This document shows, piece after piece, positions 1 through 64,000 of a DNA stretch of 64,000 bases. The notes beneath the pieces were generated by a model, which was not told the DNA's origin, did no database searches, and worked only from the letters and a program-made list of their open reading frames with translations. Within the stretch, counting starts at the first letter, position 1. The number at the start of each line of letters is the position of its first letter. The stretch comes from Gammaproteobacteria bacterium (lineage in GTDB: Bacteria > Pseudomonadota > Gammaproteobacteria > SZUA-229): assembly GCA_016744065.1 (NCBI GenBank), contig JADGFA010000004.1, forward strand, positions 64,559 to 128,558, written 5' to 3'. The position numbers and the translations under genes were made by a program.

Positions 1-735
1 CTGTGTCCCCGACTCAGACACAGCCAGTGCTTTTGCATTTCGCACCGAAGGTAAACCAACAAAACCAATACCTAATACATCACTAGATACATCGTCTGAT
101 AAATGATCATTAGATTCATAACGCAAAGCCGTATTAACAAGTCTGGCCTTTTTCCCCATAACCAGCGCTTTAAATGTATCATATGTACCAGATTTGTCAT
201 CCCGCGCATATACATGTATTTTACCGGAAAAATTTTTATCTATTTTATTCCAACGCGTAATTTCACCTGTAAATATTTTTTTAATAATACTTTTATCCAG
301 GTTCTGCACTGGGTTCGATTTATTTATGATAACGGCTATTCCATCTAAGCCAATCACATATTCAGCATCCTGCCTCCTCATTTCACCAAATTTTTTTAAG
401 CTTTGACTTTCTTTTTCTTTAATTGGCCGTGATGACATACCCACATCCGCAAGACCTTTTTTAATAGACTTAAAAGAAGTGCCTGATCCATGTGACTTTA
501 TCTCCACTGTCTTTTGCTGCCCAGACTTATTAGTACTAACAACACTTATCTCCTCATCAGCATGCTTCACTGTGTGAATATCACTATAGCCATTACTCAT
601 TAACCAACCATTAACAAGGACAGGGCCCAGTTTTGCACCGATTGTATTTGATCCATGCATACGAAATAAAACCTCATTCGCCTGTATAGATTGCATAAAA
701 GACAAAAAAAACATTAATGTAAGTATTAATTTCAT
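1..735 (-). CDS. pstS: Phosphate ABC transporter substrate-binding protein, PstS family (C-terminus lies beyond the window start)
   Basis: Minus-strand ORF absent from the supplied track because it has no in-window stop. ATG at 733-735. Translation begins MKLILTLMFFLSFMQSIQANEVLFRMHGSNTIGAKLGPVLVNGW (signal peptide plus PBP fold) and contains ADVGMSSRP, DGIAVIINKSNP and KIFTGEITRW blocks typical of PstS-type phosphate-binding proteins. Confidence 0.6.
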   Translation of the reverse strand, partial: MKLILTLMFFLSFMQSIQANEVLFRMHGSNTIGAKLGPVLVNGWLMSNGYSDIHTVKHADEEISVVSTNKSGQQKTVEIKSHGSGTSFKSIKKGLADVGMSSRPIKEKESQSLKKFGEMRRQDAEYVIGLDGIAVIINKSNPVQNLDKSIIKKIFTGEITRWNKIDKNFSGKIHVYARDDKSGTYDTFKALVMGKKARLVNTALRYESNDHLSDDVSSDVLGIGFVGLPSVRNAKALAVSESGTQ

Positions 736-949
736 ATTAATCATCGATTGATAAGTTACTTAGGGGGATGGCAATATAAGACAAAAACATTACAATATTA
801 TTAAATTCTGGCAAATTACATAACTCAATAATAACAATACCCTATCTACTCAGGCATTTTTCACCAACTAAAAGAGCTCTACTGCTGGCGTGAATCCTTT
901 GAAACCAGTAATATACGTTCTCTTAATGACATCACTATGATTACCCTAT

Positions 950-1183
950 ATGGCACGTAAAACACCGGTTAATTTTGAAAAAGCCATGTCACAGCTTGAA
1001 GAGCTGGTTGAAGATATGGAACAGGGCGACCTGCCTCTGGAAGATGCTCTCAAACATTTTGAAAAAGGCATCTCACTAGCTACCGACTGTCAACAGGCAC
1101 TCAGTAAAGCGGAGCAGAAGGTCACCCAGCTAATTGAAAAAAATGGTGAATTGCTGGAAAAACCATTCGAGATTGACGATTAA
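950..1183 (+). CDS. xseB: Exodeoxyribonuclease VII small subunit
   Basis: 77 aa. NFEKAMSQLEELVEDMEQGDLPLEDALKHFEKGI matches the XseB consensus. Sits immediately upstream of ispA-dxs as in the classical xseB-ispA-dxs operon. Confidence 0.9.
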   Translation: MARKTPVNFEKAMSQLEELVEDMEQGDLPLEDALKHFEKGISLATDCQQALSKAEQKVTQLIEKNGELLEKPFEIDD

Positions 1184-1186
1184 AGA

Positions 1187-2092
1187 ATGCCCGTAGATTC
1201 ACAGTTTAAGACCTCGCTTAAAAATTATTGCGAACGCGTAGATCACCACCTTAACCTCTGGCTACCAGAACCTGCAGGGCCTGAGGCACGACTCCAGAAA
1301 GCCATGCGTTACTCTGTAGTGGGGGGCGGCGGAAAACGTGTACGACCTATCCTTGTCTATGCCACAGGCCAGGCTCTTAATATCAAACCTGAACAACTGG
1401 ATGCCTGCGCCTGTGCGGTAGAAATTATTCATGCCTACTCTCTAATACATGATGATCTACCCGCTATGGATAATGATGATTTGCGCCGTGGGCGCCCCAC
1501 CTGCCATGTCGCATTTGATGATGCTACTGCCATTCTGGCTGGAGATGCATTACAGGCATTTGCTTTTGAGGTACTTGCATCTGACAATGCCATGAAAACC
1601 AGTGAAAATAATCGTATAGAAATGATAAAATTACTGGCCCAGTCCAGTGGCTCTATTGGTATGGCTGGTGGCCAGGCAATTGACCTGGATGCAGTTGGCA
1701 AGTCATTAAATCTGGATGAACTGGAAAATATGCATCTGTTAAAAACCGGTGCCCTGATTCGAGCCAGCGTATTACTAGGTGCCATGTGCAGCCCGGAAAT
1801 ACAAACTGAAAAAATGAAAGCACTGGACACTTATGCCCATTGCGTCGGCCTGGCTTTTCAAATTCATGATGATGTACTGGATATAACAGCAGATACAGAA
1901 ACACTGGGTAAACCTCAGGGATCTGATGAACAGCAAAACAAACCGACTTACCCTGCTTTATTAGGCATTAAAGGAGCGACGCAGAGAGCACTGGAGTTAC
2001 ATAAACGCGCTATCAAAGCACTTGAAAACTTTGATGAGTCAGCAGATATTTTACGCCAGCTTTCCGCATATATTATTGAACGTGGACACTAA
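1187..2092 (+). CDS. ispA: Farnesyl-diphosphate synthase (geranyltranstransferase)
   Basis: 301 aa. First Asp-rich motif [22 protein letters not shown] and second motif FQIHDDVLD of trans-prenyltransferases. Operon context with xseB and dxs. Confidence 0.9.
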
Positions 2093-2102
2093 TAAAGACA
2101 AA

Positions 2103-3959
2103 ATGCCAGATAATATGCCAGACACACAATTTTCTTTACTGGAAACCATATCATCACCAGATGATGTAAGAAATACGCCTGAAGCTCAACTCCCACAGCT
2201 AGCAGATGAACTGCGCAAGTTTGTTATTCAGTCTGTGGCACAAACAGGTGGGCACCTGGCCGCAGGTTTAGGCACAGTAGAGCTCACCCTGGCCCTGCAT
2301 TACGTATACAACACCCCCGAAGACAAACTGATCTGGGATGTGGGACACCAGTCATATCCACACAAAATCATTACCGGGCGCCGGGAGCGAATGAACACGA
2401 TTCGGCAGCATGAAGGGCTGTCAGGTTTTCCTAAACGAGATGAAAGCCCTTATGATACCTTTGGTGTAGGCCATTCCAGCACTTCAATCAGTGCTGCACT
2501 TGGCATGAGCATAGCGGCTAGAATGCGTGGTAGCCAGCAAAAAACTGTGGCTATTATTGGTGACGGCGCTATGTCTGCGGGCATGGCATTTGAAGCATTA
2601 AATCATGGGGGAGATACAGACACAGACTTGCTGGTCATTTTAAATGATAATGAGATGTCCATTTCGCCTAATGTGGGCGCACTATCCAAACACCTGTCAA
2701 AAATCATGTCTGGAAAAGTATATTCAACTATGCGCAGTGGATCAAAACGCGTATTAGAAAAAATTTCCATGTGGGATCTAGCCCAGAGAACAGAAGAACA
2801 TGTAAAAGGCATGGTAATGCCGGGGACCCTGTTTGAAGAACTGGGATTTAACTATTATGGCCCAGTAGATGGACATGATATTCCAACCCTTATAACCATG
2901 TTACAAAACTTACGTGTCCAGTCGGGGCCCCTTTTACTCCATGTTATAACCCAAAAAGGCAGGGGATATAAACCTGCTGAAGATAACCCATGCCTGTATC
3001 ACGGTATTGGCAGTTTTGACCCCGAAACCGGTGATAAACTCGATACGTCATCAGGAAAACCAACATATACCCAGGTATTTTCTGACTGGGTATGTGATAT
3101 GGCAACAAAAGATGACAGACTGGTAGCCATTACCCCCGCTATGCGAGAAGGCTCTGGCCTGGTTGCTTTTTCCGAACAGTTTGCTGATCGTTACCATGAT
3201 GTAGGTATTGCAGAACAACATGCTGTTACCCTTGCAGCGGGTATGGCCTGTGAGCGAGCCAAACCGGTGGTCGCCATCTATTCCACTTTCCTGCAACGCG
3301 CTTATGATCAACTCATTCATGATGTCGCTATTCAAAATTTACCGATATTATTTGCTATAGACCGAGCAGGTCTCGTCGGTGCTGATGGCCCAACTCACGC
3401 AGGCAACCTGGATTTAAGTTATCTGCGGTGCGTGCCTAATATGTTGATAATGACACCTTCAGATGAGAATGAATGCCGTCAGATGCTGACTACAGGTTAT
3501 CAGCATAATGGCCCAGCAGCCGTTCGTTATCCCCGCGGACAGGGCCCTGGCGTAGAAATCGACAAAAAATTTAAAGTCATTGAAATCGCTAAGGCAGAAA
3601 TACGTCGTCAGGGACAGAAAATCGCCCTGCTAGCCTTTGGCAGCATGCTATCAGAAGCATTAATCGCCGCTGAAAAAATTGATGCCACAGTAATAAATAT
3701 GCGCTTTGTCAAACCACTGGATACTGAAATGTTGCAAAGCATTGCCAACGACCATGAAACCATTGTTACCATTGAAGAGAATGTTATCGCCGGTGGTGCT
3801 GGCAGTGGCGTTAATGAATGGCTATTAGCAAACAAACTAAATAACCATGTTATTAATCTGGGCCTGCCAGATCATTTTGTCGAGCATGGGGCCACACACG
3901 AACTTCTCGCAGATTGCGGGTTAGATGCTACCGGCATTATTAAATCGATTAATAAATAG
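2103..3959 (+). CDS. dxs: 1-deoxy-D-xylulose-5-phosphate synthase
   Basis: Thiamine-diphosphate motif [22 protein letters not shown]-terminal [20 protein letters not shown] block and transketolase-like C-terminal domain. Start moved from the track ORF (2022) to the first ATG after the ispA stop (2103) to remove overlap. Confidence 0.92.
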
Positions 3960-4224
3960 AACCTCATACCCGCCGCCTGATATATTCGGGGAAAGATCGT
4001 CGCCCCTTCCAGTGGGTATGAGGCGCCCTGCCCCCTACTCTGTAGGTACTCCGATCAGATTGTCGACCCACGACGCTATAAACACCTGATGGACATGCTC
4101 TTTAACAGGAGTATTTCTCAACACTTATTCCCCCATGCCATCAGAGATTGCTAATAAGACTAAAAACCGATAAAATCCTGCGGTTTTTACCAACCCTTTT
4201 TCATATATAATTATAGTCCTGAAT

Positions 4225-4602
4225 ATGTCGGCTAAATATACATTAAAAATAGTTACAGATTTCGCATCTGCACACACGCTCCGTGACTATCCAGGAGCAT
4301 GTAGCCGTATGCACGGGCATAACTGGAAAGTTGAACTGGAACTTGAATCCAGCCAACTGGATAAAGTTGGCATGGCTATCGATTTTAAAGCCATGAAAAA
4401 AGCCACCAATGAAGTATGCGACCGGCTGGATCACCGTTATCTGAATGAGATTGAACCCTTTACAGAGATTAACCCGACTGCAGAAAATATGGCAGCCTGG
4501 ATATACCAGGAAATTGCCAAAAAACTTAACACTGATACCCTGCGCGTAAGCTCCCTCACCCTCTGGGAAACTGAACGCGCCTGTGTAACCTATAGCGAAT
4601 AG
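4225..4602 (+). CDS. queD: 6-carboxy-5,6,7,8-tetrahydropterin synthase (PTPS family, QueD)
   Basis: 125 aa. Zinc and catalytic motif [12 protein letters not shown] (CxxxHGH) characteristic of QueD/PTPS. Confidence 0.8.
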
Positions 4603-4615
4603 CGAAGAGAAAAAG

Positions 4616-5410
4616 ATGACCGAAGCAAAGACAATGCCCGATGTACAAAGCAGCCAGGACAAACGTCATATTGCTATTAATAAAGTAGGCATTAAAGATA
4701 TTCGTCATCCGGTACAGGTAAAAGACCGTTCAGGCCATGTACAGCATACCGTTGCAAATTTTAATATGTATGTCGATTTACCACATAATTTCAAAGGCAC
4801 ACATATGTCTCGATTTGTGGAAATTTTAAATAGCCACAATCATGAAATCACCGTTAAGACCTTACGCACCATGTTATCAGAGATGACAGAAAGACTGGAT
4901 GCAGAAAATGGTCATATCGAAATGAACTTTACCTATTTCGTTAATAAAAAAGCACCTGCTTCCGGCGTAGAAAGTTTACTGGATTATGAAGTCACTTTTT
5001 ACGGCGACCGTATTAATGGAAAAAATCATGTAACCGTAAAAGTTCTCGTGCCTGTTACCAGCCTTTGCCCCTGCTCAAAAAAGATATCTGAATATGGCGC
5101 ACATAACCAACGCTCACATGTAACAGTTAATGTTAAAGCAGATGATTTTATCTGGATTGAAGATTTAATCGATATCGTAGAACAGGAAGCATCCTGCGAG
5201 CTATATGGTCTGTTAAAACGCCCCGATGAAAAAATTGTAACAGAACGTGCTTATGACAATCCTAAATTTGTAGAAGATATGGTTCGCGATGTTGCTGCGC
5301 GTTTAAATGCAGATGAGCGTATTCGGTCATACACACTTGAATCCGAAAACTTTGAATCAATTCATAATCATTCAGCTTATGCACTGATTCAGCATGATAA
5401 AGACGCATAA
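4616..5410 (+). CDS. folE2: GTP cyclohydrolase FolE2 (GCYH-IB, MptA family)
   Basis: 264 aa. Conserved GTHMSRF block and C-terminal [19 protein letters not shown] segment typical of COG1469/FolE2. Translationally close to queD (14 nt gap). Confidence 0.8.
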
Positions 5411-5426
5411 AACACTATAAATAATC

Positions 5427-6392
5427 TTATTCATTTAGATCATTTGAATATTTATTAGAATACGCCTCTTCTAATTTAATAATTGTTTTTAAAAAACTTT
5501 CATCAATCGTTAAACCCGATGTTAACAATAAATTTAACTCGGTTTTAGTGTCGTGCAATAACAAAGTCAACATTTTCATATAACTTTCTGAAAGCGACAT
5601 TTTCAACAAGCTTTCTTTCAGATTTTTTTCAAAACCTAGAAAAATATTCGACACCTGGATAATTTGATTATCAATATTATCCTGAACGGCTTCAAATGAC
5701 ACATGTGTTTTCTTAAATATTTTATAAATATTTCGCCTCAGCGTTTCCAGATCAACTTCTTTTTTGAGCGAATCAACTCTCAAATTAGCAGCCATTACCA
5801 CAATAAAAACAAATTCTTTTAACTGCTTAAATCTAATTTCATCCTCGACTGGCAAGCCCTTCACCAACACACTAATATGATCCAGGTTAAGCACAAAAGC
5901 ATCCGTCCCTGACTCTACATACTCCCCCTTTTCTTTACAGCTTTTAAGGAACTTAATATTTACATCTTTATTTTCAGCAGACAGTGAAAAATCATATAAA
6001 TTTTCTTCAGATGCGATTAACACACTCATATCCAGATCAGTGCCATCAACAGCATGAAACATGGACTGGACTAGCTCCTGATATTCTGACACCAGGAAAC
6101 TACCCCTAAGAAACTCAAGAACATCATCATTTTCTTTTATCTGGTTTTGATCCAGCAGATCACTTTCAGCCGAAATACGATCTTTAACTTTGTTAAAAAC
6201 CAATTGCTGTTGAAGCGTGGCTATCTTTTCTTTAGCCACAATCAGCTCAGTGCTTATTGAAAAAAAATTACTTTTAAACACCTCTAGATTTTTTATTCGC
6301 TCATTCAGGTACTTATTTTCATGACGAAGCTTCCCTGCTTCAGTATATTGTAATGCACCATCGTCCACTGTTTTTTGTTCGTCATCACTCAT
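5427..6392 (-). CDS. Hypothetical cytoplasmic protein with N-terminal coiled coil
   Basis: 321 aa uninterrupted ORF. Heptad-rich N-terminus (ENKYLNERIKNLEVF...LQQQLVFNK). No recognisable catalytic motif. Immediately follows the MBL-fold gene on the same strand (8 nt gap), so likely co-transcribed. Confidence 0.5.
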   Translation of the reverse strand: MSDDEQKTVDDGALQYTEAGKLRHENKYLNERIKNLEVFKSNFFSISTELIVAKEKIATLQQQLVFNKVKDRISAESDLLDQNQIKENDDVLEFLRGSFLVSEYQELVQSMFHAVDGTDLDMSVLIASEENLYDFSLSAENKDVNIKFLKSCKEKGEYVESGTDAFVLNLDHISVLVKGLPVEDEIRFKQLKEFVFIVVMAANLRVDSLKKEVDLETLRRNIYKIFKKTHVSFEAVQDNIDNQIIQVSNIFLGFEKNLKESLLKMSLSESYMKMLTLLLHDTKTELNLLLTSGLTIDESFLKTIIKLEEAYSNKYSNDLNE

Positions 6393-6399
6393 CTAAACA

Positions 6400-7356
6400 T
6401 TACTCAAACTCTGCCTTTTCAACTTCCAGCTTGGCCAGGCTAATATGCTTACCCAACTCCTCGCTAAAACCAGCCCAGCCTTTAAACTTAGATAATTTCG
6501 CTTCAATTTTTGCTTTCATTTCAAAATCTTCCAAGCCTTCTTCATAGAATTTTTCAACCTGAGAATATAGAACATTAAGGTACTCACGCTGTAACTGGGG
6601 CAGTTTTATATCACCTGATGGACCGTGACCTGGCACGTAATGTTTCTTTTTCAGGCTTATGGCTCTATCCATCGCTTTTATTGTATCCCTGAAGTTACCG
6701 TCACTCATACGTAAAATCCGAAGATAACCGACATTATCTCCGGTAAAAAAGGTAGAACCCTCAACATACTCGATCATAATATCCGTATCGCTATGCGCAA
6801 TACCTACCGAATGAATATTAAAAGTCAGACCTGCAAGTTTTAACTGCTTACCATCTTCCACCGCAGTATCAGGATAAGCTATTTTAGTTCCTTTTGTCGC
6901 TCCATCTGTCATGCTTATCATGTTATCTACCCATGATTGCGCATCTCCCGCTTTAGCTTTTTTAATCATTCGAGGATCAGCAATAATTTTCACAGATGGA
7001 TAACTTTGCTGAATAACTTCATTCGCTAGCCAGTGATCACCATGCGCATGGGTATTAAAAATATGTGACACTGGTTTATCTGTTACTTTTTTTATTTCCC
7101 GTAACAACATAGTACCGACCTGATGACTTGACCCAGGATCAACAATCACAACACTTTTATCCGCAATAATAAATGCAGGGTTATTCATAAAACCACGGTT
7201 TTTTGCATTAGGCATTTCACGTGGGCCATGGATAACATAAACCGATGAATTTATTTTATCCGCACTAAAGCCAGCAAAAAAATCATCTGCCATCACACTA
7301 AAAGAACTAAACAATAAAACAAATAACACAAGAAAATTTTTCATACTAAATCTCAT
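6400..7356 (-). CDS. Secreted MBL-fold metallo-hydrolase
   Basis: 318 aa. N-terminal signal peptide MKNFLVLFVLLFSSFSVMA. Metallo-beta-lactamase motif NTHAHGDHW (HxHxDH) plus downstream His and Asp ligands (HSDTD, PGHGP). Confidence 0.7.
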   Translation of the reverse strand: MRFSMKNFLVLFVLLFSSFSVMADDFFAGFSADKINSSVYVIHGPREMPNAKNRGFMNNPAFIIADKSVVIVDPGSSHQVGTMLLREIKKVTDKPVSHIFNTHAHGDHWLANEVIQQSYPSVKIIADPRMIKKAKAGDAQSWVDNMISMTDGATKGTKIAYPDTAVEDGKQLKLAGLTFNIHSVGIAHSDTDIMIEYVEGSTFFTGDNVGYLRILRMSDGNFRDTIKAMDRAISLKKKHYVPGHGPSGDIKLPQLQREYLNVLYSQVEKFYEEGLEDFEMKAKIEAKLSKFKGWAGFSEELGKHISLAKLEVEKAEFE

Positions 7357-7668
7357 AATAGTTAATTATCAGGTATTTTTTCAACCTGAGCGTAAATTAT
7401 TTTGCTGATTATTATTTATATTTTATTACCCGCTAATCTGACTTCTCAGATCACGCAATAATCTTTAAAAAGTGCTCATCCAGAACAAATAATTCTATTA
7501 GTATCCCACATAGTTTTTATCAGCTACTAATAATAAAGAGTTTCCTACTAAAACAATAAACGGCTACTCAAAATACAGCCTTCAAATTATTAATATTCAG
7601 CATCACATTTTAATTAGTAATGGCTTAGTAAATACGTTTTGGTAGATACGTAACCCCAAATATAAAAA

Positions 7669-8826
7669 CTACTTAAGTTGCCTTAACAGTGCATCCTGAA
7701 ACAGACCTGCCAAACCGCCTGTTATAGCGCCACCATCTTCATTGGTTATTTTTATTTTGCTTGAGTAATCACCCTCAATTTGCTTTAAATTCAGGGTTAT
7801 ATAATCTTCAGGAGCCACCTTGTCAGGTTGTTGTTTATACTCTGGTGAGTCAAAGCCGTCATCATCATCAACGTCAACATCTTTTCCACTGAATAAACCA
7901 CTAAACCAGCCACTCTCATCTCCAGCTGGTTTTTCATTTATCTTCAAATTACCAATTCGTACTGTCATAGTACGTGAAGCCTTATCGCTTTTTAGCGTAT
8001 CAACCCCCATTCTATCCATAGCAATCTGTAACCGTAACCAGATCGTATCAGCTTCACCTTTGACATTTAATGCATCAGAAATTTCAACACTTCGATTTAC
8101 CCGTGGCTGATAACTATTATACGACGCCATCAATTCTGTAGCGCCTGAATCACGAACACCACCAAATAGAACAAAGCGATACATTATCTCACGTTCCAGA
8201 AAGGGCTCTGAATCCCGTTGTACCCACTCAGTAATATCATTGGCCACACTTATCTGTAATCCACGATGACTTACATACAATCGCGTCATGTTCTTAAGCT
8301 GGGCAGCTTCAACTCTTATTCTAAAACGATCTTTATAGTCCGGTGAAAAACCACTAAACCAACTGCTTGAGTCTTCCTCAGAATCATAAGTAACCTTATA
8401 CTCATTCATCCATTCAGTATCAACAAAACCTAATAATTTCTCTACACGATCAACTTCAATACCTTCTGAAGCCAGAAAGCCCGGAATCATTGCCCAAACA
8501 TCGGCTACAGGTTTATCTATCTCAAGCCAATACAGGCGAGCATCATTTTTTAACTCATACCCTTTAAGGTCAGGCGCAATAACAGTGCTTTCCGTAAATT
8601 TAGTTTTGCCTGAACTCTCCTTTCCTGATGGCTTCGGTAAACGCAATGCCCCCTGGGTATCAGGTATTGTTAATTTAGGTGGAATTTCCAGTGCCTGCAG
8701 GGAGTTAGCATCCAGATACGTTGGGCGCTCCTCCCCATCAGAACTACATGCAAGCAGAGAAACAGATAATAAAGTCATTACAAATAAGGTAAACGGGATA
8801 TTTTTAGATAATAATTTAATACACAT
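7669..8826 (-). CDS. bamC: Outer membrane protein assembly factor BamC (NlpB) lipoprotein
   Basis: Lipobox LLACSS. N-terminal region resembles E. coli NlpB (LLAACSSD...LEAAPLAEL). Immediately downstream of dapA on the same strand, as in the conserved dapA-nlpB arrangement. Confidence 0.65.
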   Translation of the reverse strand: MCIKLLSKNIPFTLFVMTLLSVSLLACSSDGEERPTYLDANSLQALEIPPKLTIPDTQGALRLPKPSGKESSGKTKFTESTVIAPDLKGYELKNDARLYWLEIDKPVADVWAMIPGFLASEGIEVDRVEKLLGFVDTEWMNEYKVTYDSEEDSSSWFSGFSPDYKDRFRIRVEAAQLKNMTRLYVSHRGLQISVANDITEWVQRDSEPFLEREIMYRFVLFGGVRDSGATELMASYNSYQPRVNRSVEISDALNVKGEADTIWLRLQIAMDRMGVDTLKSDKASRTMTVRIGNLKINEKPAGDESGWFSGLFSGKDVDVDDDDGFDSPEYKQQPDKVAPEDYITLNLKQIEGDYSSKIKITNEDGGAITGGLAGLFQDALLRQLK

Positions 8827-8829
8827 AAT

Positions 8830-9705
8830 TTAAAGCACGCCTGCCTGACGCATCGCATTGCGCAGTGTTTCATGATATTGCTCTGACAAAACCGTTAAAG
8901 GCAAACGAATACCCGCAGGTATTTTACCCATTTCAGTTAATGCCCATTTTACCGGAATAGGATTAGCCTCAACAAAAAGATCATTATGCAGACCCGTTAA
9001 AGGCTGATTTAGTTCCAGTGCTTTTTCTCGCTCACCTGCAAGAGCCGCTATACACATATCAGACATGGCTTTGGGTGCAATATTATTCGTAACAGAAATA
9101 ACACCATCGCCGCCCTGCAACATAAACTCTGTACCTGTTGCATCATCACCGGAAAAAACATCAAAATTCTCACCACACAATTCACGAATTTGAATTAGAC
9201 GTGATAAATCACCCGTCGCCTCTTTAATACCGATAATATTTGATATTTTAGACAAGCGGGCCACGGTTTCAGGCAACATATCACAGGCCGTACGCCCTGG
9301 TACATTATATAAAATCTGTGGTATGGGCACCGTTTCAGCAATTAACTTATGGTGCAGATACAGGCCTTCCTGAGTCGGCTTATTATAATAAGGCGTTACC
9401 AGCAAACAGGCATCAGCACCAGCCTGCATAGCACATCGGGTCAGTATAATCGCCTCAGTTGTGGAGTTAGCCCCAGTACCTGCAATAATAGGGATACGCT
9501 CGTTTGCCATTTCTACTGTACGACGAATAACGTTACAATGCTCTTTTTCATCTAACGTTGCTGATTCACCCGTTGTGCCCATTGAAACAATGGCATTTGT
9601 GCCATTTTCAATATGAAACTCAAGCAGTTGACTCAAGCTATCGAAGTCAACTGAACCATCAGAGTGCATGGGTGTTACCAACGCCACCATACTGCCACGA
9701 AACAT
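8830..9705 (-). CDS. dapA: 4-hydroxy-tetrahydrodipicolinate synthase
   Basis: N-terminus [13 protein letters not shown] closely matches E. coli DapA (MFTGSIVAIVTPM). TIM-barrel lyase blocks GTTGESATL and the conserved Lys region ...IGIKEATGD. Confidence 0.9.
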
Positions 9706-9965
9706 GATTACTGCCTTTAAGAAAATAAAAATAAAAACCAGTCGTAATTAAGAACACGAACCAGTCGAATTGAGCCAGAAATAGTACTTTGTAGTCCTTT
9801 TATTTACAAGCCAAAGTACATAATAACTTACTTATAATCCTTTATCTGCGAGACTGATAAAACAAAGAAAAACACTTGCCATAAAAATATGTGTACAATA
9901 TTTACCTCTGCCTTTTCTTCTTTCGGCTTTAATAACCATAATAAACAACTTACCAAAGGTAATAA

Positions 9966-10496
9966 ATGAACCCATCACTCGTAATTACCGCTATTGGTGC
10001 AGATCGCTCTGGCATTGTTAATGAACTCACTGAGGTTTTACTTAATACCGGCCTGAATATTGAAGATAGCCGCATGAGTGTACTGGGCGGGGAATTTGCA
10101 GTAATGCTGCTGGTAACAGGTGACAAAACAGCGGTTGAGTCTATAAAGCAACAACAGAAATCACTTTCAGATTCACTTAAATTAAACATACTGATTAAAC
10201 CAACCACCAGTGATAACAGTAATAATAGTCATAAATACACCCGTTACAGAATAACCGTAGAAGGCATGGATAATCCAGGCATTGTGCACAAACTTGCTCG
10301 CTATCTTTCCCAGCACAGTATCAATATTGTTAATATGCAGACTGACAGTAGCCACGCACCCCATACTGGCACACCTGTGTTTACGGTTAATATATTAGTT
10401 GATATTCCAGGTGAACATAATATTGAGCAGGTTAAAAATGATTTCATTATTCTATGCGATGAACTCAATATGGACGCCAGGTTTAAACTCGCATAA
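9966..10496 (+). CDS. gcvR: Glycine cleavage system transcriptional repressor GcvR (tandem ACT domains)
   Basis: 176 aa. LVITAIGADRSGIVNELTEVL...NIEDSRMSVLGGEF aligns to E. coli GcvR (LVITALGADRPGIVNTIT...NIEDSRLAMLGEEF). The bcp/gcvR/dapA neighbourhood is conserved with E. coli. Confidence 0.8.
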   Translation: MNPSLVITAIGADRSGIVNELTEVLLNTGLNIEDSRMSVLGGEFAVMLLVTGDKTAVESIKQQQKSLSDSLKLNILIKPTTSDNSNNSHKYTRYRITVEGMDNPGIVHKLARYLSQHSINIVNMQTDSSHAPHTGTPVFTVNILVDIPGEHNIEQVKNDFIILCDELNMDARFKLA

Positions 10497-10577
10497 CCCA
10501 TAAATAAAAAGCACTCTCCACCTGCTCCTCTGATCTATGCAACTTCACTATATTAAATACTTAATTAAGAGAAAGTC

Positions 10578-11051
10578 ATGACATTATGTTTAAATAAAAA
10601 AGCACCTGCTTTCACAGCTGATGCCACGGGTGAACAGACCCTTAGCCTGAAAGACTTTAAAGGGAAAAATCTGATAATATATTTCTACCCAAAGGATAAT
10701 ACCCCTGGCTGCACTCAGGAAGGCCAGGACTTTCGAGACCATTACACTCAATTTAAACGCGCTAAAACAGCTATCCTGGGCGTTTCCCGTGATTCAGTTC
10801 GGGTTCACACTAACTTTAAAGCCAAGCACGAATTCCCCTTTGATTTACTTTCTGACCCAAATGAGGAGCTGTGTAAATTATTTGATGTTATTCATCTTAA
10901 AAAAAATTACGGAAAAGAATATATGGGCATAGTACGCAGTACTTTTTTAATTGATTCTAAAGGTGTATTACAAGAAAAATGGCTAAATGTAAGGGTTAAA
11001 GGGCATGTAGAAGAAGTCCTGTCAGCAACCAGACAATACAAACCAGAATAA
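10578..11051 (+). CDS. bcp: Thioredoxin-dependent thiol peroxidase (peroxiredoxin Q/Bcp)
   Basis: 157 aa. Peroxidatic Cys motif FYPKDNTPGCTQE. Adjacent to gcvR as in E. coli. Confidence 0.85.
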   Translation: MTLCLNKKAPAFTADATGEQTLSLKDFKGKNLIIYFYPKDNTPGCTQEGQDFRDHYTQFKRAKTAILGVSRDSVRVHTNFKAKHEFPFDLLSDPNEELCKLFDVIHLKKNYGKEYMGIVRSTFLIDSKGVLQEKWLNVRVKGHVEEVLSATRQYKPE

Positions 11052-11186
11052 TCTACAAGCATGCTCCCAATGTATACACCTAACGAAGAAAGGCTATAAC
11101 AATACGGCTTAACATCAGGTTACTGATTAATAAATCCTTAAAAAAATCATCACCTTTTTTGACCGACTAAGCCCATAAGTCGCAAC

Positions 11187-11208
11187 AATAATGATAATAA
11201 TTATCATT
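11187..11208. promoter_or_regulatory. Fur box (iron-responsive operator) upstream of feoA
   Basis: AATAATGATAATAATTATC matches the 19-bp Fur consensus GATAATGATAATCATTATC at 17 of 19 positions, about 60 nt upstream of the feoA start. Feo operons are classically Fur-repressed. Confidence 0.7.
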
Positions 11209-11268
11209 GCCAACTACGTTTATTTGAATTAAAATATTAATATAAATTAATTCTGGGTAATCTCATAC

Positions 11269-11520
11269 ATGGCACAGGCAATACAAAACACTGATTCAAG
11301 TTACTCTCTGGCTCATGCCATACCCGGTGATCTGGTACGTGTAATCTGTGTGAATACCAATAATCAACTTAAAAAGCGCCTGGTTAGTATGGGTGTATCT
11401 ATTAATTCACGCCTGCATATCATACAGCGTCGAGGCAATGCGACCGTTGTTGGCTTTGATGCCAGCCGTATTGCTATTGGTGCCGACATGTCTCAGCAAA
11501 TCATGGTGTGTGCAGTTTAA
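11269..11520 (+). CDS. feoA: Ferrous iron transport protein A
   Basis: 83 aa SH3-like FeoA pattern (...GDLVRVICVN...LVSMGVSINSRLHII...). Directly precedes feoB. Confidence 0.8.
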   Translation: MAQAIQNTDSSYSLAHAIPGDLVRVICVNTNNQLKKRLVSMGVSINSRLHIIQRRGNATVVGFDASRIAIGADMSQQIMVCAV

Positions 11521-11532
11521 ACCGAGCTTTTC

Positions 11533-13905
11533 ATGAGTAAAGAATGCTGCGATACAGATCAGGGTTCACCTGATAGCAAATCCCATTACACCGTTGGCCT
11601 GTTAGGCAACCCTAATTGCGGTAAATCGACCTTATTCAATACCCTCACCGGTTCTCGCCAGAAAATTGGCAATTGGCCCGGCGTCACCATTGACCGTAAA
11701 GTGGGTCAGTTCGAATACCAGAATATCCCTTTTGATGTTGTTGACCTGCCCGGTGTCTACTCACTGGATAACAGTGCTCGTTCACTTGATGAAAAGGTCA
11801 CCCGAGATTACATTCTTTCATCCGAACCAGATCTAATCATAAATGTACTAAACGCCTCCAATCTGGAGCGCAATCTGTATTTAAGCGGACAACTGCTGGA
11901 AATGCAGGTGCCTATGATCATTGCACTTAATATGATGGATCTGGCGGATTCTCATGATATTAAAATAGATCAACAGGCATTGGCACAAAAATTCGGCTGC
12001 CCTGTCGTTGCTATTACGGCACATAAAAACATTGGCACCGAAGAGTTAATGCAGGTTGTATTACAGGCTTCACAAAAGCGCCAGCCACCAACACAACAAC
12101 TTCCTTACTCAAAAGATATTGAGCAGGCTATTCTCGACCTGCTTGCGTCTCTACCTGAAAACCATCCATATTGTGAACATGTGAACTGTCGCTGGATGGC
12201 TGCACAAATTTTAGATAATGACACGGGTATTGAAGACTTCAAAACCATTGACCGGGCTATTCTCGACCGCGCACAGGAGTTACGTGAGAAATTAGAACAG
12301 CAGCACAATGAAGATATAGATATTCTACTTGCAGATTGTCGTTACGGTTTTGCCCGTAAAGTGACTGAACAAATCATTTCACGACCAGATGAGTACAAAT
12401 ACTCTCTGTCTGACCGTATTGATAATATTGTTTTAAACCGTTTTCTTGGTATTCCTGTTTTTCTCAGTGTCATTTATCTGATGTTTTTATTTACCATCAA
12501 TCTAGGTGGCGCTTTTATCGATTTTTTTGATATTGCTGCCGGCGCTATATTTATTGACGGTTTCGGTGAAATACTCACCGCTCTGGGATTTCCAGACTGG
12601 ATACGCGTCATACTTGCAAACGGACTGGGAGGTGGCTTTCAGGTCGTAGCAACCTTCATTCCTATTATTGGCTTTTTATATCTGTTTTTATCATTTGTTG
12701 AAAGCACAGGTTATATGATGCGTGCTGCTTTTGTCGTAGACCGCTTTATGCGCACCCTGGGGCTTCCTGGCAAGGCTTTTGTTCCATTAATTGTTGGTTT
12801 TGGCTGTAATGTACCTTCAATTATGGCAACTCGTACACTGGAAAATCACCGTGAACGTATTATTACCGTCATGATGGCACCCTTTATGTCCTGTGGTGCA
12901 CGCCTGTCAGTATACGCTCTATTTGCTGCTGCATTTTTTCCTGAAGGTGGCCAGAATATCGTTTTCTTACTCTACATTGTCGGTATTCTTTTTGCTGTTT
13001 TCACTGCCTTTATTATTAAATCAACTTTACTACCTGGCGAAGCCTCACCTTTCCTGATGGAGCTACCAACATACCATGTACCTAAAACCCGTGATGTGCT
13101 AATACGCACCTGGTCACGCCTGAAAGGTTTTCTACTAGATGCAGGCAAAATTATCATTTTAATGGTGCTGGTTATTAACTTCCTTAATTCCTGGGGTACC
13201 GATGGTAGTTTTGGCAACGAAGACCAGAAAGACTCTGTTCTTAGTGCAATAAGTCGAAGCATTACACCTGTATTCTCTCCTATGGGTATAGAAGAAGATA
13301 ACTGGCCAGCAACTGTAGGTATCTTTACCGGTATATTAGCCAAAGAAGTAGTTGTAGGCACACTGGATGCCATTTATTCACAAATGGATCAACCCGCAGC
13401 AGGCACAACTGAAGAAGCCGAATTTTCACTTGGCGACTCACTAAATGAGGCCTTGCAAACTATCCCCGATAATTTACTGGATGTGCTCAATAACCTGACT
13501 GATCCCCTGGGATTCAATGTACTGGACAGCACCTCAGATCAAAATGCAGCTGCAGCTGAGCAGGATGTAGATACCGCAACATTTGGTGCAATGGTAAAAC
13601 GTTTTGATGGTCAAACAGGGGCTTTTGCTTACCTGTTATTTATATTGCTTTATGCTCCCTGCGTTGCCGCAACCGCTGCGATCTACCGCGAAGCAGGGGC
13701 ACGCTGGATGTGGTTTGCACTTGCCTGGAGCACGGGTATGGCATGGTCAGCATCGACTCTGTTTTATCAGTTAGCACGATTTAATCAACACCCCGCCTCA
13801 TCTATCGCCTGGATAAGTGCTATTCTAATTGCAATTACGCTTGCTATTGGTTACATGCGATATACCGGTCGTGCAGACCAGAAGCTGACAGAAGTCTCAA
13901 CATGA
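11533..13905 (+). CDS. feoB: Ferrous iron transporter FeoB (G-protein domain plus Gate-motif permease)
   Basis: 790 aa. G1 motif GNPNCGKSTLFN, G3 motif DLPGVYS, then a polytopic membrane domain with nucleoside-recognition/Gate repeats. Confidence 0.95.
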   Translation: MSKECCDTDQGSPDSKSHYTVGLLGNPNCGKSTLFNTLTGSRQKIGNWPGVTIDRKVGQFEYQNIPFDVVDLPGVYSLDNSARSLDEKVTRDYILSSEPDLIINVLNASNLERNLYLSGQLLEMQVPMIIALNMMDLADSHDIKIDQQALAQKFGCPVVAITAHKNIGTEELMQVVLQASQKRQPPTQQLPYSKDIEQAILDLLASLPENHPYCEHVNCRWMAAQILDNDTGIEDFKTIDRAILDRAQELREKLEQQHNEDIDILLADCRYGFARKVTEQIISRPDEYKYSLSDRIDNIVLNRFLGIPVFLSVIYLMFLFTINLGGAFIDFFDIAAGAIFIDGFGEILTALGFPDWIRVILANGLGGGFQVVATFIPIIGFLYLFLSFVESTGYMMRAAFVVDRFMRTLGLPGKAFVPLIVGFGCNVPSIMATRTLENHRERIITVMMAPFMSCGARLSVYALFAAAFFPEGGQNIVFLLYIVGILFAVFTAFIIKSTLLPGEASPFLMELPTYHVPKTRDVLIRTWSRLKGFLLDAGKIIILMVLVINFLNSWGTDGSFGNEDQKDSVLSAISRSITPVFSPMGIEEDNWPATVGIFTGILAKEVVVGTLDAIYSQMDQPAAGTTEEAEFSLGDSLNEALQTIPDNLLDVLNNLTDPLGFNVLDSTSDQNAAAAEQDVDTATFGAMVKRFDGQTGAFAYLLFILLYAPCVAATAAIYREAGARWMWFALAWSTGMAWSASTLFYQLARFNQHPASSIAWISAILIAITLAIGYMRYTGRADQKLTEVST

Positions 13906-14123
13906 TTTTAACTGAAATCAAAGACTACCTTAAAATTAGAGGCCAGGCTCCATTACGTGACATGGCACTGGAATTTAAAATGGAACAGGATGCCCTGCGC
14001 CCTATTCTTGAACACTGGAAAGCAAAAGGTAAAATAATACAATTACCCCAGGGTACGGGCTGTAACGGCGGTTGCCACAGTTGTGCACCTGAAACCATTG
14101 AGCTTTATCAATGGGTTGATTAA
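13902..14123 (+). CDS. feoC: FeoC-like transcriptional regulator (winged helix with Cys cluster)
   Basis: 73 aa. Overlaps the feoB stop by 4 nt. LTEIKDYLKIRGQAPLRDMALEF followed by CNGGCHSCAP resembles E. coli FeoC ([23 protein letters not shown]...CLSGSCKSCP). Confidence 0.7.
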   Translation: MILTEIKDYLKIRGQAPLRDMALEFKMEQDALRPILEHWKAKGKIIQLPQGTGCNGGCHSCAPETIELYQWVD

Positions 14124-14527
14124 AAAATCATCAACTGACGGCTATCAACGCTTTATCAAAAAATAAAAACTCTCTCCTTTTTTTCAAATATATAAACTGT
14201 AAAAACAAGCCGTCATATAATTCTCTTCGATCTAAACTACCTTTATTTTCAGATATGCCGGCCCCTGCTCATGACAAACATAAAATAAATAAGCCAATTA
14301 CATCAAATCCTGACGACACACAGCAGACTTAGATAAAAATTTCATTTCCATAAAAAATGACACCCCAATAATAAAACGCCTCATAAGAAAACTCAAAAGA
14401 TAATCATTTATAAACTAAAAACCTAAATAAGAAGTGTTTATATTTGTATTAATATTATCTATAATATCTCTTTTATAAATACACTGATCCTGAAAATTAA
14501 TTCAGATAACACTGGAGATTAGTACAA

Positions 14528-15661
14528 ATGACTTTATGTAAGACCTTAACCGGTGCACTTGTTGCCGCTGCACTCACCTCAACCAGCTCTTTTGCTGCCG
14601 ATCTTAACGACTTACAAAAACAAATTGATGAATTAAAAGTAGAAAACAGTCAGATTTTAGCTAATCTGGAAAACACATCCAGTTCTGCCCATAGCTCAAA
14701 CACAACAACAATTGGTGGTTATGGTGAGCTACATTACAACAACCTGAGCTCAGATATAACAAGCGCAGATAAGAAATCAATCGATTTCCATCGTTTTGTT
14801 TTATTCTTTGGTCATGAATTTAATAATGACATTCGTTTTTACTCTGAATTTGAGTTAGAGCACTCAATCGCTGGTGAAAGTAAAAATGGTGAAGTTGAAC
14901 TTGAACAGGCCTATATTGAATTTGATACCAGTGACAGCTCAAATATCAAAGCCGGTATATTTCTTATTCCTGTTGGGCAAATTAATGAAACCCATGAACC
15001 TCCTGCTTTCTACGGTGTCGAACGTAACCCGGTTGAAAAGAATATTATTCCAGCAACATGGTGGGAAGCAGGTGCCATGTACTCTGCCAATACATCAAGT
15101 GGCATAAGTTATGACCTGGCCATTCACTCTGGACTTTCCAATAACGAAGGTAAGATTCGTGATGCAAGGCAAAAAGTATCCAAAGCACCTGCTGATTCCC
15201 TGGCTTATACAGCGCGCATTAAATACACAGGTATTACTGGCCTTGAACTCGCAGGCACCATTCAGTATCAAAGTGATTTTTCACAGGGAACAGGTACGAC
15301 AGGCGATGCCGAAGATGGCACATTACTAGAGGCTCACGCTGTTTACACAACCGGTGGTTTGAAATTAAGTGCTTTATACGCAAGCTGGGATATCAATTTT
15401 GAGGGTGGCACAACCACAGGAAAGGATACTCAGAACGGTTCAATCATTGAAGCCTCTTACAAATTTAACAGTAAATGGGGAATATTCGCTCGTCAAAATA
15501 ACTGGACTAATGATGATGGCGCAACAGATAAAGCACAAACCGATATCGGTGTTAACTATTGGCCCCATGAAAGCGTTGTATTGAAAGCCGATTACCAGGC
15601 ACAAAACGATGAAGCTGATGACTTCGATGGTATTAACCTCGGTGTGGGTTACCAGTTCTAA
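14528..15661 (+). CDS. Outer-membrane porin with N-terminal coiled-coil segment
   Basis: Signal peptide ...SSFAA. Short coiled coil DLNDLQKQIDELKVENSQ. Remainder has amphipathic beta-strand periodicity and ends with the aromatic OMP signature ...NLGVGYQF. Located directly after feoABC. Confidence 0.55.
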   Translation: MTLCKTLTGALVAAALTSTSSFAADLNDLQKQIDELKVENSQILANLENTSSSAHSSNTTTIGGYGELHYNNLSSDITSADKKSIDFHRFVLFFGHEFNNDIRFYSEFELEHSIAGESKNGEVELEQAYIEFDTSDSSNIKAGIFLIPVGQINETHEPPAFYGVERNPVEKNIIPATWWEAGAMYSANTSSGISYDLAIHSGLSNNEGKIRDARQKVSKAPADSLAYTARIKYTGITGLELAGTIQYQSDFSQGTGTTGDAEDGTLLEAHAVYTTGGLKLSALYASWDINFEGGTTTGKDTQNGSIIEASYKFNSKWGIFARQNNWTNDDGATDKAQTDIGVNYWPHESVVLKADYQAQNDEADDFDGINLGVGYQF

Positions 15662-15725
15662 CAAATTCCATGTAAGACTCCTGAGCACCGTAAATTGGTC
15701 CTTACAAAAAGCTCGCTGGAATATT

Positions 15726-15753
15726 GGGAAGCACTAAAGTGCTTCCCTTTTCT
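15726..15753 (+). terminator. Rho-independent terminator after the porin gene
   Basis: GGGAAGCAC-TAAA-GTGCTTCCC perfect 9-bp stem followed by TTTTCT. Confidence 0.7.
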
Positions 15754-15811
15754 AATTTTAACAAATGATATTCCTACTGGTATTCAGGCATACACCTGAT
15801 AAAATCAGCCA

Positions 15812-16333
15812 ATGATTTATAAATTACTGTTTACATGTTTACTAATAGCGACTGGAAGTATCCACGCAAAAGGCACTTATCAACAGCCCGATGCATTTAT
15901 AGCCGAAGCGTTTACCCAGCAACCAAAACCACAGGTCATCTGGATAAAAGATGATTTACGTCATCAAATTGAACAAATTTTACAACATAAATATAAAGCC
16001 AGGCGCATTCGTTACTGGCAACAAAAAAAACGCAGCGTCTGGATATTAGAAGAAATTGGTAAAAAGAAGCCCATCACCGTGGGGGTTATTATTGATGCAA
16101 ACAAAATATCCCATTTAAAAGTACTGGTTTTCAGAGAAACCCGAGGCTGGGAGGTTCGATACCCTTTTTTTACTAAACAATTTAATCAACTATCACTTGA
16201 AGCGGATCATACTTTAAGTGAGTCAATTGATGGCATATCCGGTGCAACGCTTTCTGTACGTGCCCTGGATAAAATGGCCCGTATTGCCTTACTATTAAAT
16301 AATTATATTCAACAACAAGCTCATACAATATGA
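15812..16333 (+). CDS. Extracytoplasmic FMN-binding domain protein (ApbE-type flavinylation motif)
   Basis: 173 aa. Signal peptide MIYKLLFTCLLIATGSIHA. FMN_bind signature SIDGISGATLSVRA, matching the Dxx(S/T)GA(T/S) flavinylation motif. Confidence 0.65.
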   Translation: MIYKLLFTCLLIATGSIHAKGTYQQPDAFIAEAFTQQPKPQVIWIKDDLRHQIEQILQHKYKARRIRYWQQKKRSVWILEEIGKKKPITVGVIIDANKISHLKVLVFRETRGWEVRYPFFTKQFNQLSLEADHTLSESIDGISGATLSVRALDKMARIALLLNNYIQQQAHTI

Positions 16334-17097
16334 GCAGACGAAAAAAAGCTTTTCCATTTTTTTTATGGCATAGACGTATTGGCCTGGCTGCACTTATACT
16401 CGTTTGCATTCTGTCTATTACCGGAATTATGCTTAATCATACAGAAGAGCTAAAACTGGATGAAACAACAATTGAATCCAGCTTCATTCTAAACTGGTAT
16501 AACATTAATCCTCTAGGCACGCCTGTAAATTACAACTTGAATGACACCTGGATTAGTCAGTGGAACCAACAACTGTTTTTTAATGGAAAAAGTTTAACTA
16601 CACATAAAGAAAAATTGAAGGGAGCTATACAGATTAATGACATTATTGCAGTTGCACTGGAAAATGTTATTTTACTGCTTGATAATGAAGGTGAATTAAT
16701 TGAAATCATGTCCGCAGGCACTGATTTTCCCATTAAAAAAATAGGCTTCTTAAACAAAAAAATAAGTTTACTTGATTCACAAAATAATATTTATATTTCA
16801 GATACAAATTTTACCGCCTGGCATAAACACAAACAGTCGCCTTTAAACTGGGCGACACCCGAAAACCTGTCCGATAAAAAAATAACAACACTGCAACAGG
16901 CATTTCGTGGGCAAGGCTTAAACCTTGAAAAAGTTATTTTAGACTTACATTCAGGGCGAATCTTTAACTCAAAGTGGGGCATTTACATAATGGATGCCAG
17001 CGCTGTTTTAATGATATTACTGGGCTTTAGCGGTTTATGGGTCTGGTGGTCACGCAAACTCAAAATAAACAAAAAACATTCTAAAAAAAATTTTTAA
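16330..17097 (+). CDS. PepSY-associated TM helix protein
   Basis: 255 aa. Start overlaps the stop of the FMN-binding gene by 4 nt. N-terminal WHRRIGLAALILVCILSITGIMLNH (the PepSY_TM motif with conserved His) and C-terminal TM segment LHSGRIF...MDASAVLMILLGFSGLWVWW. Confidence 0.65.
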   Translation: MSRRKKAFPFFLWHRRIGLAALILVCILSITGIMLNHTEELKLDETTIESSFILNWYNINPLGTPVNYNLNDTWISQWNQQLFFNGKSLTTHKEKLKGAIQINDIIAVALENVILLLDNEGELIEIMSAGTDFPIKKIGFLNKKISLLDSQNNIYISDTNFTAWHKHKQSPLNWATPENLSDKKITTLQQAFRGQGLNLEKVILDLHSGRIFNSKWGIYIMDASAVLMILLGFSGLWVWWSRKLKINKKHSKKNF

Positions 17098-17132
17098 TTA
17101 AAAATATAACTTAAATTACCGGACTAAGCTCG

Positions 17133-18182
17133 TTACACCTTTACCTCTGGCCAGGCATTAATCACAGCCTGAATCAACGTTGCCAACGGAATAGCAAAAA
17201 ACACCCCCCAGACACCCCACAGGCCACCAAATACCAATACAGACATAATAATCGCTGCAGGATGCATATTAACCACCTCTGAAAAAAGCAGGGGTACCAG
17301 AACATTACCATCTAAAAACTGCACCGTTAGATAAACTAGCATAATATATAAAAAATCAGACCCCAGACCAAACTGAAAATAAGCAACTAATGCAACTGGG
17401 ATGGTTACTGCAACAGCACCAACATAAGGAATAATAACAGAGAGCCCAACAAACAAACTCAATAATGCCGCATACTGAAGATCAAATATTTTAAGTGGAA
17501 TATAGGTCGCTATACCAACAACAACAACTTCAAATAGTTTACCTCGTATATAACTTCCAATTTTTTTATCAACATCTGTCCATACTTTAGTTGCTAAACC
17601 ATCTTCTTTTGGTAAAAAACGACTAAGCCATTTAAGGATAATTCTCTTATCCTTTAAAAAGAAAAATACAAGCAACGGCACAACCACCATATACACAAGC
17701 ACCGTAAATAAATTCACCACCGATGATAAAGATTGAGAAACAACAAGCTGACCAACCGAAGCTATCTCAGAATTAATATGTAACACGATATCTTCAATTT
17801 GCACTTCTGATATAAAAGGATAATTCTGCGGTAAGCTCACTAACAGGCTTTGCCCTTTGGCAAGCATATTGGGCACTTCAAGAAAAAATTGCGCCATCTG
17901 TTTTGATATTAGAGGAGATAAGCCAAGCATCAGAACCAATAAGGTTACAACAAAACCGACTACAACCATACTCACAGCCAGAACATGAGGAATTTTTAAA
18001 TTGCACAGTCTCCACACAACCCCCTCAAGTACATAAGCAATAACCACAGCCGCGATAACAGGCGTCAGCACATTGCCCATAAAACCAATCAACGCAAAAC
18101 CAAAAATCAGCATTAAGGTAAGAATAACCGCCTGAGGATCTGAAAAATGTTGCTTATACCAATTTCGTAAAACTTTAATCAC
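17133..18182 (-). CDS. perM: AI-2E family transporter, PerM (YfgO)-like
   Basis: 349 aa. Aligns along its length with E. coli PerM (WYKQHFSDPQAV.../...FFLKDK...YIRGK...FGGLWGVWGVFFAIPLATLIQAVINAWP). Confidence 0.8.
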   Translation of the reverse strand: MIKVLRNWYKQHFSDPQAVILTLMLIFGFALIGFMGNVLTPVIAAVVIAYVLEGVVWRLCNLKIPHVLAVSMVVVGFVVTLLVLMLGLSPLISKQMAQFFLEVPNMLAKGQSLLVSLPQNYPFISEVQIEDIVLHINSEIASVGQLVVSQSLSSVVNLFTVLVYMVVVPLLVFFFLKDKRIILKWLSRFLPKEDGLATKVWTDVDKKIGSYIRGKLFEVVVVGIATYIPLKIFDLQYAALLSLFVGLSVIIPYVGAVAVTIPVALVAYFQFGLGSDFLYIMLVYLTVQFLDGNVLVPLLFSEVVNMHPAAIIMSVLVFGGLWGVWGVFFAIPLATLIQAVINAWPEVKV

Positions 18183-18543
18183 TATGCTTTACCAAAGTCG
18201 CTTTAAATTTACTTTCAAATAATACTTCCAGATCATCTATTACATCAACCGCTGACTTACCCTGCATCATGTGCTGCATCATAAACTCTGAAGTTTCGTT
18301 TAATAATTCTTTTTGCAAAATCATTGGATAATTTTTCTTTAGACGTTTAATCGCTGCAACCACACTTTCTTTTTCTGGCCTTTCAATACCGAGAGGTTCG
18401 GTTATTTTCGATACAGGTTCAGGTGCGCGAGATTTTAAAAACTCAGCAAACTCAAACAACATAAACTGATCTTTTTCGGGAAGATTTCCAAAAATTATAG
18501 ATAAAGACTGAGATGAAGGTTTCAATATTTCTCTCCTGAGCAA
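18175..18543 (-). CDS. Hypothetical protein
   Basis: 122 aa ORF whose stop overlaps the perM start by 8 nt, suggesting translational coupling. No recognisable motif. Confidence 0.4.
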   Translation of the reverse strand: MLRREILKPSSQSLSIIFGNLPEKDQFMLFEFAEFLKSRAPEPVSKITEPLGIERPEKESVVAAIKRLKKNYPMILQKELLNETSEFMMQHMMQGKSAVDVIDDLEVLFESKFKATLVKHSD

Positions 18544-18767
18544 ACATATATGTGTTCTGAAAAAGTCGCTTGAACATTATGAAATCAGATGACTCTTCAG
18601 ATATTAATACAACATAACACGTTCAGGAAACAGACCATTTTCCAGAATCAATATAATAGAAAAATCATTGGCCGTTTTATAGAAACTGACTTCCCTTGCT
18701 CATTGCAGCCAGTCCCTACAAAAAATCGTGATTTATAAGTAACAGTCTTACCGAACACCTGGAAAAA

Positions 18768-19670
18768 TCATTTACCCGGATGGGCAATACAATACTGCTT
18801 GGCAAACTCCAGTAACTCTTCCATCGCCCGAACTTTAAATTTATGACGCTGATGAACAAATGAAAATGGTCTTTCTAGCGGTGGGTCTAATGGTATAGCA
18901 ACTAAAGTATTCAGTTTTATTTCTTTCTGCACCGTTGACTGAGACATGATAGATACTCCCATACCCGCCTCCACTGCACTTTTAATCGACTCCGGACTAC
19001 CTAACTCAAGGCATACATTAGGCTCTTCTTTAATGCCGTTATCCTGTAAGTATTCAGCAATAACTTCACGGGTACCTGAGCCTTCTTCACGACAGATAAA
19101 TGGGTATGAAATAATTTGCTGACTTGAAATGGCATCAAAATGAGTTAATTCATGCTCAGGCGGCATAATAACGACCAACTGATCCATACGACACACATCA
19201 ACCTGTAAGTTTTTATTACTAACAGATGCTTCAACAATGCCTAAATCAATAATATTATTTTCCACCATAGAAACAATACCATCGGTATTCGATACCTTCA
19301 GACGAATATTCACTTCAGGATTTTTAGTCTTAAAATCACCCAATAAAAATGGCAACATATATTCAGCTATTGTAGTGCTGGCTCCCAAAGTAACCACACC
19401 GCTCACATCACCTGTCATTTCACGAATAGAGTGCTCCATTTCATCATAGAGCTCAAAGATACGACCAGAGAAACTATAAACACGCTGACCAGCCTCGGTC
19501 AGGCTTACTCGATTATGCGTTCGGTCAAATAATCGGGTATTAAAATATTCTTCTAACTGACGAATTTGAAAAGTGACCGCCGGTTGAGTCATGTGTAGAG
19601 CATCCGCTGCCTTGGTAAAATTCAGTAACTTGGCTACTGTATGAAATACTTTTAGTCGTCTATCTGCCAT
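18768..19670 (-). CDS. LysR-family transcriptional regulator
   Basis: N-terminal HTH LKVFHTVAKLLNFTKAADALHMTQPAVTFQIRQLEE and C-terminal substrate-binding domain. Divergent from the DUF4124-MIF gene pair. Confidence 0.85.
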   Translation of the reverse strand: MADRRLKVFHTVAKLLNFTKAADALHMTQPAVTFQIRQLEEYFNTRLFDRTHNRVSLTEAGQRVYSFSGRIFELYDEMEHSIREMTGDVSGVVTLGASTTIAEYMLPFLLGDFKTKNPEVNIRLKVSNTDGIVSMVENNIIDLGIVEASVSNKNLQVDVCRMDQLVVIMPPEHELTHFDAISSQQIISYPFICREEGSGTREVIAEYLQDNGIKEEPNVCLELGSPESIKSAVEAGMGVSIMSQSTVQKEIKLNTLVAIPLDPPLERPFSFVHQRHKFKVRAMEELLEFAKQYCIAHPGK

Positions 19671-19850
19671 AACATTTACTTATAGGGGCTCGAAGGAGGC
19701 GTTATACTACCAAAATCAGCACAGCATATGCAAAGATTATGTTGTCATATATCTATTGAATAGTCATTATTCCTGCTGATAAAAATAACATATCATGGTA
19801 AATCTACTATAGAATCAGGTAATAACCTTCTAATAGAGAAAGCAAACACT

Positions 19851-20357
19851 ATGATTTTAAACAGGAAAACACTATATCCGTTAATTCATCAGGCCCTGCT
19901 TTTAAGTGCACTCGCTATCAGTAGCACTGGCTCTCTGGCTGGAATATACAAATGGGTGGATGCCGAAGGCAAGGTTCATTATGGACAACAGCGCCCGGCG
20001 AATGAAACAGCCGAAAAAATGACTGTACAACAATATGCACCACAAGACTCTTCCACCTATAAACGCCCTGGCACACAGAGTTCAGATGACCAAACTGGGG
20101 AAAAACTGGCAGATGATGCTAAAAACCAGACTCAGGACAAACCCCCAATAAAACCTGAAAAGAAAAAAGAAAGTAAGGCCGATAAAAAACGTCGCTTGGC
20201 CGCCTGCGCTCAAGCTCGCTCGAATCTATCAAAAATGGAATCTATTGGCCGTATTCGCAGCAAAGATAAAGACGGTAATGTGACCTATGTTTCACAAAAA
20301 CAAAAAGAAGCACGAATGAAACAGGCCAGAAGCTTGATTTCTAAGCATTGTAAATAA
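19851..20357 (+). CDS. DUF4124 domain-containing secreted protein
   Basis: Signal peptide followed by IYKWVDAEGKVHYG, the hallmark of DUF4124. Lys-rich, low-complexity C-terminal half. Confidence 0.6.
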   Translation: MILNRKTLYPLIHQALLLSALAISSTGSLAGIYKWVDAEGKVHYGQQRPANETAEKMTVQQYAPQDSSTYKRPGTQSSDDQTGEKLADDAKNQTQDKPPIKPEKKKESKADKKRRLAACAQARSNLSKMESIGRIRSKDKDGNVTYVSQKQKEARMKQARSLISKHCK

Positions 20358-20358
20358 A

Positions 20359-20697
20359 ATGCCGCTACTAACGCTAAAAACCAATATCTCACTTGATAAT
20401 AAAACTTCACTCGCTGAAATATTATCAAAAGCAACTGCTGACCTGTTAGAAAAACCAGAAAGTTATATGATGCTTAATATTGAAGACGAGCAATGTCTAA
20501 TATTCGCTGGTAATCACCAGCCCTGTGCTCTAATTAGCCTGAAAAGCTTAGGCCTGCCCGAGGCTTTAACAACTGAATTATCCAGTAAATTATGTGAAAT
20601 CATTCATTCACAAATGACTATCGATCCATCTCGTATTTACATTGAATTCAATAGTCCCGAAAGGCATATGTGGGGCTGGGATTCCCGAACTTTTTAA
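20359..20697 (+). CDS. Macrophage migration inhibitory factor (MIF)/tautomerase-family protein
   Basis: 112 aa. Begins MP (catalytic Pro-1). QPCALISLKSLG and DPSRIYIEFNSPERHMWGWDSRTF align with human MIF ([37 protein letters not shown]). Start is 2 nt after the DUF4124 gene stop. Confidence 0.75.
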   Translation: MPLLTLKTNISLDNKTSLAEILSKATADLLEKPESYMMLNIEDEQCLIFAGNHQPCALISLKSLGLPEALTTELSSKLCEIIHSQMTIDPSRIYIEFNSPERHMWGWDSRTF

Positions 20698-20716
20698 TGA
20701 CTCATTTCTATTTAAA

Positions 20717-20839
20717 TTATTTATCTTCCTCTACTGACTCTAAAACTTCATTAGAAGAGTCCTGCTCATTCTCTTTTTTTTCATCCTGCTCATCAACCTG
20801 ATCCGTATCCTGACCGCCACAACTACCACAACAACTCAT
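20717..20839 (-). CDS. Candidate small Cys-rich acidic protein (40 aa) not in the ORF track
   Basis: ATG at 20839 with GGAG 8 nt upstream. Encodes MSCCGSCGGQDTDQVDEQDEKKENEQDSSNEVLESVEEDK with TAA stop. Lies 70 nt downstream of nnrS on the same strand. Confidence 0.3.
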   Translation of the reverse strand: MSCCGSCGGQDTDQVDEQDEKKENEQDSSNEVLESVEEDK

Positions 20840-20909
20840 ATCCTTACTCCCAAATTAATTTTGATGTAAGAATACTAATACAGATATTAAAATATATAAT
20901 TGATATTTG

Positions 20910-22121
20910 TTAACCAGGTCGACCATCAACCCGTGCTGTAACCAGCATGGGTGCATAAAAATAAAAATAACAGGCAAATGCCAGCACCCAGAGGCCACCA
21001 GCAATAGCTGTACTCCACTGCACAAGCTCAGGTAACCAGGCAGGAATAATAACTCGTACAACTGCGGCTAAAAAAATAAAAATATAGGCAACGCTTATTA
21101 AGCGGGGAGGATTAAGCTGACGCCCAGTATGACCCAGTGTAACTCTCGAAATCATAGAAAGTATCATGCCACCAATAGCACCTACAGTAATACTGTGTAA
21201 AGCGGCACTAATATTAGCCATTACGCCCATACTGTATAGTGCTAATAAACCAAAACCCAGCGGTATAAAACTATACGCTATATGTAACGACCATAATAAA
21301 GGCTCTGATTTACAGTACTGCCCACCCCAGCGGGAAGAGCGCCAGGCATTTGCCAGTGCCGCTATAAAGGAAACACTAAATAATAATATTGACGGTACAT
21401 TATCAAACCCCAAAAAAGCAATAATCAACAATAAAATAATGCTTAAAATGCTAATAATTTCCAGGTATTTAACAGGTGGTTTTTTAATACAACGTGTTGT
21501 ATTGGCGGTGAATGCAGGTATAACACGACCACCTAAGATAGTGATGATTAAAGAGAAAAGAATAATCGCGCCATGTAATGCCTGCGTTGCTATGTGATGC
21601 TGATTATAAATCACAGCCCAGTGGCTACTGGCATTCAATAAACTTAAAACAAATAAAATAGGCACAAACATCAGATTACGCCACTGTTTCACTTTTATTA
21701 CCGGATAAGCCATCGCAATAGCAGCAAACAATAAAAACATAACATCACCTGCTGCAATTAACTCAACAGGAACATTGTAAGAAAAACCAAAAGCTAAAAA
21801 AAATCGCCCTGATAACCACATTAAAACCAGTACCGCTAGCGGTTTACCTCTTATACCCATAACACCCGTCCATGACTGAACGGCCGTTAACAAAAAACCA
21901 ACAACAATAGCGGAGCCAAAACCAAACAACATTTCATGCCCATGCCACCAGACAGGCCCACCATAAGGTAGCCAGGTAGAAGCGCTAATCCAGAAATAAA
22001 CCCACCAGGCTATAGCCAGAATAGAAAACAGAGTTCCCCCTAAAAACAATGGCCGAAAAGCCAGACGAAATAAAGGAGGAATAGCTAATGCTATACGGCT
22101 GTCATCTATATTAAGAGGCAT
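20910..22121 (-). CDS. nnrS: NnrS family protein (heme-copper membrane protein of the NO-stress response)
   Basis: 403 aa polytopic membrane protein. N-terminal LFRLAFRPLFLGGTLFSILAIAWW...WWHGHEMLFGF block with conserved His residues typical of NnrS. Confidence 0.8.
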   Translation of the reverse strand: MPLNIDDSRIALAIPPLFRLAFRPLFLGGTLFSILAIAWWVYFWISASTWLPYGGPVWWHGHEMLFGFGSAIVVGFLLTAVQSWTGVMGIRGKPLAVLVLMWLSGRFFLAFGFSYNVPVELIAAGDVMFLLFAAIAMAYPVIKVKQWRNLMFVPILFVLSLLNASSHWAVIYNQHHIATQALHGAIILFSLIITILGGRVIPAFTANTTRCIKKPPVKYLEIISILSIILLLIIAFLGFDNVPSILLFSVSFIAALANAWRSSRWGGQYCKSEPLLWSLHIAYSFIPLGFGLLALYSMGVMANISAALHSITVGAIGGMILSMISRVTLGHTGRQLNPPRLISVAYIFIFLAAVVRVIIPAWLPELVQWSTAIAGGLWVLAFACYFYFYAPMLVTARVDGRPG

Positions 22122-22554
22122 GGGGGTGAGGTATCCAGAGAAAAATATAATTTTATCTGGTAATTTTTTAGCTGGACAGGATAAAAGTCAAAAATAACCT
22201 TTTACTATTAAAACCTTTATTGAAGACTTTCACCACAATAAGGATATCCCCTGCGCTTTTGAAGGTGCTTATTTAAGGCAACAAGCAGTCCATTTTCAGT
22301 TATATTTCCACCTCCATCGCTGTCAATTTCTTCACAACATAATGATGATAAATACTTTTTCACCTCTTTTCACTTTTATTCGACTTTTTGTATGCTTTAT
22401 AAAATAATAATACTCCCCTCTGTTTAGAAATGTTTTTTTGCCTGTATCATGTATGAGAAAACACTCGCTTGCTGCTGATACTATGAACAGAACAGGCGAA
22501 TATAAAAATAACGACGATAACGAGGGATTGTGATATAGACTCATGCTATCTCCA

Positions 22555-23775
22555 TTATTTAATTGATTTTAAGTATTTTTCCAGAGTAGTTAATTGATCA
22601 CCGGACAAGTCGAGCCGCCGATGTGAGCGAATACTTCCATCACGAAGCAGTCCAGAAATTTTTTCTGCTTCTATTTCAAATTCAGATGCATTACTCGAGT
22701 GGCAATAGACACAATTATCTTCATATAGCTTACGCCCCTCCTCTATTGCCTTTCCAGGCGTCTCATTAAGAGGCTGAAAAGACGTTTCAAGATTATCCAG
22801 GCTTTGATAAAAGCTACCTTTATCCCAAAAATCAGGCTCTGAGCAACCTAAGCAGGGATGTCCTGCTTCAACAGGGAAACTGGTGCCCTTATTCCATTTA
22901 TGCACTGCACAGGCATTATGAGTTACCGGGCCTTTACATCCCAACTTATACAGACACCAGCCTTTACGCGCCCCTTCATCATCAAAACTTTCTGCAAACT
23001 TCTCATCCTGATAAAAATGATAGCGGGGGCAACGTTCATGCACCGTGTTAGCATAAAAATTGACCGGCCGCTTCTGATCATCCAGTTCGGGAAATCGGTC
23101 AAAAACAAGGTAATGAGCCAACACACCACTGATGGCAACGGGAAGCGGTGGGCAACCGGGAATATTAATCAGCATTTTTTTTGATATAAGGCCTCTTTCC
23201 ATGAGCTGCCCAACACTTTTTGCTCCCGTTGGATCAGGTTTCGCCGCGGGTAACCCTCCATAAGCGGCGCAGCTTCCTATTGCCATCACCGCTGCGGCAC
23301 CAGCACTGCACTCCTGTAATATATCCAGGTTAGTCCTACCCGCAATAGTTGAATAAACACCACCCTCTGCAACTGGAACTGAACCATCAACAATCAACAG
23401 GTATTGCCCATAGAATTTCTTCATTACATCTAATCGGGCCATTTCTGCTGCTTCACCTGAAGCAGCCTGCAAAGTATGGTGATAATCAAGTGAGATATAA
23501 TCAAACATCAAATCTTCGATGCCTGGTGTGTGTGAACGGGTAAGCGACTCAGTACAGCCCGTACACTCCTGAAATGAAAGCCAGATAACAGAAGGTCGAG
23601 TTGCATGGCGCAATTTTTCAGACAACACAGGAATGACACTGACAGGCAGGGCTAATAAAGAAGCCATTACCGAACAGTATTTCAGAAATGACCGTCGGCT
23701 TACTCCCTTTTGAGACAGGTAAGCTTCAAAAGTAATTGCTTTAGATTTTTTTTCTACCAATATAAACCACAACAA
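22555..23775 (-). CDS. [NiFe]-hydrogenase small-subunit homolog (Tat signal, three Fe-S cluster motifs) with extra C-terminal cytochrome c-like CxxCH domain; no large-subunit gene nearby
   Basis: Tat leader [23 protein letters not shown] aligns to E. coli HyaA ([23 protein letters not shown]). Proximal-cluster motifs [16 protein letters not shown] and PGCPP. NiFe_hyd_SSU_C-like medial and distal cluster ligands CPRYHF...[17 protein letters not shown]...[13 protein letters not shown]. C-terminal extension [13 protein letters not shown]...[17 protein letters not shown] resembles a class I cytochrome c. Confidence 0.8.
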   Translation of the reverse strand: [406 protein letters not shown]

Positions 23776-23979
23776 TTAATCAATAACTGAAGATTGTGAG
23801 CGCTATATATGAAGAAATACATTTTTCACCCTTCCATTTACATATGTTATCGACTAAGAACATACTCCACTTCAGATTAATCATATTGGAGGTCATACTT
23901 AATAAATATGACCTGGATCAATCTCCTAACATTCAGATATCCGTTATATACAAACCACGAATAATGGCAATTAACATTA

Positions 23980-25884
23980 TTAAAAATACATCAAATAACT
24001 TAACTTAAGCTCTTTTACATCAAACAGTTCATAATCATAACGTTGATACTCAAATCTCAGGGCATGGTCATTTACAATATCAAATTGAATTCCCATATTT
24101 ATTTTTTGAACATCACCCTCTTCACCTGATACATCACTTAATAACTGATATTCAATTTCACTTTTCCCCGCTACAATTGAACTAGAAAATGGCCATAAAA
24201 ATCCGGCATCAAACCCTATATACAGTGCATGATTATTTTCTAACTCAGTAGCATACTCAAATTGAGTCTGTAATAACGCATACATTAGAACACTTTGTAT
24301 TTCACTGCTATACCCTGCTCCAAACTGAAATTCAAATTCTGTTATTGCATTATCAAGCGTTAGTTCTCGCTGCTTAATTTGAAATGATATTTTTCTAGAC
24401 AGGGGCATTGCCCATGGGTTTACCGCAATAATAGATTTAAGAGAAAATAGATTTAACTTTTCAAGCTTTAACTTGTCCTGTAGCTGATACCAGCGAAGCT
24501 GTGCCTCCAGCACACTGATTGATGCGCCATTAGAAAAGCCATCTGTCGCATCTAATTGATCATGAAATACTGGACGTAAACCAATTTCATAAAACAACTC
24601 ATCCTCAACATCATCATTTTGCTGCCCCACAGACAACTGAAAACGTGCCGATTGATGTGATGATTCAGGCGCTATAAAATCAAACTTAAATCCATATTCC
24701 TTTATTGGTAAATGACTGCGTGCACTTAATATATCTAACTGCAAAGACGCCTGATCTACAGAGTATTTTGCAAACTGATTCAATACGACATCAGCTAACT
24801 GGTAAATTTTTGCCTGTTTATTTTCAGTAAATTTCTGTGATATATCATCAATTGATATTTCACTTTTTGCCAATGAAAATGCAGCATCCCTGGCCTCTTT
24901 TTCAACTTGCTCTGACATTTGTAAGATTTTATTATGTGTTGCAGGCCGATAATTACGTGTAGCAATCAAACCTGCCTCTTCAATATCTCTGATCGTATCG
25001 ACGGGCACGGCATAAAGAAAATGCGCATCCATACTCATGTTTAATTTTTCCCGCGCGACGTCAAGCAAAGCTAATAATCGAAAAGAGCAATTTTCACGAA
25101 AGAAATAATAATCAAAATACACACTCTTCACCTCCCATAGGTGGCGAAGCAATTGATCTATTTCCTGATTATTTAGATTTAATTTATATTCCCATATATC
25201 GCGCTGCTCAATATCACTGTATTTTTGCAGCGTTTCAAAATAGGCCTGCAAATAAAATTTACCTGGATACCCACCGGTAATACCTTTCCATGAATACAGC
25301 AACATATTGTCAGATTTATCAAAAGAGGCGGCGTAACTGAGCGTAGGACTAAGCAAGTGATTATTATCTGGCCTGTCAAAACGAATAAAAGTATGACCAA
25401 ACATAGATGCAGGGTTTTCCAGATACATCGCAGGAAAAAGCAGAGTAAGCTGCTCTACGTTTAATGTCTCTCTCCAGTTATTGAAATCATTGCATTCAAC
25501 AACCGGGGATAACTGGCTAAAATTCAGCTGAGTATCTAACCAGTGAAATCTTGCCGGAAATCGACAACGAGGATGATCAGAATCAGACATTGTGTGGCTA
25601 AAAAAACCACGTAAATCCGCTTCTAGCTCCGACTGAGCATTATAAGCACCATTCTTTGCCAAAAAGAAGCCTTTATCGTCAACCTGACTTTTCCGTGCAG
25701 AAAAAAGGCTACTTTTGTAATGTAGCAAGTTCAACCAGGCAGAATGCTTCGCCAGTTGTTTCTGTCGAGCCTGCTCAATAAAAACAGCAGCAAGATCTGT
25801 TTCTGTTGCACAATATGAAGTAACGGGTAAAAAAAACACAATAAATAGTATTATTATCCGTATAAATTGTAGATTCTTATTCAC
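23980..25884 (-). CDS. Hypothetical secreted/outer-membrane protein (N-terminal domain with ENCS motif, C-terminal beta-barrel-like region ending ...SYLMYF)
   Basis: Long ORF. Proposed GTG start at 25884 with GGGGG Shine-Dalgarno 5 nt upstream, giving signal peptide MNKNLQFIRIIILFIVFFLPVTSYCA. The track's upstream ATG at 26022 would overlap the divergent proS start. C-terminal aromatic residue and alternating hydrophobic pattern suggest an OMP. Confidence 0.5.
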   Translation of the reverse strand: MNKNLQFIRIIILFIVFFLPVTSYCATETDLAAVFIEQARQKQLAKHSAWLNLLHYKSSLFSARKSQVDDKGFFLAKNGAYNAQSELEADLRGFFSHTMSDSDHPRCRFPARFHWLDTQLNFSQLSPVVECNDFNNWRETLNVEQLTLLFPAMYLENPASMFGHTFIRFDRPDNNHLLSPTLSYAASFDKSDNMLLYSWKGITGGYPGKFYLQAYFETLQKYSDIEQRDIWEYKLNLNNQEIDQLLRHLWEVKSVYFDYYFFRENCSFRLLALLDVAREKLNMSMDAHFLYAVPVDTIRDIEEAGLIATRNYRPATHNKILQMSEQVEKEARDAAFSLAKSEISIDDISQKFTENKQAKIYQLADVVLNQFAKYSVDQASLQLDILSARSHLPIKEYGFKFDFIAPESSHQSARFQLSVGQQNDDVEDELFYEIGLRPVFHDQLDATDGFSNGASISVLEAQLRWYQLQDKLKLEKLNLFSLKSIIAVNPWAMPLSRKISFQIKQRELTLDNAITEFEFQFGAGYSSEIQSVLMYALLQTQFEYATELENNHALYIGFDAGFLWPFSSSIVAGKSEIEYQLLSDVSGEEGDVQKINMGIQFDIVNDHALRFEYQRYDYELFDVKELKLSYLMYF

Positions 25885-25994
25885 GCACCCCCAATAGTTT
25901 TGTAAAATCCACTGCAATTCATATATCCTGATTTGATTACTGACTAACTCACGGTAATTAAGATGGTATTTTATCCAATTACAGGTCAACCTCA

Positions 25995-27701
25995 ATGCGT
26001 GTATCAAAATTTCCACTTTCAACCCTTAAAGAAACCCCTGCTGATGCAGAGATTATCAGTCACCAGTTAATGCTGCGAGCAGGTTTGGTACGTCGCCTGG
26101 CTTCTGGTCTATATACCTGGTTACCTCTGGGTATTCGTGTATTACGCAAAGTCGAAGGTATTGTACGCGATGAAATGGAAAAAGTTGATGCCCTGGAAAT
26201 TCTTATGCCTGGCGTTCAACCGGCTGAATTATGGCAGGAGTCTGGCCGTTGGGATGAATACGGCCCAGAATTGCTGCGTTTAAATGATCGCCATCAACGG
26301 GAATTCTGTCTGGGGCCCACCCATGAGGAGATTATTACCGATATGGCACGTCGTGAATTATCCAGCTACAAACAATTACCGATTACCTGGTATCAAATAC
26401 AGGCTAAATTTCGTGATGAAATTCGACCGCGCTTCGGTGTAATGCGCTCCCGTGAGTTTATTATGAAAGACGCCTACTCATTTCATATCGACCAGGATTC
26501 TTTACAGAAGACTTACGACCAGATGTACCAGGCCTATAACAATATTTTCACTCGATTAGGACTGAATTTTAGACCTGTTATCGCTGACTCTGGCTCCATA
26601 GGTGGTTCAGGCTCACATGAATTTCATGTGCTCGCAGATTCTGGTGAAGATGCCATCGCTTTTTCCAGTCATTCAAACTATGCGGCAAATATTGAAAAAG
26701 CAACAGCTTTACCTCCACAGGACAAACGAACAGAAGCCAGTGAAGAAAAAACCATCGTTGATACACCGGGCAAACACAGTATTGCAGAAATATCTGAATT
26801 TCTGGGTGTTGATGCCAGCCGTTGTTTAAAGACCTTACTAGTTGATGGTGTAGAAAAAAACTCAGTTGTAGCATTAGTATTACGTGGCGACCATGAACTT
26901 AATGAAATTAAAGCCGAGCAACTGGAACAGGTTGCTACACCATTGAGCTTTGCCTCAGAAGAACAGGTAAAGTTTGCGGCTGGTTGCGCGCCCGGCTCTG
27001 TTGGTCCCGACCTTAAGGTGACCGTTATTGCTGATTATGATGCAGCCCATGCCGCCAATTTTGTATGTGGAGCTAATGAGGACGGTAAGCACCTACAGGG
27101 TGTTAACTGGGGTCGTGACCTTGCAGAACCGATAACTGCAGATTTACGTAATGTAGTAGAAGGTGATCATAGCCCCGACGGACAGGGTACATTATCTATC
27201 GTACGTGGAATTGAAGTAGGACATATTTTTCAACTGGGTAACAAGTACAGTGAAAAATTACAGGCAACGGTACTCGATGAAAATGGCTCCAAAAAAACCA
27301 TGACAATGGGCTGTTATGGTATAGGTATCACTCGTGTTGTGGCAGCTGCCATTGAACAGAACCATGATAATAATGGCATTATCTGGCCACAGAGCATTGC
27401 ACCCTTTGATGTTGCACTGGCGCCTATTAATATGCAGAAATCAGAACGCCTGAAAGATGCTGCAGAAAAATTATATAAAGATCTGACAGATGCAGGGCTT
27501 GAAGTACTGATGTTTGATCAGAAAGAACGCCTGGGTTCAATGCTGGCCAATATTGAATTAATCGGCATTCCTCATCGTTTAGTATTAGGCGAACGTGGCC
27601 TGGATGATGCTAAGATTGAATATAAAGGCAGAACAGATGATGAAAAACAGGAAATCGAGCTGGATAACATTATTGAGTTTTTATTAAACAAAAAGCAATA
27701 A
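25995..27701 (+). CDS. proS: Proline--tRNA ligase
   Basis: 568 aa. N-terminus [46 protein letters not shown] with class II aaRS motifs and an editing-domain insertion. Bacterial-type ProRS. Confidence 0.95.
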
Positions 27702-27733
27702 GACATACCTAAAGTTAAATTTAAAAAAGTGTA

Positions 27734-28348
27734 ATGAAATATTTAAGTAAAATAAATCACCTTAATACCCGACGTTATTGCAATATTTTCGGGTTATTAA
27801 CACTTTTTTTTATTTTTCCTGCAACACTATTAAGTGCAAACGCAACATTAAGAATTGACCCTGAACTTCGTCAGCGTCTGATTTCTGCCATTAATCAATC
27901 CAGTAGCTTCGATGACCGGTTTCATGCCGAGGTTTGGTTACTCGATATGTCGACACGTTTAAAAATCCGTGTTAAAGACACTGAAGCACGTTTAGGTTTA
28001 CTGCGTAGCATTCATCGTGAAGCGAGTCGCGTAGAATTACCACCTGAATTAATTATTGCACTCATTGATATTGAAAGTCGGTTTGACCATTTTGCTATTT
28101 CTCGCTCAGGTGCACAGGGCTTAATGCAAATAATGCCTTTCTGGTTAAAAGAAATTGGCCATCCACAGGACAACCTGATGGATATAGACACCAATTTACG
28201 CATGGGCTGTACTATTCTAAAATACTACATGGATATGGAAAAAGGCAATATTCGTCGAGCACTGGCTCGTTATAATGGCAGCCTTGGCTCATGGGTGTAC
28301 CCAGATAAAGTCATGACGGTACTGACCAAACACTGGTATAAAAGTTAA
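27734..28348 (+). CDS. Lytic transglycosylase (SLT domain) with signal peptide
   Basis: Catalytic block IESRFDHFAISRSGAQGLMQIMPFW (ES...GLMQ... motif of family 1 SLT domains). Confidence 0.8.
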   Translation: MKYLSKINHLNTRRYCNIFGLLTLFFIFPATLLSANATLRIDPELRQRLISAINQSSSFDDRFHAEVWLLDMSTRLKIRVKDTEARLGLLRSIHREASRVELPPELIIALIDIESRFDHFAISRSGAQGLMQIMPFWLKEIGHPQDNLMDIDTNLRMGCTILKYYMDMEKGNIRRALARYNGSLGSWVYPDKVMTVLTKHWYKS

Positions 28349-29001
28349 TGCCTGATACAAAGACCAACAACTCACTTATCGATCTGCTTGAAAAAAAGAG
28401 TTATGCATACCTGAGCGAGCAATCTCAAAAAGTTAACGTCCCTGCACATAGCACCATATTTCGTCAGGGTGATTTATGTAAAAATTACCTGTTAGTTCTA
28501 AAAGGCTCTGTAAAAGTTTTTAGCCGTGCAGAAAATGGCCGTGAAATCACTTTATATCATGTCCAGGAAGGAGAATCATGCACATTAACCACAGCCTGTT
28601 TATTTGCCAGCAATCTATATCCCGCAGAAGGTATAACGGAAACAGACGCTACGGCACTCATGATACCCCAGTCTGTCTTTAATAAAGCATTATCTGAATC
28701 TGAAGAATTTAGAAAAATTATTTTTGATCAGTACGCTAAACGACTCAGAGATGTCATCAGTCTGGTTGAAAACCTGAGTTTTGGTCATATTGATATTCGC
28801 CTGGCACGCTTGTTACTACAGTTAAGTGAACAGACTAATACAATCGAAACCACTCATCAGATACTGGCAACAGAATTAGGTAGCGCACGAGAGGTCATTA
28901 GCCGACAACTTAAAGAGTTTGAAAACAAACAACTCATTTCACTACAACGTGGCAGCATCACCATTTCCAGTCGGGATAACCTAAAAAAAATAATAGATTA
29001 A
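28348..29001 (+). CDS. Crp/Fnr-family transcriptional regulator
   Basis: cNMP-binding beta-barrel (IFRQGDLCKNYLLVLKGSVKVF) and C-terminal HTH (QILATELGSAREVISRQLKEFENKQLI). No N-terminal Fnr Cys cluster. Confidence 0.8.
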   Translation: MPDTKTNNSLIDLLEKKSYAYLSEQSQKVNVPAHSTIFRQGDLCKNYLLVLKGSVKVFSRAENGREITLYHVQEGESCTLTTACLFASNLYPAEGITETDATALMIPQSVFNKALSESEEFRKIIFDQYAKRLRDVISLVENLSFGHIDIRLARLLLQLSEQTNTIETTHQILATELGSAREVISRQLKEFENKQLISLQRGSITISSRDNLKKIID

Positions 29002-29247
29002 ATAACCCGGTACAGGCCGACCCGTTTATTTTCGATACTCTTCATATAAAACAGAGACTAAAACTCAATACATAATTTTACATCTATCATCTAAAAGTTA
29101 AATTATTTTGATATAGGTTAAATAACATCTTTATTAATCTATTACCAATAACCTTTACTCCACCTTATGTGACTTCATCACATACACATCCTTTTTAAAC
29201 ATTCAAAATACACCGAAACTTAACAAATATTTTAAAAGGATATCATT

Positions 29248-29436
29248 ATGTGTAATGTTGGTGGAATAGATCGTATTTTACGTGTAGTCATTGGTCTGGC
29301 TATTTTAAGCCTGGTATTTATTGGCCCACAAACCCCATGGGGATGGCTAGGCTTAATTCCGTTAATAACCGGTGCATTTAGTTTTTGCCCTCTTTATCCA
29401 CTGTTGGGCATTAAAACTTGTTCGGCTAAAGAGTAA
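29248..29436 (+). CDS. DUF2892 (YgaP-like) small membrane protein
   Basis: 62 aa. RILRVVIGLAILSL...GWLGLIPLITGAFSFCPLY is the DUF2892 two-helix pattern. Confidence 0.6.
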   Translation: MCNVGGIDRILRVVIGLAILSLVFIGPQTPWGWLGLIPLITGAFSFCPLYPLLGIKTCSAKE

Positions 29437-29508
29437 TTAAAAGAATTAGGTGATATAAGGATGTATCACCATTTTTAAGATTAAAAGATCATTTATAAAA
29501 GTTCAAAC

Positions 29509-31287
29509 TTAATGCTCTACAGGTGGCGCTACTCTTAACACCTCTTCTACCGTTGTTAAACCTGACGCAACTTTCAAAGCACCACTTAAACGTAATGGCC
29601 GCATACCTTCGCTCATAGCCAGTTTTTTCAGATTTTGCATATTAATATCATCAACAATTAAATCCTTAATTTTATCGCTGAAAGTAAACATTTCATAAAG
29701 CCCCATTCTCCCCATAAAACCAGTATTTCTACATTCCAGACAGCCAACGGGTTTAAAAATCTTTTTGGGCTTTGCTGGTTTCCAGGGCTTCACCAGCGCT
29801 TTCCAGGTTACATCATCGATTTCCGTTTCCTGTTTACAATGCGGGCACAACACTCTCACCAGGCGTTGCGCCATAATACCCAATATGGTGGACTGTATTA
29901 AATAGGCAGGCACACCAATTTCCATCAAACGGGTTACTGCTGAAGGTGCATCGTTAGTATGTAAAGTAGAAACGACCAGATGCCCCGTTAATGCAGCCTG
30001 GATAGCAATATCCGCTGTTTCCCTGTCGCGAATCTCACCAATCATTATAATATCCGGGTCCTGTCTCAATAAAGTACGTACACCGGTTGAAAAATCCAGA
30101 CCAATATTATGCTGCACCTGCATCTGGTTAAAACTGCTTTCTACCAGTTCTATTGGGTCTTCAACTGTACAGACATTCACTTCTGGCTTTGCCAACTGTT
30201 TCAGGCTGGTATAGAGCGTGGTTGTTTTACCCGAACCCGTTGGCCCTGTAACCAGAATAATCCCATTCGGTTTTGAGATCATTGATTGCCAGCGTTCATC
30301 ATCTGACTGACTAAAACCAAGCTCTCTAAAATTCTTAACCAGCACTTCAGGGTCAAAAATACGCATGACCAGTTTTTCACCAAATGCTGTTGGCATGGTA
30401 GATAATCGCAACTCAATTTCTACACCATCCGGTGTACGCGTTTTTAAACGACCATCCTGGGGACGACGTTTTTCAGCAACATCCATGCGGCCTAATATCT
30501 TTATACGACTGGAGACGGCTGCCATAACTGTAGATGGCACCTGATAGACCTGGTGCATCACACCATCGATTCTAAAACGCACATTTCCCTGGTCACGCCT
30601 GGGTTCAAGGTGTATATCGCTAGCACGTTGATCAAAAGCATACTGCAATAACCAGTCAACAATATTAATTACATGCTGATCATTAGCATCCAGTTTACCG
30701 GCCCTTCCTAACTCCATCAGGCCTTCAAGATTGCCAATCTCATTTCCTGCTCCCAGTGCTTCAGATTCAGCTCGATTAACTGATTTTGAAACCGTATAAA
30801 ACTCTAGAAGATAGCGTGAAATTTCATCAGGATTAGATATAACCCGCTTAAACTCCTGATTATTTATACGCGAAAGCTCTTGTTCCCATTCCTTAACAAA
30901 TGGCTCTGCAGTAGCAATAGTAATGAATTTTTCATCAACAGAAATGGGTAAAATATTAAATCGAGCCGCATAAGCATAGGACATAACAGATGTTATTTTT
31001 GCAACTTCAATTTTCAGGGGATCTATACGATGATACGGCATCTTCACCCTGTCAGCCAGCCAGGTTGTCAACACGTCCAGTGAAAGCAAACTATGGCCAT
31101 TACGCTGATCGATCCATTGGCGCTCAGCAATCACACATAACGGGTTTTTTTCCTGATACTCCTTACCCACTGCCAATGTACGCAACATATGTGCGTTTTC
31201 ATCAGACACCATATTGTCATCTTCAAGCCACTTAAGCACCTCATGAATATCTAGCTTTTTTTCACTTTTTTTAATGACTGCATTCAT
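29509..31287 (-). CDS. GspE/PilB-family secretion ATPase (second copy; orphan with respect to T2SS/T4P partners)
   Basis: 592 aa. T2SSE_N-like N-domain (...ARFNILPISVDEKFITIATAEPF...). Walker A GPTGSGKTT, Asp box, His box, tetracysteine motif CPHC...CLEC. Characteristic GspE C-terminus GALKVASGLTTVEEVLRV. Confidence 0.9.
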   Translation of the reverse strand: MNAVIKKSEKKLDIHEVLKWLEDDNMVSDENAHMLRTLAVGKEYQEKNPLCVIAERQWIDQRNGHSLLSLDVLTTWLADRVKMPYHRIDPLKIEVAKITSVMSYAYAARFNILPISVDEKFITIATAEPFVKEWEQELSRINNQEFKRVISNPDEISRYLLEFYTVSKSVNRAESEALGAGNEIGNLEGLMELGRAGKLDANDQHVINIVDWLLQYAFDQRASDIHLEPRRDQGNVRFRIDGVMHQVYQVPSTVMAAVSSRIKILGRMDVAEKRRPQDGRLKTRTPDGVEIELRLSTMPTAFGEKLVMRIFDPEVLVKNFRELGFSQSDDERWQSMISKPNGIILVTGPTGSGKTTTLYTSLKQLAKPEVNVCTVEDPIELVESSFNQMQVQHNIGLDFSTGVRTLLRQDPDIIMIGEIRDRETADIAIQAALTGHLVVSTLHTNDAPSAVTRLMEIGVPAYLIQSTILGIMAQRLVRVLCPHCKQETEIDDVTWKALVKPWKPAKPKKIFKPVGCLECRNTGFMGRMGLYEMFTFSDKIKDLIVDDINMQNLKKLAMSEGMRPLRLSGALKVASGLTTVEEVLRVAPPVEH

Positions 31288-31490
31288 ATGAATATATGCC
31301 GTTTGTTGTTTTGTGCAATTTTAAATGAGTGTAGCAAATTGAATGATGCAAATCACCTTTTCACAGATAGCCATAAAATCTTGCTAGAAAGAAAAGTAGA
31401 CCATCGATATGAAACCAGCTGACTAAACAGTAAAAAATACTATACCTGCTGCTCTGTTCATAGAACAACATCCATTTTCTAGAGTATTAT

Positions 31491-32240
31491 TTAATATTTA
31501 AGCTTAACCACTTTATCAGGCTCTACCATTTTCGTATAATAAAACACACTTACTAATTTATATTTATTTTCTTTATCTGGTTGAATATCAATAGATTCAA
31601 CTTTTGCGGAAAATTCCTGCTGATCAACAACAACCTTTAATTCCTGGCCGATATTAAATTTTAATTTCTGTTGATAAGTTAAAAAAGCAACTGCAGATGC
31701 CTGTTTTGCTGACACTAGCTCAATAAAAGTTTCTGTTTTATTTTCTGCCGAAATAACCATCGCTTCTATTACATTTGAATTTACAACATACGCTGAATCT
31801 CTCGCTTTTAACGCAGAACGTTTTAATTTCCAGCTTCGTAGCAAACATTCAGCCTTTACTTCTTTCTGGCTTTCAATTAACACCTTATATTTACCATCGA
31901 TTTTTTGCAGCTCAACCTCAGACAAAACGGTTCGCTCAAATAACTCCTCAGCCTGATCCAGCTCAAGTTTAGCGTCAAAAATTTGAGGATTTAATTTATC
32001 AAACTGTGCCTGGCATTGTTTAATTTTATAATTAAACGGATTACTTTCAAGTTTTGCCAGCGCATCGCCTTTTTTAACTTTTTCTCCGACTTTCACCAGA
32101 ACTTTATCAACGACACCATTAACTGAAAATCCATATTTTTGATGCCCCACCCAACTTAACCTTGCTTCCATTTCAACAGCCTGAGAAATCGTATGAAATC
32201 CAGATAAAAAAATAATAATCAGTAAACTGCATTTTTTCAT
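31491..32240 (-). CDS. Periplasmic adaptor (membrane-fusion protein family, biotin-lipoyl-like plus short coiled coil plus beta-barrel), minimal 249 aa form
   Basis: Signal peptide. GVVDKVLVKVGEKVKKGDALAKLES barrel-sandwich hybrid motif followed by coiled coil and beta-barrel domain. Immediately downstream (77 nt) of the TolC-like gene. Confidence 0.6.
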   Translation of the reverse strand: MKKCSLLIIIFLSGFHTISQAVEMEARLSWVGHQKYGFSVNGVVDKVLVKVGEKVKKGDALAKLESNPFNYKIKQCQAQFDKLNPQIFDAKLELDQAEELFERTVLSEVELQKIDGKYKVLIESQKEVKAECLLRSWKLKRSALKARDSAYVVNSNVIEAMVISAENKTETFIELVSAKQASAVAFLTYQQKLKFNIGQELKVVVDQQEFSAKVESIDIQPDKENKYKLVSVFYYTKMVEPDKVVKLKY

Positions 32241-32316
32241 AATTAATTATCACCTATCATGATACTTTCATTTTATACTTAATCATAATATACAAAAAAC
32301 TAAATATTATGGCTCA

Positions 32317-33594
32317 TCATAACGGATCCACTTCACCAGATAATAACCTCAATTGCATTCTTGCCAACGCCAGTTCAAAATTATTTTTTGCCCGTTTATA
32401 CTGTATCTCTGAAATGGCTACCATTGAATTACCCAGGTTTGTTTCTACCTCCATTTCATATAACGCACGGCTCTTATCAAGCCTTAACTCTCTAAAATCC
32501 TGTGAGGTTAACAATTGTTCCTGACGCTGATTGAGCACATTAACAGTTTGCCACAGCTTCAATATTTGCTTACGCAAATTAATTTTTATATTCAATAAAT
32601 TCGCTCGTTGCTGTAACCAGCCAGCCCTTGCTTTGGAAATATCTCTCTTAATACTACTATTTTCATACAAAGGAACAATCAAATTAAGTTGCGCTCTCCA
32701 TTCATCATTTGAGCCTTTAACTCGTGCATATTCAGATACTTTAATTTCGGCATCAAGACGAGGCCCGAACTTGTTTTCTGCCGCAGACACTCTTTGACTT
32801 GCTGCCTGCATCTGTTTGTTCGCCAGTTTAATCTGCGGGTTATTCATCATTACCTGATCAAGCAACAAAGAATAATCCGTAGGTATTTGTTGTGAAAAAT
32901 CTAACACAGGCATTTTTAAATTTGATGGTAACTCTGCCGGTCTGTTTAGTAGATCAGCTAATATAGCTCGGCTATGGCGTTGATTCATTTCACTTAGCTG
33001 GCGCTGATGGAGTACATCAACATAATTACTTTCTGATTCTAAAAGATCAACATCGGAAATTTGTGATAAAGCATGCCGGTCTTGCACCGTTTCAAAACGA
33101 ATATAAGCCACTGCCATTGCTTCATTATCCCAGGCATATTTTAAATCACTTAATATCACTTCAAAAAACTGCCTGGCAATATCAATTTTTCTTTGGCCTA
33201 TTATAAAAGGCATATAATTCTGTAATGCCAACTGTTCTGTTTGTGCCGCCAGAATGTTTTCTGTAGATGCGCCAAAATTATATAACGGTTTTATCATTCT
33301 CAATGAAATTCGACTGTCATTAGAAGACTGATCAAAAGCAATTGGTGATGGATTAATATATGCCGCTTCAACTTCCAGTTGTGCCCTGAATCCCAAACCG
33401 GCTTCTGCTCGTTCAAGCTCCGACTGTGCTCTGACTATTGATGACTGTGCTTCAATTAGCTGATAATACTGAGCATCATCAGCCATTCCCATTGCCTGTT
33501 CAAGACTAAGGGGATCGGGTAAAGATTCAGCCACTACTACAGGAAGATAAATCAGACAGCAAAGAAAGCGTACACTTTTATTTATAATATTCAC
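32317..33594 (-). CDS. TolC-family outer membrane efflux protein
   Basis: 425 aa. Signal peptide. Two-repeat alpha-helical/beta-barrel architecture with characteristic coiled-coil heptads (EQAMGMADD...LERAEAGLGFRAQLEVEA). Confidence 0.8.
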   Translation of the reverse strand: MNIINKSVRFLCCLIYLPVVVAESLPDPLSLEQAMGMADDAQYYQLIEAQSSIVRAQSELERAEAGLGFRAQLEVEAAYINPSPIAFDQSSNDSRISLRMIKPLYNFGASTENILAAQTEQLALQNYMPFIIGQRKIDIARQFFEVILSDLKYAWDNEAMAVAYIRFETVQDRHALSQISDVDLLESESNYVDVLHQRQLSEMNQRHSRAILADLLNRPAELPSNLKMPVLDFSQQIPTDYSLLLDQVMMNNPQIKLANKQMQAASQRVSAAENKFGPRLDAEIKVSEYARVKGSNDEWRAQLNLIVPLYENSSIKRDISKARAGWLQQRANLLNIKINLRKQILKLWQTVNVLNQRQEQLLTSQDFRELRLDKSRALYEMEVETNLGNSMVAISEIQYKRAKNNFELALARMQLRLLSGEVDPL

Positions 33595-33649
33595 TCTAAT
33601 TATTTTTAATACTCAGGCATTAGTAGATTACTAAACAAACTATTTATTA

Positions 33650-34405
33650 TCAGCCATTTTTACGCCTGTTACGCTTATAACGAGTAAAGCTGGACTTCTT
33701 ATAGCCACCATTTAACATAAATTCACCCAACCAGATAAATTCCTCAACGCTGGAGGTTGGCCCAGTATATTTAACTACTCGCTTGCCACTCAAATCAAAA
33801 AAAGCAAAGACAGGCGTCGCTCTGACCCGTTGCTGTTTAAATGAAAATTCTTTCTGGGTAGTTACATTACCCTGAAAATCAGTCATTTCGACATCGCCAT
33901 CAATATTAATCATAAATATTTTAAAATGCTTTTTATAAAAGGACACCACTTCAGGCTGATTTAAAACAGTCGTTTTCATGCGATGACAAAATGGACATTC
34001 ATCCATTTCAAAAAAGATAAATACACCCGACTTACCTTCTTCTTTTGCTGTTTCAAGTTCTTCCGAAAAATCACCAAAGCCCTGGTCAAAAAACTCTACT
34101 TCATCTGCCTGTATGCTGGTTTCCACTAAAAAAAATGAAAATATGATAAAAAATATGAAGTGAAATTTTGAATAATACTTATTTTTTAAAAGGCCAGATA
34201 AAGATACATTAAAAGCACGAAATGGCCCTGTTTCATTATCTTTTCTTATCAATGCACCTGAATAACCAATACAAAAACACATAATAAACAGTTTTCTAAG
34301 TTCACTAAACCCATGAAAAGACGATGCTCCACATACGCTATTGAACAATTTTTTCAGGCTATTCATACTTATGCCTTCTTTATTTACTATTTTCGAGAAT
34401 ACCAT
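33650..34405 (-). CDS. Thioredoxin-fold protein with CPFC active site (start codon uncertain; hydrophobic anchor/signal before the Trx domain)
   Basis: Trx-like segment GVFIFFEMDECPFCHRMK...VRATPVFAFFDLSGKRVVKYTGP. Hydrophobic stretch FHFIFFIIFSFFLVETSIQA precedes it. Several in-frame ATGs are possible (34405, 34366, 34282). First gene of the thioredoxin-TolC-MFP cluster. Confidence 0.55.
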   Translation of the reverse strand: MVFSKIVNKEGISMNSLKKLFNSVCGASSFHGFSELRKLFIMCFCIGYSGALIRKDNETGPFRAFNVSLSGLLKNKYYSKFHFIFFIIFSFFLVETSIQADEVEFFDQGFGDFSEELETAKEEGKSGVFIFFEMDECPFCHRMKTTVLNQPEVVSFYKKHFKIFMINIDGDVEMTDFQGNVTTQKEFSFKQQRVRATPVFAFFDLSGKRVVKYTGPTSSVEEFIWLGEFMLNGGYKKSSFTRYKRNRRKNG

Positions 34406-34462
34406 TATAAGACAATTGCTTTAAAGTATTATATTTTTTTTCTTCAAAGCCTTAAATTAAAA

Positions 34463-34489
34463 AGGGCCCGCATTTGCGAGCCCTTTTTT
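34463..34489. terminator. Bidirectional intrinsic terminator between the LysM gene and the thioredoxin-TolC cluster
   Basis: AAAAAGGGCCCGC-ATTT-GCGAGCCCTTTTT: 8-bp GC-rich stem (one mismatch) flanked by an A-tract and a T-tract. Confidence 0.65.
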
Positions 34490-34529
34490 AGCCTGAATCA
34501 TAAGAAATCAGGCTAGATAACTAGCCTGC

Positions 34530-35192
34530 TTATTGAGCAAGATATGCATCATCAGAAGACTCTGTTGAACCCACTGACCAGGCTCCACGTGTTTTAGCAT
34601 GATCAACGGCTGCATTAATATCAGCACTAGAAGCACTGCGATCAATATCAAGCACCTGACCTGGATGGATTAAATCGGCATCTTTAATCTGACTACGATT
34701 CGCCTTATAAATTAATGGCCACTGATAAGGGTTAGCATAAATACGATCCTTAGCAGAGATATTCCATAAATTATCACCACCAACAACTTCATATGAATCA
34801 TCACCACCTGTTGATGCTGCATCATTAGCTATGGGCGCGGTGTCTTCTGCAGCACCACTAATTGCTCCGCTCTCTTTCAATCGAGCTTCCTGTTCTTTAG
34901 CCTGCTTCATAGCAAGTTCAGCCTGACGCTGCGCTTTATTAGCAAGCTCCACAGCTTTATCATAATCACCATCAGCTAATGCTTCTTCAGCACTTTTGAT
35001 GATTTTTGCTGTATCACGCCATTCGGCGTTCATTTTCTTTGCCTGTGCATTAGTTGATTTTGCATCAGCAATTGCTTGCTCAGCCGTCGCCTGAGAAGCG
35101 CCTTCATCTTCTGTAGTTGATGCGCAACCTGCAAGCAGACCCAACACTAGCATCATCATAAAGAACGACTTGAAAAGGTGGTTAAATTTCAT
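34530..35192 (-). CDS. LysM-domain lipoprotein with Ala/Gln/Glu-rich helical region
   Basis: Lipobox LLAGCAS. Central coiled-coil-like region. C-terminal LysM (GDNLWNISAKDRIYANPYQWPLIYKANRSQIKDADLIHPGQVLDI). Confidence 0.7.
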   Translation of the reverse strand: MKFNHLFKSFFMMMLVLGLLAGCASTTEDEGASQATAEQAIADAKSTNAQAKKMNAEWRDTAKIIKSAEEALADGDYDKAVELANKAQRQAELAMKQAKEQEARLKESGAISGAAEDTAPIANDAASTGGDDSYEVVGGDNLWNISAKDRIYANPYQWPLIYKANRSQIKDADLIHPGQVLDIDRSASSADINAAVDHAKTRGAWSVGSTESSDDAYLAQ

Positions 35193-35409
35193 CTTATACG
35201 TCTCCGGTAGACTTTTTTATGTAGAATTAAGAGAAATTAGCAATGACGCCCTGAAGTGTCAAGCAAATCCCCCAAATAGGTCAGCTTTCATTAATCAGTG
35301 TGACTTAAGTCATATTTGCTTCTATATCCACGGACACCTAGTGAAGCACCTGCAAATACGTTATTCTTCACCCCTCACAACTAAAACAGCCAGCCAGGTG
35401 CTATTGATA

Positions 35410-35763
35410 ATGACTGATTCTACAAAAATATTTCTTAATCCCAGCTGTACTAAATGCCGTTTAACAATGGAACTACTCTCTGAAAAAGGCATACAGCCAA
35501 ATGTAGTAGAATATTTACAGACGCCACCGGATAAACAGGAACTTGAAGAAATACTAATTATGTTAAAGATTGAGCCACGTCAATTAATGCGTACCCACGA
35601 ATCAGAATATAAAGATAATAACCTGTCCGATGAATCACTTAGTCGAGAACAACTAATTGAAGCCATGATAGCATTCCCAGTATTAATAGAACGCCCTATT
35701 GTTATCAATAACGGTAAGGCTGCTATTGGCCGCCCACCTGAAACCATATTAGAGATATTGTAA
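35410..35763 (+). CDS. ArsC/Spx-family protein (YffB-like arsenate reductase family)
   Basis: IFLNPSCTKCRLTMELL (CxxC-type N-terminal Cys) with ArsC-family fold. Start placed at the internal ATG (35410) because the track ORF extension (35170) overlaps the convergent LysM gene. Confidence 0.7.
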   Translation: MTDSTKIFLNPSCTKCRLTMELLSEKGIQPNVVEYLQTPPDKQELEEILIMLKIEPRQLMRTHESEYKDNNLSDESLSREQLIEAMIAFPVLIERPIVINNGKAAIGRPPETILEIL

Positions 35764-36357
<594 letters not shown>

Positions 36358-36363
36358 AATACC

Positions 36364-36747
36364 ATGGATAAAATTAAACTTTCAAGACTATGTACTCTCA
36401 CAGGCTATTTTGGCTTACTGGCTTTCATTCCTGTTTGGCATTTGCTGATAGTACCTTTAAAACCAGAATATATGTCAGTAACCTTACTCGTACAGACAGG
36501 CCCATTAATGCTTCCATTAAGGGGCATTTTACATGGCAGGGTATACACTCATGCCTGGGCCATGTACATGGCACTATTTTATTTTATATTAGGTGTCTGG
36601 TACGCAGGAGACGAAAGCACACGGAACTTTGGTATTATTTTTAGCTTGCTCAGTATTCTATTTTTTATAGGGACAATGCTCTATACGCGCTTTCAGGGTA
36701 TGGCAGAAAATATGAAGACTATCGACCCAGCCAATACTGAAAATTGA
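36364..36747 (+). CDS. DUF2069-like small membrane protein
   Basis: 127 aa with 3-4 TM helices. Position directly after wrbA and arsC matches the conserved Pseudomonas-type arsC-wrbA-DUF2069 arrangement. Confidence 0.5.
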   Translation: MDKIKLSRLCTLTGYFGLLAFIPVWHLLIVPLKPEYMSVTLLVQTGPLMLPLRGILHGRVYTHAWAMYMALFYFILGVWYAGDESTRNFGIIFSLLSILFFIGTMLYTRFQGMAENMKTIDPANTEN

Positions 36748-36839
36748 TTTAGATCATATTCAAATTACAGCAACGCGTTAATCTATAGGCTCAACCTGTT
36801 ATCAGAACATCCTGTATCCTTTATTAATGTGGAGCCAAC

Positions 36840-37262
36840 ATGTATTCTCTCAGCGAGCTAAAAAAGCAGAATCAGGAAATCAGTGATCTAATTGATGTTC
36901 TGCATGTATTATGCGAAAGCAAGAAATTAGTTAATAACCCTTTTGTCTGTGATCTGGTGTCACGTTTTAATGAAAAAGTATGGATGCACCTGGTATTTGA
37001 AGATAATACAATTTATTCAGAACTGGCCAGACACCATAACCCAGACATTAGTGACATAGCTAAACACTTTCACGATAGTGCAAAAGAAATAAAGAAAGAA
37101 TTTTCATGTTATGTGAAACTCTGGTGCAAAGCTTCCGGTGCAGACCATCACCAGCAGGCTTTCTGCGGCAATTCATCTGACATGTTAAATAAAATCAAGC
37201 AACGTGTAGAGTTTGAAACAGATAAAATATTCCCACTAATTGAAAACGACATAAGTAATTGA
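36840..37262 (+). CDS. Hypothetical protein (possible hemerythrin-like HxxxE metal-binding repeats)
   Basis: 140 aa. HLVFED, HHNPD and HFHDSAKE spacings are reminiscent of HHE cation-binding domains. Weak call. Confidence 0.35.
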   Translation: MYSLSELKKQNQEISDLIDVLHVLCESKKLVNNPFVCDLVSRFNEKVWMHLVFEDNTIYSELARHHNPDISDIAKHFHDSAKEIKKEFSCYVKLWCKASGADHHQQAFCGNSSDMLNKIKQRVEFETDKIFPLIENDISN

Positions 37263-37325
37263 AGCACTTATTTATATACTCATGTAAAACCATCAATAAT
37301 AAAATTCGGGCAAAACATATCTTTA

Positions 37326-38183
37326 TTGTCTAAAATCAAGTTTATGTTTAGTCGCCACATCATCGCATCAATCTGTTTTTCCGCAGGACTTCTGGCCATC
37401 TCCCTGTTTAGCCTGGTACAGGCCTCTGATCTTGCCAAAGAAAAACGCATGATGGAACAGGTGGCAGACTATGTAATGGATGGTGATGCCATTTTACTAA
37501 AAGACGGCACACATGAATTTTTATCTATTTATATGGAATCAGAAAAAATGCCTGCAAAAGGCAGCATTATCATTTTACATGGACGGGGTTACCACCCCAA
37601 CTGGCCTGAACTTGTTTACCCTCTACGCACAGGCTTACCGAAGCACGGCTGGAATACACTATCAATCCAGATGCCCGTACTAAGTAATGACTCAAGCTTT
37701 TATGACTACATGAAAATTCTGCCCCAGTCACATCCAAGAATTACTGCGGCCCTTGATTTTTTAAAACAGAAAAAAACAAAAAATATAATTATGCTTGCAC
37801 ATAGCTGTGGCGTACATATGGGATTTGACTGGTTACACAAAAATCCGGATGCAGGTATAACAGCTTTTATTGGTGTTGGTATGGGCTCAACGGATTATGA
37901 ACAACCCATGTTAAAACCATTTGCGTTAGAGGATATCAAAATACCTGTACTCGATATTCGAGGCGAGAATGATTATCCCGCAGTACAAAGAAATGCACCC
38001 CGAAGAATGAAAAGAATAAAACAGGCAGGAAATCCAAAATCGCAACAACGAGTCGTGCCTAAATCAGACCATTACTTTACTGACCGTGGTGATGCGTTGT
38101 TAAAGAACGTGGCTAGCTGGCTTAACACTTTGCTCACCGGCGAAACAACTTCGACCAATAAAGCAAAAGATAATTATAAATAA
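37326..38183 (+). CDS. Secreted alpha/beta-hydrolase-fold protein
   Basis: Signal peptide. Nucleophile elbow MLAHSCGVHMG (AHSxG). Overall alpha/beta hydrolase-like size and pattern. Confidence 0.55.
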   Translation: MSKIKFMFSRHIIASICFSAGLLAISLFSLVQASDLAKEKRMMEQVADYVMDGDAILLKDGTHEFLSIYMESEKMPAKGSIIILHGRGYHPNWPELVYPLRTGLPKHGWNTLSIQMPVLSNDSSFYDYMKILPQSHPRITAALDFLKQKKTKNIIMLAHSCGVHMGFDWLHKNPDAGITAFIGVGMGSTDYEQPMLKPFALEDIKIPVLDIRGENDYPAVQRNAPRRMKRIKQAGNPKSQQRVVPKSDHYFTDRGDALLKNVASWLNTLLTGETTSTNKAKDNYK

Positions 38184-38252
38184 AAAAATTCTGTATTAAA
38201 CACTGAAAACAAATAAATATTTATATTTTATTATATTTATTTACAATACTTT

Positions 38253-38945
38253 TTACCTTAATTGATCATCCAGCACAGATTTAACAAATGGAATAGTTAA
38301 GCGTCGATGCTGCTGCAACTGCGCTTTATCCAGCGCATCCAGAACCGCAAACAAATCAGCCGTATCACGATGACAGTTATTAAGTAAGTAATTTGCCACA
38401 TTATCCGACAGATCAAAGCCTCGACATTGTGCCCGTTGCTTTAATGCCTGGCATTTTCCAGTATCATTCAACTCACTTAATTTAAATACCGGCCCCCATT
38501 GTAACCTTGAAATCAGATCTTTCAGATCAAGCTTTATTTCTGTAGGCGGTTGATTAGCAGCAATAATAAGACGGGTGTTATTTTCTCTGGCTCGATTAAT
38601 TAAATCAAACAAAGCCTCCTGCCAGTCGGTTTTATTCTGTAACAACTGCACATCGTCAATACAACAAACATCCATTTCTTCCTGGCCATAAAACACTTCT
38701 GGTGAATAGTTTATTAATTGATGTAATGGGAGGTAACTCGTGTTTATTCTGGAACTGGAAAAGTACTGACATAATGCCTGTAAAAGATGAGTTTTGCCTG
38801 TGTTATGCATTCCCCAGACATAAATCTGCTTTTCAGCTTCTATTTTTTTTAAAAGATCGACCAGTAACTGGTTCTCTCCTACAATGAAGTTATCGAAAGT
38901 AAAACTATCTTTTAAGGTTATATCCAGAGTTAATTGAGTAAACAT
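38253..38945 (-). CDS. hda: DnaA regulatory inactivator Hda
   Basis: 230 aa. Walker A-like GMHNTGKTHLLQALC. C-terminus QQHRRLTIPFVKSVL matches E. coli Hda (QRKLTIPFVKEIL). Confidence 0.85.
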   Translation of the reverse strand: MFTQLTLDITLKDSFTFDNFIVGENQLLVDLLKKIEAEKQIYVWGMHNTGKTHLLQALCQYFSSSRINTSYLPLHQLINYSPEVFYGQEEMDVCCIDDVQLLQNKTDWQEALFDLINRARENNTRLIIAANQPPTEIKLDLKDLISRLQWGPVFKLSELNDTGKCQALKQRAQCRGFDLSDNVANYLLNNCHRDTADLFAVLDALDKAQLQQHRRLTIPFVKSVLDDQLR

Positions 38946-38972
38946 TTAATATAATAATCAGAAATAATTGAA

Positions 38973-40061
38973 TCAGGCAGCATCATTAAAAATGGAACTG
39001 GATTTATACTCATTGTGCATATGACGTAACAAAACAGCCAGAACTGCCGCAACTGGTAATGCCAGTAAAATACCCACAAAACCAAATAATTGTCCACCTG
39101 CTAATATTGCAAAAATAACAGCAACAGGATGCAAACCAATTTTATCACCCACTAGCACTGGTGTTAACAACATCCCTTCTAGCATTTGCCCAATACTAAA
39201 CACAATAATAACCGGTATTAACTGCACCATGTCATGAGTCTGCAATAACATAGCAATACTGGCGGCAACAATACCAACAATAAAACCTAAATAGGGCACA
39301 AAACTCACTAAACCAGCCAACATGCCAATAAGTAACGCCAGCTTTAAATCGATAAACCACAGGCCGGTAGAATACACCGCACCCAACGCTAACATGACAA
39401 TAAATTGCCCCCGTAAAAAAGCCGCCAGAACCTCATCCGACTCCCTGGCAAGTTTTCTTATAAGTGACTGATTTTTTCTTGGTATCAAGTCATCAATATG
39501 CGCAATAAGTATATCCCAGTCACGTAAAAGATAAAATGTAACAACAGGAATTAGTACCATATTAGCCACCCAGACAGTGAGAGCCAGGCCTGATGATGCA
39601 ACAGAGGAAACTATCTGGGAAATTATTCCACCTGCCTGTGCATAATGAGCTGCAAATAAACCTTTAAGTAAATCAAAATCAAATACTGATGTATCAATAG
39701 ACAGGTAATTTGCAATGCCAGGCAATACCTCATTCTGAATGTGATCCAGATAAGCCGGCATATTTAAAACCAGATACCCAATTTGCTTACCTAGCAATGG
39801 CAGTATTAAAAAAGCCATAACCGTTAATAAACTGAATAATATTATAAAAACAATGACAACCGCCAAACTGCGGGATAATTTAGCTGAAAATCTGGGCTGG
39901 AATTTAGCTTCCATTCTATCCGCTACAGGATCACCTAAGTAAGCCAGTAATGCCGCAACAAAAAAAGGCATTAACACGGGTGCTAATAAATATAATACAA
40001 ACCCACTAAGTGATATTACCAGTAACAACATCCATTTTTGTGAATCCGATAATTGGCTCAC
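38973..40061 (-). CDS. AI-2E family transporter (second paralog)
   Basis: 362 aa. 7-8 TM helices with the AI-2E/UPF0118 pattern. Lies between the DUF2066 gene and hda. Confidence 0.75.
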   Translation of the reverse strand: MSQLSDSQKWMLLLVISLSGFVLYLLAPVLMPFFVAALLAYLGDPVADRMEAKFQPRFSAKLSRSLAVVIVFIILFSLLTVMAFLILPLLGKQIGYLVLNMPAYLDHIQNEVLPGIANYLSIDTSVFDFDLLKGLFAAHYAQAGGIISQIVSSVASSGLALTVWVANMVLIPVVTFYLLRDWDILIAHIDDLIPRKNQSLIRKLARESDEVLAAFLRGQFIVMLALGAVYSTGLWFIDLKLALLIGMLAGLVSFVPYLGFIVGIVAASIAMLLQTHDMVQLIPVIIVFSIGQMLEGMLLTPVLVGDKIGLHPVAVIFAILAGGQLFGFVGILLALPVAAVLAVLLRHMHNEYKSSSIFNDAA

Positions 40062-41251
40062 CCTTTTAACCGGTAACGTAATATATTTGAAATATTACTC
40101 TCTGGTATTTTTTCTACAGTTTCATCCTGATTTCCACTGGATATCTGCATATCGCCCATCGGTTTATCTGACCCTGCTTCTAACCCCCTGTCTAGTCTGG
40201 TGTCTAATCTGATATCTGACCTGGTGTCCGGCACTAATATTTTACCCAGTGCAATAATTCGTTTTAAATCACTTTCGCCACCACTCAGTTCAATATGAAA
40301 ATCAACCTGAGACTGATTCACTTCAATAGCATATACATTTTTAACAGGGGCCAATGAAGACAAATAATGAGAAACAGCGGCATATTTACTCACACTATCT
40401 AAGTCGCTCACACGTAATAGCAACTCGCCATCATTTGCACTCCCAGCAAATACAGCAAAACGACGAGATATTTGATCCGTAGCCACACCCACACCACTGC
40501 TCATAAGCGTATCCAGGCCAGGAGAAGATAATTTCCAGCTTTCCGTCTTATCTTCCATGAATAATGTCCAGTTAACCGTCCAACTGTCCTTTGACCAGTT
40601 CATCCGCCCCAGAATAACCGCATCCACCGGATAGCGTTTACTGGCCTGTTTCACCGGTCCCCAGAACTCACCCCATACATCAATGAACTTAACAATTTTT
40701 TTATCCTGACTATCATACTCAGGCCAGATTATGGGTAACCCCCGACGTCTGGCTTCTTTTGTAACCGACTGCTTAATTTGAGAAACATCTGATTTTTTAA
40801 GTAAATAACGATTACGCCCATCTTTCACCGCTAACCACACCAGTACATTGGGCCGCTGATTTCCCCAGATTGGTAGATTATTATCACGCAATAACTGTTT
40901 GACTTTAACACCATCAAACTGCACCCATAATTTGAATTTAGGTGCTACCAATGTGCTGGTTTTTTTCATATAGGCATCAATCTCAGGCTGACTCATCGCT
41001 TTATAACGATATTGACGCACCATACGTGCAGCCTGTTTTAAATCAATCTGAGTAGGTGCCAAACCCGTACCAGATACACGTACAGACACCTCAATCAGTC
41101 CCTGCTCAAATGCAGCATGACGAATCTGCTTTTGCTGACTAGCCACAGGCAGGCTAACTTCGTAAACCTGTTTAATTACGGACGCCTGCACATTCACACA
41201 CAGGATTAAACTAAATATGCTAAAAAATATTGTTTTACGGTTCATTTTCAT
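40058..41251 (-). CDS. DUF2066 domain-containing secreted protein
   Basis: Signal peptide MKMNRKTIFFSIFSLILCVNVQA. Start chosen at the internal Met. Divergent from purM as in Pseudomonas (purM/DUF2066 pairing). Confidence 0.5.
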   Translation of the reverse strand: MKMNRKTIFFSIFSLILCVNVQASVIKQVYEVSLPVASQQKQIRHAAFEQGLIEVSVRVSGTGLAPTQIDLKQAARMVRQYRYKAMSQPEIDAYMKKTSTLVAPKFKLWVQFDGVKVKQLLRDNNLPIWGNQRPNVLVWLAVKDGRNRYLLKKSDVSQIKQSVTKEARRRGLPIIWPEYDSQDKKIVKFIDVWGEFWGPVKQASKRYPVDAVILGRMNWSKDSWTVNWTLFMEDKTESWKLSSPGLDTLMSSGVGVATDQISRRFAVFAGSANDGELLLRVSDLDSVSKYAAVSHYLSSLAPVKNVYAIEVNQSQVDFHIELSGGESDLKRIIALGKILVPDTRSDIRLDTRLDRGLEAGSDKPMGDMQISSGNQDETVEKIPESNISNILRYRLKG

Positions 41252-41318
41252 TCGTGGCGGTTGCAAGGAAGATGTACAATAGCACATCTTTTAATTGCGA
41301 TGGTTTACCAGGTTCTCA

Positions 41319-42377
41319 ATGTCTCAATCAGATTCAAACAATTTAAAAAATCAATCCCTTAATTACCGTGATGCAGGTGTCGATATTGACGCTGGAGCAG
41401 ATCTGGTTGAACAGATTAAACCCCATGTAAAACGCACGATGCGTCCAGAAGTCATGGGGGGAATAGGCGGATTTGGCGCCTTGTTTGAAATCCCTCTCGA
41501 TCGATACCAGAAACCCGTATTAGTTTCTGGCACCGATGGTGTAGGCACTAAACTTAAACTGGCACTAGAGTTGAAAAAACATGACACCATTGGCATTGAT
41601 CTGGTAGCCATGTGTGTTAACGACATTCTGGTATTAGGCGCTGAACCCCTTTATTTCCTCGATTACTATGCAACTGGCAAGCTTGATAATGCGGTAGCGG
41701 TAGATGTAATAAAAGGTATCGCTGAAGGTTGTATTCAGTCAGGTTGTGCCCTGACCGGCGGTGAAACAGCAGAAATGCCCGGCATGTATAGCGAAGGTGA
41801 CTATGACCTTGCGGGGTTCTGTGTTGGTATCGTTGAAAAAGACCAAATTATCGACAGCAGTAAAGTCGAAGCGGGTAATGTTTTAATTGGTATAGCCTCT
41901 TCAGGCCCCCACTCCAATGGTTACTCCCTCATCCGTAAAGTTATTGAAGTGAGTAATGCAGATTTAAATGAGCCCTGTGGCGACCAGACGTTGGGTGAAG
42001 CGCTACTCGCACCAACCCGTATCTATGTTAAAAGCATTCATGCATTACTTGAACAAATTAACATCCATGCCATGTCTCATATAACAGGCGGTGGATTAAC
42101 TGAAAATATCCCCCGCGTTATGCCAGAGAATACCCGTGCACAACTTGATATAAACAGCTGGCAACTACCTGACGTATTTAAATGGTTACAGCAACAGGGC
42201 AATATTGAAGAACTGGAAATGCATCGCACATTCAACTGCGGCATTGGTATGGTGCTGGTTGTCAATGAAGAAGATGCAGACACTGCGATTGATGTACTGA
42301 ACAAAGCCGGTGAGTCGGCCTTTAAACTGGGGAAAATAACCAGTTCCAGTGGTGCTCCTGACGTTATAATTGAATAA
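41319..42377 (+). CDS. purM: Phosphoribosylformylglycinamidine cyclo-ligase (AIR synthetase)
   Basis: [19 protein letters not shown]...[13 protein letters not shown]-terminal PurM signature. Start set to the ATG at 41319 rather than the TTG at 41295 used by the track. Confidence 0.95.
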
Positions 42378-42388
42378 ATCCAGATTTA

Positions 42389-43054
42389 ATGAGACCACCC
42401 ATTTTAAATATTGTTGTGCTGATTTCCGGCAGTGGCTCTAATTTACAGGCTATTATCGATGCCATTGCTGCAAACCAGCTACATGCTAATATTAAAGCTG
42501 TTATTAGCAACCGCCCTGGTGTTAAAGGACTGGAACGCGCTCAGGCTGTAAATATACCCACGCTTACCCTTGACCATAAACAGTTTGAGAGTCGCGAAAC
42601 CTTCGATCGGCAACTGCTTCAGGAAATTGACCAGTATAAACCTGACCTGATCATTCTTGCCGGTTTTATGCGCATACTTACAGATGAGTTTGTTAATCAT
42701 TTCAATGGCAAAATGTTAAACATACACCCTTCATTACTACCCAAATTCAGGGGGCTTAATACCCACCAACGAGCACTTGATGCGGGTGTAAAGCAACACG
42801 GTGTCACTGTGCACTTTGTTAGTAATGAACTTGATGGTGGAGCACCGGTCTTACAGGCAGTTATTGATGTAAATGAAAACGACTCAGTTGAGTCATTACA
42901 ACAACGTATCCACCAACAGGAACATATTATTTATCCAATGGTTATCGAATGGGCAGCACAACAACGGCTCGAAATTATTAATCAACAGGTTTACCTGGAT
43001 AAACAACCACTGGAAAACCCGGCTAAATGGATAAACAATCAGCTCATCAATTAA
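42389..43054 (+). CDS. purN: Phosphoribosylglycinamide formyltransferase
   Basis: NIVVLISGSGSNLQAII N-terminus and formyltransferase motif HPSLLPKFRGLNTHQRALDAG. Confidence 0.9.
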   Translation: MRPPILNIVVLISGSGSNLQAIIDAIAANQLHANIKAVISNRPGVKGLERAQAVNIPTLTLDHKQFESRETFDRQLLQEIDQYKPDLIILAGFMRILTDEFVNHFNGKMLNIHPSLLPKFRGLNTHQRALDAGVKQHGVTVHFVSNELDGGAPVLQAVIDVNENDSVESLQQRIHQQEHIIYPMVIEWAAQQRLEIINQQVYLDKQPLENPAKWINNQLIN

Positions 43055-43071
43055 ACGTACAAAAATCGGTT

Positions 43072-43848
43072 ATGAATTATCTCTTTTTGCTGTTTGCTTT
43101 ACTGCCTTTATCCACACCAGGCGCCCTGGCAGAGGGGCTGTTAGAAAATCAGAATAATGCATCTAAAGAAAGAGCATTTCTCCTGCCTCCTGATCATCAA
43201 AGCCAGTACAGTATAGAAAAATATGGCTCCCGGGTAGGCATGATGAAAAATGAATTACTATATAAAGAAGGTGTTATTCATTATTCATCAATAGCCAAAG
43301 CCAAAGGATTAGCCGCACTTTTTATAAAAGATGATCCCAAAGAAACCAGTTTATTAAACTGGCCAGACGATAAATCTCTATCAGTGCCAGAGCAGCAGAG
43401 CTTTAGCTATATCCAGGGGAAAAAACATAAAAAAAATCAACAGGCTTTATTTATACATACCGATACAGATAAAACACGTATTGAAGGCAGTTACAAATTT
43501 AAACCCTACACCTTACAAACTGATAAAATCGTCTGGGGTAGACAACTACTCCCCCTGTTAATGAGCAGTGACCTACAGTTAAACCCTGAAATAACCAGCA
43601 ATAGTTTTTATATTACTGATAAAGGACATTTACAAAAATACACCTATACTCTTGAAGCAAATGAAAGCATTGAATTTAAAAACAAAAAACAGCCTGTTTT
43701 AAAATTTAAACTGAATAAAGAAAATAGCCGACGTATGTCATATGTCTGGTTATCTCCCGCTCACTTTTACCTGCCATTAAAAATAGAGCAATATAAAAAC
43801 GATAAATTAAACGTCCGTATGTTAATGACGCACTTAAAACTAAATTAA
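43072..43848 (+). CDS. DUF3108 domain-containing periplasmic protein
   Basis: Signal peptide MNYLFLLFALLPLSTPGALA (start moved to the internal Met). Conserved position after purN. Confidence 0.5.
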   Translation: MNYLFLLFALLPLSTPGALAEGLLENQNNASKERAFLLPPDHQSQYSIEKYGSRVGMMKNELLYKEGVIHYSSIAKAKGLAALFIKDDPKETSLLNWPDDKSLSVPEQQSFSYIQGKKHKKNQQALFIHTDTDKTRIEGSYKFKPYTLQTDKIVWGRQLLPLLMSSDLQLNPEITSNSFYITDKGHLQKYTYTLEANESIEFKNKKQPVLKFKLNKENSRRMSYVWLSPAHFYLPLKIEQYKNDKLNVRMLMTHLKLN

Positions 43849-43859
43849 AACGAACCAAG

Positions 43860-44390
43860 ATGACTGATATAAACGAAGAAGATGATAACTGGGTAAGTAA
43901 AAGCCAACGCAAAAGAGAGTGCGACGACGTTCTTGTGCTAGGCGAAAGAATGATCTCGATGAACCGGGAAGAACTTGCACTGGTCACTATGGATGATGAG
44001 TTACGCCGAGCCATTTATGAAGCCCAGCGTATAAAATCCCATAGCGCTCTGAAACGCCAGAAGCACTACATTGCCAAAGTTATGCGGGGACTGGATGATG
44101 AAACACTGGCTGGCCAGGTAGAACGTGTTTTACATAAGCATGATATTTATAATGCTGAATTCAAACGAATGGAAAAGTGGCGTGACTCAATAATTGAAAA
44201 TGGCGACAGAGGGGTCAACGAGTTTATTAAACAGTATCCCCAGGCGGACCGCCACCACCTGAGGCAACTGGTTCGAAATGAAGCAAAAGAGAAGAAAAAC
44301 AACAAGCCGCCTGCAGCCTATCGCCAGATTTTTAAATATATTAGAGAAGTTGTTGATCAGGAAACCGGTAATAATGCGAATGAGTATTAG
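43860..44390 (+). CDS. yjgA: Ribosome-associated protein YjgA/DarP (DUF615)
   Basis: WVSKSQRKRECDDVLVLGERMISMNREELALV...LKRQKHYIAKVMRG is the DUF615/YjgA pattern. Confidence 0.8.
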   Translation: MTDINEEDDNWVSKSQRKRECDDVLVLGERMISMNREELALVTMDDELRRAIYEAQRIKSHSALKRQKHYIAKVMRGLDDETLAGQVERVLHKHDIYNAEFKRMEKWRDSIIENGDRGVNEFIKQYPQADRHHLRQLVRNEAKEKKNNKPPAAYRQIFKYIREVVDQETGNNANEY

Positions 44391-44441
44391 CTCTACTATA
44401 CTTGGTATACGTCAATAACAAATCAATTTCGAGTAATACCC

Positions 44442-44726
44442 ATGGACTTTACCAGCATACACAATTTTTACGAGCACCTGGTGATCGACTATCTTCAGGC
44501 CGAGATAATACCCAGCTATGAAGATCAGCCCACCGATTTCTTTCTTGATGTAGCCTGTTATGCACTTTCAAAACTACCATCCCGATATATGAGACATGAA
44601 ATTGACATGGCCTTTTATCTTGAGTCTGAAGAACGCGCACAAATGATGGGCGAGGTTAAAAAACACGTTGATGACGCAGTAGAATACATCATAAAAAACT
44701 TTAATAAAAACGAGCGTTACGAATAA
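44442..44726 (+). CDS. ComFB-like (late competence development protein family) small protein
   Basis: 94 aa. IHNFYEHLVIDYL...DVACYALSKLPSRY parallels the ComFB block (...DVMALALNQLPPRY). Confidence 0.5.
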   Translation: MDFTSIHNFYEHLVIDYLQAEIIPSYEDQPTDFFLDVACYALSKLPSRYMRHEIDMAFYLESEERAQMMGEVKKHVDDAVEYIIKNFNKNERYE

Positions 44727-44842
44727 CAGCAGTAAAATCAACTCAGAAATGAAACTGTTAAGACCTGTTTTTATCGGGGACAAACCTCATTTTTGAGCCC
44801 TGCCCCCTGTTTTATTCCGTAGAAACTGTTCGATACAGGTTA

Positions 44843-47419
44843 TTAACCGGCTGAAAAACTCAGCCCATCACCATCTAACTCTACCTCAATTACATCACCC
44901 GATACAAAATCACCCTGTAGTAGCTGTTGCGCCAGTGGATTTTCCAACTGCTGCTGAATCGCTCGTTTCAACGGCCTTGCTCCGTATACCGGGTCAAAAC
45001 CAGCCTCACCCAGCCTGTCTAATACCGCTTCACTTAAACGAAGATCCAGCTCTCTATCTTGCAAGCGTTGACGCAGGTTTTCAATCTGGATAGAAGTAAT
45101 CGAACGTATCTGCTCACGACCCAGTGTATGAAATACCACAGACTCATCTACCCGGTTAATAAACTCAGGTCTGAAATGCTGACCGACAATTTCCATTACG
45201 GCAGATTTCATACCATCAAAATCACCTTTCTCAGTAAACTCCTGAATAAGATGTGAGCCAAGATTTGATGTCATGATAATAACCGTATTTCTAAAATCAA
45301 CTGTGCGCCCCTGACCATCGGTTAAACGACCATCATCCAGCACCTGCAGTAATACATTAAAAACATCGGGGTGTGCTTTTTCAACTTCATCCAGCAAAAT
45401 CACTGAATAAGGTTTACGCCGTACTGCTTCGGTTAAATAACCCCCTTCTTCATACCCCACATACCCAGGAGGGGCTCCAATTAATCTGGCCACTGAATGT
45501 TTTTCCATAAATTCAGACATATCAATACGCACCATGGCATCTTCTGTATCAAATAAAAATTTTGCCAGGGCTTTGGTTAATTCTGTTTTACCGACACCAG
45601 TTGGCCCTAAAAATAAAAAGGAACCATTGGGTCGATTAGGATCAGACAAACCGGCACGTGAACGTCGAATGGCATTAGAAACGGAAGCAACCGCCTCTTC
45701 CTGCCCCACCACACGTTTACCAATTTCTTCTTCCATACGCAGAAGTTTTTCTTTTTCACCTTCCATCATTTTTGCAACAGGTATACCCGTCGAGCGAGAA
45801 ACAACTTCCGCTATTTCTTCTTCTGTTACCCGGTTACGCAGCAAGGTCATTTCCTGCATTTCTGCCTGAGATGCCATATCCAGCTCTTTTTCCAGCTCAG
45901 GAATACGTCCATATTGCAGCTCTGACATGCGAGTTAAGTCATTTGCACGGCTTGCAGTTTCCAACTCAAGCCTCGCCTGCTCCAGTTTTTCCTTAATCGT
46001 AGCACTACCATGTAATGCCGCTTTTTCAGATACCCAGATTTCATCTAACCCCTGGTACTCCTGCTCAAGCACATCAATTTCTTCCTGTAGTTTTAGCAGG
46101 CGCTCTCTTGAGGCTTTATCATCTTCTTTTGTTAACGCTTCACGTTCAATTTTTAACTGAATTAAACGCCGCTCCAGTCGATCCATCACTTCCGGTTTGG
46201 AATCAATTTCCATACGAATACGGCTGGCCGCTTCATCAATTAAATCAATCGCTTTATCTGGCAACTGGCGATCTGTTACATAACGATGAGATAAAACCGC
46301 CGCCGAAACTATCGCCGGATCAGTAATATCAACACCATGGTGTACTTCATAACGCTCTTTCAAACCACGTAGAATGGCAATGGTATCTTCAACTGTAGGC
46401 TCTTCTACTAATACTTTTTGAAAACGCCTTTCCAGTGCCGCATCTTTTTCAATATACTTGCGATACTCATCCAGCGTTGTCGCACCCACACAGTGTAATT
46501 CACCGCGAGCCAGGGCAGGTTTTAACATATTACCTGCATCCATAGCGCCTTCGGATTTACCCGCACCCACCATCATATGAATTTCATCAATAAATAAAAT
46601 GACCTGTCCTTCCTGTTTAGACAGATCATTTAAAACCGCTTTCAAACGTTCCTCAAATTCACCACGAAATTTTGCACCGGCAATCAACGCTGCCAAATCA
46701 AGTGACAACAAGCGCTTACCTTTTATACCTTCCGGTACTTCACCATTCACAATTCGTTGAGCCAGACCTTCTACAATTGCCGTTTTACCTACGCCTGGCT
46801 CACCAATTAATACCGGATTATTTTTTGTTCTGCGCTGTAAAACCTGAATAGTCCGACGAATTTCTTCATCACGACCAATCACCGGATCAAGCTTGCCCTG
46901 CTCCGCTCGTTCAGTTACATCAATGGTATATTTTTCCAGTGCCTGGCGCTGATCTTCCGCATTGGGATCATTAACATTCTGTCCTCCACGCACTTTTTCA
47001 ATGGCATCTTCTAACGCTTTTTTATCCGCGCCAAACTCGCGTAAAATATCACCAATACGTGACTTTTCTTCAATCGCGGCAAGCACAAATAACTCACTGG
47101 AAATATAATCATCTTTACGTTTTTGCGCCAGTTTATCGGTAATATTTAACACACGTCCCAGTTCATTAGACAGATGTACGTCACCCGCATTTCCTTCAAC
47201 CTGTGGTAGATGCTCAATTTCTTCACCTAGCTTGGAACGTAAACCATTTACATTTACATTGCTCATGGTTAATAAATGACGCACTGATCCACCATCCTGA
47301 TCAAGTAACGCCAGCATTAAATGCAATGGTTCTATAAACTGGTGATCTCGCCCAACGGCGAGCGATTGCGCTTCCGATAGCGCCATCTGGAATTTACTGG
47401 TTAATCGATCCATTCTCAT
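44843..47419 (-). CDS. clpB: ATP-dependent chaperone ClpB
   Basis: 858 aa. Clp N-domain. Two AAA+ modules ([15 protein letters not shown]; [15 protein letters not shown]). Long middle coiled-coil region and ClpB C-terminal D2-small domain. Confidence 0.95.
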
Positions 47420-47451
47420 GGCTTAGCCTCGTTAAATTTCTATTAACTAAA

Positions 47452-47488
47452 AGATATGGGTATATGGTGATATTTCAAGGGAGGAGAA
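47452..47488 (-). promoter_or_regulatory. Sigma-32 (heat-shock) type promoter upstream of clpB
   Basis: Minus-strand sequence TCTCCTCCCTTGAAAT-(11 nt)-CCCATATCT matches the sigma-32 consensus (TCTC-CCCTTGAA ... CCCCATNT), about 35 nt upstream of the clpB ATG. Confidence 0.55.
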
Positions 47489-47548
47489 AAAAACATCTGA
47501 AAACATAGATATAGATCAATAGTTATTACAACTTGATTTTTATTACTT

Positions 47549-49966
47549 TTAATCCTTAAACTTACTCAACAGCTCATCTGTCAACATGGGTTTTCCCATC
47601 AAGTAACCCTGCGCTATATCACAGTGGTTCTTTTCTAAAAAATCCCAGTGCGCTTGCGTTGACACCCCTTCAGCCACAACGGTTAAACCCAGTTTATGAG
47701 CCATCGCAATAACCGCAGCTGATATTTCCATATCATCTTTATCATCAGGAATATCTGTAATAAATGCCTTATCTATTTTAAGTGTATCAATCGGTAAACG
47801 CTTTAAATAATTAAGCGATGAATATCCGGTGCCAAAATCATCGATGGTAAGAGATATCCCTAAGGCTTTAATTTGATCCAGCAAATCAATGGCATGGTCA
47901 ATTTGCTCCATTAATGTCGTTTCTGTAATTTCAAGTTCAAGGTTTACTGCTTTAAAGTTTGTTTCCGAGAGAATATTTTGTATTGTTTCCAGTAAATCAG
48001 GGTCTCGAAACTGGCGCGTTGATAAGTTAACAGCTAACTCAATATCACGCATACCTTTCGATTCAAGACTTTTTACTTCTTTACAGGCTGTCCTTAAAAC
48101 CCACTGCCCCAGCTTGATCATTAAACCAGCCGTTTCAGCAATAGGAATAAAAAACTCTGGTGAGAGCTCACCTTTTGTCGGATGCTTCCAGCGTATTAAA
48201 GCTTCTACACCAATTATTTTTTTAGTTTTCACATCACATTTTGGCTGGTATTTAACATAGAGTTGATCACTGTTCAAAGCTGACCTTAAGTCATTTTCAA
48301 TCGTTAAGTGATCTACAATCTGAGTATTCATTTCTTCCGTAAAAAACTGAAAATTATTCCTGCCTAATGATTTGGCTTTATACATGGCCATATCTGCATT
48401 TTTTAACAGTATATCTGCATTTAAACTATCTTCAGGTGCAAGTGTAATACCAATACTTGGCGTAATTAATATTTCATTTTTTAATAATGACACAGGCTCA
48501 GACATTTTTTTCATTATTTTTCTGGCAACTGATGAAGCACCTGACATATCACCGATATCTGTCAATAAAATAACAAACTCATCCCCTCCCATTCGTGCAA
48601 CTGTATCCTGGTAACGAACACATTGGCGCAAAGTCGCAGCCACTTTCATTAATACCGCATCGCCAACATCATGGCCTAAAGAATCATTAATACGTTTAAA
48701 CTCATCTAAATCCAGATATAATAATGCAGCTGTAACACCTGACCTCTTCAGTCCTTTTAAAACCTGCTCAAGCCTGTCTCTAAATAAGATACGATTTGCA
48801 AGCCCGGTCAAACTATCAACATATGCCAGTTCCTCCATACGTAAATGCGCTTCTTTAAGCTGCGATACATCTTCAAAAACCGTCACAAAGTGAGTTATTT
48901 TTTCTTGCTCATTGGTTATAGAGGATACAGAAACCAGCACCCATATTTTTCCTCCGTCTTTTTTTCTAAGCTGCATTTCTCCCTGCCACTCCTTCCCCTG
49001 ATTTATTGTTTCCCATAAATCATTTACTATCTGCATATCAACATCTTCTGGTTGAAGCATGTATGTATTTTTTCCCAATAGCTCTTCTTTTATATATCCG
49101 GTTACTGCACACAGTTTGGGGTTTGCATATTCTATATATGCATTCTGATCTGTTATCACCACCATGGAACCACTTTGTTCAACAGCCGATGAAAGCATTT
49201 TTAACTTAAGTTGTTGCCTGCGAATATCCGTCACGTCCTTAATGCCTTCAACCACACCATCAAAATTTTCCTGATCATCCAGAAAAGGTGCTGATTCAGC
49301 CTGAATTAACACGCTATGTCCTTTTTTATGCAAAACTTCTATTTCATAAATGCTGGAAAATCCTTTTTTGCGTTCAGCTATCTGCTGCTTTAATACATTC
49401 TGATTATTTTCATTTTCAAAATCAAAAACTGGACGACCTAACATCTCTTCAAGACTATAACCCAACATATCTGCCAGGGCCTGATTCACAAATCGAATAC
49501 TATTATATTTATCAATAACCCAGATGCCTTCATTCAGGTTTTCAACAATACGTTTATATCGGTTATCACTTGTTGCCAAATCTCGTATAACAGTAAATAC
49601 ATGCTGCGCCCAGCCTTTTTCATCTCTTTTTATAACACTGGCGAGCACTTCAATTTCACACCAGTCACCCTGCCGACGTTTAAAACGTAAATTACAACGG
49701 AGCTTCTTTAATTCACCCGAATATAATTTATTAAACTGACTGATCACTCTGGCATGATCATGTGGATGAATTTGCTGCCCCCACCAACTCTGAAATATTT
49801 CTGCTGAAGGGATTTCATCTGACTTATAACCTAAAATTTGAGCCCATGAATTTGAAAAAGTCAAACTAGGCAAAGGCGGTAAACAATAATCACATAAGCC
49901 CACATTGCACAGACTAACAGCCAGTGCGTTAGATTGATGTATATCTAGATTTAGTCCCTCTGACAT
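47549..49966 (-). CDS. PAS/PAC sensor-containing diguanylate cyclase/phosphodiesterase (GGDEF plus EAL)
   Basis: 805 aa. Multiple PAS segments. Intact GGDEF (RMGGDEFVILL) and EAL (EALIRW...) motifs. Confidence 0.9.
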   Translation of the reverse strand: MSEGLNLDIHQSNALAVSLCNVGLCDYCLPPLPSLTFSNSWAQILGYKSDEIPSAEIFQSWWGQQIHPHDHARVISQFNKLYSGELKKLRCNLRFKRRQGDWCEIEVLASVIKRDEKGWAQHVFTVIRDLATSDNRYKRIVENLNEGIWVIDKYNSIRFVNQALADMLGYSLEEMLGRPVFDFENENNQNVLKQQIAERKKGFSSIYEIEVLHKKGHSVLIQAESAPFLDDQENFDGVVEGIKDVTDIRRQQLKLKMLSSAVEQSGSMVVITDQNAYIEYANPKLCAVTGYIKEELLGKNTYMLQPEDVDMQIVNDLWETINQGKEWQGEMQLRKKDGGKIWVLVSVSSITNEQEKITHFVTVFEDVSQLKEAHLRMEELAYVDSLTGLANRILFRDRLEQVLKGLKRSGVTAALLYLDLDEFKRINDSLGHDVGDAVLMKVAATLRQCVRYQDTVARMGGDEFVILLTDIGDMSGASSVARKIMKKMSEPVSLLKNEILITPSIGITLAPEDSLNADILLKNADMAMYKAKSLGRNNFQFFTEEMNTQIVDHLTIENDLRSALNSDQLYVKYQPKCDVKTKKIIGVEALIRWKHPTKGELSPEFFIPIAETAGLMIKLGQWVLRTACKEVKSLESKGMRDIELAVNLSTRQFRDPDLLETIQNILSETNFKAVNLELEITETTLMEQIDHAIDLLDQIKALGISLTIDDFGTGYSSLNYLKRLPIDTLKIDKAFITDIPDDKDDMEISAAVIAMAHKLGLTVVAEGVSTQAHWDFLEKNHCDIAQGYLMGKPMLTDELLSKFKD

Positions 49967-50158
49967 ATATGCTTTTTTAGTCGATAGCGTATTATTTTAA
50001 TAATAGATGATAATTAGAGGATTTGTTGTGATAAACGGTTTAAATAGATACGGCTTATAATCTGGCGCAGGCTTTACCTATGCCTGCTTTACTCGGGGCG
50101 TTACTTAACAGGGTACTAACATCAAAAAAATAAAGCTGGATAAGCTAAAAAACTCAGA

Positions 50159-50656
50159 CTATTTTTTAAAGTTTTTACGCTTAAACAAATCACTACGACG
50201 ACTGACTAGCCGATCAAGAAATAACAAACCATCCAGGTGATCCATTTCATGCTGTATCGCCCTGGCTTCAAAACCTGTTGATTCAATTTCATGCGATTTA
50301 CCCGTTTCATCTGTATAGTGTAATTTAATTTTTTCAGCCCGAATCACATTACCAGTAAAATCAGGTATAGATAAACAGCCTTCTCTGCCCATTTCCATCC
50401 CTTCCCATGATGTAATTTCGGGATTAATCATTATCATATGCCCATGATTATCAACAGGTTTGCGCATTTTAGATACATCAACAATCACAACGCGTTTAAA
50501 CATATTGACCTGTGGTGCAGCAATACCAACAGCACCAGGCCCTGCCAGTCGCATTTGTTCCAGTTCTTCGATAAAACTCAATATTTCTTTATCTATGTCT
50601 TCAACGCTTTCAGATAACTGCTTTAAGCGCTGATCCGGATAAATCAGAATATCCAT
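50159..50656 (-). CDS. def: Peptide deformylase
   Basis: Motifs GIAAPQV, EGCLSIP and HEMDHL. Confidence 0.9.
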   Translation of the reverse strand: MDILIYPDQRLKQLSESVEDIDKEILSFIEELEQMRLAGPGAVGIAAPQVNMFKRVVIVDVSKMRKPVDNHGHMIMINPEITSWEGMEMGREGCLSIPDFTGNVIRAEKIKLHYTDETGKSHEIESTGFEARAIQHEMDHLDGLLFLDRLVSRRSDLFKRKNFKK

Positions 50657-50663
50657 TTAGCCC

Positions 50664-51176
50664 CTAACCTCTTAAAGTCGTAATTTCATCGAGGTTAACT
50701 TCTATATCTGAATCCAGTGTTTCCAGTGCTTTTTGTAATGGTTCTATACCTTTTTTTGCCACACCTTCTAAAGTCATAATGTAAATAGGCTTTTCTTTAT
50801 TTCCACCGACGTCTGTTTCCAGATCAACAATATTTAAACCCGCTAGCGCTAACACAGAAGTAACCTGTGCAACAATGCCACTTCTATCCGCACCATAAAC
50901 TGTAACCTGAACATCTGGATCAATTCCCGGTACATCTGCCGCTACGTCTTCATCAATATGCAAATGCAAACTCAGATCATCACAAGTAGAATTTAATATT
51001 TTACGGAAGTCTTTTCCATCTTCATGGGAGACACGTAACATAATGGCAAAATTAGCACCCAGTCGCATCATTGATGCCTGAGCCAGACTACAACCCTGCC
51101 GATATAGAACCTCTGTCACCGCAGCAACAATGCCCGACTGATCTGCACCTACCAGCGTTAATACTGACCACTTCAT
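50664..51176 (-). CDS. Tandem ACT-domain protein (GcvR-like paralog)
   Basis: 170 aa. Two ACT repeats each beginning ...GADQSGIVAAVT / GADRSGIVAQVT. Architecture like GcvR. Confidence 0.6.
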   Translation of the reverse strand: MKWSVLTLVGADQSGIVAAVTEVLYRQGCSLAQASMMRLGANFAIMLRVSHEDGKDFRKILNSTCDDLSLHLHIDEDVAADVPGIDPDVQVTVYGADRSGIVAQVTSVLALAGLNIVDLETDVGGNKEKPIYIMTLEGVAKKGIEPLQKALETLDSDIEVNLDEITTLRG

Positions 51177-51200
51177 TTATTTCTCCCCTGCAAATCTCAA

Positions 51201-52001
51201 TTAATCAAACCAGATCATACTTGCCTGACGCCCTGTTTTACCATCACGGCGATAAGAATAAAAGCGATTCATATCTGTGTAAGTGCAATACTCGCCACCA
51301 TATATCGCTTTAATACCCATATTTTGTAAACGTAATTTTGCCAGCTGATAAATATCCGCTAAATAATGCCCTGGTCTACTCGGTATAAAAGCTTCAATTG
51401 ATTTAGGTTGTTTATCTACAAAAATATCACGCACTTCTTCACCCACTTCAAAAACCTGTGGCCCAATGGCAGGCCCTAGCCAGACCAGTAACTGACCATA
51501 TCGCTCATCAAGAGCGGTTACAGTCGTTTCGATAATATCATCTGCAAGCCCACGCCAACCTGCATGTGCAGCAGCCACTTTAGTCCCTTTACGATTACAG
51601 ATTAAAATGGGCAAACAGTCAGCCGTCATCACGGCACAAACCCTGTTTGCAGTTTCGCTGAATGAGGCATCGGCTTTTGCGGATAGAGCCAGCGAAGATA
51701 CACCTGTAAATTCTGATGTACTGGATTTTATATATTGCGCATTAACTACTCGATTACCATGCACCTGATCAAGCCAGACAGGTTCTTCAGGCAGTGCTAG
51801 CTGCTGATTTAATAAATGGCGATTTGCCAGAACCCGTTGCTCATCATCTTCCACATGCAGAGCCAGATTCAAACCCGCATAAACACCCGTACTTAAACCT
51901 TCATTACGAGTAGTGCAAAAAGCATGAATATTATCTGCAGCCGGCCAGTCAGGTTTTATAACATCGATAGTTATATCAGTGGAATCTGTTTCAATACTCA
52001 T
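51201..52001 (-). CDS. pgeF: Peptidoglycan editing factor PgeF (YfiH, polyphenol oxidase/laccase-like purine nucleoside phosphorylase family)
   Basis: IKPDWPAADNIHAFCTTRNEGLS aligns with E. coli YfiH (IVPQWPQPKGVAACSSTRIGGVS). Start chosen at the ATG (52001) that overlaps the rluD stop by 11 nt. Upstream in-frame ATGs exist up to 52040. Confidence 0.75.
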   Translation of the reverse strand: MSIETDSTDITIDVIKPDWPAADNIHAFCTTRNEGLSTGVYAGLNLALHVEDDEQRVLANRHLLNQQLALPEEPVWLDQVHGNRVVNAQYIKSSTSEFTGVSSLALSAKADASFSETANRVCAVMTADCLPILICNRKGTKVAAAHAGWRGLADDIIETTVTALDERYGQLLVWLGPAIGPQVFEVGEEVRDIFVDKQPKSIEAFIPSRPGHYLADIYQLAKLRLQNMGIKAIYGGEYCTYTDMNRFYSYRRDGKTGRQASMIWFD

Positions 52002-53016
52002 CCGTAAACTCATCTGAAAAATCATCCAGATAGTAATCATCTTTTTTATGATCCTGGGCGATATCTTGCTCCAGCACCGCTATAAGTTGCTTCATGTCTT
52101 CTGGTACAGGCGCACTCCATTCCATGCTCTTACCCGTTATCGGATGAATAAGCCCAAGCTTTCGTGCATGTAACGCCTGCCGATTAAAACCACGTAACAT
52201 TTCTTTTAATTCATCACCACAGCCCGCTGGAAGCTGCAAACGCCCGCCATAAGTTGAATCACCTACTAATGGGTGTTTTGCATGGGCCATATGCACGCGT
52301 ATTTGATGAGTTCGTCCAGTTTCCAGATTTACCTTAATGCGTGTATGCCCCCGATAACGATCCAGCACACGGAAATGGGTAATTGCCTGTTTACCTTCTG
52401 CTTTTACCGTCATTTTTTTACGGTCTCGGCCACTACGACCAATGCCAATGTCAATCGTCCCACCCGACGTTAACACACCAAACACAATGGCCAGATACTC
52501 TCTGTGCACCGTACGAGCCTGCAACTGTTCGACTAATAGCTTATGAGCTTTAAGTGTTTTAGCCACCACCAGTAAACCGGAAGTATCTTTATCGAGCCGA
52601 TGCACTATGCCTGAACGGGGTACCTCATGTAGTTTTTCATCATGAAATAGCAAGCCATTTTGCAATGTCCCATCTGAGTTACCCGCCCCAGGATGAACGA
52701 CCAGCCCCACGGGTTTATTAACTACCAGAATATCCTCATCTTCGTAGATAATATCCAGAGGTATATCCTGGGCAATCACCTCCTCATCACACATCTCGTG
52801 CTCAATATGCACCTCAAGTAACTCGCCCCCAATAACCTTGTCTCTGGCCCTTGGGGTAACTCCGTCCAGCCAGACTCGCTCAGCTTTAATCCATGTTTGC
52901 AGGCGGCTACGTGAATAATCAGGGAACATTTTCACCAAAACCGCATCTAACCTGTGAGATGCGTATTCCAGCGGAATGGTGATTTTTACAATTTCATGGT
53001 TAATACCATCGGACAT
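51991..53016 (-). CDS. rluD: 23S rRNA pseudouridine(1911/1915/1917) synthase RluD
   Basis: S4 domain followed by RluA-family catalytic block HRLDKDTSGLLVVAKT. Gene order rluD-pgeF with clpB downstream (def and a GcvR-like ACT gene intervening here) and bamD divergently upstream. Confidence 0.9.
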   Translation of the reverse strand: MSDGINHEIVKITIPLEYASHRLDAVLVKMFPDYSRSRLQTWIKAERVWLDGVTPRARDKVIGGELLEVHIEHEMCDEEVIAQDIPLDIIYEDEDILVVNKPVGLVVHPGAGNSDGTLQNGLLFHDEKLHEVPRSGIVHRLDKDTSGLLVVAKTLKAHKLLVEQLQARTVHREYLAIVFGVLTSGGTIDIGIGRSGRDRKKMTVKAEGKQAITHFRVLDRYRGHTRIKVNLETGRTHQIRVHMAHAKHPLVGDSTYGGRLQLPAGCGDELKEMLRGFNRQALHARKLGLIHPITGKSMEWSAPVPEDMKQLIAVLEQDIAQDHKKDDYYLDDFSDEFTDEY

Positions 53017-53177
53017 AAATGACTTCTCTTGTATAATGCCTGTTTATATTTAACTAAGGTTGCTCTAACTAAGCCATAATTATGAACTTAATCAGAGATT
53101 TACTGGATCAATTTTAACCGGATCAACATTATTTAACACTGCTTTTAACTTATAGCGCCAATGCGATACCCATCATT

Positions 53178-53963
53178 ATGACACGATTACTTTCCACCCT
53201 TATTTTATCTTTGTTTCTTATGGCCTGCAGTGATGATGGCATTAAAAGCGACCCTTACGCCGACTGGAACGCTCTGGACTTTTACGATGAAGCCACCATG
53301 GCACTGGATGCGGGTGAATTTGAAGAGGCTATTAAAAACCTTGAGAATCTGGAAGCCCGCTTTCCTTTCAGCCCTTATGCAAGACAGGCCCAGCTTGATG
53401 TTGCCTACGCCTATTATAAATTTGAAGAACCAGAATCAGCCATTGCAGCAGCCGATCGCTTTATTCGTATCAATCCCAGAGACAATAATGTTGACTACGC
53501 ATGGTATTTAAAGGGCCTGGCAGACTATAACAGGGGGAGTGGACTTTTTGACAGTTACTTCCCACGAGATCTGTCACAACACGATAACAAGTCCATGGGT
53601 GATGCTTTACAGAGCTTCTCAACATTAGTAGAACGCTACCCTGACAGCCGCTATGCCAACGATGCATACAGGCATATGCTCTTCTTACGCAATAAACTGG
53701 CAGATGCGGAAATACACGCTGCCAGATACTACATAAAACGTAAAGCCTGGCTGGCAGCCGCCAAACGCGGACAATATGTGTTAGAAACCTACCCCACTAC
53801 ACCCGCCAGCCGGGATGCACTTGTCATTATGGTGGATTCTTATAAAAAGCTTGGTTTGAACGATTTATCTACCGATGCACAGTCTGTACTGGATGCAAAC
53901 CCACCTGTAAATGAACAACTGGTTTCTAACAGTAATACAGAACTCGAAGCACCTGAAAATTAA
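53178..53963 (+). CDS. bamD: Outer membrane protein assembly factor BamD (YfiO/ComL) lipoprotein
   Basis: Lipobox LFLMACSDD. TPR-like repeats (...AQLDVAYAYYKFEE...). Divergent from rluD as in E. coli and Pseudomonas. Confidence 0.85.
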   Translation: MTRLLSTLILSLFLMACSDDGIKSDPYADWNALDFYDEATMALDAGEFEEAIKNLENLEARFPFSPYARQAQLDVAYAYYKFEEPESAIAAADRFIRINPRDNNVDYAWYLKGLADYNRGSGLFDSYFPRDLSQHDNKSMGDALQSFSTLVERYPDSRYANDAYRHMLFLRNKLADAEIHAARYYIKRKAWLAAAKRGQYVLETYPTTPASRDALVIMVDSYKKLGLNDLSTDAQSVLDANPPVNEQLVSNSNTELEAPEN

Positions 53964-54004
53964 ATTTAAAAAATGAGTTTAACTGTAGGCCATAATCATC
54001 AGCC

Positions 54005-55627
54005 CTAATCCCGACGATAACCCGATGTAATGGGGTATCGTCGATCTCTACCAAACGCTCGCTGGGTTATACGCACACCTGGTGGGGCCTGACGTCGTTT
54101 ATATTCATTTATTTGCACCAGCCCAAGTACCTTATCCACGATTTGTTCATCATAACCCGCATCAATAATCTGCCGCCTTGGCATATCTTCTTCAACACTC
54201 ATTCTTAAAATAGCATCGAGTATCGTGTAATCAGGCAAACTATCCTGATCCGCCTGATCAGCCCTTAATTCAGCAGATGGTGGCCTGTCGAGTACACGTT
54301 GAGGTATAACCTGTTCAAGCGAATTTCGATAATCGCACAGGGCATAAACCAGTAATTTTTCTACATCTTTAAGCGGGGCAAAGCCACCAGCCATATCACC
54401 ATATAATGTACAGTAACCCACCGCCATTTCACTTTTATTACCCGTAGTTAGCACCATACGACGTAGCTTATTAGATAAGGCCATTAAAATAACACCACGG
54501 CAACGGGCCTGTATATTTTCTTCCGTAGAATCAACCTCTGTATTGATAAACTCATCTTTCAGTGTCTCCAGGAAAACCTGAAAAGTAGGCTCAATCGAAA
54601 TTTCCTTATAATCAACCCCCATAATATCAGCCTGCGCAGAAGCATCATCCAGACTCATTTGTGCCGTATAACGAGATGGCATCATCACCGCATGCACCTG
54701 ATCAGCACCTAATGCATCAACCGCAATAGATAACGTCAAAGCAGAATCAACACCACCGGATAAACCAATGACCACACCCTTAAAACCATTACCCGTTACA
54801 TAATCACGAACGGCAGTCACCAGTGCTTTATATATACCTGATAATTCACTTTCTGGTGAGTGAAAAGGCGTATTCACAGGCGTAACCTGTTTATCTGTAT
54901 CTATTCTGTAATGCAGTAAAGCCGTATCAAAATCTGGCCCACGACCCACTAACTCAGACGCGGCATTCATAACAAGTGACGCACCATCAAATACCAGCTC
55001 ATCCTGACCGCCGACTAAATTTAAATAAAACAGGGGTAAAGGGGTTTGTTTTTGACGATTACGCAGCATATCCAGGCGTTGCTGGTATTTATTTCGATGA
55101 TAAGGTGATGCATTTAATATAACAATAGCTTGCGCACCTGCGTTTACAGCCTGTTGAACGGGTCGATCAAACCAGGCATCCTCACATATCACAATACCTA
55201 TTTTCTGCTGTTTACATTCAATTACCAGTGGTTTATTACCGGCCTGAAAGTAACGTTTCTCATCAAACACAGCATAATTTGGCAGGCTATATTTATGATA
55301 TTCTCCTGTCACTTCTCCCTCAGCACACACGATAGCCGCATTAAATAACTCATGCTGATGTAATCGCGGCGCACCAAAAATCACCATCAGGCCCACCGTA
55401 TTTTCAGCAATTTCTTCAATAGCGGCGTCTATCTGACCAATAAACCCCTGCCGCATCAACAGATCTTCTGGTGGATAACCACTCAATGCAAGCTCAGGAA
55501 AAACAGCAATATCAGCCCCTGCCTGCCTTGCCTGCAACGATAATGATATAATTTTTTGGGTATTCGATTTAATATCACCTACCAGGAATCGCTCCTGAAC
55601 CAGGCATAACTGTACGGCTTCATTCAT
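54005..55627 (-). CDS. nadE: Glutamine-dependent NAD(+) synthetase
   Basis: 540 aa. N-terminal nitrilase-type CN-hydrolase domain (...VFPELALSGYPPEDLL...) plus C-terminal NAD synthetase PP-loop GLSGGVDSAL. Confidence 0.9.
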   Translation of the reverse strand: MNEAVQLCLVQERFLVGDIKSNTQKIISLSLQARQAGADIAVFPELALSGYPPEDLLMRQGFIGQIDAAIEEIAENTVGLMVIFGAPRLHQHELFNAAIVCAEGEVTGEYHKYSLPNYAVFDEKRYFQAGNKPLVIECKQQKIGIVICEDAWFDRPVQQAVNAGAQAIVILNASPYHRNKYQQRLDMLRNRQKQTPLPLFYLNLVGGQDELVFDGASLVMNAASELVGRGPDFDTALLHYRIDTDKQVTPVNTPFHSPESELSGIYKALVTAVRDYVTGNGFKGVVIGLSGGVDSALTLSIAVDALGADQVHAVMMPSRYTAQMSLDDASAQADIMGVDYKEISIEPTFQVFLETLKDEFINTEVDSTEENIQARCRGVILMALSNKLRRMVLTTGNKSEMAVGYCTLYGDMAGGFAPLKDVEKLLVYALCDYRNSLEQVIPQRVLDRPPSAELRADQADQDSLPDYTILDAILRMSVEEDMPRRQIIDAGYDEQIVDKVLGLVQINEYKRRQAPPGVRITQRAFGRDRRYPITSGYRRD

Positions 55628-55693
55628 AGTCTGTGTTAGTTTAGAATAGTTTCAATTATTTAATTTTATCAGAATAAAAGGCTGTTTCCGCAT

Positions 55694-55924
55694 ATGTTTA
55701 AAAGTGTTTTAATTATTATTTTCGTTATTATCCTGCTTTTTGTTATACGCACGGTACTACAACGACTAAAACAGCCCTCCCCCAGAATAAAACCACTTGA
55801 TCACCAGAATATGGTGCAGTGCCAACACTGTAAAGTCTACATCCCGCGTGATGATGCTATTATTGAAAATAATAATTTTTTCTGCAGTACCCAACACTTA
55901 AATGACTGGAATCAAACTACTTGA
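55694..55924 (+). CDS. PP0621-family small protein (conserved partner upstream of pilS)
   Basis: 76 aa. N-terminal TM helix then CQHCKVYIPRDDA...FFCSTQH Cys/His pattern. Stop overlaps the pilS start by 4 nt. Confidence 0.6.
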   Translation: MFKSVLIIIFVIILLFVIRTVLQRLKQPSPRIKPLDHQNMVQCQHCKVYIPRDDAIIENNNFFCSTQHLNDWNQTT

Positions 55925-57555
55925 GTAACAACACTCACACTTCCGTTTACTCAGTACTCGCTAATCAGGACGATCCGGCTATCTGGCGGGCTTTAAACCA
56001 GCTCAATTTATATCGTTTAATATTAGCGACGGGCTTATTAGCCGCATTTAATAATGAATGGGTAGCTTTTCTTGGCAGTCAAAATCCAGATGCCTTTGTG
56101 ACTACTGTCTTTATTATGCTAACGGGCAGTCTGTTTTATATTATCGCAGGTCTGAAAGGCAGGCCTCGCTTTGAAACACAAATAATTATCACCAACGCCA
56201 GCGACATATTATTAATTACTCTATTAACCCATTTTAGCGGAGGTTTAAACAGTTCTTTAAGCATTTTATTAATAATCAATGTAACCGCCACTGGTACATT
56301 TTTACGTGATCGTGACTCTTTTCTGTTTGCCGCTCTAGCATCCATCGCTGTACTCAGCGAACAGACCTACAATATGATACAGAGTACAAATGACACAATA
56401 GGGTACTCCCGTGCCGGATTACTGGGTCTGGTATTTTTTGGCACCAGCTTTCTTGCTTCCATATTATCCAAACGCGCCCGTGAATCAGAGCAACTGGCTA
56501 TTGAGCGCGAAGCCGATATTATTAGTCTGGAAATATTAAATGACGATATTATACAAAATATGCGTACCGGAATTATCGTAGTTGATAATGACGGGCATAT
56601 CCGTATGGCAAACAGTTCCGCAGAAACACTACTAGGCAACACCTCACTACAAAATAACCCCTTACTCGAAAATATCATTCCACCTTTGGACGCTCTCTTT
56701 CTTGAATGGCAGAAGCAACCTAATCTGCACCTCAAAGAAATTCGTCAGGAACACGGGTTACCTGATATACAACCAGGCTTTCGACGACTAGATCGCACTA
56801 ATGACACCCTCATTTTCTTAGAAGATGCAACACAATTAAACCAGCGATTTCAGCAAATCAAACTTGCTTCACTAGGTCGACTCACCGCCAGTATTGCTCA
56901 TGAAATACGCAACCCTTTAAGTGCGATTAACCATGCAGCACAATTGTTACAGGAATCTTCACTGGATGATGCCGATAATAAGCTCACTCATATTATTACT
57001 ACACAGGTAAAACGTCTGGATAAGGTGATACAGAATGTACTACAACTTTCCCGAGAACAGAAAGGCACGCCAGAAACAATTGATTTACACTCATGGCTAG
57101 ACAGTTTTTGTGCTGAATTTATAAATAGTAACAACCTTACATCAAAACAGCTAAAGATGGAGTACCAGGAAAAGGAAGTGATGATTTTATTTGAACCCAG
57201 CCACCTTAATCAAATTATGAACAATTTATGTTCTAATGCCATTACACACAACCAGCACCCCCATGAACAGGTAAAAATAAACATTATCTGTGGTCACGAC
57301 TCACAGTTTGATCAACCCTTTCTTGATGTAATAGACAATGGTTCAGGCATTCCCAAAAAAAATATACAGCAAATTTTTGACCCTTTTTTTACCACCAGTT
57401 CAAAAGGCACGGGTCTAGGCCTGTATATTTCTAAGGAGATAATTGAATCTAACCGAGCGAAAATACGTTACATAACGGCTACTCATGGCGGGAGTTGTTT
57501 CAGAATTAATTTTTTATCCTCACTTACAATCCAACTGGATAAACCATACAAATAA
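55921..57555 (+). CDS. pilS: Sensor histidine kinase PilS
   Basis: Six N-terminal TM helices, PAS-like linker, H-box SIAHEIRNPLSAI. HATPase_c G-boxes (DNGSGI; GTGLGL). Confidence 0.8.
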   Translation: MSNNTHTSVYSVLANQDDPAIWRALNQLNLYRLILATGLLAAFNNEWVAFLGSQNPDAFVTTVFIMLTGSLFYIIAGLKGRPRFETQIIITNASDILLITLLTHFSGGLNSSLSILLIINVTATGTFLRDRDSFLFAALASIAVLSEQTYNMIQSTNDTIGYSRAGLLGLVFFGTSFLASILSKRARESEQLAIEREADIISLEILNDDIIQNMRTGIIVVDNDGHIRMANSSAETLLGNTSLQNNPLLENIIPPLDALFLEWQKQPNLHLKEIRQEHGLPDIQPGFRRLDRTNDTLIFLEDATQLNQRFQQIKLASLGRLTASIAHEIRNPLSAINHAAQLLQESSLDDADNKLTHIITTQVKRLDKVIQNVLQLSREQKGTPETIDLHSWLDSFCAEFINSNNLTSKQLKMEYQEKEVMILFEPSHLNQIMNNLCSNAITHNQHPHEQVKINIICGHDSQFDQPFLDVIDNGSGIPKKNIQQIFDPFFTTSSKGTGLGLYISKEIIESNRAKIRYITATHGGSCFRINFLSSLTIQLDKPYK

Positions 57556-57592
57556 CTTAAGTTCCCAGCATACCTAACCAGATAACATTAGC

Positions 57593-58339
57593 TTAAAGCA
57601 ACCTGTTAACTAAACCGACAATTTCATCGGTATCTTTATTAATAGCAAGAATAGAAGTAGCCCTGCCACTTCGTACCCTGTAGAAAGCATAATCTTTAAA
57701 TTGCCCTCTGTTATTTTCTAAAAAATCATTCACCGCCTTCCCCCCTCCCTGCACTTTTGTAATCTCGCCCATTTTCAGGGAAAAACGATATATTTTCTCC
57801 CAGTAATCACTAACAGGTAAATATCGGTTCGACCTATATATAATATCAGGTGATCCATTCTGCGCAATGTCCATCACTATTCTCTGATACTCTTCTGCAT
57901 TTTCAGGCGGTTTTAAATATGCAATTTGTAGAGATTCATAAAACAATGGTTCCAGCTCTTTATATTTTAACTTTGAAACATCAATTTCATTCTTTGAAAA
58001 CACAAAAAAAGCACTATTTGAAAAAACCAGCAAAGCCGGTCTTGCTGAATAAGTAATATGTACACCCCAGGCAAGTGCAACAACCTGAACAAAAACGATA
58101 ATAGATAAGTCCCGCTTTAACGCTACTGGATTCTTTAATTTATTAAATACCACAAACGTTAATAACGGCCCCAGAATAACATCAACCCCTGCAACTATTT
58201 TAATCACATCCCAGGTAGAATAAAATTCATTAAATGGATAGGGGTACCATATATAAAATACAGCCAATAAAAACAGTGTAATAAAAAATACACTAATGCT
58301 AAAATGAACCCCAAAAGCTTTAACTCTTGCTATCATCAA
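57593..58339 (-). CDS. TfpX/TfpZ-like type IV pilin accessory membrane protein (tentative)
   Basis: 248 aa. N-terminus MMIARVKAFGVHFSISVFFITLFLLAVF with about three N-terminal TM helices and a soluble C-terminal domain, resembling the FimB/TfpX/TfpZ family pattern. Encoded on the opposite strand between pilS and pilR. Confidence 0.4.
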   Translation of the reverse strand: MMIARVKAFGVHFSISVFFITLFLLAVFYIWYPYPFNEFYSTWDVIKIVAGVDVILGPLLTFVVFNKLKNPVALKRDLSIIVFVQVVALAWGVHITYSARPALLVFSNSAFFVFSKNEIDVSKLKYKELEPLFYESLQIAYLKPPENAEEYQRIVMDIAQNGSPDIIYRSNRYLPVSDYWEKIYRFSLKMGEITKVQGGGKAVNDFLENNRGQFKDYAFYRVRSGRATSILAINKDTDEIVGLVNRLL

Positions 58340-58422
58340 TCTCCCCCTTAATACCTACTTATAAACCAATAGCGTATAGTCTGTTATACTCAGCATAATT
58401 TTCAAAACTATCATTAATTAAC

Positions 58423-59784
58423 ATGATTGAAAACACACACATAAGCAAAGTTCTTATTGTAGATGATGAGCCTGATTTATGCGAACTGGCCGAAATCACA
58501 TTAAGCCGCATGGGTCTTAATACCTGTTCGGTTAATGATATTACCACCGCTCTTTCATTACTTAAATCAGAATCATTTGATCTTTGCATTACCGATATGA
58601 ATTTACCCGATGGAAATGGAATTGATTTAGTAAAGCACATTCAGGTACATTATCCCAATATTCCTGTTGCTGTAATTACCGCTTATGGCAGCATGGAACT
58701 GGCAATAAAAGCACTCAAAGCCGGCGCATTTGATTTCGTTTCCAAACCAGTCGATTTACATATTTTACGAAATCTAGTGACTTCTGCTATTAACCTGCCC
58801 AAAACAAATGACGAATCTCAACAAAATAATAACAACCAGACCAATATGCTGGGTGATTCTCAACTCATGCAGGATTTACGTAAAAAAATACATAAACTTG
58901 CCCGCAGCCAGGCACCGGTTTTTATTCATGGTGAATCGGGCTGCGGAAAAGAACTTGCTGCACACCTCATCCATAATCAGGGGGCACGTAAAGACCAGGC
59001 ATTTATACCTGTAAACTGCGGAGCAATTCCCCTGGAATTAATGGAAAGTGAATTTTTTGGCCATAAAAAAGGCAGCTTCACCGGTGCAACAGCCGATAAA
59101 ATAGGCCTTTTTAAAGCAGCCGATGGTGGCACCCTGTTCCTGGATGAAATCGCTGACCTGCCCTTACAGATGCAGGTAAAACTACTGCGTGCTATTCAGG
59201 AAAAAAGCATACGCCCCGTTGGCAGCCAACACGAAGAATTAGTTGATATCCGCATATTAAGTGCCAGCCATAAAAATCTGGTCGATCTTGTTAAACAGGG
59301 TAAGTTTCGAGAAGATCTATTTTATCGAATTAATGTTATCGAACTACAAATACCCACTTTAAGACAAAGACCAGAAGATATACCGACACTTGCAAGCTTT
59401 CTACTGCGATGCCTTTGCAAAAAAACAAATGCCCCAACCCCTGAATTTAGCCATGATGCAATGAGTGCATTAAATGAGCATACTTTTCCTGGCAATGTCC
59501 GTGAACTGGAAAATATCCTGGAAAGAGCCCTCGCATTATCCGAAAATAACAAAATTGAACTTAGCGATTTACAACTACCCAGCACACCATCACAGGTAAT
59601 TACGGATAAACCTGTGGAATCACCTGTTATTGAAAAAACGGCAAACACATTACAGCAGCAGGAAAAAGAATCCATTATGCTGGCACTGGAACAGACACGC
59701 TGGAATAAAACGGCTGCGGCTAAATTATTAGGCCTTACGCTGCGTCAATTACGCTATAGACTTAACAAACTCAATATTGAATAA
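58423..59784 (+). CDS. pilR: Sigma-54-dependent response regulator PilR
   Basis: Receiver (VLIVDDEPDL...D), AAA+ sigma-54 activator domain (GESGCGKE; GAFTGA-like GSFTGA) and C-terminal Fis-type HTH. Confidence 0.9.
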   Translation: MIENTHISKVLIVDDEPDLCELAEITLSRMGLNTCSVNDITTALSLLKSESFDLCITDMNLPDGNGIDLVKHIQVHYPNIPVAVITAYGSMELAIKALKAGAFDFVSKPVDLHILRNLVTSAINLPKTNDESQQNNNNQTNMLGDSQLMQDLRKKIHKLARSQAPVFIHGESGCGKELAAHLIHNQGARKDQAFIPVNCGAIPLELMESEFFGHKKGSFTGATADKIGLFKAADGGTLFLDEIADLPLQMQVKLLRAIQEKSIRPVGSQHEELVDIRILSASHKNLVDLVKQGKFREDLFYRINVIELQIPTLRQRPEDIPTLASFLLRCLCKKTNAPTPEFSHDAMSALNEHTFPGNVRELENILERALALSENNKIELSDLQLPSTPSQVITDKPVESPVIEKTANTLQQQEKESIMLALEQTRWNKTAAAKLLGLTLRQLRYRLNKLNIE

Positions 59785-59978
59785 GCTTTAGCCGGTATCT
59801 TCTGGCTATCTGACAGCTACAACAAACAATATAACAAGCCAAAAATGTTATCAACTAACACTTTTGTCACTTTCTGACATAAAAATACGTGTTTTGTCAC
59901 ATTGCTCAATATAGAATACATACCAAAAAATAAATACAACTCATTGTTTTTAATCAAAATATTCTTAATTTAAAAAAC

Positions 59979-59994
59979 TGGCATGACCTCTGCT
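59979..59994 (+). promoter_or_regulatory. Sigma-54 (-24/-12) promoter of the major pilin gene
   Basis: TGGCATGACCTCTGCT against consensus TGGCACG-N4-TTGCW with correct GG/GC spacing, about 100 nt upstream of pilA. Upstream TGTCAC repeats at 59865-59870 and 59895-59900 fit PilR-type enhancer sites. Confidence 0.65.
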
Positions 59995-60092
59995 TTAGTT
60001 ATTCACAACTTCTAACGAAGAAGCTTTTAAAAATTGGCCGATGACACAACCGGCTAATTTCACAAACAAACTATCACTACTGGAGATACAAC

Positions 60093-60545
60093 ATGAAGAA
60101 AATCCAACAGGGTTTTACCTTAATTGAATTAATGATCGTTATTGCGATTATCGGTATTCTGGCGGCAATTGCGATTCCCTCATACAATAACTATATTAAA
60201 ACAGCTAACATGACCCAGGTAACTGGTAATGCGGCTGAAGCAATACGTATTATCAAAAATGAAATATCTAAAAATAAAGCACAAAGCGCTTTAAATATTG
60301 CAAGTACCGACAGAGATACGTTAAGCGGTGGTATAGAAGCAACAGCTGCATCAGGAGCTGAATGGTTCGCACACCTGAATACCACTACTGGCTCTAAAGC
60401 GCCTACTGGTGTCGCTGCATATGCTGCTGCTGCCGATGATACTACTGGTGTTGTAGGTGTTGCTCTAGCTAGTGATGTATTCACAATTGCTACTCCTGCC
60501 TATGAAGACCTGCCTTCTGGTGTAAGCACTGCATTTGACAAGTAA
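60093..60545 (+). CDS. pilA: Type IVa major pilin (Cys-free)
   Basis: Prepilin leader [31 protein letters not shown] with cleavage/methylation site G|FTLIE. Ala/Thr/Gly-rich C-terminal domain lacking any cysteine. Confidence 0.85.
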
Positions 60546-60580
60546 TCACTGGTAACTTGTTAAAAACCAGTTTTAAATAA

Positions 60581-60611
60581 AAAACCAGGGGGTACTCTCC
60601 CTGGTTTTTTT
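60581..60611 (+). terminator. Strong rho-independent terminator after pilA
   Basis: AAACCAGGG-GGTACTCT-CCCTGGTTT 9-bp stem followed by TTTTTTT. Confidence 0.75.
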
Positions 60612-60705
60612 TGCTTTATCATGTATTTACGACCATTTAACCGGCATAACTTAATTTTTGGCCTTAATATAGCTAAACTATATAAATTAATCTGGAGATG
60701 TATTA

Positions 60706-61128
60706 ATGAAAAGCACGAGCAAGCAAAACGGATTCACATTAGTTGAACTGATGATAGTTGTTGGCATCTTAGGCATCCTTTCAGCAATTGCTATCCCTAC
60801 CTACAACAACTATATCGTTACATCATGCCTAACTACTGCACGGATCAATTTAGAAACCCTGTCCACCTTTGAAGAAAACTACAACCTTGAAACGAATAGC
60901 TACCTGGCGGGCACTCACAATGCAGGAGATGACCTGGGCAGCAGCGCTTTAATGGGGAAACTACACTGGGATCCAGATGATCAGGGGCAGTATAGCTATA
61001 CCGTTGCTGTTAACTCTGCATATGACGGCAAGACATATGACTATGTTATTACTGTTGCAAGCGCCGAAGCATGCGCAGCCGCAGACGCAAAATATGGCCC
61101 TACTCAAAAAGGTTTTCATCAGCAATAG
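60706..61128 (+). CDS. Second type IV pilin
   Basis: Leader [36 protein letters not shown]. Two Cys residues (C42, C124). May have its own sigma-54-like element TGGCCTTAATATAGCT at 60669-60684. Confidence 0.8.
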
Positions 61129-61301
61129 CATTACCATGAACATCACTCCTGTAAATTTAGTGTAAAAGCGATACACCCAACCTGAATTTATCGACTAAAT
61201 AATAAGACTGAATAAATAATTAATTTCAGCTATGATATGTTGGTGTGAGTATATAAACAATTGTTTCATATCATAATTAAATAAAGCTGAGTCATTAACT
61301 T

Positions 61302-63008
61302 ATGCCACCAAATGTAAAACTGAGCGGGTTATCCCGCCGTCTGGTTCTTGATGGTCTGATAGACGATGAAACCGCATTAAGTGCTCAGACTAATTCGAAA
61401 AAAGAAAACCTTAATTTAAGCCAGTATCTTGTTAAGCAAAAACTGATCTCAGCCAATAAACTGGCGACAGTTGCTGCCAATGAATTTGGCATGCCTCTTT
61501 TCGATCTGGATTCACTGGATAAAGATTCAATTCCTGCTGGCCTGGTTGATGAAGCCCTTATAAAAAAACACCATACTATCCCTATTTATAAACGGGGAAA
61601 CAGACTCTATGTTGCTCTTGCAGAGCCCACTAATTTAATCGGTATAGATGAAATAAAGTTTCAGACCGGTATAAACACAGAAGCTGTTCTGGTAGAAGCA
61701 GACAAACTTAACAAATTAATAGAACGCGCCCTTGAGTCCAAAGACAGTGGTATGGATGATTTAATGGACGATGATCTGGATGATCTTGACTTTGAAGACG
61801 CAGAGGCAGAACCAGGTGATGATGCCTCATCATCCGATGCTGATGATACACCTGTTGTACGCTTCGTTAATAAAGTTCTCCTGGATGCCATTAAAAAAGG
61901 CGCTTCTGATATCCATTTTGAGCCTTATGAAAAACGTTACCGTGTGCGCCTGCGCATAGACGGAGTGCTTCGTGAAGTCGCCTCACCCCCCAACGCGATG
62001 GGTGGCCGACTATCAGCACGAATTAAAGTCATGTCACGTATGGATACTGCTGAACGACGCATACCACAGGATGGTCGAATTAAAATGCGTATATCAAAAA
62101 ACAAAGCCATTGATTTTCGCGTAAATACCTGCCCCACTTTGTTTGGTGAAAAAATTGTATTGCGTATTCTTGATGCCTCTGCAGCGAAACTGGGTATTGA
62201 TGCATTGGGGTACGAGCCTGAACAGAAACAAATTTATCTTGATGCACTGGATAACCCTTATGGCATGATCCTGGTGACCGGTCCAACGGGTAGTGGTAAG
62301 ACCGTATCACTTTACACCGGTTTAAATATTCTTAATACAGAAGATCGTAATATATCGACGGCTGAAGATCCGGTTGAAATTAATCTTGAAGGCATCAATC
62401 AGGTTAATATGAACCCAAAAGTTGGTCTGGACTTCAACTCTACCCTACGCGCATTTTTACGCCAGGATCCAGATATTATAATGGTAGGTGAAATACGTGA
62501 TCTGGAAACAGCCAGCATTGCAATCAAAGCAGCCCAAACGGGACATATGGTTATGTCCACTTTACATACCAATGATGCACCACAAACACTATCACGCCTT
62601 ATTAACATGGGCGTTCCTCCTTTCAATATTGCATCTGCAGTCAACCTGATTATTGCTCAACGACTTGCTCGACGTTTATGTGAAAACTGTAAAGTAGAAG
62701 AGAAAATACCCAATGAAACCTTGCTAGAAGAAGGTTTCCTGGAACAGGATATTAACGATGGTATCAAGCTTTACAAAGCCGTTGGCTGTGATCAGTGTGA
62801 CAAAGGCTATAAGGGCCGCGTTGGCATCTATCAGGTAATGAAAATTTCGGAAGAAATGGGGCGAATTATTATGCGCGAAGGCAACGCACTGGAATTAGCA
62901 GATCAGGCACAAAAAGAAGACATTGCAGATCTACGACAATCCGCACTAAAAAAAGCAAAAAGCGGTGTAACCAGCCTGGAAGAGATTAACCGGGTAACTA
63001 AGGATTAA
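61302..63008 (+). CDS. pilB: Type IV pilus assembly ATPase PilB
   Basis: N-terminus MPPNVKLSGLSRRLVLDGLIDDETA matches PilB (P. aeruginosa MNDSIQLSGLSRQLVQANLLDEKTA). Acidic linker. Walker A GPTGSGKTVS and tetracysteine motif. Confidence 0.95.
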   Translation: MPPNVKLSGLSRRLVLDGLIDDETALSAQTNSKKENLNLSQYLVKQKLISANKLATVAANEFGMPLFDLDSLDKDSIPAGLVDEALIKKHHTIPIYKRGNRLYVALAEPTNLIGIDEIKFQTGINTEAVLVEADKLNKLIERALESKDSGMDDLMDDDLDDLDFEDAEAEPGDDASSSDADDTPVVRFVNKVLLDAIKKGASDIHFEPYEKRYRVRLRIDGVLREVASPPNAMGGRLSARIKVMSRMDTAERRIPQDGRIKMRISKNKAIDFRVNTCPTLFGEKIVLRILDASAAKLGIDALGYEPEQKQIYLDALDNPYGMILVTGPTGSGKTVSLYTGLNILNTEDRNISTAEDPVEINLEGINQVNMNPKVGLDFNSTLRAFLRQDPDIIMVGEIRDLETASIAIKAAQTGHMVMSTLHTNDAPQTLSRLINMGVPPFNIASAVNLIIAQRLARRLCENCKVEEKIPNETLLEEGFLEQDINDGIKLYKAVGCDQCDKGYKGRVGIYQVMKISEEMGRIIMREGNALELADQAQKEDIADLRQSALKKAKSGVTSLEEINRVTKD

Positions 63009-63010
63009 AT

Positions 63011-64000
63011 ATGGCACAAAAAAAAATAGAAAAGGTCGCTTTTTCCTGGGAAGGTAAAAACAAGGAAGGACGGGTTCTAAAAGGGGTAATTAATGCGGCT
63101 AGTCTCGACCTGGTAAAAGCTCAGCTAAGAAAACAGGGCATAGTCCCCAAGAAAGTTCGTAAAAAATCAGCTGGCGCATTTGGTGGTAAAAAAGGAAAAC
63201 CCATAAAATCAGGTGATATTAGTGTTTTCAGCCGACAGATGGCAACCATGATGAAAGCAGGGGTTCCCTTAGTCCAGTCATTTGATATTGTGGCAGATGG
63301 TCACGCCAATAAAAATGTCTCTGAGTTAATTTACGCCATCAAATCAGATGTAGAAGCCGGTGGTACATTTGCTGATGCATTAAAAAGCCACCCTGCACAC
63401 TTTGATGATCTATTCTGCCACCTGGTTCAGGCAGGAGAGCAGTCAGGCGCACTTGAAACTTTACTAGAAAAAGTTGCTACTTATAAAGAAAAAACGGAAG
63501 CACTAAAAAATAAAATCAAAAAAGCAATGACCTATCCAATATCTGTTATGGTCGTTGCATTTATTGTAACCGTAATTTTGCTGATTTTTGTAATTCCAAC
63601 ATTCACAACTATGTTCGCAGGTTTTGGTGCTGATTTACCTGCATTCACCATGTTTGTAGTCGGCATATCTGACTTTATGGTTGAATGGTGGTGGGCTGTA
63701 TTTGGCTCTATATTTGCCGTAATGACTACCGTCGGACAAACACATAAACGCTCTAAAGCATTTCGCGATGCACTGGATCGAATATACCTGAAGCTCCCTG
63801 TTATTGGTGATCTTGTCCTTAATTCATCAGTAGCAAAATTTTCCAGAACATTAGCAACCATGTTTGCCGCAGGGGTTCCCCTGGTAGAGGCAATGGACTC
63901 TGTTGCTGGAGCAGCAGGTAATAATGAGTACGTAAAAGCCATTAATATCGTCAGAGATGATCTTGCCAGTGGCTTACAGTTACAAAGCAGCTTACAAAAT
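63011..64000 (+). CDS. pilC: Type IV pilus assembly platform protein PilC (3' end beyond the window)
   Basis: Open frame from the ATG at 63011 to the window end. GspF/PilC repeat motif ISVFSRQMATMMKAGVPLVQSFDIV. Absent from the ORF track for lack of an in-window stop. Confidence 0.8.
   Translation, partial: MAQKKIEKVAFSWEGKNKEGRVLKGVINAASLDLVKAQLRKQGIVPKKVRKKSAGAFGGKKGKPIKSGDISVFSRQMATMMKAGVPLVQSFDIVADGHANKNVSELIYAIKSDVEAGGTFADALKSHPAHFDDLFCHLVQAGEQSGALETLLEKVATYKEKTEALKNKIKKAMTYPISVMVVAFIVTVILLIFVIPTFTTMFAGFGADLPAFTMFVVGISDFMVEWWWAVFGSIFAVMTTVGQTHKRSKAFRDALDRIYLKLPVIGDLVLNSSVAKFSRTLATMFAAGVPLVEAMDSVAGAAGNNEYVKAINIVRDDLASGLQLQSSLQN

Follow-up and report, generated by a model that had tools for sequence, protein, structure and literature searches.

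The window analysed here is a stretch of 64,000 nucleotides of gammaproteobacterial DNA that carries feoABC at 11269–14123; the three products match the FeoA, FeoB and FeoC profiles, with both the G-domain and the Gate permease recognised in FeoB. The genes feoA (11269–11520; Pfam FeoA, 6.8e-12), feoB (11533–13905; Pfam FeoB_N, 6e-63, with Gate and FeoB_C) and feoC (13902–14123; Pfam FeoC, 3.6e-21) lie on the forward strand. The start of feoC overlaps the stop of feoB by 4 nt, and the feoB product matches the NCBIfam FeoB equivalog at 1e-256 (853.8 bits, cut-off 683). Downstream on the same strand follow a gene for an outer-membrane porin (14528–15661; Pfam Porin_O_P, 2.2e-9, and also Porin_4), one for a secreted FMN_bind protein (15812–16333; PF04205, 1.1e-9, 39.2 bits against a cut-off of 22) and one for a half-size PepSY_TM protein (16330–17097; PF03929, 4.8e-13, 50 bits), hereafter the triad. 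The initial annotation had named these six genes and interpreted them as a ferric-reductase/ferrous-uptake island; all six were recovered in place with significant family matches, confirming the observation, while the interpretation is partly supported. A Fur box array (AATAATGATAATAATTATCATTGCC) occupies 11187–11211 upstream of feoA and abuts the −35 element of a promoter-like site at 11207–11235. Its best site (11187–11205) agrees with the 19-bp Fur consensus at 17 of 19 positions and is overlapped by 16/19 matches, against a chance expectation of 0.06, in line with the near-perfect Fur box originally reported before feoA.

The porin comprises a signal peptide, an optional coiled coil (residues 25–49), a 16-strand barrel and a nearly invariant L3 loop (147–178). 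Its structural model (pLDDT 80) displayed an N-terminal helix at 19–49, 16 strands and a terminal GYQF, consistent with the coiled-coil N-terminus and GYQF end noticed at the outset. The additional suggestion of an OprB/DcaP-like porin was not upheld when the HMM comparison was run, as both the Pfam assignment (Porin_O_P at 37.5 bits, cut-off 20.9) and the fold favored the OprO/OprP and general porins, with OprP (2o4v) being the top Foldseek match of the model (E = 1e-13, TM 0.65). At the sequence level, the porin profile found no match in the PDB. Some homologues of the porin are annotated by NCBI and JGI as OprO/OprP phosphate-selective porins. Anion selection by OprP is achieved by an arginine ladder and a lysine cluster. 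The mature porin of the window, in contrast, contains 52 Asp and Glu against 24 Lys and Arg, and its conserved polar strand faces carry 13 acidic residues, 6 basic residues and 5 histidines, in addition to E122/124/126; the conserved residues include E67, H69, E107, E109, E111 and the same three glutamates. With the lumen charge derived from composition and strand periodicity rather than from coordinates or an OprP alignment, the porin is predicted to combine the OprP fold with a strongly acidic, acidic/His-containing lining.

The secreted FMN_bind protein, which gave weak RnfG matches and whose profile found no sequence-level match among solved structures, contains the DGISGAT motif pointed out in the initial annotation. 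Residues S143-G144-A145-T146, together with A19 at the predicted signal-peptidase site, were invariant in 20 homologues, and S143-G-A-T146 constitutes the predicted flavinylation site. The proposed search for an apbE flavin transferase gene, performed by tblastn with E. coli Ftp as the query, gave no match within the 64-kb window and a match in one of 80 genome-scan loci; ApbE was found adjacent to the triad in three loci (L065 and L093/L094). Since the window and 79 of the 80 genome-scan loci showed no ApbE, flavinylation would depend on a gene outside the DNA seen.

The PepSY_TM protein (255 aa) also matches PF16357 at 36 bits, and its gene is joined to the FMN_bind gene by an ATGA overlap. 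It is laid out as TM1 (10–36), three 4-stranded propeller blades (66–167) and TM2 (217–254); accordingly, the model (pLDDT 86) displayed two TM helices and 12 beta strands arranged as three blades, and its fold matches were propeller fragments. Across 73 orthologues, His14, His37 and His207 are 97–100% conserved, and the top homologues are nearly all 240–270 aa long, with a few being longer or fused. The initial designation as a FoxB/PiuB-like protein holds insofar as the protein aligns with both halves of FoxB (7ABW; a sequence match that is only marginal, E = 0.8) and retains conserved histidines, but it has a half-size, 2-TM propeller form rather than the 4-TM one. Judged from its monomer model, the protein thus appears to be half of a FoxB, with two TM helices, three conserved histidines and a three-bladed propeller fragment, and it presumably works as a dimer. 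This half-size, propeller-bearing architecture extends the FoxB family.

Comparison across genomes revealed that the triad is a conserved entity. At least 590 species genomes were matched, clustering at 50% identity gave over 800 protein clusters, and the order porin–FMN_bind–PepSY_TM was kept, on an identical strand, in 74 of 81 retrieved loci. Distant members recovered by profile search remain within such triads, which also contain porins at 55–60% identity. feoABC, however, lies directly upstream in only 8 of the 55 loci with enough flank (~15%), most of them from one lineage; the conserved unit is therefore the triad, and the region is no fixed feo island. The anticipated co-occurrence of FMN_bind plus PepSY_TM pairs with feo thus stands as a set of recurrent Feo links but not as regular adjacency. 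The idea of a horizontally acquired island was dropped, because the GC content resembles that of the flanks and the triad sits inside a conserved synteny block (ACT-Bcp … AI-2E-LysR), which is retained with or without feoABC. According to the record titles, the carriers are mostly sulfur oxidisers and methanotrophs of redox interfaces, and the module is widespread among Gammaproteobacteria with these lifestyles. We found no description of the triad in the searchable literature, and it appears to be undescribed.

Evidence of iron regulation came from the region upstream of the porin, where a 19-bp Fur-type operator (GAGAATnATTTGCATTTGC), built as a hexamer array, is located 25–135 bp before the gene in 87% of loci, as determined by leave-one-out scoring against the 95th percentile of controls (8.8 bits). 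The fetched loci (~1.1 Mb) hold 92 strong sites, almost every one of which lies upstream of the porin, with most of the others upstream of feoA or bfr; with the same PWM, the Fur box of feoA shares the top score of the window (11.9 bits). The orthologous position in the window, identified by alignment, is occupied by AAGAAGTGTTTATATTTGT (14429–14447), which overlaps the −35 element and reaches 4.8 bits and 12/19, against 23–30 bits in close relatives. The conserved porin operator is thus eroded in this genome, and iron control of the window triad would consequently require a putative read-through of transcripts started at the feoA promoter. A possible, weak residual Fur half-site, GATAATCATTTAT (14399–14411), was read from the sequence; it includes a 10-bp exact Fur core in a 19-mer context of 12/19 and aligns with AAGAATCA/AAGAATGA in relatives.

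The porin gene is preceded on the forward strand by the promoter-like site TTTATA-17-TATAAT (14437–14465), the −10 element of which is conserved in relatives. A classical Fur consensus in this promoter was rejected, since the best match over the intergenic region, 12/19, is at chance level (control median 11). Similarly, the AT-rich inverted repeat annotated at 14449–14470 does exist as the palindrome ATATTAT-CT-ATAATAT, but it is only the promoter spacer and −10 element, is not conserved and has a chance-level Fur score; it is not the operator. Neither the 404-bp feoC–porin spacer nor the rest of 10900–17300 gave a credible Rfam match to a riboswitch or sRNA. Between the porin and FMN_bind genes, a hairpin with a T-run was located on the forward strand (15726–15757; hairpin 15726–15747, 9-bp stem, 6 GC pairs), matching the intrinsic terminator described initially. 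The separate promoter for the flavoprotein pair that this terminator had been taken to suggest was rejected, since no promoter-like site or operator was found in the gap, analogous but non-homologous hairpins follow the porin in 27 of 69 orthologous loci, and the gaps are otherwise short. We rather read the hairpin as an attenuator internal to the unit or as an element that stabilises the mRNA.

The link of the triad to iron and to Feo is well supported by its neighbours, which in varied arrangements include Feo, FTR1, bacterioferritin/Bfd, fur or an ABC importer. At some loci feoABC lies upstream of the triad on the same strand, and at one (L015) it abuts FMN_bind–PepSY_TM with no porin in between. 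A distant feoB (29–34% identity) is divergent from or upstream of the porin at three loci (L046–L048), and fur plus feoB are divergent from it at another (L092). Other neighbours are a cytochrome c–FTR1 fusion gene divergent from the porin (L013, L024), ferritin/Bfr (L061, L064, L069), Bfr–Bfd (L090), an SBP_bac_6 ABC importer (L038, L069) and, at about 10 loci, Fe-S_biosyn. The SBP_bac_6 importer, which resembles ferric-iron systems, and FTR1 have no obvious need for Fe(II). PepSY_TM::FeoA fusions were identified in two independent cluster representatives (FeoA at 40.7 and 54.1 bits, cut-off 23), one within a triad and the other immediately upstream of feoB. One of these fusions belongs to a magnetosome gene cluster, in its feoB operon, and ties the PepSY_TM family to iron supply for biomineralisation.

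Taken together, we consider it probable that the triad is one iron-repressed transcription unit encoding an envelope-spanning iron-acquisition module, which includes a reductase that feeds an inner-membrane importer. According to this proposal, the porin, of the trimeric 16-strand type with an acidic, His-containing lumen, would allow iron cations, with Fe(II) as the most likely form, to cross the outer membrane. The PepSY_TM protein, as half of a FoxB-type reductase, would probably homodimerise into a 4-helix bundle capped by a 6-bladed propeller, bind b-type haems via His14, His37 and His207, and supply the periplasm with electrons drawn from the quinol pool or from the cytoplasmic side. The FMN_bind protein, translationally coupled to the PepSY_TM gene and putatively flavinylated covalently on Thr146 by an ApbE encoded elsewhere, would accept these electrons and either reduce Fe(III) or hold periplasmic iron reduced. 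The resulting Fe(II) would then be passed to the inner-membrane importer. In the window this would be FeoABC, whose genes immediately precede the triad and stand behind a strong Fur box; a physical docking of the reductase to FeoB is probable in relatives whose PepSY_TM protein ends in a FeoA domain.

Within this framework, the triad most likely represents a variant, so far undescribed, of the systems that reduce iron in the periplasm and supply it to iron transporters. The initial idea of an extracytoplasmic flavin/PepSY_TM pair serving Feo thus draws support from the operator in orthologues, the iron and ApbE neighbours and the FeoA fusions, but it loses the fixed feo island. A more specific reading, which we put forward tentatively and hold to be rather doubtful, is that the triad and Feo form a TonB-independent envelope-spanning pathway in which an acidic metal-selective porin would let iron in, a half-FoxB haem protein, dimeric and with its 6-bladed propeller closed, would hold that iron in the ferrous state together with the covalently flavinylated partner, and the reductase would dock onto FeoB through FeoA as a reductase–transporter supercomplex. 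Under this tentative reading, FeoA-mediated docking could have been fixed in some lineages as the PepSY_TM::FeoA fusion, including that of the magnetosome-cluster feoB operon. How Fe(II) passes over the outer membrane, and how Feo obtains Fe(II) when oxygen is present, are two open questions, and the module offers candidates for both steps, namely the conserved acidic porin and the flavin/haem relay that is FeoA-fused in some organisms.

The low frequency of adjacent feoABC (8/55) favors a broader reading, in which the triad has no specific coupling to Feo but acts as a general module for periplasmic iron redox, taking iron in via the porin, setting its redox state and serving any importer or store (Feo, FTR1, ferric ABC or bacterioferritin), and its adjacency to feoABC in the window is a lineage-specific synteny accident. 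The persistence of the ACT-Bcp … AI-2E-LysR block whether or not feoABC is present, as well as the FTR1, SBP_bac_6 ABC and Bfr neighbours at other loci, would fit such a module. It accounts poorly, however, for the PepSY_TM::FeoA fusions, for the distant feoB that independently became a neighbour (L046–L048, L092) and for the feoABC that directly abuts FMN_bind–PepSY_TM at L015, and we regard it as unlikely. We give considerably less credence to a substrate other than iron, whereby the pair would act on a different periplasmic oxidant, with iron regulation being incidental; one candidate is Cu(II), reduced in support of the assembly of haem-copper oxidases, as has been proposed for the PepSY_TM protein CrpH. 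Although the PepSY_TM superfamily is functionally diverse and has a copper-linked subfamily (PMC13038864), and although the substrate of the triad family is itself inferred, the operator is of a Fur-type motif class also found before feoA and bfr, the recurrent neighbours are iron rather than copper genes, and the FeoA fusions again point to iron.

Electrons might also flow inward, with the porin and flavoprotein oxidising Fe(II) of the periplasm or the cell's exterior, or another donor, and delivering electrons to the membrane, as an energy-yielding or detoxifying process in chemolithotrophs and methanotrophs. The prevalence of sulfur oxidisers and methanotrophs from redox interfaces among the carriers is compatible with this direction, as are the FTR1-type partners, which oxidise Fe(II) during uptake and include the cytochrome c–FTR1 fusion beside two loci. 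Nevertheless, the Fur-type repressor site before the porin implies low-iron induction, opposite to what energy-yielding iron oxidation would entail, Feo imports Fe(II), and no multihaem or Cyc2-like component was found among the neighbours, making inward flow very improbable. Finally, feoABC may by chance be followed by a phosphate porin of the OprO/OprP type and by a FMN_bind/PepSY_TM pair unrelated to it, as the phosphate-selective labels given by NCBI and JGI to some homologues and the terminator-like hairpin between porin and pair would allow. The conservation data already contradict this reading, to which we assign almost no likelihood: the order is kept in 74/81 loci across many lineages, the one conserved operator is that before the porin, most loci have short gaps, and the porin is net acidic rather than basic.

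The favored reading, an iron-reducing module that feeds an importer, finds its closest counterpart in the PepSY-like flavinylated clusters, for which a role in assimilatory iron reduction has been proposed (Meheust et al. 2021, PMC8238504); the Caulobacter system CCNA_03155–03159 is under Fur control and required in the presence of EDTA (PMC12004947). In PMC8238504, such a system is defined by a PF03929 or PF16357 gene clustered with a gene for a signal-peptide FMN-binding protein or ApbE; here, the membrane protein matches both profiles and adjoins a signal-peptide PF04205 protein, whose invariant SGAT conforms to the [S/T]GA[S/T] flavinylation motif. The described systems are Fur-controlled, are proposed to reduce and assimilate iron and sometimes have iron-transporter neighbours. 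They mostly contain DUF2271 and DUF4198, an in-cluster ApbE and 3-TM or NAD-binding PepSY-like proteins, with VIT1 or TonB-type receptors as partners, whereas the triad has a PF04205 substrate, an ApbE usually encoded elsewhere, a 2-TM propeller-fragment protein and the porin as its constant third gene. The window and the recurrent neighbours contained neither DUF2271 nor DUF4198, and PMC8238504 mentions neither Feo nor porins.

FoxB (PDB 7ABW), FsrB, HiuB and FpvG share with the PepSY_TM protein the HRxxG and LHxG His motifs flanking TM helices; in the FoxB/FsrB type, such motifs stand on either face of the membrane and ligate two b haems. The proposed role resembles that of FsrB, which reduces periplasmic ferric siderophores for FeoAB (PMC10760861), and that of V. 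cholerae VciB (cited in PMC8238504). FoxB-type proteins, however, are reported to be single chains with 4 or more TM helices and two PepSY domains of the alpha/beta kind in the periplasm, and to have a TonB-dependent receptor as partner (PMC13038864). The triad protein is a single repeat (2 TM) that carries three beta-propeller blades and is partnered by a flavoprotein and a porin. The annotated recurrent neighbours included no TonB-dependent receptor, the constant outer-membrane partner being the porin. The porin itself resembles the phosphate-specific OprP/OprO of Pseudomonas (2O4V, 4RJW) in its above-threshold Porin_O_P match, best structural match and 16 strands, but it differs in placing Glu and His at the predicted lumen-facing positions of a net acidic protein, where OprP/OprO have a basic, anion-selective lumen. 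By concept, it may be likened to the Bradyrhizobium japonicum outer-membrane channel MnoP, which is selective for Mn2+ (Hohle et al. 2011, as cited in PMC6011978). MnoP is a metal-regulated, metal-selective porin supplying a divalent-cation importer of the inner membrane, but it serves a different metal under a different regulator and is not known to have redox partners. In Acidithiobacillus ferrooxidans, the feoPABC operon links a porin gene to feoABC, and the Fur box that governs it has been verified by experiment (PMC1874648). FeoP is of the OprB family and is encoded upstream of feoABC, as the first gene of the operon, without flavoprotein or PepSY_TM partners, whereas the Porin_O_P/Porin_4 porin described here follows feoC and travels with the triad rather than with feo; feoPABC nonetheless sets a precedent for an outer-membrane channel devoted to Feo.

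ORF listing combined with profile scans revealed six co-directional genes in the window, running from feoA to a PepSY_TM gene: feoA (11269-11520), feoB (11533-13905; NCBIfam FeoB equivalog, 854 bits), feoC (13902-14123), a 377-residue porin (14528-15661; Porin_O_P at 37.5 bits against a cut-off of 20.9, with Porin_4 matching too), a 173-residue FMN_bind protein (15812-16333; PF04205, 39.2 bits) and a 255-residue PepSY_TM protein (16330-17097; PF03929, 50 bits). The gene assignments of the initial annotation, feoABC followed by a porin, an FMN-binding protein and a PepSY_TM protein, were thus all confirmed. The stop codon of the FMN_bind gene and the start codon of the PepSY_TM gene overlap in ATGA. 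The nearest named relative, the Galathealinum brachiosum tubeworm endosymbiont, has the same local gene order. Elsewhere in the window lies a [NiFe]-hydrogenase small-subunit-like gene (22555-23775, minus strand; Oxidored_q6 and NiFe_hyd_SSU_C in the gene table of L001), flanked by a 70-aa ORF, an NnrS gene (20910-22121, minus strand) and a DUF7843/Lnb_N gene. No large-subunit gene is found beside it, and the related locus L004 carries a multihaem cytochrome gene in its place.

A degenerate-pattern scan for the FMN_bind protein, covering one genome per GTDB species, identified at least 590 confirmed relatives; from these we took the best 80 loci. Searching with the window's proteins by tblastn revealed the triad of porin, FMN_bind and PepSY_TM genes in the same order and on the same strand in 74 of 81 loci, contig ends accounting for five of the seven exceptions. 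Porin homologues of 55-60% identity were also found within triads, as were four distant PepSY_TM members that we looked up among the 819 clusters (50% identity) that a profile search returned at E<=1e-30, almost all of them 240-270 aa long. Neighbour clustering of the loci showed no further universally conserved gene. The initial annotation had treated feo and the three genes as one island; co-occurrence was high for the triad itself and low for adjacent feo genes. Of the 55 loci with enough flank, only 8 had feoB upstream at a distance of up to 1.5 kb, six of these eight belonging to the window's own lineage. In that lineage, an ACT-Bcp ... AI-2E-LysR block is retained whichever genes fill the slot, feoABC in some cases and YcaO and acyltransferase genes in others. 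The conserved unit is the triad, rather than feo plus the triad. Just 3' of it in the window, a convergent group (17133-19670, minus strand) encodes an AI-2E family transporter, a LysR regulator and a protein of 122 aa that matches no known family; this group is kept at the same position in about 25 loci of a broad lineage and appears to reflect synteny only, no functional link having been found.

Beside the triad, Pfam-confirmed iron genes occur in several unrelated arrangements. Genes divergent from the porin include a cytochrome c-FTR1 permease fusion (L013, L024), fur with feoB (L092) and, in about 10 loci, an Fe-S_biosyn protein gene. Ferritin or bacterioferritin genes adjoin the triad in L061, L064 and L069, Bfr-Bfd lies directly upstream in L090, an SBP_bac_6 ABC importer follows downstream in L038 and L069, and a distant feoB (29-34% identity) is found in L046-L048. 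In one locus (L015:119-4235), FMN_bind-PepSY_TM follows feoA-feoB-feoC at a distance of 31 nt, with no porin gene in between, a variant in which the pair is attached straight to the feo operon.

Upstream of feoA, the near-perfect Fur box of the initial annotation was recovered at 11187-11205, where a 17/19 match (0.06 expected by chance) overlaps further 16/19 matches and is adjoined by a promoter-like site. The porin start is preceded, at a distance of 25-135 bp, by a conserved 19-bp motif with the consensus GAGAATnATTTGCATTTGC; the opposite strand of this motif, GCAAAT GCAAAT GATTCT C, forms a Fur-style hexamer array. In leave-one-out scoring against 423 control intergenic regions, 87% of the porin upstream regions lay above the control 95th percentile. 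At 16 bits or more, 92 sites were found in about 1.1 Mb, nearly all upstream of the porin, and most of the remainder precede feoA (L010, L012, L088) or bfr (L069). Since the feoA Fur box also ties as the top match of the porin-operator matrix within the window, we read the motif as a local form of the Fur box to which Fur itself would bind. In 14 loci, among them L017, L018, L025, L026, L030, L034, L035, L037, L052, L054, L059 and L078, the operator-containing intergenic region is shared with a divergent gene (cluster c12; for example L034:7610-8452, minus strand) for a secreted protein of ~280 aa that has a C-terminal tail rich in Gln and Met, matches no Pfam family and may be a further regulon member.

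In the window itself, the orthologous porin operator (14429-14447) overlaps the -35 element and has decayed to 12/19 and 4.8 bits, with four of its seven mismatches being G/C to A/T, while the -10 box is conserved. Close relatives (e.g. L004 and L088) retain the feoA box as well as the porin operator, the latter near consensus in L004 and L005. Relaxed regulation, or a drift towards AT in the lineage, could account for the decay. As a search of the interval from feoC to the porin revealed no terminator, iron control of the window's triad may come from transcripts reading through from the feoA promoter, or may be relaxed. Between the porin and FMN_bind genes, a hairpin with a 9-bp GC-rich stem and a T-run was located at 15726-15757, and elements of this type, unrelated in sequence, occupy the same gap in 27 of 69 loci. 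The gap has a median of 67 nt and is often below 30 nt. The hairpin of the initial annotation is present, but neither a promoter-like site nor an operator was found there to support the separate promoter it had been taken to suggest. The simplest reading is that the triad forms one transcription unit, in which an internal attenuator would set a high porin to low reductase ratio.

The porin model (pLDDT 80) comprises an N-terminal helix, 16 strands and a long L3 loop. It has no sequence-level relative in the PDB, and its top fold match is OprP, followed by general porins; together with the Porin_O_P assignment, this replaces the OprB/DcaP-like affiliation suggested earlier. About a quarter of the aligned homologues lack this N-terminal helix; its coiled-coil segment (residues 25-49; window 14528-14674) is missing, as a clean deletion, from 9 of 35 aligned sequences and is kept by others, so it is an optional module that the barrel does not require. 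Conservation is unusually high for a porin, with 25 of the 32 L3 positions conserved at >=90%. The mature protein contains 52 Asp and Glu, 24 Lys and Arg and 9 His residues, and E67, H69, E107, E109, E111 and E122/124/126 are conserved on polar strand faces. These features suggest a cation-selective, possibly metal-selective, channel, the opposite of OprP with its arginine ladder.

A signal-peptidase I site after A19 is conserved in the FMN_bind protein, which is therefore predicted to be soluble and periplasmic. The flavinylation motif anticipated in this secreted protein is present and invariant as S143-G-A-T146, matching the ApbE target motif [S/T]GA[S/T] (PMC8238504). The search for apbE gave a mixed outcome, with the gene adjoining the triad in L065 and L093/L094 and absent from the 64-kb window and from most loci.

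The PepSY_TM protein can be aligned with each half of FoxB (7ABW). The WHRRIG motif at its N-terminus and a second motif, LDLHSGR, each match FoxB in two places, and by this measure the protein is one FoxB repeat unit. Across 73 orthologues, His14, His37 and His207 show 97-100% conservation. The AlphaFold model (pLDDT 86) places TM1 at 10-36 and TM2 at 217-254; the part in between has two short helices and twelve strands, which make up three blades of four strands each (66-167). Foldseek matches were beta-propellers, and those that fitted best (6r5z, 6r5y) are propeller fragments whose assembly gives a closed propeller. We propose a homodimer in which a four-helix, FoxB-like haem bundle would lie below a six-bladed propeller. 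By comparison, published PepSY_TM proteins are reported to have at least four TM helices with alpha/beta PepSY domains (PMC13038864) or three TM helices (PMC8238504), unlike the two helices and propeller blades seen here.

In two different PepSY_TM cluster representatives, P0387 (364 aa) and P0433 (339 aa), a FeoA domain is fused to the C-terminus (40.7 and 54.1 bits; cut-off 23). FeoA is cytoplasmic, and by the positive-inside rule the N- and C-termini of the PepSY_TM protein are cytoplasmic too, so the fusion makes sense in terms of topology. The P0387 gene comes third in a triad adjoining fur-feoB. The P0433 gene takes the place of feoA directly upstream of feoB (L096:807-4024; also L097 and L098), in a locus that lacks the porin and FMN_bind genes and contains MamC, MamS/MamX and an MFS-Ferric_reduct (MamZ-like) gene, and that looks like a magnetosome-associated feo operon of a magnetotactic bacterium.

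From the operator, the iron neighbours, the FeoA fusions and the flavinylation motif, we propose that the triad functions as an iron module. When iron is scarce, the porin would admit iron cations, and the PepSY_TM protein, as a haem-binding dimer, would pass electrons outward to FMN held covalently by its periplasmic partner. The flavoprotein would then reduce Fe(III), or re-reduce iron oxidised at oxic-anoxic interfaces, the habitat of carriers, for import of Fe(II) by FeoB, to which FeoA may tether the reductase in some lineages. A Feo-independent iron-redox module is also plausible and differs from this model only in specificity. Three further readings are disfavoured by the operator, by the range of neighbouring genes and by the FeoA fusions: a substrate other than iron, for example copper, which has been proposed for CrpH (PMC13038864); electron flow in the inward direction, with Fe(II) oxidation; and a merely adjacent set of unrelated genes.

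Parts of the proposed mechanism have precedents among known systems. Assimilatory iron reduction has been proposed for PepSY-like flavinylated systems (PMC8238504), the Caulobacter system is Fur-regulated and adds to fitness under EDTA (PMC12004947), ferric siderophores in the periplasm are reduced by FsrB for FeoAB (PMC10760861), and feoPABC of A. ferrooxidans includes a Fur-controlled porin (PMC1874648). In the searchable literature, no paper combines PepSY, FMN-binding and porin, and none of the titles retrieved for FeoA together with PepSY has a fusion as its subject. The triad falls within the operational definition of a PepSY-like flavinylated system given by Meheust et al. and is, therefore, of a kind already known. 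That literature leaves four features undescribed: a porin as the constant partner, a membrane protein of half size that bears propeller blades, the PepSY_TM::FeoA fusions, and a predicted flavinylation substrate of family PF04205 where the systems of Meheust et al. mostly have DUF2271/DUF4198.

Follow-up and report, generated by a model that had tools for sequence, protein, structure and literature searches.

The 64-kb stretch of DNA analysed here (the window) encodes a [NiFe]-hydrogenase small subunit that is fused to a cytochrome c domain and has no large-subunit gene nearby. Its architecture is confirmed as a Tat signal, a full small-subunit domain, a 17-residue variable linker and a 64-residue class-I cytochrome c domain. 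On sequence grounds, this protein and its relatives with the same tail (tail-type proteins) form a paralogue family of their own among the Isp-type (group 1e-like) [NiFe]-hydrogenase small subunits, with more than 120 distinct sequences from sulfur- and iron-oxidising Proteobacteria, some of them animal symbionts. The family is apparently undescribed; literature searches turned up neither a cytochrome c-fused nor an orphan small subunit. To our knowledge, all characterised [NiFe]-hydrogenases encode their small and large subunits together, and the small subunit counts as an obligate partner of the large subunit, as regards both stability and "hitch-hiking" export through Tat. The tail-type family breaks this co-encoding rule and brings its own haem output domain. 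We tentatively read it as an alternative small subunit that would pair in trans with a large subunit encoded elsewhere and pass electrons to periplasmic cytochromes. The features of the locus are as follows:

22555..23775, minus strand: whole ORF, hydrogenase small subunit and cytochrome c fusion, 406 aa
23605..23775, minus strand: Tat signal peptide, residues 1-57 (TIGR01409; the mature 3myr chain starts opposite residue 58)
22801..23604, minus strand: small-subunit core, residues 58-325 (PF01058, PF14720 and 3myr_A alignment)
23002..23043, minus strand: surroundings of the distal cluster, residues 245-258, to which clade-specific replacements are confined
22750..22800, minus strand: variable linker, residues 326-342 (low per-column conservation with gaps in 123 sequences)
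22558..22749, minus strand: predicted monohaem class-I cytochrome c domain, residues 343-406 (tail profile, AF2 and Foldseek)
22217..22544, minus strand: frameshifted remnant of the EF-hand partner, a periplasmic two-EF-hand protein
20910..22121, minus strand: nnrS, downstream on the same strand, given for context only (PF05940, 361.9 bits)

The fusion ORF ends in a stop codon at 22555-22557. Inspection of the upstream DNA showed that the start codon is ambiguous, with TTG at 23775, 23772 or 23760, and this ambiguity touches only the signal peptide, which is cleaved. The encoded protein is 100% identical to the database protein P0001, and the same gene sequence is present in a second assembly. 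The twin-arginine leader noticed in the sequence-only reading was borne out by the Tat signal model TIGR01409 (20.1 bits; cut-off 16.7), with the SRRSFLKY motif at residues 26-33 and both of its arginines, R27 and R28, invariant in the family.

The small-subunit core comprises an N-terminal flavodoxin-like domain and a C-terminal domain. In the profile check that had been proposed with the earlier reading, the window protein scored far above every small-subunit cut-off, with 95.6 bits for Pfam Oxidored_q6 (PF01058; cut-off 27), 106.9 bits for NiFe_hyd_SSU_C (PF14720; cut-off 27) and 390.7 bits for NCBIfam TIGR00391 hydA (cut-off 179.5). The best match among solved structures was HydS of Allochromatium vinosum (3myr_A; 410 bits over residues 58-325), which led all other PDB matches by ~100 bits. 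The full set of proximal, medial and distal ligands that had been claimed is indeed present: all 11 Fe-S ligands aligned with those of HydS, and their columns are invariant across the family. By assignment from standard group-1 enzymes, we take C71, C74, C169 and C208 to bind the proximal [4Fe-4S] cluster, C289, C308 and C311 the medial [3Fe-4S] cluster, and H246, C249, C274 and C280 the distal [4Fe-4S] cluster. C308 is preceded by Pro307, as in 3Fe-type medial clusters. In the full-length AlphaFold model, the cluster-binding C-terminal domain was poorly predicted (pLDDT <50 at residues 267-337), and pLDDT was also low in the linker.

The suggestion that a cytochrome c-like module replaces the membrane anchor was upheld by the tail profile, the fold model and conservation. 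The tail is hydrophilic and lacks the hydrophobic anchor helix of membrane-bound group-1 small subunits; the canonical relatives P0117 and P0118 end in an Ala/Gly/Val-rich anchor. For the window protein alone, Pfam Cytochrom_C and Cytochrome_CBB3 stayed below their gathering scores (18.3 vs 21.3 and 17.6 vs 27, respectively), and a few relatives carry precomputed matches to PF13442 or PF00034. Thus, the proposed Cytochrom_C check failed for the single sequence, but a profile of 32 tails did match class-I cytochrome c domains when compared with solved structures (CcoP, E = 2e-9), and it covered the CxxCH-bearing N-terminal helix as well as the C-terminal one of both CcoP and QcrC. The AlphaFold (AF2) model of the tail alone consisted of three helices with a pLDDT of 93.5. 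Foldseek matched this model to 64-residue monohaem PgcA domains (probability 0.98, TM-score 0.63-0.68) and also to SorB. An ordinary anchor with a CxxCH arising by chance was rejected, as the tail is conserved, folds as a cytochrome in prediction and carries the motif in 115 of the 120 best relatives.

The CxxCH motif lies at residues 355-359 (nt 22699-22713). In the 123 sequences, G347, C355, C358, H359 and H385 are 100% conserved, and there is no conserved Met column in the tail. The earlier statement that the module has no Met sixth ligand was therefore correct, but it missed the invariant His385 (nt 22621-22623), a candidate sixth ligand that sits at the position expected for Met, ~7 residues ahead of the C-terminal helix (H392-405). 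Since C355, C358, H359 and this second histidine are all invariant, the haem is probably His/His-ligated. The tail would carry one covalently attached haem.

The sequence-only reading had regarded Tat export of a protein with a Ccm-type haem motif as mechanistically odd. This is a fair point, and literature searching gave no natural case of a c-type cytochrome exported by Tat. It does not amount to a contradiction, as the 64-residue hydrophilic apocytochrome tail could, in light of published work on Tat, cross as an unfolded extension and receive its haem later. The tail-type family thus offers a natural test of a Tat substrate bearing a Ccm-matured c-type haem domain.

Large-subunit and hyp genes had been reported missing within about 20 kb of the gene, and this proved true of the whole window. 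Neither an RxCGxC nor a DPCxxC motif occurs in any frame of the 64 kb, and tblastn with three large subunits gave no match there. Queries for HypA, HypB, HypC, HypD, HypF, HycI, HupH, Isp1, Isp2 and HynL likewise found no match in the window, and the 30 ORFs annotated with Pfam in the region from 2 to 38 kb were housekeeping genes. The nnrS flank was confirmed; the gene on the other side, previously described as encoding a secreted outer-membrane-like protein, encodes a Lnb_N/DUF7840/DUF7843 protein and no classical outer-membrane protein. The order Lnb-like, small subunit, EF-hand, NnrS is common to the window and the genome of a Galathealinum symbiont (locus L002), with proteins 78-94% identical. 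Relatives keep the CxxCH tail, and this symbiont also keeps the nnrS gene order. A chimeric assembly was rejected on the basis of this shared order and of the second assembly with the same sequence, and is further excluded by the absence of the large subunit throughout the family.

That absence was evident when 23 tail-type loci were compared with canonical ones. One scan of metagenomes with an 11-sequence tail alignment gave 17 loci, and the matches listed in a genome-collection scan, mostly canonical loci, served as controls. A large-subunit gene was found near the tail-type gene in only 1/23 loci, the other 22 having none within up to 10 kb, whereas among the 75 canonical loci listed it lay 2-2.4 kb downstream in every locus with enough flank. 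The missing neighbour noted for the window is thus a family-wide property. Canonical controls such as L083 and L110 showed the order hynS-isp1-isp2-hynL. In the single exception, L092, the 3' end of a 1e-type hynL is found immediately upstream of the fusion gene, and the EF-hand gene comes after it; the motif scan required both large-subunit motifs in one ORF, and the partial large subunit at the edge of L092 was found by tblastn. When used as a query, this fragment retrieved metagenomic large-subunit fragments only, none of them attributable to the window organism or the Galathealinum symbiont. Large-subunit pseudogenes were seen in the related contigs L109 and L110.

The tail-type gene is monocistronic or accompanied by an EF-hand gene only, and its surroundings differ widely across three proteobacterial classes. 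The EF-hand gene followed the small-subunit gene in 15/23 tail-type loci and in 0/75 of the canonical loci listed, and its product reached Pfam EF-hand_7 at 43 bits. In the window, the EF-hand gene is split at an A-run into ORFs of 70 and 48 aa, and both Ca-binding loops of the remnant are degenerate; an intact orthologue is present in L002 at 11206-11595. Because the window copy is a pseudogene, the partner appears dispensable at least here. Other neighbours were redox or regulatory genes: cytochrome b561, SHP and DHC in L003 and L111, cytochrome b561 in L088 and L089, and cytochrome c and FCSD in Thiothrix nivea. Three loci, L003, L101 and L111, have genes for PepSY, a response regulator and a histidine kinase next to the tail-type gene; in L103 and L077, a response regulator and a kinase lie within 5 kb of it, and hemerythrin is also among the neighbours.

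In a neighbour-joining tree of tail-type and canonical 1e proteins, the tail-type proteins, whose hosts are gamma-, beta- and alphaproteobacteria, were monophyletic and sister to the canonical Isp-type small subunits. Identity to bona fide Isp-type small subunits was 61-73% over the small-subunit domain. We compared conservation between 71 canonical small subunits and 109 tail-type proteins, counting a column as kept when it was at least 95% conserved in the former and had the same residue in at least 80% of the latter. By this measure, 108 of the 123 highly conserved canonical columns (88%) were kept. Nine of the 15 exceptions fall at residues 240-258 beside the distal cluster, where electrons leave the small subunit, and four in the N-terminal domain (58-239), which faces the large subunit in published hydrogenase structures. 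At residues 245-258, tail-type proteins have VHERCSRYHFY vs IHDRCYRRPFYDxG in canonical ones, and no column outside this segment carries a fixed clade-specific residue. Site-wise entropies of the two clades were correlated (Spearman 0.79 overall, 0.82 in the N-terminal domain; 0.91 between random halves of the canonical set as a control), with mean site entropies of 0.93 bits in tail-type vs 0.72 bits in canonical proteins. No burst of change was seen in the N-terminal, large-subunit-facing domain.

This retained constraint, the adjacency to hynL in L092 and the hydrogenases that hosts encode elsewhere make pairing in trans at least as likely as independence, and it is the reading that we favour, with reserve. 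Several observations point to it: the high proportion of canonical columns kept, with exceptions mostly around the distal cluster, the retention of a long, hydrogenase-type Tat signal, the L092 locus, and the large-subunit and hyp genes that two named hosts have at other sites, namely in the Thiothrix core genome (PMC8570282) and in the Solemya velum symbiont (PMC4287430). The cytochrome part of the model draws on the confident class-I fold, the invariant CxxCH and the second invariant histidine. Against pairing in trans, no large subunit is found in 22/23 loci, although obligate partners usually cluster, and the consistent neighbour is the EF-hand protein, no hydrogenase gene. Furthermore, the hosts' operons already include a small subunit, and the tail-type clade has a somewhat higher mean site entropy.

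Under pairing in trans, the three Fe-S clusters would be inserted in the cytoplasm, and the protein would then dock on an already matured [NiFe] large subunit whose hydrogenase operon lies at another site in the genome. It would carry this subunit through Tat, with the hydrophilic apocytochrome tail passing as an unfolded extension, after which the periplasmic Ccm system would supply haem to the tail. This would yield a soluble uptake hydrogenase of the periplasm in which electrons may run from the proximal through the medial and distal clusters to the tethered haem and on to soluble periplasmic acceptors, among which c-type cytochromes, HiPIP and SHP/DHC/cytochrome b561 are candidates. Electrons would then not enter the membrane by way of Isp1/Isp2, as they usually do. 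The pairing itself, the loading of the tail with haem, the direction in which electrons flow and the acceptors are all predictions of this scheme.

The sequence-only reading had instead proposed a periplasmic electron-transfer protein repurposed from the hydrogenase scaffold. Its architecture and the missing large subunit stand, but a stand-alone function is less certain, as the large-subunit-facing domain is still conserved. Such a protein would be a free-standing Fe-S/haem wire with no large subunit bound, exported by Tat and given its haem later. Possibly acting with the EF-hand protein, it would pass electrons among redox proteins of the periplasm or membrane in sulfur-oxidising bacteria by way of its three clusters and the tethered haem, and SHP/DHC/cytochrome b561, flavocytochrome c and NnrS would be candidate partners. 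Consistent with this are the gene's occurrence alone or with the EF-hand gene only, in varied neighbourhoods across three proteobacterial classes, a 64-kb window devoid of large-subunit, Isp and Hyp genes, the recurrent periplasmic redox neighbours (L003, L111, L088, L089 and Thiothrix nivea) and the decayed large-subunit genes of the relative L109. We nevertheless consider it rather doubtful, given that the N-terminal domain is neither relaxed nor marked by compensating replacements and that the L092 gene adjoins hynL. In addition, all members of the small-subunit superfamily that we know of, including NuoB and FrhG, work with a large-subunit homologue.

The regulatory neighbours in L003, L101, L111, L103 and L077, together with the NO- or O2-binding or -responsive neighbours SHP, NnrS and hemerythrin, could instead suggest that the protein is no bulk electron carrier but a periplasmic redox/O2/NO sensor that reports to a PepSY/OmpR-type/PhoQ-like two-component system, with or without the EF-hand partner. 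This is unlikely, as the association is limited to ~5/23 loci, the window not being among them, a three-cluster relay plus haem exceeds what a sensor needs, and we know of no precedent for such a module in sensing. It is far less probable still that the gene is in decay after the loss of its hydrogenase operon, or that it is the product of an assembly chimera. The frameshift in the window EF-hand gene and the large-subunit pseudogenes in L109 and L110 would fit a remnant, but the ORF is intact, the 11 ligands, CxxCH and H385 show no variation among 123 distinct sequences, and the clade is monophyletic and conserved like canonical small subunits; the fusion gene was accordingly rejected as a pseudogene. 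A chimera is contradicted by the same gene order in the independent genome of L002 and by the second assembly.

If pairing in trans holds, hydrogenases would have interchangeable electron-output subunits, and H2 oxidation could feed the periplasmic cytochrome c pool instead of the quinone pool. If the protein stands alone, the scaffold would have been recruited for a new role, making it the first member of the small-subunit/NuoB superfamily known to work without a large-subunit/NuoD homologue. On either reading, metagenomic counts of "hydrogenase small subunits" that are taken as H2 metabolism include tail-type genes. The cultured hosts Thiothrix nivea and Sedimenticola thiotaurini make the question directly testable.

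Among known systems, HydS/HynS of Allochromatium vinosum (3myr) and Thiocapsa roseopersicina have the Tat signal and all Fe-S ligands in common with the tail-type proteins. These canonical Isp-type genes lie in hynS-isp1-isp2-hynL operons, and their products end in a hydrophobic anchor of ~60 residues. Isp1 is cytochrome b-like and Isp2 HdrD-like, and both are encoded between the subunit genes. In contrast, tail-type proteins have a cytochrome c domain, altered surroundings of the distal cluster and an EF-hand partner, and typically have no large-subunit or Isp gene adjacent. HynAB of Desulfovibrio, whose small subunit is homologous to the window protein (1h2a_S, 314 bits), is a soluble periplasmic enzyme in which the distal cluster hands electrons to cytochrome c3, and it thus serves as a functional analogue for the model of pairing in trans. 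There, the tetrahaem cytochrome is separate and the subunits are co-encoded, whereas the tail-type protein has a fused, predicted monohaem domain and its large subunit is not co-encoded.

A tethered class-I cytochrome c domain like the tail, which is likewise preceded by a flexible linker, is also found in CcoP (cbb3 oxidase), QcrC, SorB and PgcA. These proteins use the Sec pathway, most of them with His/Met ligation, and we know of none in which the domain is fused to a hydrogenase small subunit. Finally, homologues of all three components of the SHP-DHC-cytochrome b561 operon of Rhodobacter sphaeroides lie beside the tail-type gene in L003 and L111. This link is one of neighbourhood, in a minority of loci and absent from the window, and it marks these proteins as candidate acceptors; the neighbouring DUF1924 protein matched the SHP structure 1dw0 with E = 6e-21.

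The gene reported in the sequence-only reading as an orphan fusion of a [NiFe]-hydrogenase small subunit (SSU) to a cytochrome c lies among the following features of the window.

15812-17097, plus strand: FMN_bind and PepSY_TM proteins, side by side
20910-22121: nnrS
22217-22544, minus strand: EF-hand partner gene, frameshifted into 70-aa and 48-aa ORFs
22555-23775, minus strand: SSU-cytochrome c ORF, 406 aa
23980-26022, minus strand: upstream neighbour, 680 aa, with Lnb_N, DUF7843, DUF7842 and DUF7840 domains

In Pfam, both Oxidored_q6 (residues 71-221) and NiFe_hyd_SSU_C (residues 241-322) scored well over threshold; in NCBIfam, TIGR00391 'hydrogenase small subunit' matched with 390.7 bits, and the model for Tat signals also exceeded its cut-off. 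The top solved-structure match was 3myr_A, the mature SSU of the Isp-type [NiFe]-hydrogenase from Allochromatium vinosum (410 bits over residues 58-325, ~100 bits above every other hydrogenase). Since this alignment begins at residue 58, residues 1-57 form the signal peptide, with the mature start near A58. Three TTG codons compete as the ORF start, a choice that leaves the mature protein unaffected. As claimed from the sequence, the Fe-S cluster ligand set is complete: all eleven ligands are present, and they are invariant across relatives.

Beyond a 17-residue stretch that varies in both sequence and length (residues 326-342), the C-terminus is again conserved (residues 343-406). Residues 343-367 matched two Pfam cytochrome c models, below threshold in both. 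A profile of 32 tails matched the class-I cytochrome c of solved proteins (CcoP, E = 2e-9, and also QcrC), spanning both the CxxCH-bearing N-terminal helix and the C-terminal one. The AlphaFold model of the tail alone has three helices (pLDDT 93.5), and Foldseek matched it to the SorB cytochrome and, with probability 0.98 and TM-score 0.63-0.68, to Geobacter PgcA, whose monohaem domains are 64 residues long; the full-length predicted model was of poor quality in the cluster-binding domain. Judged by profile and predicted fold, residues 343-406 are a real cytochrome c domain, which backs the cytochrome c-like module proposed earlier. Among 123 distinct family members, G347, C355, C358, H359 and H385 are 100% conserved and no tail column holds a conserved Met, consistent with the reported absence of a Met sixth ligand. 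Because H385 occupies the usual position of that ligand, we infer His/His haem ligation. The conflict that had been raised between Tat export of folded proteins and haem attachment by Ccm to unfolded ones is real but not fatal. Going by published work on how Tat handles unstructured hydrophilic segments, the 64-residue apocytochrome would cross still unfolded, trailing the folded Fe-S domain, and be loaded with haem in the periplasm; the full-text literature search found no natural example of an apocytochrome handled in this way.

The large subunit (LSU) and hyp genes said to be missing nearby are indeed missing. Neither RxCGxC nor DPCxxC occurs in any frame of the window, and no match to it was obtained by tblastn with three LSUs or with HypA, HypB, HypC, HypD, HypF, HycI protease, HupH, Isp1, Isp2 and HynL queries; the 36 kb around the SSU gene hold housekeeping genes. 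The closest relative (79% identity), from the endosymbiont of Galathealinum brachiosum, lies in the same gene order, namely Lnb-like, SSU, EF-hand, NnrS. The CxxCH tail, whose conservation in orthologues had been proposed as a check, is present in 115 of the 120 best database relatives. We compared 23 loci of this type (tail-type) with 75 canonical loci, whose Isp-type (group 1e) SSU has no such tail. In the canonical loci (n=75), a ~580-aa ORF with both LSU motifs lies 2-2.4 kb downstream wherever the flank suffices, and the order hynS-isp1-isp2-hynL was borne out by Pfam in L083 and L110. Across 355 kb of tail-type loci, tblastn found an LSU in one case only, L092. Absence of an LSU near the tail-type gene is a family trait. 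L092, the sole tail-type locus adjoining a hydrogenase gene, reads as follows.

L092, 1-2807: 3' half of a 1e-type hynL, then a 71-aa membrane protein, the tail-type SSU and an EF-hand gene

The contig ends within hynL, and the fragment has a DPCIACAVH motif and 80% identity to a Thiothrix LSU.

Directly 3' of the tail-type gene, 15 of the 23 loci encode a secreted EF-hand protein of 110-130 aa, found in 0/75 canonical loci. It exceeds Pfam EF-hand thresholds, carries two canonical EF-hand loops and is rich in Arg and His at its C-terminus. In the window, the gene is split near 22340, where the frame shifts by 1 nt in an A-run, and its two Ca-binding loops (DTGKKTFLNRGE and DSDGGGNITENG) have degenerated; the Galathealinum symbiont orthologue is intact. 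Either the gene is a true pseudogene, or the homopolymer was misread in sequencing.

Neighbour-joining on the SSU domain placed all tail-type sequences, and also L046, in a single clade that is sister to the canonical Isp-type set. Its gammaproteobacterial members come from Thiothrix nivea, Sedimenticola, the Solemya and Galathealinum symbionts and Chromatiales, and further members from Hydrogenophilales and Hyphomicrobiales. Mean pairwise SSU-domain identity is 0.70 within the tail-type set, 0.75 within the canonical set and 0.65 between them. The canonical set has 123 columns conserved to at least 95%, and 108 of them keep their residue in the tail-type clade with conservation of at least 80%. 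Of the 15 that do not, nine fall at residues 240-258, around distal-cluster ligands H246 and C249, where tail-type VHERCSRYHFY stands against canonical IHDRCYRRPFYDxG. Site-wise entropies of the two sets give a Spearman coefficient of 0.79 overall; the N-terminal domain (0.82) correlates better than the C-terminal one (0.67), and the baseline from random halves of the canonical set is 0.91. The N-terminal domain is the part that faces the LSU in known hydrogenase structures. With facing taken from these structures, constraint on the LSU-facing part is unchanged, and the region of electron exit is remodelled. Two proteins, P0104 (L111, 5501-6493) and P0102, carry the tail-type distal-cluster signature but no cytochrome c domain; the C-terminus of P0104 is Arg-rich (…YRQLRMRRGRRLRRSDQ), and its gene has no EF-hand gene behind it.

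Neighbours of family genes in other loci were as follows.

L001 (Thiothrix nivea), 11477-13777: small cytochrome c and flavocytochrome c flavoprotein genes, downstream
L002 (Galathealinum symbiont), 11702-12913: nnrS
L003, 7538-11533, and L111, 1444-5281: cytochrome b561-SHP-DHC operon with PepSY, OmpR-type response regulator and PhoQ-like histidine kinase
L101, 9601-11927: PepSY, regulator and kinase part only

A cytochrome b561 also lies near the tail-type gene in L088 and L089, and the SHP of these operons is the DUF1924 protein, which is homologous to SHP of Rhodobacter (1dw0). The remaining tail-type neighbourhoods bear no relation to one another. In L001, a DDE transposase has apparently inserted into the flavoprotein gene and shortened it to 236 aa; another cytochrome c/FCSD pair, 4 kb beyond, is intact. 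The nnrS flank reported for the window was thus found there and again in the Galathealinum symbiont. Canonical hynS-isp-hynL operons also adjoin nnrS in three unrelated loci (L043, L076 and L110). These cases point to a recurring association of NnrS with components of Isp-type hydrogenases. The other flank, described as OMP-like, is actually the 680-aa Lnb_N-type protein, which keeps its place in the Galathealinum symbiont and for which the lipoprotein N-acyltransferase Lnb model gives a weak match, 23.9 bits where the cut-off is 550. In the window, the FMN_bind and PepSY_TM proteins form a small putative periplasmic/membrane redox pair ~5 kb from the SSU gene.

We tentatively favour an alternative SSU that still binds an [NiFe] LSU made elsewhere over a free-standing Fe-S/haem wire. 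The two subunits would be exported together, and the tethered haem, feeding periplasmic cytochromes, would take the place of the Isp1/Isp2 membrane route. This reading draws on the unchanged constraint in the N-terminal domain, the confinement of replacements to the electron-exit region, the retained hydrogenase-type signal peptide, the adjoining hynL in L092, and the hydrogenase and hyp genes that cultured or named hosts have elsewhere: hyaABC and hypABCDEF belong to the Thiothrix core genome (PMC8570282), and the Solemya velum symbiont has hupSL and hox2 (PMC4287430).

The wire, a rather unlikely but serious competitor, fits a gene that in three classes is almost never linked to hydrogenase genes, that has a dedicated non-hydrogenase partner and that has redox proteins among its neighbours. 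However, the LSU interface buries much of the N-terminal domain, and its loss should show in the sequence; no such sign was seen, and we prefer the alternative SSU for this reason. A sensor working with the two-component system is improbable, and decay or artefact highly so; the gene order shared with the Galathealinum symbiont rules out misassembly.

NCBI and JGI annotate tail-type proteins just as 'hydrogenase small subunit', and no Pfam or NCBIfam model sets them apart. A cytochrome c-fused or orphan SSU is undescribed in the full-text literature searched, which takes in a minority of subscription journals; within that scope the family is apparently new to the literature.

Split LSU genes were also observed. 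In L110, whose hyp/hyn cluster is otherwise complete, hynL (9107-10849) has an in-frame TAG (…KDWGSRG*GLGNF…), and gene calling yields two halves, 280 aa and 282 aa. In L109, an LSU at 2318-3781 immediately follows panC and there is no SSU; the first ~120 residues of this LSU are missing, and an in-frame stop interrupts it. ORFs of 275-286 aa make up 21 of the 120 best LSU matches, and the two inspected share a conserved Met start. Such ORFs may reflect frequent decay in this LSU lineage or gene-calling artefacts.

What the first reader, a model, noticed from the sequence alone, without database searches (positions are those of the whole stretch)
29509..31287. Second GspE/PilB-family ATPase with no T2SS or T4P partners, encoded directly downstream of a TolC-like/MFP/thioredoxin gene set
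A canonical pilB (61302-63008) sits with pilC and the pilins at the other end of the window. This second ATPase is nevertheless full length and intact: T2SSE_N domain, Walker A and B, Asp and His boxes, tetracysteine Zn motif.

Within 15 kb there is no GspF/PilC-type platform protein, no pseudopilin, no secretin and no GspL/M. The upstream genes on the same strand are instead a TolC-family OMP, a minimal 249-aa periplasmic adaptor and a CPFC thioredoxin-fold protein.

A cytoplasmic GspE-type motor associated with a TolC/adaptor pair would be an undescribed combination. Alternatively this is an orphan secretion ATPase serving a system encoded elsewhere.
Basis: partly seen in the sequence, partly recalled or inferred. 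Interest (0 to 1): 0.7.

Follow-up and report, generated by a model that had tools for sequence, protein, structure and literature searches.

The report
Orphan TfpB-type pilus assembly ATPase
The "second secretion ATPase" is an intact member of the known TfpB family, a stand-alone helper motor for type IV pili, and its position next to TolC-like, adaptor and thioredoxin genes reflects a shared chromosomal neighbourhood rather than a new machine.

Summary
ORF 29509-31287 (-) encodes an intact 592-aa GspE/PilB-superfamily ATPase with every stated motif. No platform, pilin or secretin gene lies within 15 kb. A thioredoxin-fold gene, a TolC-like gene and a minimal adaptor gene lie upstream on the same strand.

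The protein is not unclassified. It passes NCBIfam's equivalog model for TfpB (921.6 bits, cutoff 850) and fails the PilB and GspE models. The window's canonical PilB does the reverse. TfpB is the second type IV pilus extension motor of Acinetobacter baylyi, defined by being encoded away from pilC (Ellison 2021).

In 160 related loci no TfpB ortholog sits beside a PilC/GspF gene. Of 66 species-level orthologs with enough upstream DNA, 23 have the TolC-like/adaptor pair upstream, 24 share the backbone without it, and 19 lie in other contexts. Conversely, 12 of 39 thioredoxin/TolC-like/adaptor loci lack the ATPase. Purifying selection on tfpB is the same with or without the trio.

The novel motor-plus-TolC reading is not. 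Interest is low. The adaptor/TolC-like cassette, which has no pump gene, remains a small open question.

The parts
29509..31287 (-). tfpB: 592-aa TfpB-family type IV pilus assembly ATPase (stop codon 29509-29511)
   Evidence: NCBIfam NF053534 scores 921.6 bits against a cutoff of 850, aligned full length. The PilB model scores 525 (cutoff 675.65) and the GspE model 522 (cutoff 630.25). Pfam T2SSE and MshEN also match. dN/dS is 0.03-0.05.
30754..31287 (-). N-terminal domain (residues 1-178) with the MshEN/GSPII-type fold
   Evidence: AF2 model of residues 1-205 has pLDDT 78. Best Foldseek PDB matches are the X. citri PilB N-domain 7lko (E 6e-7), the MshE N-domain 5htl, Thermus PilF GSPII domains and the XpsE N-domain. 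Sequence search of this region against PDB finds nothing. The canonical 24-residue c-di-GMP motif is absent by regex.
29512..30672 (-). N2 domain plus C-terminal ATPase core (residues 206-592), carrying the Asp box, Walker A (30223-30246), Walker B, His box and the tetracysteine site (29731-29847)
   Evidence: This region is 44% identical to the window's PilB. The closest PDB sequences are PilB of M. xanthus and Geobacter, E about 1e-111.
31288..31490 (-). 203-bp intergenic region upstream of tfpB, containing the conserved block TTTGCTACACTC (31327-31338, 51 nt before the ATG)
   Evidence: TTGCTACAC lies at -50 to -74 in all fetched relatives at 88-100% protein identity except L005. That group includes L007, which lacks the trio. 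The consensus scan finds no sigma-70 promoter or terminator here. In relatives this slot holds an acylphosphatase gene.
29449..29470 (.). Hairpin resembling a bidirectional terminator, just 3' of tfpB
   Evidence: Found by the pattern scan on both strands. This is a consensus match only.
31491..32240 (-). Neighbour, not part of the ATPase system: 249-aa periplasmic adaptor (lipoyl + alpha-hairpin + beta-barrel) with a signal peptide. Its shortness suggests it lacks the membrane-proximal domain.
   Evidence: AF2 pLDDT is 91.6. Foldseek matches MacA 3fpp at E 4e-15, TMq 0.74, and also AcrA and MexA. RND_mfp scores 75 bits, below its cutoff. The signal peptide and the missing membrane-proximal domain are read from the sequence and from the length difference to full-length MacA/AcrA; neither was tested directly.
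32317..33594 (-). Neighbour: 425-aa TolC-family outer-membrane protein
   Evidence: Pfam OEP scores 62.9 bits with two repeats. TIGR01844 scores 49.6, below its cutoff.
33650..34405 (-). Neighbour: periplasmic thioredoxin-fold protein with a CPFC motif. The true start is probably internal.
   Evidence: Thioredoxin_2 scores 65.7 bits. Alignment A1 shows the conserved FFEMDECPFCHRM and RVRATP blocks. Homologs are 172-204 aa.
34530..35192 (-). Neighbour: DUF4398/LysM lipoprotein, the first gene of the conserved same-strand backbone
   Evidence: Family hits are. It is conserved upstream of tfpB in most gammaproteobacterial loci. A terminator-like hairpin at 34509-34528 follows it.
60093..64000 (+). 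Inferred partner machinery: type IVa pilus genes. Two pilins (60093-60545, 60706-61128), pilB (61302-63008) and pilC (63011 to the window end).
   Evidence: PilB scores 866 bits on TIGR02538 (cutoff 675.65) and only 452 on the TfpB model. PilC/GspF and prepilin hits are, and the pilC reading frame. A PilS-like kinase and a PilR-like sigma-54 regulator lie at 55921-59784.

Best explanation
The gene encodes a TfpB-family ATPase. TfpB proteins are hexameric PilB-like motors that are encoded alone, away from the platform gene pilC, and that act on the type IVa pilus machine together with the canonical PilB.

In this organism the machine is at least partly encoded 30 kb away: pilS/R-like regulators, two pilins, pilB and pilC at 55.9-64 kb. 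By analogy with Acinetobacter baylyi, TfpB would dock at the cytoplasmic face of the PilC/PilM platform through its MshEN/GSPII-type N-domain. It would then use ATP hydrolysis to drive pilin polymerisation, perhaps mainly the initiation of extension, while PilB sustains extension.

What is shown: family membership, gene integrity, purifying selection, orphan status across the family, and coexistence with a canonical pilB-pilC. What is inferred by orthology: the pilus-extension role and the docking partners.

The upstream LysM, thioredoxin, TolC-like and adaptor genes are neighbours in a conserved housekeeping backbone. That backbone runs arsC | lysM-(tlpA)-trx-(OEP-MFP)-(acyP)-(tfpB) | slt-proS, with the bracketed genes optional. 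They are not components of the ATPase's machine.
For: Family assignment
- NF053534 TfpB equivalog scores 921.6 against a cutoff of 850, aligned over residues 8-588 and model positions 3-583. The PilB and GspE models fall below their cutoffs.
- Reciprocal control: the window's PilB passes the PilB model (866) and fails the TfpB model (452).
- Orthologs at 60-63% identity from Burkholderiales and other Gammaproteobacteria also pass the TfpB cutoff, at 870-928 bits.
- TfpB and PilB in this window align only over the C-terminal 382 residues, at 44% identity.

Published function
- A. baylyi TfpB is a second T4P extension motor. It was named for lacking pilC synteny. 15 of 16 species with TfpB also have PilB (PMC8213720; species list; review PMC11656802).

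Orphan status
- No PilC/GspF or pilin hit, and no second ATPase, in any of the 163 fetched loci.

Independence from the trio
- 66 genome loci have at least 3 kb upstream. 23 carry OEP+MFP, 24 share the backbone without OEP/MFP, and 19 lie in other contexts.
- In the Trx-anchored metagenome set, 27 trio loci carry tfpB and 12 do not.
- L128 runs trx-OEP-MFP-acyP directly into slt-proS, leaving no room for an ATPase.
- Close relatives L005 and L007 (89% identity) lack the trio but keep tfpB at the same dN/dS.
- An acylphosphatase gene separates the adaptor gene from tfpB in at least 9 genome loci.

N-domain fold
- It matches the PilB, MshE and PilF N-domains.
Against: - Function has been tested only in A. 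baylyi. Orthology at the HMM level does not prove the same role in an uncultured sulfur-oxidiser-like gammaproteobacterium.
- Only part of the pilus machinery is visible. pilD, pilMNOPQ and pilT lie outside the window.
- In one clade at 60% identity, tlpA-trx-OEP-MFP-tfpB is a tightly packed same-strand array. Gaps between the adaptor gene and tfpB are -8 to +25 nt, so co-transcription there is likely. In the window no terminator is predicted in the 203-bp gap.
- In the Trx-anchored sample, tfpB was seen only where OEP/MFP was present (27/39 against 0/5, Fisher p = 0.006). That sample is dominated by one clade and is not phylogenetically corrected.
- Independence was shown only at the level of the locus. 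Genome-wide co-occurrence was not tested.
Confidence: 0.75

Rival explanations
1. The ATPase powers, or is functionally integrated with, the adjacent thioredoxin/TolC-like/adaptor set. This would be a new envelope-spanning export or assembly system driven by a GspE-type motor.
For: - The four genes lie next to each other on one strand in the window.
- The same order recurs in two separated clades of the ATPase tree, at 76-100% and about 60% identity.
- In the 60% clade the adaptor stop and the tfpB start are -8 to +25 nt apart.
- In Trx-anchored loci tfpB was found only where OEP/MFP is present.
Against: - 43 of 66 orthologs have no OEP/MFP upstream.
- 12 of 39 trio loci lack the ATPase, and some leave no room for one.
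- Close relatives that lost the trio keep tfpB under the same constraint.
- A cytoplasmic acylphosphatase gene overlaps the adaptor gene's stop by 4 nt where tfpB is absent. Tight packing here therefore does not indicate shared function.
- The thioredoxin gene occurs with acyP but without OEP/MFP in 5 loci, so the 'trio' is not itself one unit.
- No inner-membrane platform or transporter gene is present to couple a cytoplasmic ATPase to periplasmic proteins.
- The family has an experimentally shown pilus role.
Confidence: 0.04
2. It is an orphan ATPase for a different type IV filament system encoded elsewhere in the genome, such as a T2SS, an MSHA-like pilus or a competence pilus, and not for the type IVa pilus.
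For: - The ATPase core is about equally similar to the PilB and GspE models, at 525 and 522 bits.
- The N-domain fold also matches the MshE and XpsE N-domains.
- The rest of the 253-kb contig and the genome were not examined.
Against: - Both the GspE and PilB equivalog cutoffs are missed, while the TfpB cutoff is passed.
- Dedicated T2SS and MSHA ATPases are normally encoded inside their own clusters. This family is an orphan in every locus examined.
- The only experimental data for the family link it to T4aP.
- The canonical MshE c-di-GMP motif is absent.
Confidence: 0.12
3. It is a redundant or regulatory PilB paralog with no motor role of its own. It might, for example, form mixed hexamers with PilB or titrate PilB partners.
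For: The review PMC11656802 raises PilB-TfpB hetero-oligomers as an open possibility. The two ATPases coexist in this window.
Against: All catalytic motifs and the zinc-site cysteines are intact and invariant across 81 orthologs. In A. baylyi TfpB alone supports pilus extension when pilB is deleted. dN/dS of 0.03-0.05 indicates strong constraint over the whole protein.
Confidence: 0.07

Closest known systems
TfpB of Acinetobacter baylyi ADP1 (NCBIfam NF053534; Ellison et al. 2021, PMC8213720)
   Same: Full-length match above the equivalog cutoff. Encoded alone, away from pilC. Coexists with a canonical pilB-pilC. As divergent from PilB as PilB is from GspE or MshE. All ATPase motifs are intact.
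   Different: The host is an uncultured gammaproteobacterium, closest to a siboglinid tubeworm endosymbiont at 93% identity. The gene neighbourhood differs. No functional data exist.
PilB, the canonical type IVa pilus extension ATPase (TIGR02538)
   Same: Same superfamily and domain order: MshEN/GSPII N-domain, N2 domain, and C-terminal ATPase with a tetracysteine site. 44% identity over the C-terminal 382 residues. The best PDB sequence matches are PilB structures.
   Different: Scores 525 against a cutoff of 675.65. The N-terminal 200 residues do not align by sequence. It is not next to pilC.
GspE/XcpR type II secretion ATPase (TIGR02533) and MshE (MSHA pilus ATPase)
   Same: ATPase core, zinc-binding CxxC pairs and N-domain fold.
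   Different: Below the GspE cutoff, at 522 against 630.25. No gsp or msh genes lie nearby. The canonical c-di-GMP-binding motif of MshE is absent.
Tripartite efflux / type I secretion assemblies (TolC + MacA/AcrA-type adaptor + inner-membrane pump); comparison for the upstream genes only
   Same: A TolC-family outer-membrane protein and an adaptor with the MacA/AcrA fold, encoded as an adjacent pair.
   Different: No ABC, RND or MFS pump gene lies in cis. The adaptor is only 249 aa, about 90 residues shorter than full-length MacA/AcrA, which suggests it lacks the membrane-proximal domain. In known tripartite pumps that domain contacts the inner-membrane pump (from general knowledge, not tested here). 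The pair is inserted between a thioredoxin gene and an acylphosphatase gene. The family is small, with 44 hits.

Membership tests
TfpB (type IV pilus assembly ATPase, NF053534) | Scores above the curated equivalog cutoff over the full length | tested here: met
   921.6 bits against a cutoff of 850; residues 8-588 align to model positions 3-583 of 584.
TfpB (type IV pilus assembly ATPase, NF053534) | [quoted passage not shown] | tested here: met
   The window's PilB scores 452 on the TfpB model and 866 on the PilB model. The two proteins share 44% identity over the C-terminal part only. A long branch separates PilB from 81 TfpB sequences.
TfpB (type IV pilus assembly ATPase, NF053534) | Not syntenic with pilC or other pilus genes (the basis of its naming) | tested here: met
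   No T4P or T2SS gene lies within +-15 kb. No PilC or pilin hit occurs in any related locus.
TfpB (type IV pilus assembly ATPase, NF053534) | Coexists with a canonical pilB-pilC locus | tested here: met
   pilB lies at 61302-63008 and pilC starts at 63011.
TfpB (type IV pilus assembly ATPase, NF053534) | Contributes to type IV pilus extension | not testable with these tools
   Shown only for A. baylyi. Needs genetics or heterologous complementation.
PilB (TIGR02538) | Equivalog cutoff and adjacency to pilC | tested here: not met
   525.5 bits against 675.65. There is no adjacent pilC.
GspE (TIGR02533) | Equivalog cutoff and location in a gsp cluster with gspF/L | tested here: not met
   522.6 bits against 630.25. 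No gsp genes lie within 15 kb.
MshE-type c-di-GMP-binding ATPase | Tandem 24-residue RLGxx(L/V/I)(L/V/I)xxG(L/V/I)(L/V/I)xxxxLxxxLxxQ motif in the N-domain, and an msh cluster | tested here: not met
   The regex finds no match in the protein. The fold is MshEN-like, but the Arg, Gly and Gln positions of the motif are not present on manual inspection of residues 12-39. There are no msh genes nearby. Binding by another mode is not excluded.
Tripartite efflux / T1SS (for the proposed ATPase + TolC/adaptor system) | An inner-membrane transporter encoded with the adaptor and the outer-membrane protein | tested here: not met
   No ABC, RND or MFS gene lies in the array in the window or in relatives. 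The adaptor is about 90 residues shorter than full-length MacA/AcrA.
Tripartite efflux / T1SS (for the proposed ATPase + TolC/adaptor system) | Consistent co-occurrence of the energising ATPase with the adaptor/OMP pair | tested here: not met
   23 of 66 ATPase loci carry the pair. 12 of 39 trio loci lack the ATPase. This was tested at locus level only, not genome-wide.

The most novel reading that the evidence does not exclude
In a subset of sulfur-oxidiser-like Gammaproteobacteria, tfpB is co-transcribed with a periplasmic thiol-redox and envelope module: a TlpA-like protein, a CPFC thioredoxin, a TolC-like protein and a short adaptor with no pump gene. Under this reading the module would cooperate with TfpB-driven pilus assembly. 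It might oxidise or isomerise pilin disulfides, or provide an accessory outer-membrane route. The cluster would then be a lineage-specific pilus accessory system and not an accident of synteny. Thioredoxin-fold genes lie directly upstream of tfpB in three different arrangements (TlpA-like, Trx-NHL fusion, CPFC Trx), which is the main hint.
Probability: 0.05. Interest if true: 0.65.

Novelty: new member of a known kind. Interest (0 to 1): 0.2.

Why it matters
For the ATPase, the finding mainly corrects annotation. Relatives are labelled 'GspE/PulE family' or 'general secretion pathway protein E', but they belong to the TfpB class.

The survey also extends TfpB beyond the taxa listed in the 2021 paper (Moraxellales, Pseudomonadales, Cellvibrionales, Xanthomonadales). 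It now includes tubeworm-symbiont-like and Thiotrichaceae-labelled MAGs, Thiohalomonadaceae, Sulfuricella and other Burkholderiales. That supports the idea that pili with two extension motors are common.

It is also a cautionary case. A recurrent, same-strand and even overlapping gene order can come from a conserved housekeeping backbone with optional occupants, not from a shared machine.

The one unresolved item is the TolC-like plus short-adaptor cassette, which has no pump gene.

Tried and rejected
- Acylphosphatase relic in the 203-bp gap. I tested whether the gap is a decayed acylphosphatase gene. A protein HMM built from 44 acyP genes scored against the three frames of the gap, and nhmmer run against the whole window, gave nothing significant. 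The only hint is a shared 9-11-mer, found inside acyP in L009, L018, L101 and L106. This remains an unproven idea.\n- Promoter and terminator scan. The consensus scan found no sigma-70-like site or terminator in the gap, so co-transcription with the adaptor gene can be neither shown nor excluded.\n- Regulon search. The conserved upstream block TTTGCTACACTC has no other meaningful copy in the window: 2 matches at up to 2 mismatches against 6.4 expected by chance. There is no evidence for a shared regulon with the pilin genes.\n- Direct comparison with A. baylyi TfpB. The sequence was not obtainable. The supplement of PMC13436744 is not held, and the supplement of PMC8213720 gives only IMG gene IDs.\n- Literature. 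A search for PA5210, my recollection of the P. aeruginosa homolog, returned only irrelevant papers, so I make no claim about it. A search for a link between an extension ATPase and TolC or a membrane fusion protein found no papers.\n- N-terminal sequence search. phmmer of residues 1-203 against PDB gave no hit. Only the fold comparison identified the domain.\n- Pseudogene or decaying paralog. Rejected on intact motifs and dN/dS.
Full report
**1. The observation**

ORF 29509..31287 on the minus strand is an uninterrupted 592-aa reading frame starting at ATG. Pfam finds the T2SSE ATPase domain (434 bits, residues 202-585) and the N-terminal MshEN/T2SSE_N domain (37 bits, residues 83-165).

- Asp box, 271-310
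- Walker A GPTGSGKT, 348-355
- Walker B DPDIIMIGEIRD, 410-421
- His box TGHLVVSTLHTN, 434-445
- two CxxC pairs, CPHC 481-484 and CLEC 516-519

The four cysteines are invariant in 81 orthologs. dN/dS against five relatives is 0.03-0.05. dS is close to saturation, so the ratio is approximate, but constraint is clearly strong. The gene is real, intact and selected.

The window is identical to part of a 253-kb metagenome scaffold. The closest named relative of the protein comes from the endosymbiont of the tubeworm Galathealinum brachiosum, at 93% identity.

**2. Surroundings**

Within +-15 kb every gene is a housekeeping gene or otherwise unrelated to secretion or pili. On one side lie proS, an SLT transglycosylase, a Crp/Fnr regulator, a [NiFe]-hydrogenase small-subunit-like gene, NnrS and a LysR regulator. 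On the other lie arsC, an FMN reductase, DUF2069, an Hda-like gene, purM, purN and clpB. No platform protein, pilin, secretin or GspL/M is present.

Upstream on the same strand are four genes:
- A 249-aa protein at 31491-32240.
- A 425-aa OEP/TolC-family protein at 32317-33594.
- A CPFC thioredoxin-fold protein at 33650-34405.
- A DUF4398/LysM lipoprotein at 34530-35192.

The 249-aa protein has only sub-threshold HMM hits. Its AlphaFold model (pLDDT 91.6) superposes on MacA, AcrA and MexA (Foldseek E 4e-15, TMq 0.74). The fold is lipoyl domain, alpha-hairpin and beta-barrel. It is about 90 residues shorter than full-length MacA/AcrA, which suggests it lacks the membrane-proximal domain.

The other end of the window holds a standard type IVa pilus locus:
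- a PilS-like kinase, 55921-57555
- a TfpX/TfpZ-like accessory gene, 57593-58339 (-)
- a PilR-like sigma-54 regulator, 58423-59784
- two pilins, 60093-60545 and 60706-61128
- pilB, 61302-63008
- pilC, from 63011

**3. What the ATPase is**

Against NCBIfam the protein matches NF053534, 'type IV pilus assembly ATPase TfpB'. The score is 921.6 bits against a curated equivalog cutoff of 850, aligned end to end. It falls below the cutoffs for PilB (525 against 675.65) and GspE (522 against 630.25).

The control behaves as it should. The window's canonical PilB scores 866 on the PilB model and only 452 on the TfpB model. Orthologs at 60-63% identity from Burkholiales and other Gammaproteobacteria also clear the TfpB cutoff, at 870-928 bits.

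The two ATPases of the window align only over the C-terminal 382 residues, at 44% identity. The N-terminal 203 residues have no sequence match in the PDB. Their predicted fold (pLDDT 78) is the MshEN/GSPII-type N-domain. The best matches are the Xanthomonas citri PilB N-domain in its PilZ complex, the MshE N-domain, Thermus PilF GSPII domains and the XpsE N-domain. The canonical 24-residue c-di-GMP motif of MshE is not present.

TfpB was described by Ellison et al. (2021, PMC8213720). In Acinetobacter baylyi it is a second pilus extension motor, phylogenetically as far from PilB as PilB is from GspE or MshE. It was named precisely because it lacks the pilB-pilC synteny. Single mutants in pilB or tfpB each cut transformation about 100-fold, and the double mutant is null. 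15 of 16 species with TfpB also carry PilB. Later work confirms that TfpB acts independently on the pilus machine and escapes PilB-specific inhibitors.

That is the defining signature of this known class.

**4. Is the TolC-like/adaptor/thioredoxin linkage meaningful?**

I fetched 80 species-level genome loci encoding relatives of the ATPase at 59-92% identity. I also fetched 80 metagenome loci anchored on the thioredoxin gene instead. Gene content was scored by tblastn and ORF clustering.

A conserved backbone emerges, with the bracketed genes optional:

DUF2069-FMN reductase-arsC (one strand) | lysM-[tlpA-like]-[CPFC trx]-[OEP-MFP]-[acylphosphatase]-[tfpB] (other strand) | [crp]-slt-proS

Among 66 ATPase-anchored loci with at least 3 kb upstream:

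| Upstream context | Loci |
|---|---|
| OEP+MFP present | 23 |
| Same backbone, no OEP/MFP | 24 |
| Unrelated context (Burkholderiales, Sulfuricella, Thiohalomonadaceae) | 19 |

The second group includes L005 and L007, which are 89% identical to the window's protein. In the third group the neighbours include ilvD and pyrC.

Among 39 Trx-anchored loci that have the trio and enough downstream DNA, 27 carry tfpB and 12 do not. In L128 the order is tlpA, trx, OEP, MFP, acyP, followed immediately by slt and proS on the other strand. There is no room for an ATPase. Five further loci have trx-acyP with neither OEP/MFP nor tfpB. The thioredoxin gene therefore belongs to the backbone, and the 'trio' is not itself one unit.

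In at least nine close relatives an acylphosphatase gene lies between the adaptor gene and tfpB. The window's 203-bp gap corresponds to that slot.

No related locus contains a PilC/GspF homolog, a pilin or a second ATPase.

**5. Points in favour of a link, stated fairly**

The same order (trx-OEP-MFP-tfpB) occurs in two well-separated clades of the ATPase tree. In the about-60% clade the adaptor stop and the tfpB start are -8 to +25 nt apart, so co-transcription there is likely. In the Trx-anchored set tfpB was seen only where OEP/MFP is present (27/39 against 0/5, Fisher p = 0.006).

Three things weaken these points:
- The sample is dominated by one clade and is not phylogenetically corrected.
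- Where tfpB is missing, the cytoplasmic acylphosphatase gene overlaps the adaptor gene by 4 nt in the same way. Tight packing is a property of this array, not evidence of shared function.
- tfpB in relatives without the trio is under the same constraint.

A cytoplasmic hexameric ATPase also has no way to reach secreted periplasmic or outer-membrane proteins without an inner-membrane partner. None is encoded here.

**6. The gap upstream of tfpB**

The simple scan finds no sigma-70-type promoter or terminator in 31288-31490. A terminator-like hairpin follows lysM (34509-34528) and another follows tfpB (29449-29470).

A 12-nt block, TTTGCTACACTC (31327-31338, 51 nt before the ATG), is conserved at -50 to -74 in all fetched relatives at 88-100% identity except L005. 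That group includes L007, which lacks the trio. This is compatible with a tfpB-proximal regulatory element. The same 9-mer lies inside the acyP coding sequence in four relatives at 80-85% identity, so it may instead be a relic of a lost acyP gene. HMM tests for such a relic were not significant. The block has no other copy in the window.

**7. Mechanism, with confidence**

*Shown:*
- family membership
- integrity and selection
- orphan status across the family
- coexistence with a canonical pilus locus
- modular independence from the neighbouring envelope genes at locus level

*Inferred by orthology (about 0.75):*
- The protein forms a PilB-like hexamer.
- It docks on the PilC/PilM platform of the type IVa pilus machine.
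- It drives pilin polymerisation together with PilB, possibly favouring initiation as proposed for A. baylyi.

*Rivals:*
- an ATPase for another type IV filament system elsewhere in the genome (about 0.12)
- a non-motor or redundant paralog (about 0.07)

**8. Novelty and verdict**

This is a new member of a known kind. The family has a curated equivalog model and a 2021 functional paper. The orphan arrangement is its hallmark.

The survey adds a wider taxonomic range for TfpB and shows that it occupies an optional slot in an old housekeeping backbone. The unexplained residue is the TolC-like plus short-adaptor cassette with no pump gene. It belongs to a small family, with 44 database hits. A second loose end is the recurrence of thioredoxin-fold genes directly upstream of tfpB in three arrangements. 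Overall interest is low, at 0.2.

Noticed in passing
window 31491-33594 (-); also L128 7639-9804, L163 8366-10581: A two-gene cassette encodes a TolC-family outer-membrane protein and a 249-aa adaptor with the MacA/AcrA fold. The adaptor is about 90 residues shorter than full-length MacA/AcrA, which suggests the membrane-proximal domain is missing. No inner-membrane pump gene lies in cis. The cassette is inserted between a thioredoxin gene and an acylphosphatase gene in a conserved backbone. The adaptor family is small, with 44 database hits. Its function and inner-membrane partner are unknown.
   Followed up: partly
window 31327-31338 (-); L004, L006, L007, L084-L091 at -50 to -74 from the tfpB start: The block TTTGCTACACTC upstream of tfpB is conserved in close relatives, whether or not the trio lies upstream. 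L086 carries it as a tandem direct repeat. The same 9-mer sits inside the acylphosphatase coding sequence in L009, L018, L101 and L106. It could be a regulatory site or a relic of a lost acyP gene. HMM tests for a relic were not significant.
   Followed up: partly
L044 8507-8998; L027 5242-6891; L024, L057; the clade at 62-63% identity (L034-L063): Thioredoxin-fold genes lie directly upstream of tfpB in three different arrangements. These are a 163-aa TlpA/ResA-like protein (WCPPC motif), a 549-aa thioredoxin-NHL-repeat fusion, and the CPFC thioredoxin of the window. This could be backbone synteny or a real link between periplasmic thiol-redox proteins and this pilus motor.
   Followed up: partly
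window 34530-35192 (-): The DUF4398/LysM lipoprotein that heads the same-strand array scores 86 bits on NCBIfam 'SoxAX-binding protein SAXB', just under the cutoff of 95, over its N-terminal 107 residues. It is conserved next to arsC in most related loci.
   Followed up: no
window 22555-23775 (-): A 405-aa protein with [NiFe]-hydrogenase small-subunit domains (Oxidored_q6 + NiFe_hyd_SSU_C in the precomputed Pfam hits) has no hydrogenase large-subunit gene listed next to it. Its neighbours are a 70-aa ORF and an NnrS-family gene.
   Followed up: no
window 57593-58339 (-): A TfpX/TfpZ-family pilin accessory-like gene (158 bits, below the cutoff of 200) lies on the opposite strand, between the PilS-like kinase and the PilR-like regulator, upstream of two tandem pilin genes.
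   Followed up: no
window 47549-49966 (-): An 805-aa PAS-GGDEF-EAL protein (a c-di-GMP turnover enzyme, DibA-like, below cutoff) lies about 6 kb from the pilus regulatory genes. It is potentially relevant to pilus control, but the TfpB N-domain lacks the canonical c-di-GMP motif.
   Followed up: no
window 33650-34405 (-): The thioredoxin ORF is 251 aa from its first ATG, but homologs are 172-204 aa with a signal peptide starting near residue 50-60 of this ORF. The true start is probably internal and may use a non-ATG codon.
   Followed up: partly

Follow-up and report, generated by a model that had tools for sequence, protein, structure and literature searches.

The DNA analysed here, a stretch of 64,000 nucleotides referred to below as the window, carries three co-directional ORFs on the minus strand, specifying a thioredoxin-fold protein (Trx), a TolC-family outer-membrane factor (OMF) and a short periplasmic adaptor, at positions that agree with those in a preliminary description of the locus (Table 1). 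The terminator noted there upstream of the Trx gene proved robust. It folds with −21.5 kcal/mol (z = −5.14; 0 of 200 shuffles equally stable), has an A-run on one side and a T-run on the other, and its sequence, GGGCTCGCAAATGCGGGCC, is identical in the closest relative (locus L001). A candidate −10 box, TATAAT, lies between the terminator and the Trx start codon; the region around it, ATTGTCTTATAATG, is the same in the window and in L001 and is situated 33-37 nt upstream of the start codon.

The raw ORF leaves the Trx start ambiguous, as had been pointed out, with ATG codons at 34405 and 34366. The downstream one is favoured: it is served by a Shine-Dalgarno sequence, AAGAAGG (34374-34380), its position is equivalent to that of the start used in L001, and both the public protein collection and the gene calls of two assemblies contain the resulting 238-aa product. 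ATG 34405 is disfavoured because the TATAAT box overlaps it. The gene is interrupted in frame by an insertion that is specific to this strain, being absent from all orthologues and having the same sequence in two assemblies. Global DNA alignment with L001 showed the start region to be conserved and placed the extra DNA inside the coding sequence. A mobile-element origin was considered and set aside, as neither the window nor the fetched loci contained a second copy.

Table 1. Position of features at the Trx-OMF-adaptor locus, in window coordinates.
Feature	Coordinates	Strand	Remarks
TfpB type IV pilus ATPase (NF053534), T2SSE/MshEN	29509-31287	co-directional with the three genes	921.6 bits; equivalog cut-off 850
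Soluble periplasmic adaptor, truncated, 249 aa	31491..32240	-	signal peptide 1-21, lipoyl domain, alpha-hairpin, beta-barrel
Codons of adaptor hairpin tip R103-T-V-L-S107	31920..31934	-	presumed OMF docking site
TolC-family OMF, 425 aa	32317..33594	-	PF02321; GTG start; signal peptide, no lipobox
Trx-fold protein, 238 aa from ATG 34366	33650..34366	-	PF13098, PF13899; CPFC codons 33986-33997
In-frame insertion in Trx gene, ~183 nt (~60 codons)	34181..34363	-	between start codon and signal-peptide core
Candidate −10 box TATAAT of putative operon promoter	34404..34409	-	conserved in L001
Bidirectional intrinsic terminator	34463..34489	.	separates upstream DUF4398/LysM lipoprotein gene from the three-gene unit

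Predicted properties of the three proteins

The first protein matches Thioredoxin_2 (PF13098; E 5.6e-18, 65.7 bits) and Thioredoxin_7 (PF13899; 35.7 bits), both with cut-offs of 27. The CPFC motif remarked upon earlier was found in 30 of 30 full-length orthologues from the loci, all of which also conserve the cis-Pro motif RATPV, while [DE]CPFC occurs in 116 of 120 database homologues. The C-terminal tail is basic and conserved. Orthologues begin with a classical n-h-c signal peptide ending in A-x-A. In the window protein the core of this signal corresponds to residues 68-83, with predicted cleavage after IQA (residue 87); judging from its sequence, the protein is probably exported even though the signal (residues 68-87) lies behind the 60-aa insertion. 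The nearest relatives of solved structure are the HP0377-type "DsbC" (4fyb, E 2.3e-7) and DsbH (2ju5, E 2.6e-4). A score of 32 bits on the DsbH equivalog (NF043050, cut-off 190) makes the protein DsbH-like and not a member.

The description of the second protein as TolC-like was confirmed by a match to the OEP family (PF02321; E 4.4e-17, 62.9 bits, cut-off 22) in two tandem repeats and by an AlphaFold2 model (pLDDT 87.8) that displays two pairs of strands, at 70-79, 92-106, 279-289 and 299-306, and four long helices, with helix lengths of 67-68 residues. Foldseek aligned the model over its full length with TolC, ST50, TOprJ1 and CusC (TM 0.72-0.78); as modelled, the protein shows the complete fold of a TolC protomer. 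The mature form contains no cysteine in the window or in any of 28 homologues. Residues L176, S180, Y379, E380, E382, T385 and G388 at the tip are invariant, and in a Thiomicrospiraceae-type clade the tip residues of the OMF change together with the tip of the adaptor.

The third protein had been regarded as a minimal adaptor whose sole membrane element is its signal peptide, and the data uphold this view. The AlphaFold2 model (pLDDT 91.8) places hairpin helices at 67-102 and 108-140 and a beta-barrel at 173-248, where the chain ends, with neither membrane-proximal domain nor anchor. The N-terminal hydrophobic stretch (~12-16 residues, by delimitation) is followed by SQA and fits a cleavable signal peptide. 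The ten best Foldseek matches included MacA, AcrA, MexA and the MexC-like adaptor of 9j3d (TMexCD1-TOprJ1), with TMq of 0.60-0.78; for MacA, AcrA and MexA, E was about 1e-13 and ~245 of ~340 target residues were aligned. Classification with profile HMMs gave matches to Biotin_lipoyl_2 (2.2e-5), HlyD_D23 (8.6e-4) and HlyD_3 (9.2e-4), all below gathering scores, and 75.4 bits on TIGR01730 (cut-off 94.9), with positions 11-223 of the 322 in that model covered. The adaptor family amounts to 683 clusters (at 50% identity) with E of 1e-10 or less. Among its best 150 cluster representatives, 147 of which were analysed, lengths range from 191 to 306 aa (median 253) and a lipobox-like motif is present in four only. 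The dN/dS ratio of the gene is 0.13-0.17.

The sequence R103-T-V-L-S107, which the model puts between the two hairpin helices, is invariant in 24 of 24 aligned homologues; RTVLS recurs in 77 of the 147 representatives and near variants in most others. This tip aligns with those of MexJ, TriB and MacA, Arg103 falling on their tip Arg. Compared with the RLS motif (R-x3-L-x6-S) the spacing of Leu and Ser is different, as it is in MexJ and TriB. Two cysteines, Cys76 and Cys131, stand one on each side of the hairpin and vary in concert among close relatives. A redox-stapled hairpin was discarded as a general explanation: 127 of the 147 representatives are cysteine-free, yet Trx is always present.

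Adaptors of the Thiomicrospiraceae type, a large clade, are shorter still (168-184 aa, referred to as ~170 aa), consisting of the lipoyl domain and hairpin without the beta-barrel, and are too short to contact a pump by any known route. The possibility that they are split, with the barrel encoded separately downstream, was rejected, as the downstream genes have no adaptor-domain match. These genes specify a 131-aa protein in loci L025 and L028 (91% identical, no Pfam match) and, elsewhere, a DEAD-box helicase, a protein with a weak PilZ-domain match and the like.

Conservation of the unit and the search for a pump

Trx, OMF and adaptor genes form a conserved three-gene operon of sulfur-oxidiser-type Gammaproteobacteria. 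The triplet is co-conserved in other genomes: its order on one strand was found in ~33 distinct loci, that is, in every locus with sufficient flank, always with the Trx gene first and with adaptor identity dropping as low as 25%. Many loci show 4-nt overlaps between the stop codon of one gene and the start codon of the next, among them overlaps of the Trx and OMF genes, and dN/dS ratios across the three genes are 0.03-0.17. Of 17 Trx homologues on contigs of 30 kb or longer, 16 had either an OMF match on an equal-sized contig or an OMF adjoining Trx on the gene map. Carriers include cultivable sulfur oxidisers, namely Hydrogenovibrio halophilus DSM 15072, Thiomicrorhabdus sp. Milos-T2 and Thiomicrospira sp. 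WB1. Literature searches for a Trx/TolC/HlyD operon and for partnerless adaptors retrieved no description of such a module.

The surroundings are themselves a deeply conserved backbone, purM-DUF2066-hda ... arsC-wrbA-DUF2069-lipoprotein-Trx-OMF-adaptor-acylphosphatase-SLT-proS, in which the gene for an unrelated cytoplasmic acylphosphatase is translationally coupled to the adaptor gene. In Hydrogenovibrio and Thiomicrorhabdus loci the order and strand of the module are kept while the rest of the neighbourhood has changed. A second periplasmic oxidoreductase gene, TlpA-like, lies directly upstream of the module in five loci.

The absence of an inner-membrane transporter from the cluster, stressed in the preliminary description, extends to its relatives. 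No ABC, RND or MFS transporter gene was detected in or directly beside the unit in the ~33 loci, and a crude hydropathy scan of ORFs of at least 110 aa revealed no polytopic efflux-type transporter in the 64-kb window. In five of the ~33 loci a complete pump, accompanied by a full-length adaptor of its own, is encoded 2.7-3.7 kb from the module, of MacB type in three Thiomicrorhabdus loci and of RND type in L028 and L039. All polytopic membrane proteins encoded within 4 kb were annotated; besides these pumps they comprise BrkB, a sodium:solute symporter, a Na/H exchanger, and CDF and AI-2E proteins, and none, the pumps included, is conserved next to the module.

Possible functions of the unit

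In current understanding, TolC-type ducts form the third part of machines that are powered at the inner membrane, with periplasmic adaptors bridging the gap to the engine. Here, the anatomy is consistent with the suggestion, made at the outset, of a periplasm-to-outside conduit associated with thiol chemistry; the functional reading itself we infer. Tentatively, and with somewhat less than even confidence, we favour the three genes being an operon for an outer-membrane exit or entry duct that has no dedicated inner-membrane pump and is coupled to periplasmic thiol chemistry. The adaptor keeps the hairpin, lipoyl and beta-barrel domains, from which MacA and AcrA assemble the hexameric tube beneath TolC. 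It could dock tip-to-tip on the OMF trimer as a soluble collar, opening or gating its periplasmic entrance, and OMF and collar together would make a tube open to the periplasm. Trx, being closest to the reductase-type HP0377/DsbH proteins, might act on cargo bearing thiols, disulfides or sulfane sulfur at or before entry, perhaps docking by way of the basic tail conserved at its C-terminus. Movement through the tube would follow a concentration gradient, with neither ATP nor the proton-motive force as the driving energy. For a passive duct of this sort one would have to explain why a porin is not sufficient. Furthermore, the OMF and most adaptors are cysteine-free, hence there is no obvious Trx substrate within the module.

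The main competing interpretation places the pump in trans: the OMF would be the shared exit duct of pumps encoded elsewhere, Trx would condition their substrates, and the adaptor would serve as an accessory or second adaptor, in the manner of the TriA/TriB pairing in TriABC, or as a gate-keeper. We consider this unlikely on balance, while giving it appreciable weight. OMFs are commonly encoded apart from their pumps, TolC being the familiar case, and the complete pumps a few kilobases away in five loci mean that the OMF could be shared. The 250-aa adaptor retains the beta-barrel, the domain that touches the transporter in known pumps, so that this form might have a trans partner, and its closest sequence relatives in the PDB, fused TriAB and MexJ, belong to the same line of evidence. 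Against this, the gene for an adaptor nearly always accompanies that for its transporter, which is the case for none of the ~33 units here; the nearby pumps fall into two unrelated classes and occur in a minority of loci; and the adaptor has neither membrane-proximal domain nor anchor, the ~170-aa forms having lost the barrel as well and thereby every known pump-contact surface. The pump-free duct is favoured over the pump in trans because the adaptor is devoid of the known pump-contact elements, save for the barrel of the 250-aa form. Since the module sits in a deeply conserved neighbourhood, some of its linkage could also be inherited synteny as opposed to shared function, Trx being a general periplasmic reductase of the DsbH/CcmG type that merely precedes an unrelated OMF/adaptor pair. 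The conservation of the whole purM ... proS region, the coupling of the unrelated acylphosphatase gene to the adaptor gene and the scarcity of cysteines for Trx to act upon all speak for this explanation. It is nevertheless improbable: the genes stay together where the surroundings have changed, as in Hydrogenovibrio and Thiomicrorhabdus, those for Trx and OMF overlap in many loci, the terminator and candidate promoter bracket the unit upstream, and the searches turned up no long contig with a Trx orthologue but no OMF.

Two further accounts deserve scarcely any credence. One holds that the adaptor is a pseudogene fragment of a longer membrane-fusion protein and the cluster the residue of a lost tripartite pump. 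The HMM scores under curated cut-offs could be taken this way; the large family of ~250-aa proteins, the purifying selection, the confident and complete three-domain fold with its invariant tip and the recurrence of the architecture in ~33 loci, none with a transporter in or beside the unit, refute it and make it the least credible of all. The adaptor is not a fragment, and neither of the refuting conditions named at the outset, a transporter gene beside orthologous units or a fragmentary adaptor, was encountered. Only marginally better placed is the idea that the T2SSE/MshEN ATPase encoded downstream powers OMF and adaptor, the whole being a secretion machine of a new type. In the window, as in many relatives, the ATPase gene lies next to the module and runs in the same direction, but in L017, L022-L035 and L039 it does not adjoin the module; its product, which is cytoplasmic, scores above the TfpB equivalog cut-off (Table 1) and is distinct from the PilB encoded at 61302-63008 (452 bits on the TfpB model, 866 on the PilB model); the window has pilB and pilin genes; and the locus specifies no platform protein. 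TfpB is an accessory extension motor of type IV pili in Acinetobacter baylyi (PMC8213720). The downstream ATPase is thus the TfpB pilus motor and not the energiser of the unit.

Returning to the duct, a more specific version is rather doubtful as a whole: the OMF trimer and a soluble hexameric mini-adaptor collar would constitute a self-contained duct, with no inner-membrane partner or direct energy input, for which a dedicated periplasmic CPFC protein loads or unloads cargo. In sulfur-oxidising Gammaproteobacteria the cargo passing between periplasm and medium might be sulfane sulfur or polysulfide, or else a metabolite or peptide with a thiol group. If true, the duct would be a candidate, at the molecular level, for the route by which zero-valent sulfur has long been postulated to cross the outer membrane in a thiol-dependent manner; PMC10045233 summarises the view that thiol groups of outer-membrane proteins activate such sulfur. 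More generally, a widespread adaptor family under strong purifying selection has lost all parts that reach the inner membrane, yet its members remain partnered by a duct and a redox protein of their own. This implies either that the periplasm alone suffices for opening and using TolC-like ducts or that a novel coupling to pumps exists. The presence of the module in cultivable sulfur oxidisers makes the question directly testable.

Relation to known systems

The module adaptor has the hairpin, lipoyl and beta-barrel architecture of MacA, AcrA and MexA (3fpp, 5nik, 2f1m, 1vf7; TMq 0.67-0.78) and, like them, an Arg-containing hairpin tip, which in those proteins docks on TolC or OprM. Unlike them, it lacks a membrane-proximal domain, a lipid or TM anchor and a cognate transporter gene, and measures ~250 aa (~170 aa in one clade) as opposed to 340-400 aa. 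Its nearest sequences of solved structure are two from Pseudomonas aeruginosa, the fused two-adaptor protein TriAB (6vej, E 8.4e-17) and MexJ (E 1.3e-10). The tips are alike (ARSVTAQARL and DRNLVSHSQF versus ERTVLSEVEL and DRTVTAKRTL in the comparison with TriA/TriB and MexJ), whereas TriA/TriB and MexJ are full-length, anchored and encoded with the RND transporters TriC and MexK. Adaptors of the EmrA and HlyD type likewise do without a membrane-proximal domain (PMC4158417). These have far longer hairpins and an N-terminal TM helix that ties them to an MFS or ABC transporter, in contrast to the cleavable signal peptide of the module family.

The OMF shares with TolC, OprM and CusC the fold, the two OEP repeats and the long tunnel helices. 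Its sequence is very divergent (best PDB sequence match MtrE, E 0.0055; 49.6 bits on TIGR01844, cut-off 225) and, unlike those proteins, it is always encoded with a short adaptor and Trx. Precedents exist for elements of the proposed route. In CusCFBA a soluble periplasmic chaperone, CusF, feeds an OMF/adaptor duct, and MacAB-TolC exports the disulfide-bonded heat-stable enterotoxin, a periplasmic cargo dependent on thiol-disulfide chemistry that leaves via TolC. Both systems depend on an energised inner-membrane transporter, CusA or MacB, of which the module has no counterpart. Finally, Trx resembles Helicobacter HP0377 (4fyb) and Chlamydia DsbH (2ju5) in its Thioredoxin_2/7 fold, CxxC and cis-Pro motifs and export, and differs from them in its low sequence similarity, its CPFC motif, its conserved basic C-terminal tail and its role as obligate operon partner of an OMF and an adaptor.

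Conservation and setting of the three-gene unit

A genome scan seeded with an alignment of the adaptor returned 30 loci, whose named hosts are all of the sulfur-oxidiser type (Thiotrichaceae, Ectothiorhodospiraceae, Sedimenticola, Hydrogenovibrio, Thiomicrorhabdus, Thiomicrospira and a Taylorina symbiont); ten extra loci were added through exact-protein look-ups. Wherever the flanks were long enough (about 33 distinct loci), the genes for the thioredoxin-like (Trx) protein, the outer-membrane factor and the adaptor follow one another in this order on a single strand, frequently with 4-nt overlaps. The triplet singled out in the preliminary description is thus co-conserved. Seventeen Trx homologues lie on contigs of 30 kb or longer; for 16 of them, an outer-membrane-factor match was present on a contig of equal length or adjoined the gene on the gene map. 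In Pseudomonas aeruginosa, PA0953-PA0954 (thioredoxin and acylphosphatase beside proS) may represent a Trx orthologue without the other two module genes. An acylphosphatase gene usually comes after the adaptor gene, but not in the window's clade (the window and its closest relatives, L001 and L006); it encodes a cytoplasmic protein of about 90 aa and often overlaps the adaptor gene by 1-4 nt.

The terminator noticed upstream of the cluster was borne out by its folding energy and is identical in sequence in the nearest relative. After it comes a conserved ATTGTCTTATAATG element; together, hairpin and element define the three genes as a separate transcription unit, outside which lies the upstream DUF4398/LysM lipoprotein gene. 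Many loci keep this gene upstream of the module, with the terminator between the two, and its DUF4398 domain resembles the SoxAX-binding protein SAXB (86.4 bits, cut-off 95). The combination of hydrogenase, FeoB and SAXB-like genes in the window fits a hydrogen-/sulfur-oxidising chemolithotroph, kin of a siboglinid tubeworm symbiont.

Directly downstream of the adaptor gene lies a gene for a TfpB-type ATPase, which retains an MshEN (c-di-GMP-binding type) N-terminal domain. Acinetobacter baylyi has TfpB as a second extension motor for its type IV pili, encoded apart from pilC (PMC8213720); the window genome likewise has two extension ATPases, TfpB and a canonical PilB. Being a TfpB equivalog whose gene does not adjoin the module in many loci, the ATPase was treated as a neighbour and not as a module component.

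Coordinates of features in the window and in orthologous loci of other genomes (L numbers)
Feature	Coordinates	Strand	Remarks
Trx, outer-membrane factor and adaptor ORFs	34405-31491	minus	three co-directional ORFs
Adaptor gene	31491-32240	minus	
In-frame insertion in Trx gene	34181-34363	minus	~183 nt, from alignment with orthologues
Terminator hairpin	34463-34489		-21.5 kcal/mol, z = -5.1
Upstream lipoprotein gene	34530-35192	minus	N-terminal DUF4398, C-terminal LysM domain
TfpB-type ATPase gene	29509-31287	minus	TfpB equivalog 921.6 bits, cut-off 850
[NiFe] hydrogenase small subunit gene with adjoining gene for NnrS-like 12-helix membrane protein	20910-23775	minus	small subunit: TIGR00391, 390.7 bits
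FeoB ferrous-iron transporter gene	11533-13905	plus	
Two pilin genes	60093-60545, 60706-61128	plus	adjoin pilB
Canonical pilB	61302-63008	plus	TIGR02538, 866 bits
Acylphosphatase gene after adaptor gene	L002 10757-11026; L036 10554-10826; L037 10576-10851; L038 8780-9064; L039 8759-9031		also L040, L041
TlpA-like oxidoreductase gene	L017 5476-6054; L028 4171-4668; L030 5229-5810; L035 5376-5906; L039 5472-5942		
MacB-type ABC pump, Thiomicrorhabdus	L020 4699-7912; L029 11539-14695; L034 11148-14445		
RND pump	L028 9882-14260; L039 12467-16762		

The short adaptor and its outer-membrane partner

Profile classification of the 249-aa adaptor gave weak matches: Biotin_lipoyl_2, HlyD_D23, HlyD_3 and TIGR01730 (RND_mfp; 75.4 bits, cut-off 94.9, model positions 11-223 of 322 aligned) all matched it weakly, but none reached its gathering score or cut-off. 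Among curated Pfam and NCBIfam models, none is dedicated to the short adaptor, and public entries name its homologues "hypothetical protein" or, generically, "RND adaptor". A word-based search found 44 homologues with identities down to 41%, nearly all of 237-266 aa, with one fragment of 144 aa. Searching 1.84 billion cluster representatives with an adaptor profile gave 5011 matches at E<=1e-3, of which 683 reached E<=1e-10 and 78 reached E<=1e-30. From the top 150 matches, 147 representatives were analysed; they measure 191-306 aa (median 253).

The AlphaFold2 model (24-sequence input, pLDDT 91.8) comprises a signal peptide, a lipoyl half, a hairpin of two helices of 33-36 residues (67-102 and 108-140), the second lipoyl half and a beta-barrel extending to the C-terminus. 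MacA, AcrA, MexA and the MexC-like adaptor of 9j3d (TMexCD1-TOprJ1) figured among its ten best Foldseek matches (TMq 0.60-0.78). As about 245 residues align with targets of about 340, the membrane-proximal domain is missing. The window adaptor has no lipobox (a similar motif occurs in only 4 of 147 relatives), and its N-terminal hydrophobic stretch, which is short (some 12-16 residues, according to where its limits are set) and followed by SQA, fits a cleavable signal peptide; the protein is thus short and devoid of any obvious further anchor, as initially described. Family length, modelled fold and a dN/dS of 0.13-0.17 against two relatives argue against a pseudogene fragment of a longer membrane-fusion protein: this is a genuine, whole protein that is short by design. 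Two cysteines flanking the hairpin base, Cys76 and Cys131, are kept or lost jointly among close relatives, which suggests a disulfide staple limited to these relatives; beyond them, most family members are devoid of cysteine. Loci of the Thiomicrospiraceae type, and two further ones, have an adaptor of only 168-184 aa, made up of signal peptide, lipoyl domain and hairpin, and no separate gene supplying a barrel was found downstream.

That the cluster encodes a TolC-like protein was confirmed by two OEP repeats (PF02321, E 4.4e-17) and by an AlphaFold2 model (pLDDT 87.8) showing the four strands and four long helices of a TolC protomer and matching TolC, ST50, TOprJ1, CusC and OprM over the full length (TM 0.72-0.78). 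The outer-membrane factor carries a signal peptide and no lipobox, and its mature form is free of cysteine in 28 of 28 homologues. Invariant residues mark its two periplasmic turns (L176, S180, Y379, E380, E382, T385 and G388) as well as the adaptor hairpin tip (R103-T-V-L-S107-E). In alignments the latter falls on the region around the tip Arg in MacA, MexJ and TriB, through which the adaptors of solved pumps dock on the outer-membrane factor (PMC4446572). In the short-adaptor clade, the adaptor tip reads DRTVT[AS][KR]R and the second tip of the outer-membrane factor is altered too, from YEMEV to YENE[ST]. This joint change is consistent with contact between the two proteins, but it is a single event in one lineage.

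The thioredoxin-like protein

The Trx protein has a thioredoxin fold (PF13098, 65.7 bits; PF13899, 35.7 bits) and exactly two cysteines. All 30 full-length orthologues from the loci keep CPFC, and 116 of 120 homologues from the databases have [DE]CPFC. Further conserved features are RATPV, the cis-Pro motif, and F-[TS]-[RK]-[YF]-K-[RK], a basic tail at the C-terminus. Of the three module proteins, Trx is the best conserved (dN/dS 0.03-0.07). The closest solved structures by sequence are Helicobacter "DsbC" 4fyb (E 2.3e-7), which we take to be HP0377, a Thermus thioredoxin and Chlamydia DsbH; the protein falls below the DsbH equivalog cut-off. Because the outer-membrane factor and most adaptors lack cysteine, its substrate must lie elsewhere. 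In five loci, which belong to several lineages, a gene for a second exported thiol-disulfide oxidoreductase (AhpC-TSA/Redoxin, TlpA-like) lies directly upstream of the Trx gene; it is not present in the window.

As noted initially, the start codon is ambiguous in the raw ORF. ATG 34405, which opens the longest ORF, overlaps a conserved TATAAT. ATG 34366 has a Shine-Dalgarno sequence, AAGAAGG, seven bases upstream, lies as far from the TATAAT as does the start codon of the Galathealinum-symbiont orthologue (L001), and begins the 238-aa product that appears both in the public protein collection and among the gene calls for two assemblies. Directly after the start codon, in the n-region preceding the signal-peptide core, is an in-frame insertion that is unique to the window strain, missing from all orthologues (173-197 aa), found in two assemblies and with no second copy elsewhere in the window or in the orthologous loci retrieved. 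It turns the N-terminal signal peptide into an internal hydrophobic segment (residues 68-83) with a cleavage motif, IQA, at residue 87. The corresponding segment of the orthologues is a classical Sec signal peptide with A-x-A at its end; judging from the sequence, export in the window strain is plausible.

Transporters and models of function

In the examined loci, no transporter was found in or directly beside the unit. Polytopic proteins within 4 kb are BrkB, a sodium:solute symporter, a Na/H exchanger, CDF and AI-2E proteins. The nearest pumps, each complete and with a full-length adaptor of its own, lie 2.7-3.7 kb away in five loci: three from Thiomicrorhabdus have MacB-type pumps (adaptors of 419-436 aa), and L028 and L039 carry one RND pump each. 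Opposite to the module in strand are all the MacB-type pumps and that of L028; the pump of L039 shares the module's strand, but SLT and proS genes of the other orientation lie in between. No efflux-type transporter emerged from a crude hydropathy scan of the window, which covered every ORF of 110 aa or longer. The polytopic proteins there are FeoB, an NnrS-like protein and a further two that have 9-10 predicted membrane segments; one of this pair corresponds to an AI-2E-type transporter gene in the gene calls. With no adjacent transporter in orthologues and an adaptor that is no pseudogene fragment, neither ground for regarding this copy as a remnant was found.

One alternative is that a pump, or several, is supplied in trans. 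The pumps of the five loci could borrow the module's outer-membrane factor. We consider this explanation rather unlikely. Synteny without functional coupling we judge improbable. The remaining weight goes to minor rivals.

Full-text literature searches found no description of the Trx-outer-membrane factor-adaptor module. In MacAB-TolC and AcrAB-TolC structures, hairpin, lipoyl and beta-barrel parts build a hexameric tube under TolC. Like MacA and AcrA, the module adaptor retains exactly these tube-building parts; unlike them, it lacks every part by which adaptors are known to grip a pump or the inner membrane. A duct with a soluble collar is for this reason the simplest model, and we put it forward tentatively: the channel would be anchored in the outer membrane and open to the periplasm, the adaptor would form its collar, and the Trx protein would act on the cargo. 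The make-up of the module, its conservation and the docking tips are shown by the data. Collar formation, channel opening, Trx docking and the cargo itself are what we infer here. Set beside the known systems, the module is a variation on the outer-membrane-factor/adaptor theme and not a new kind of machine.
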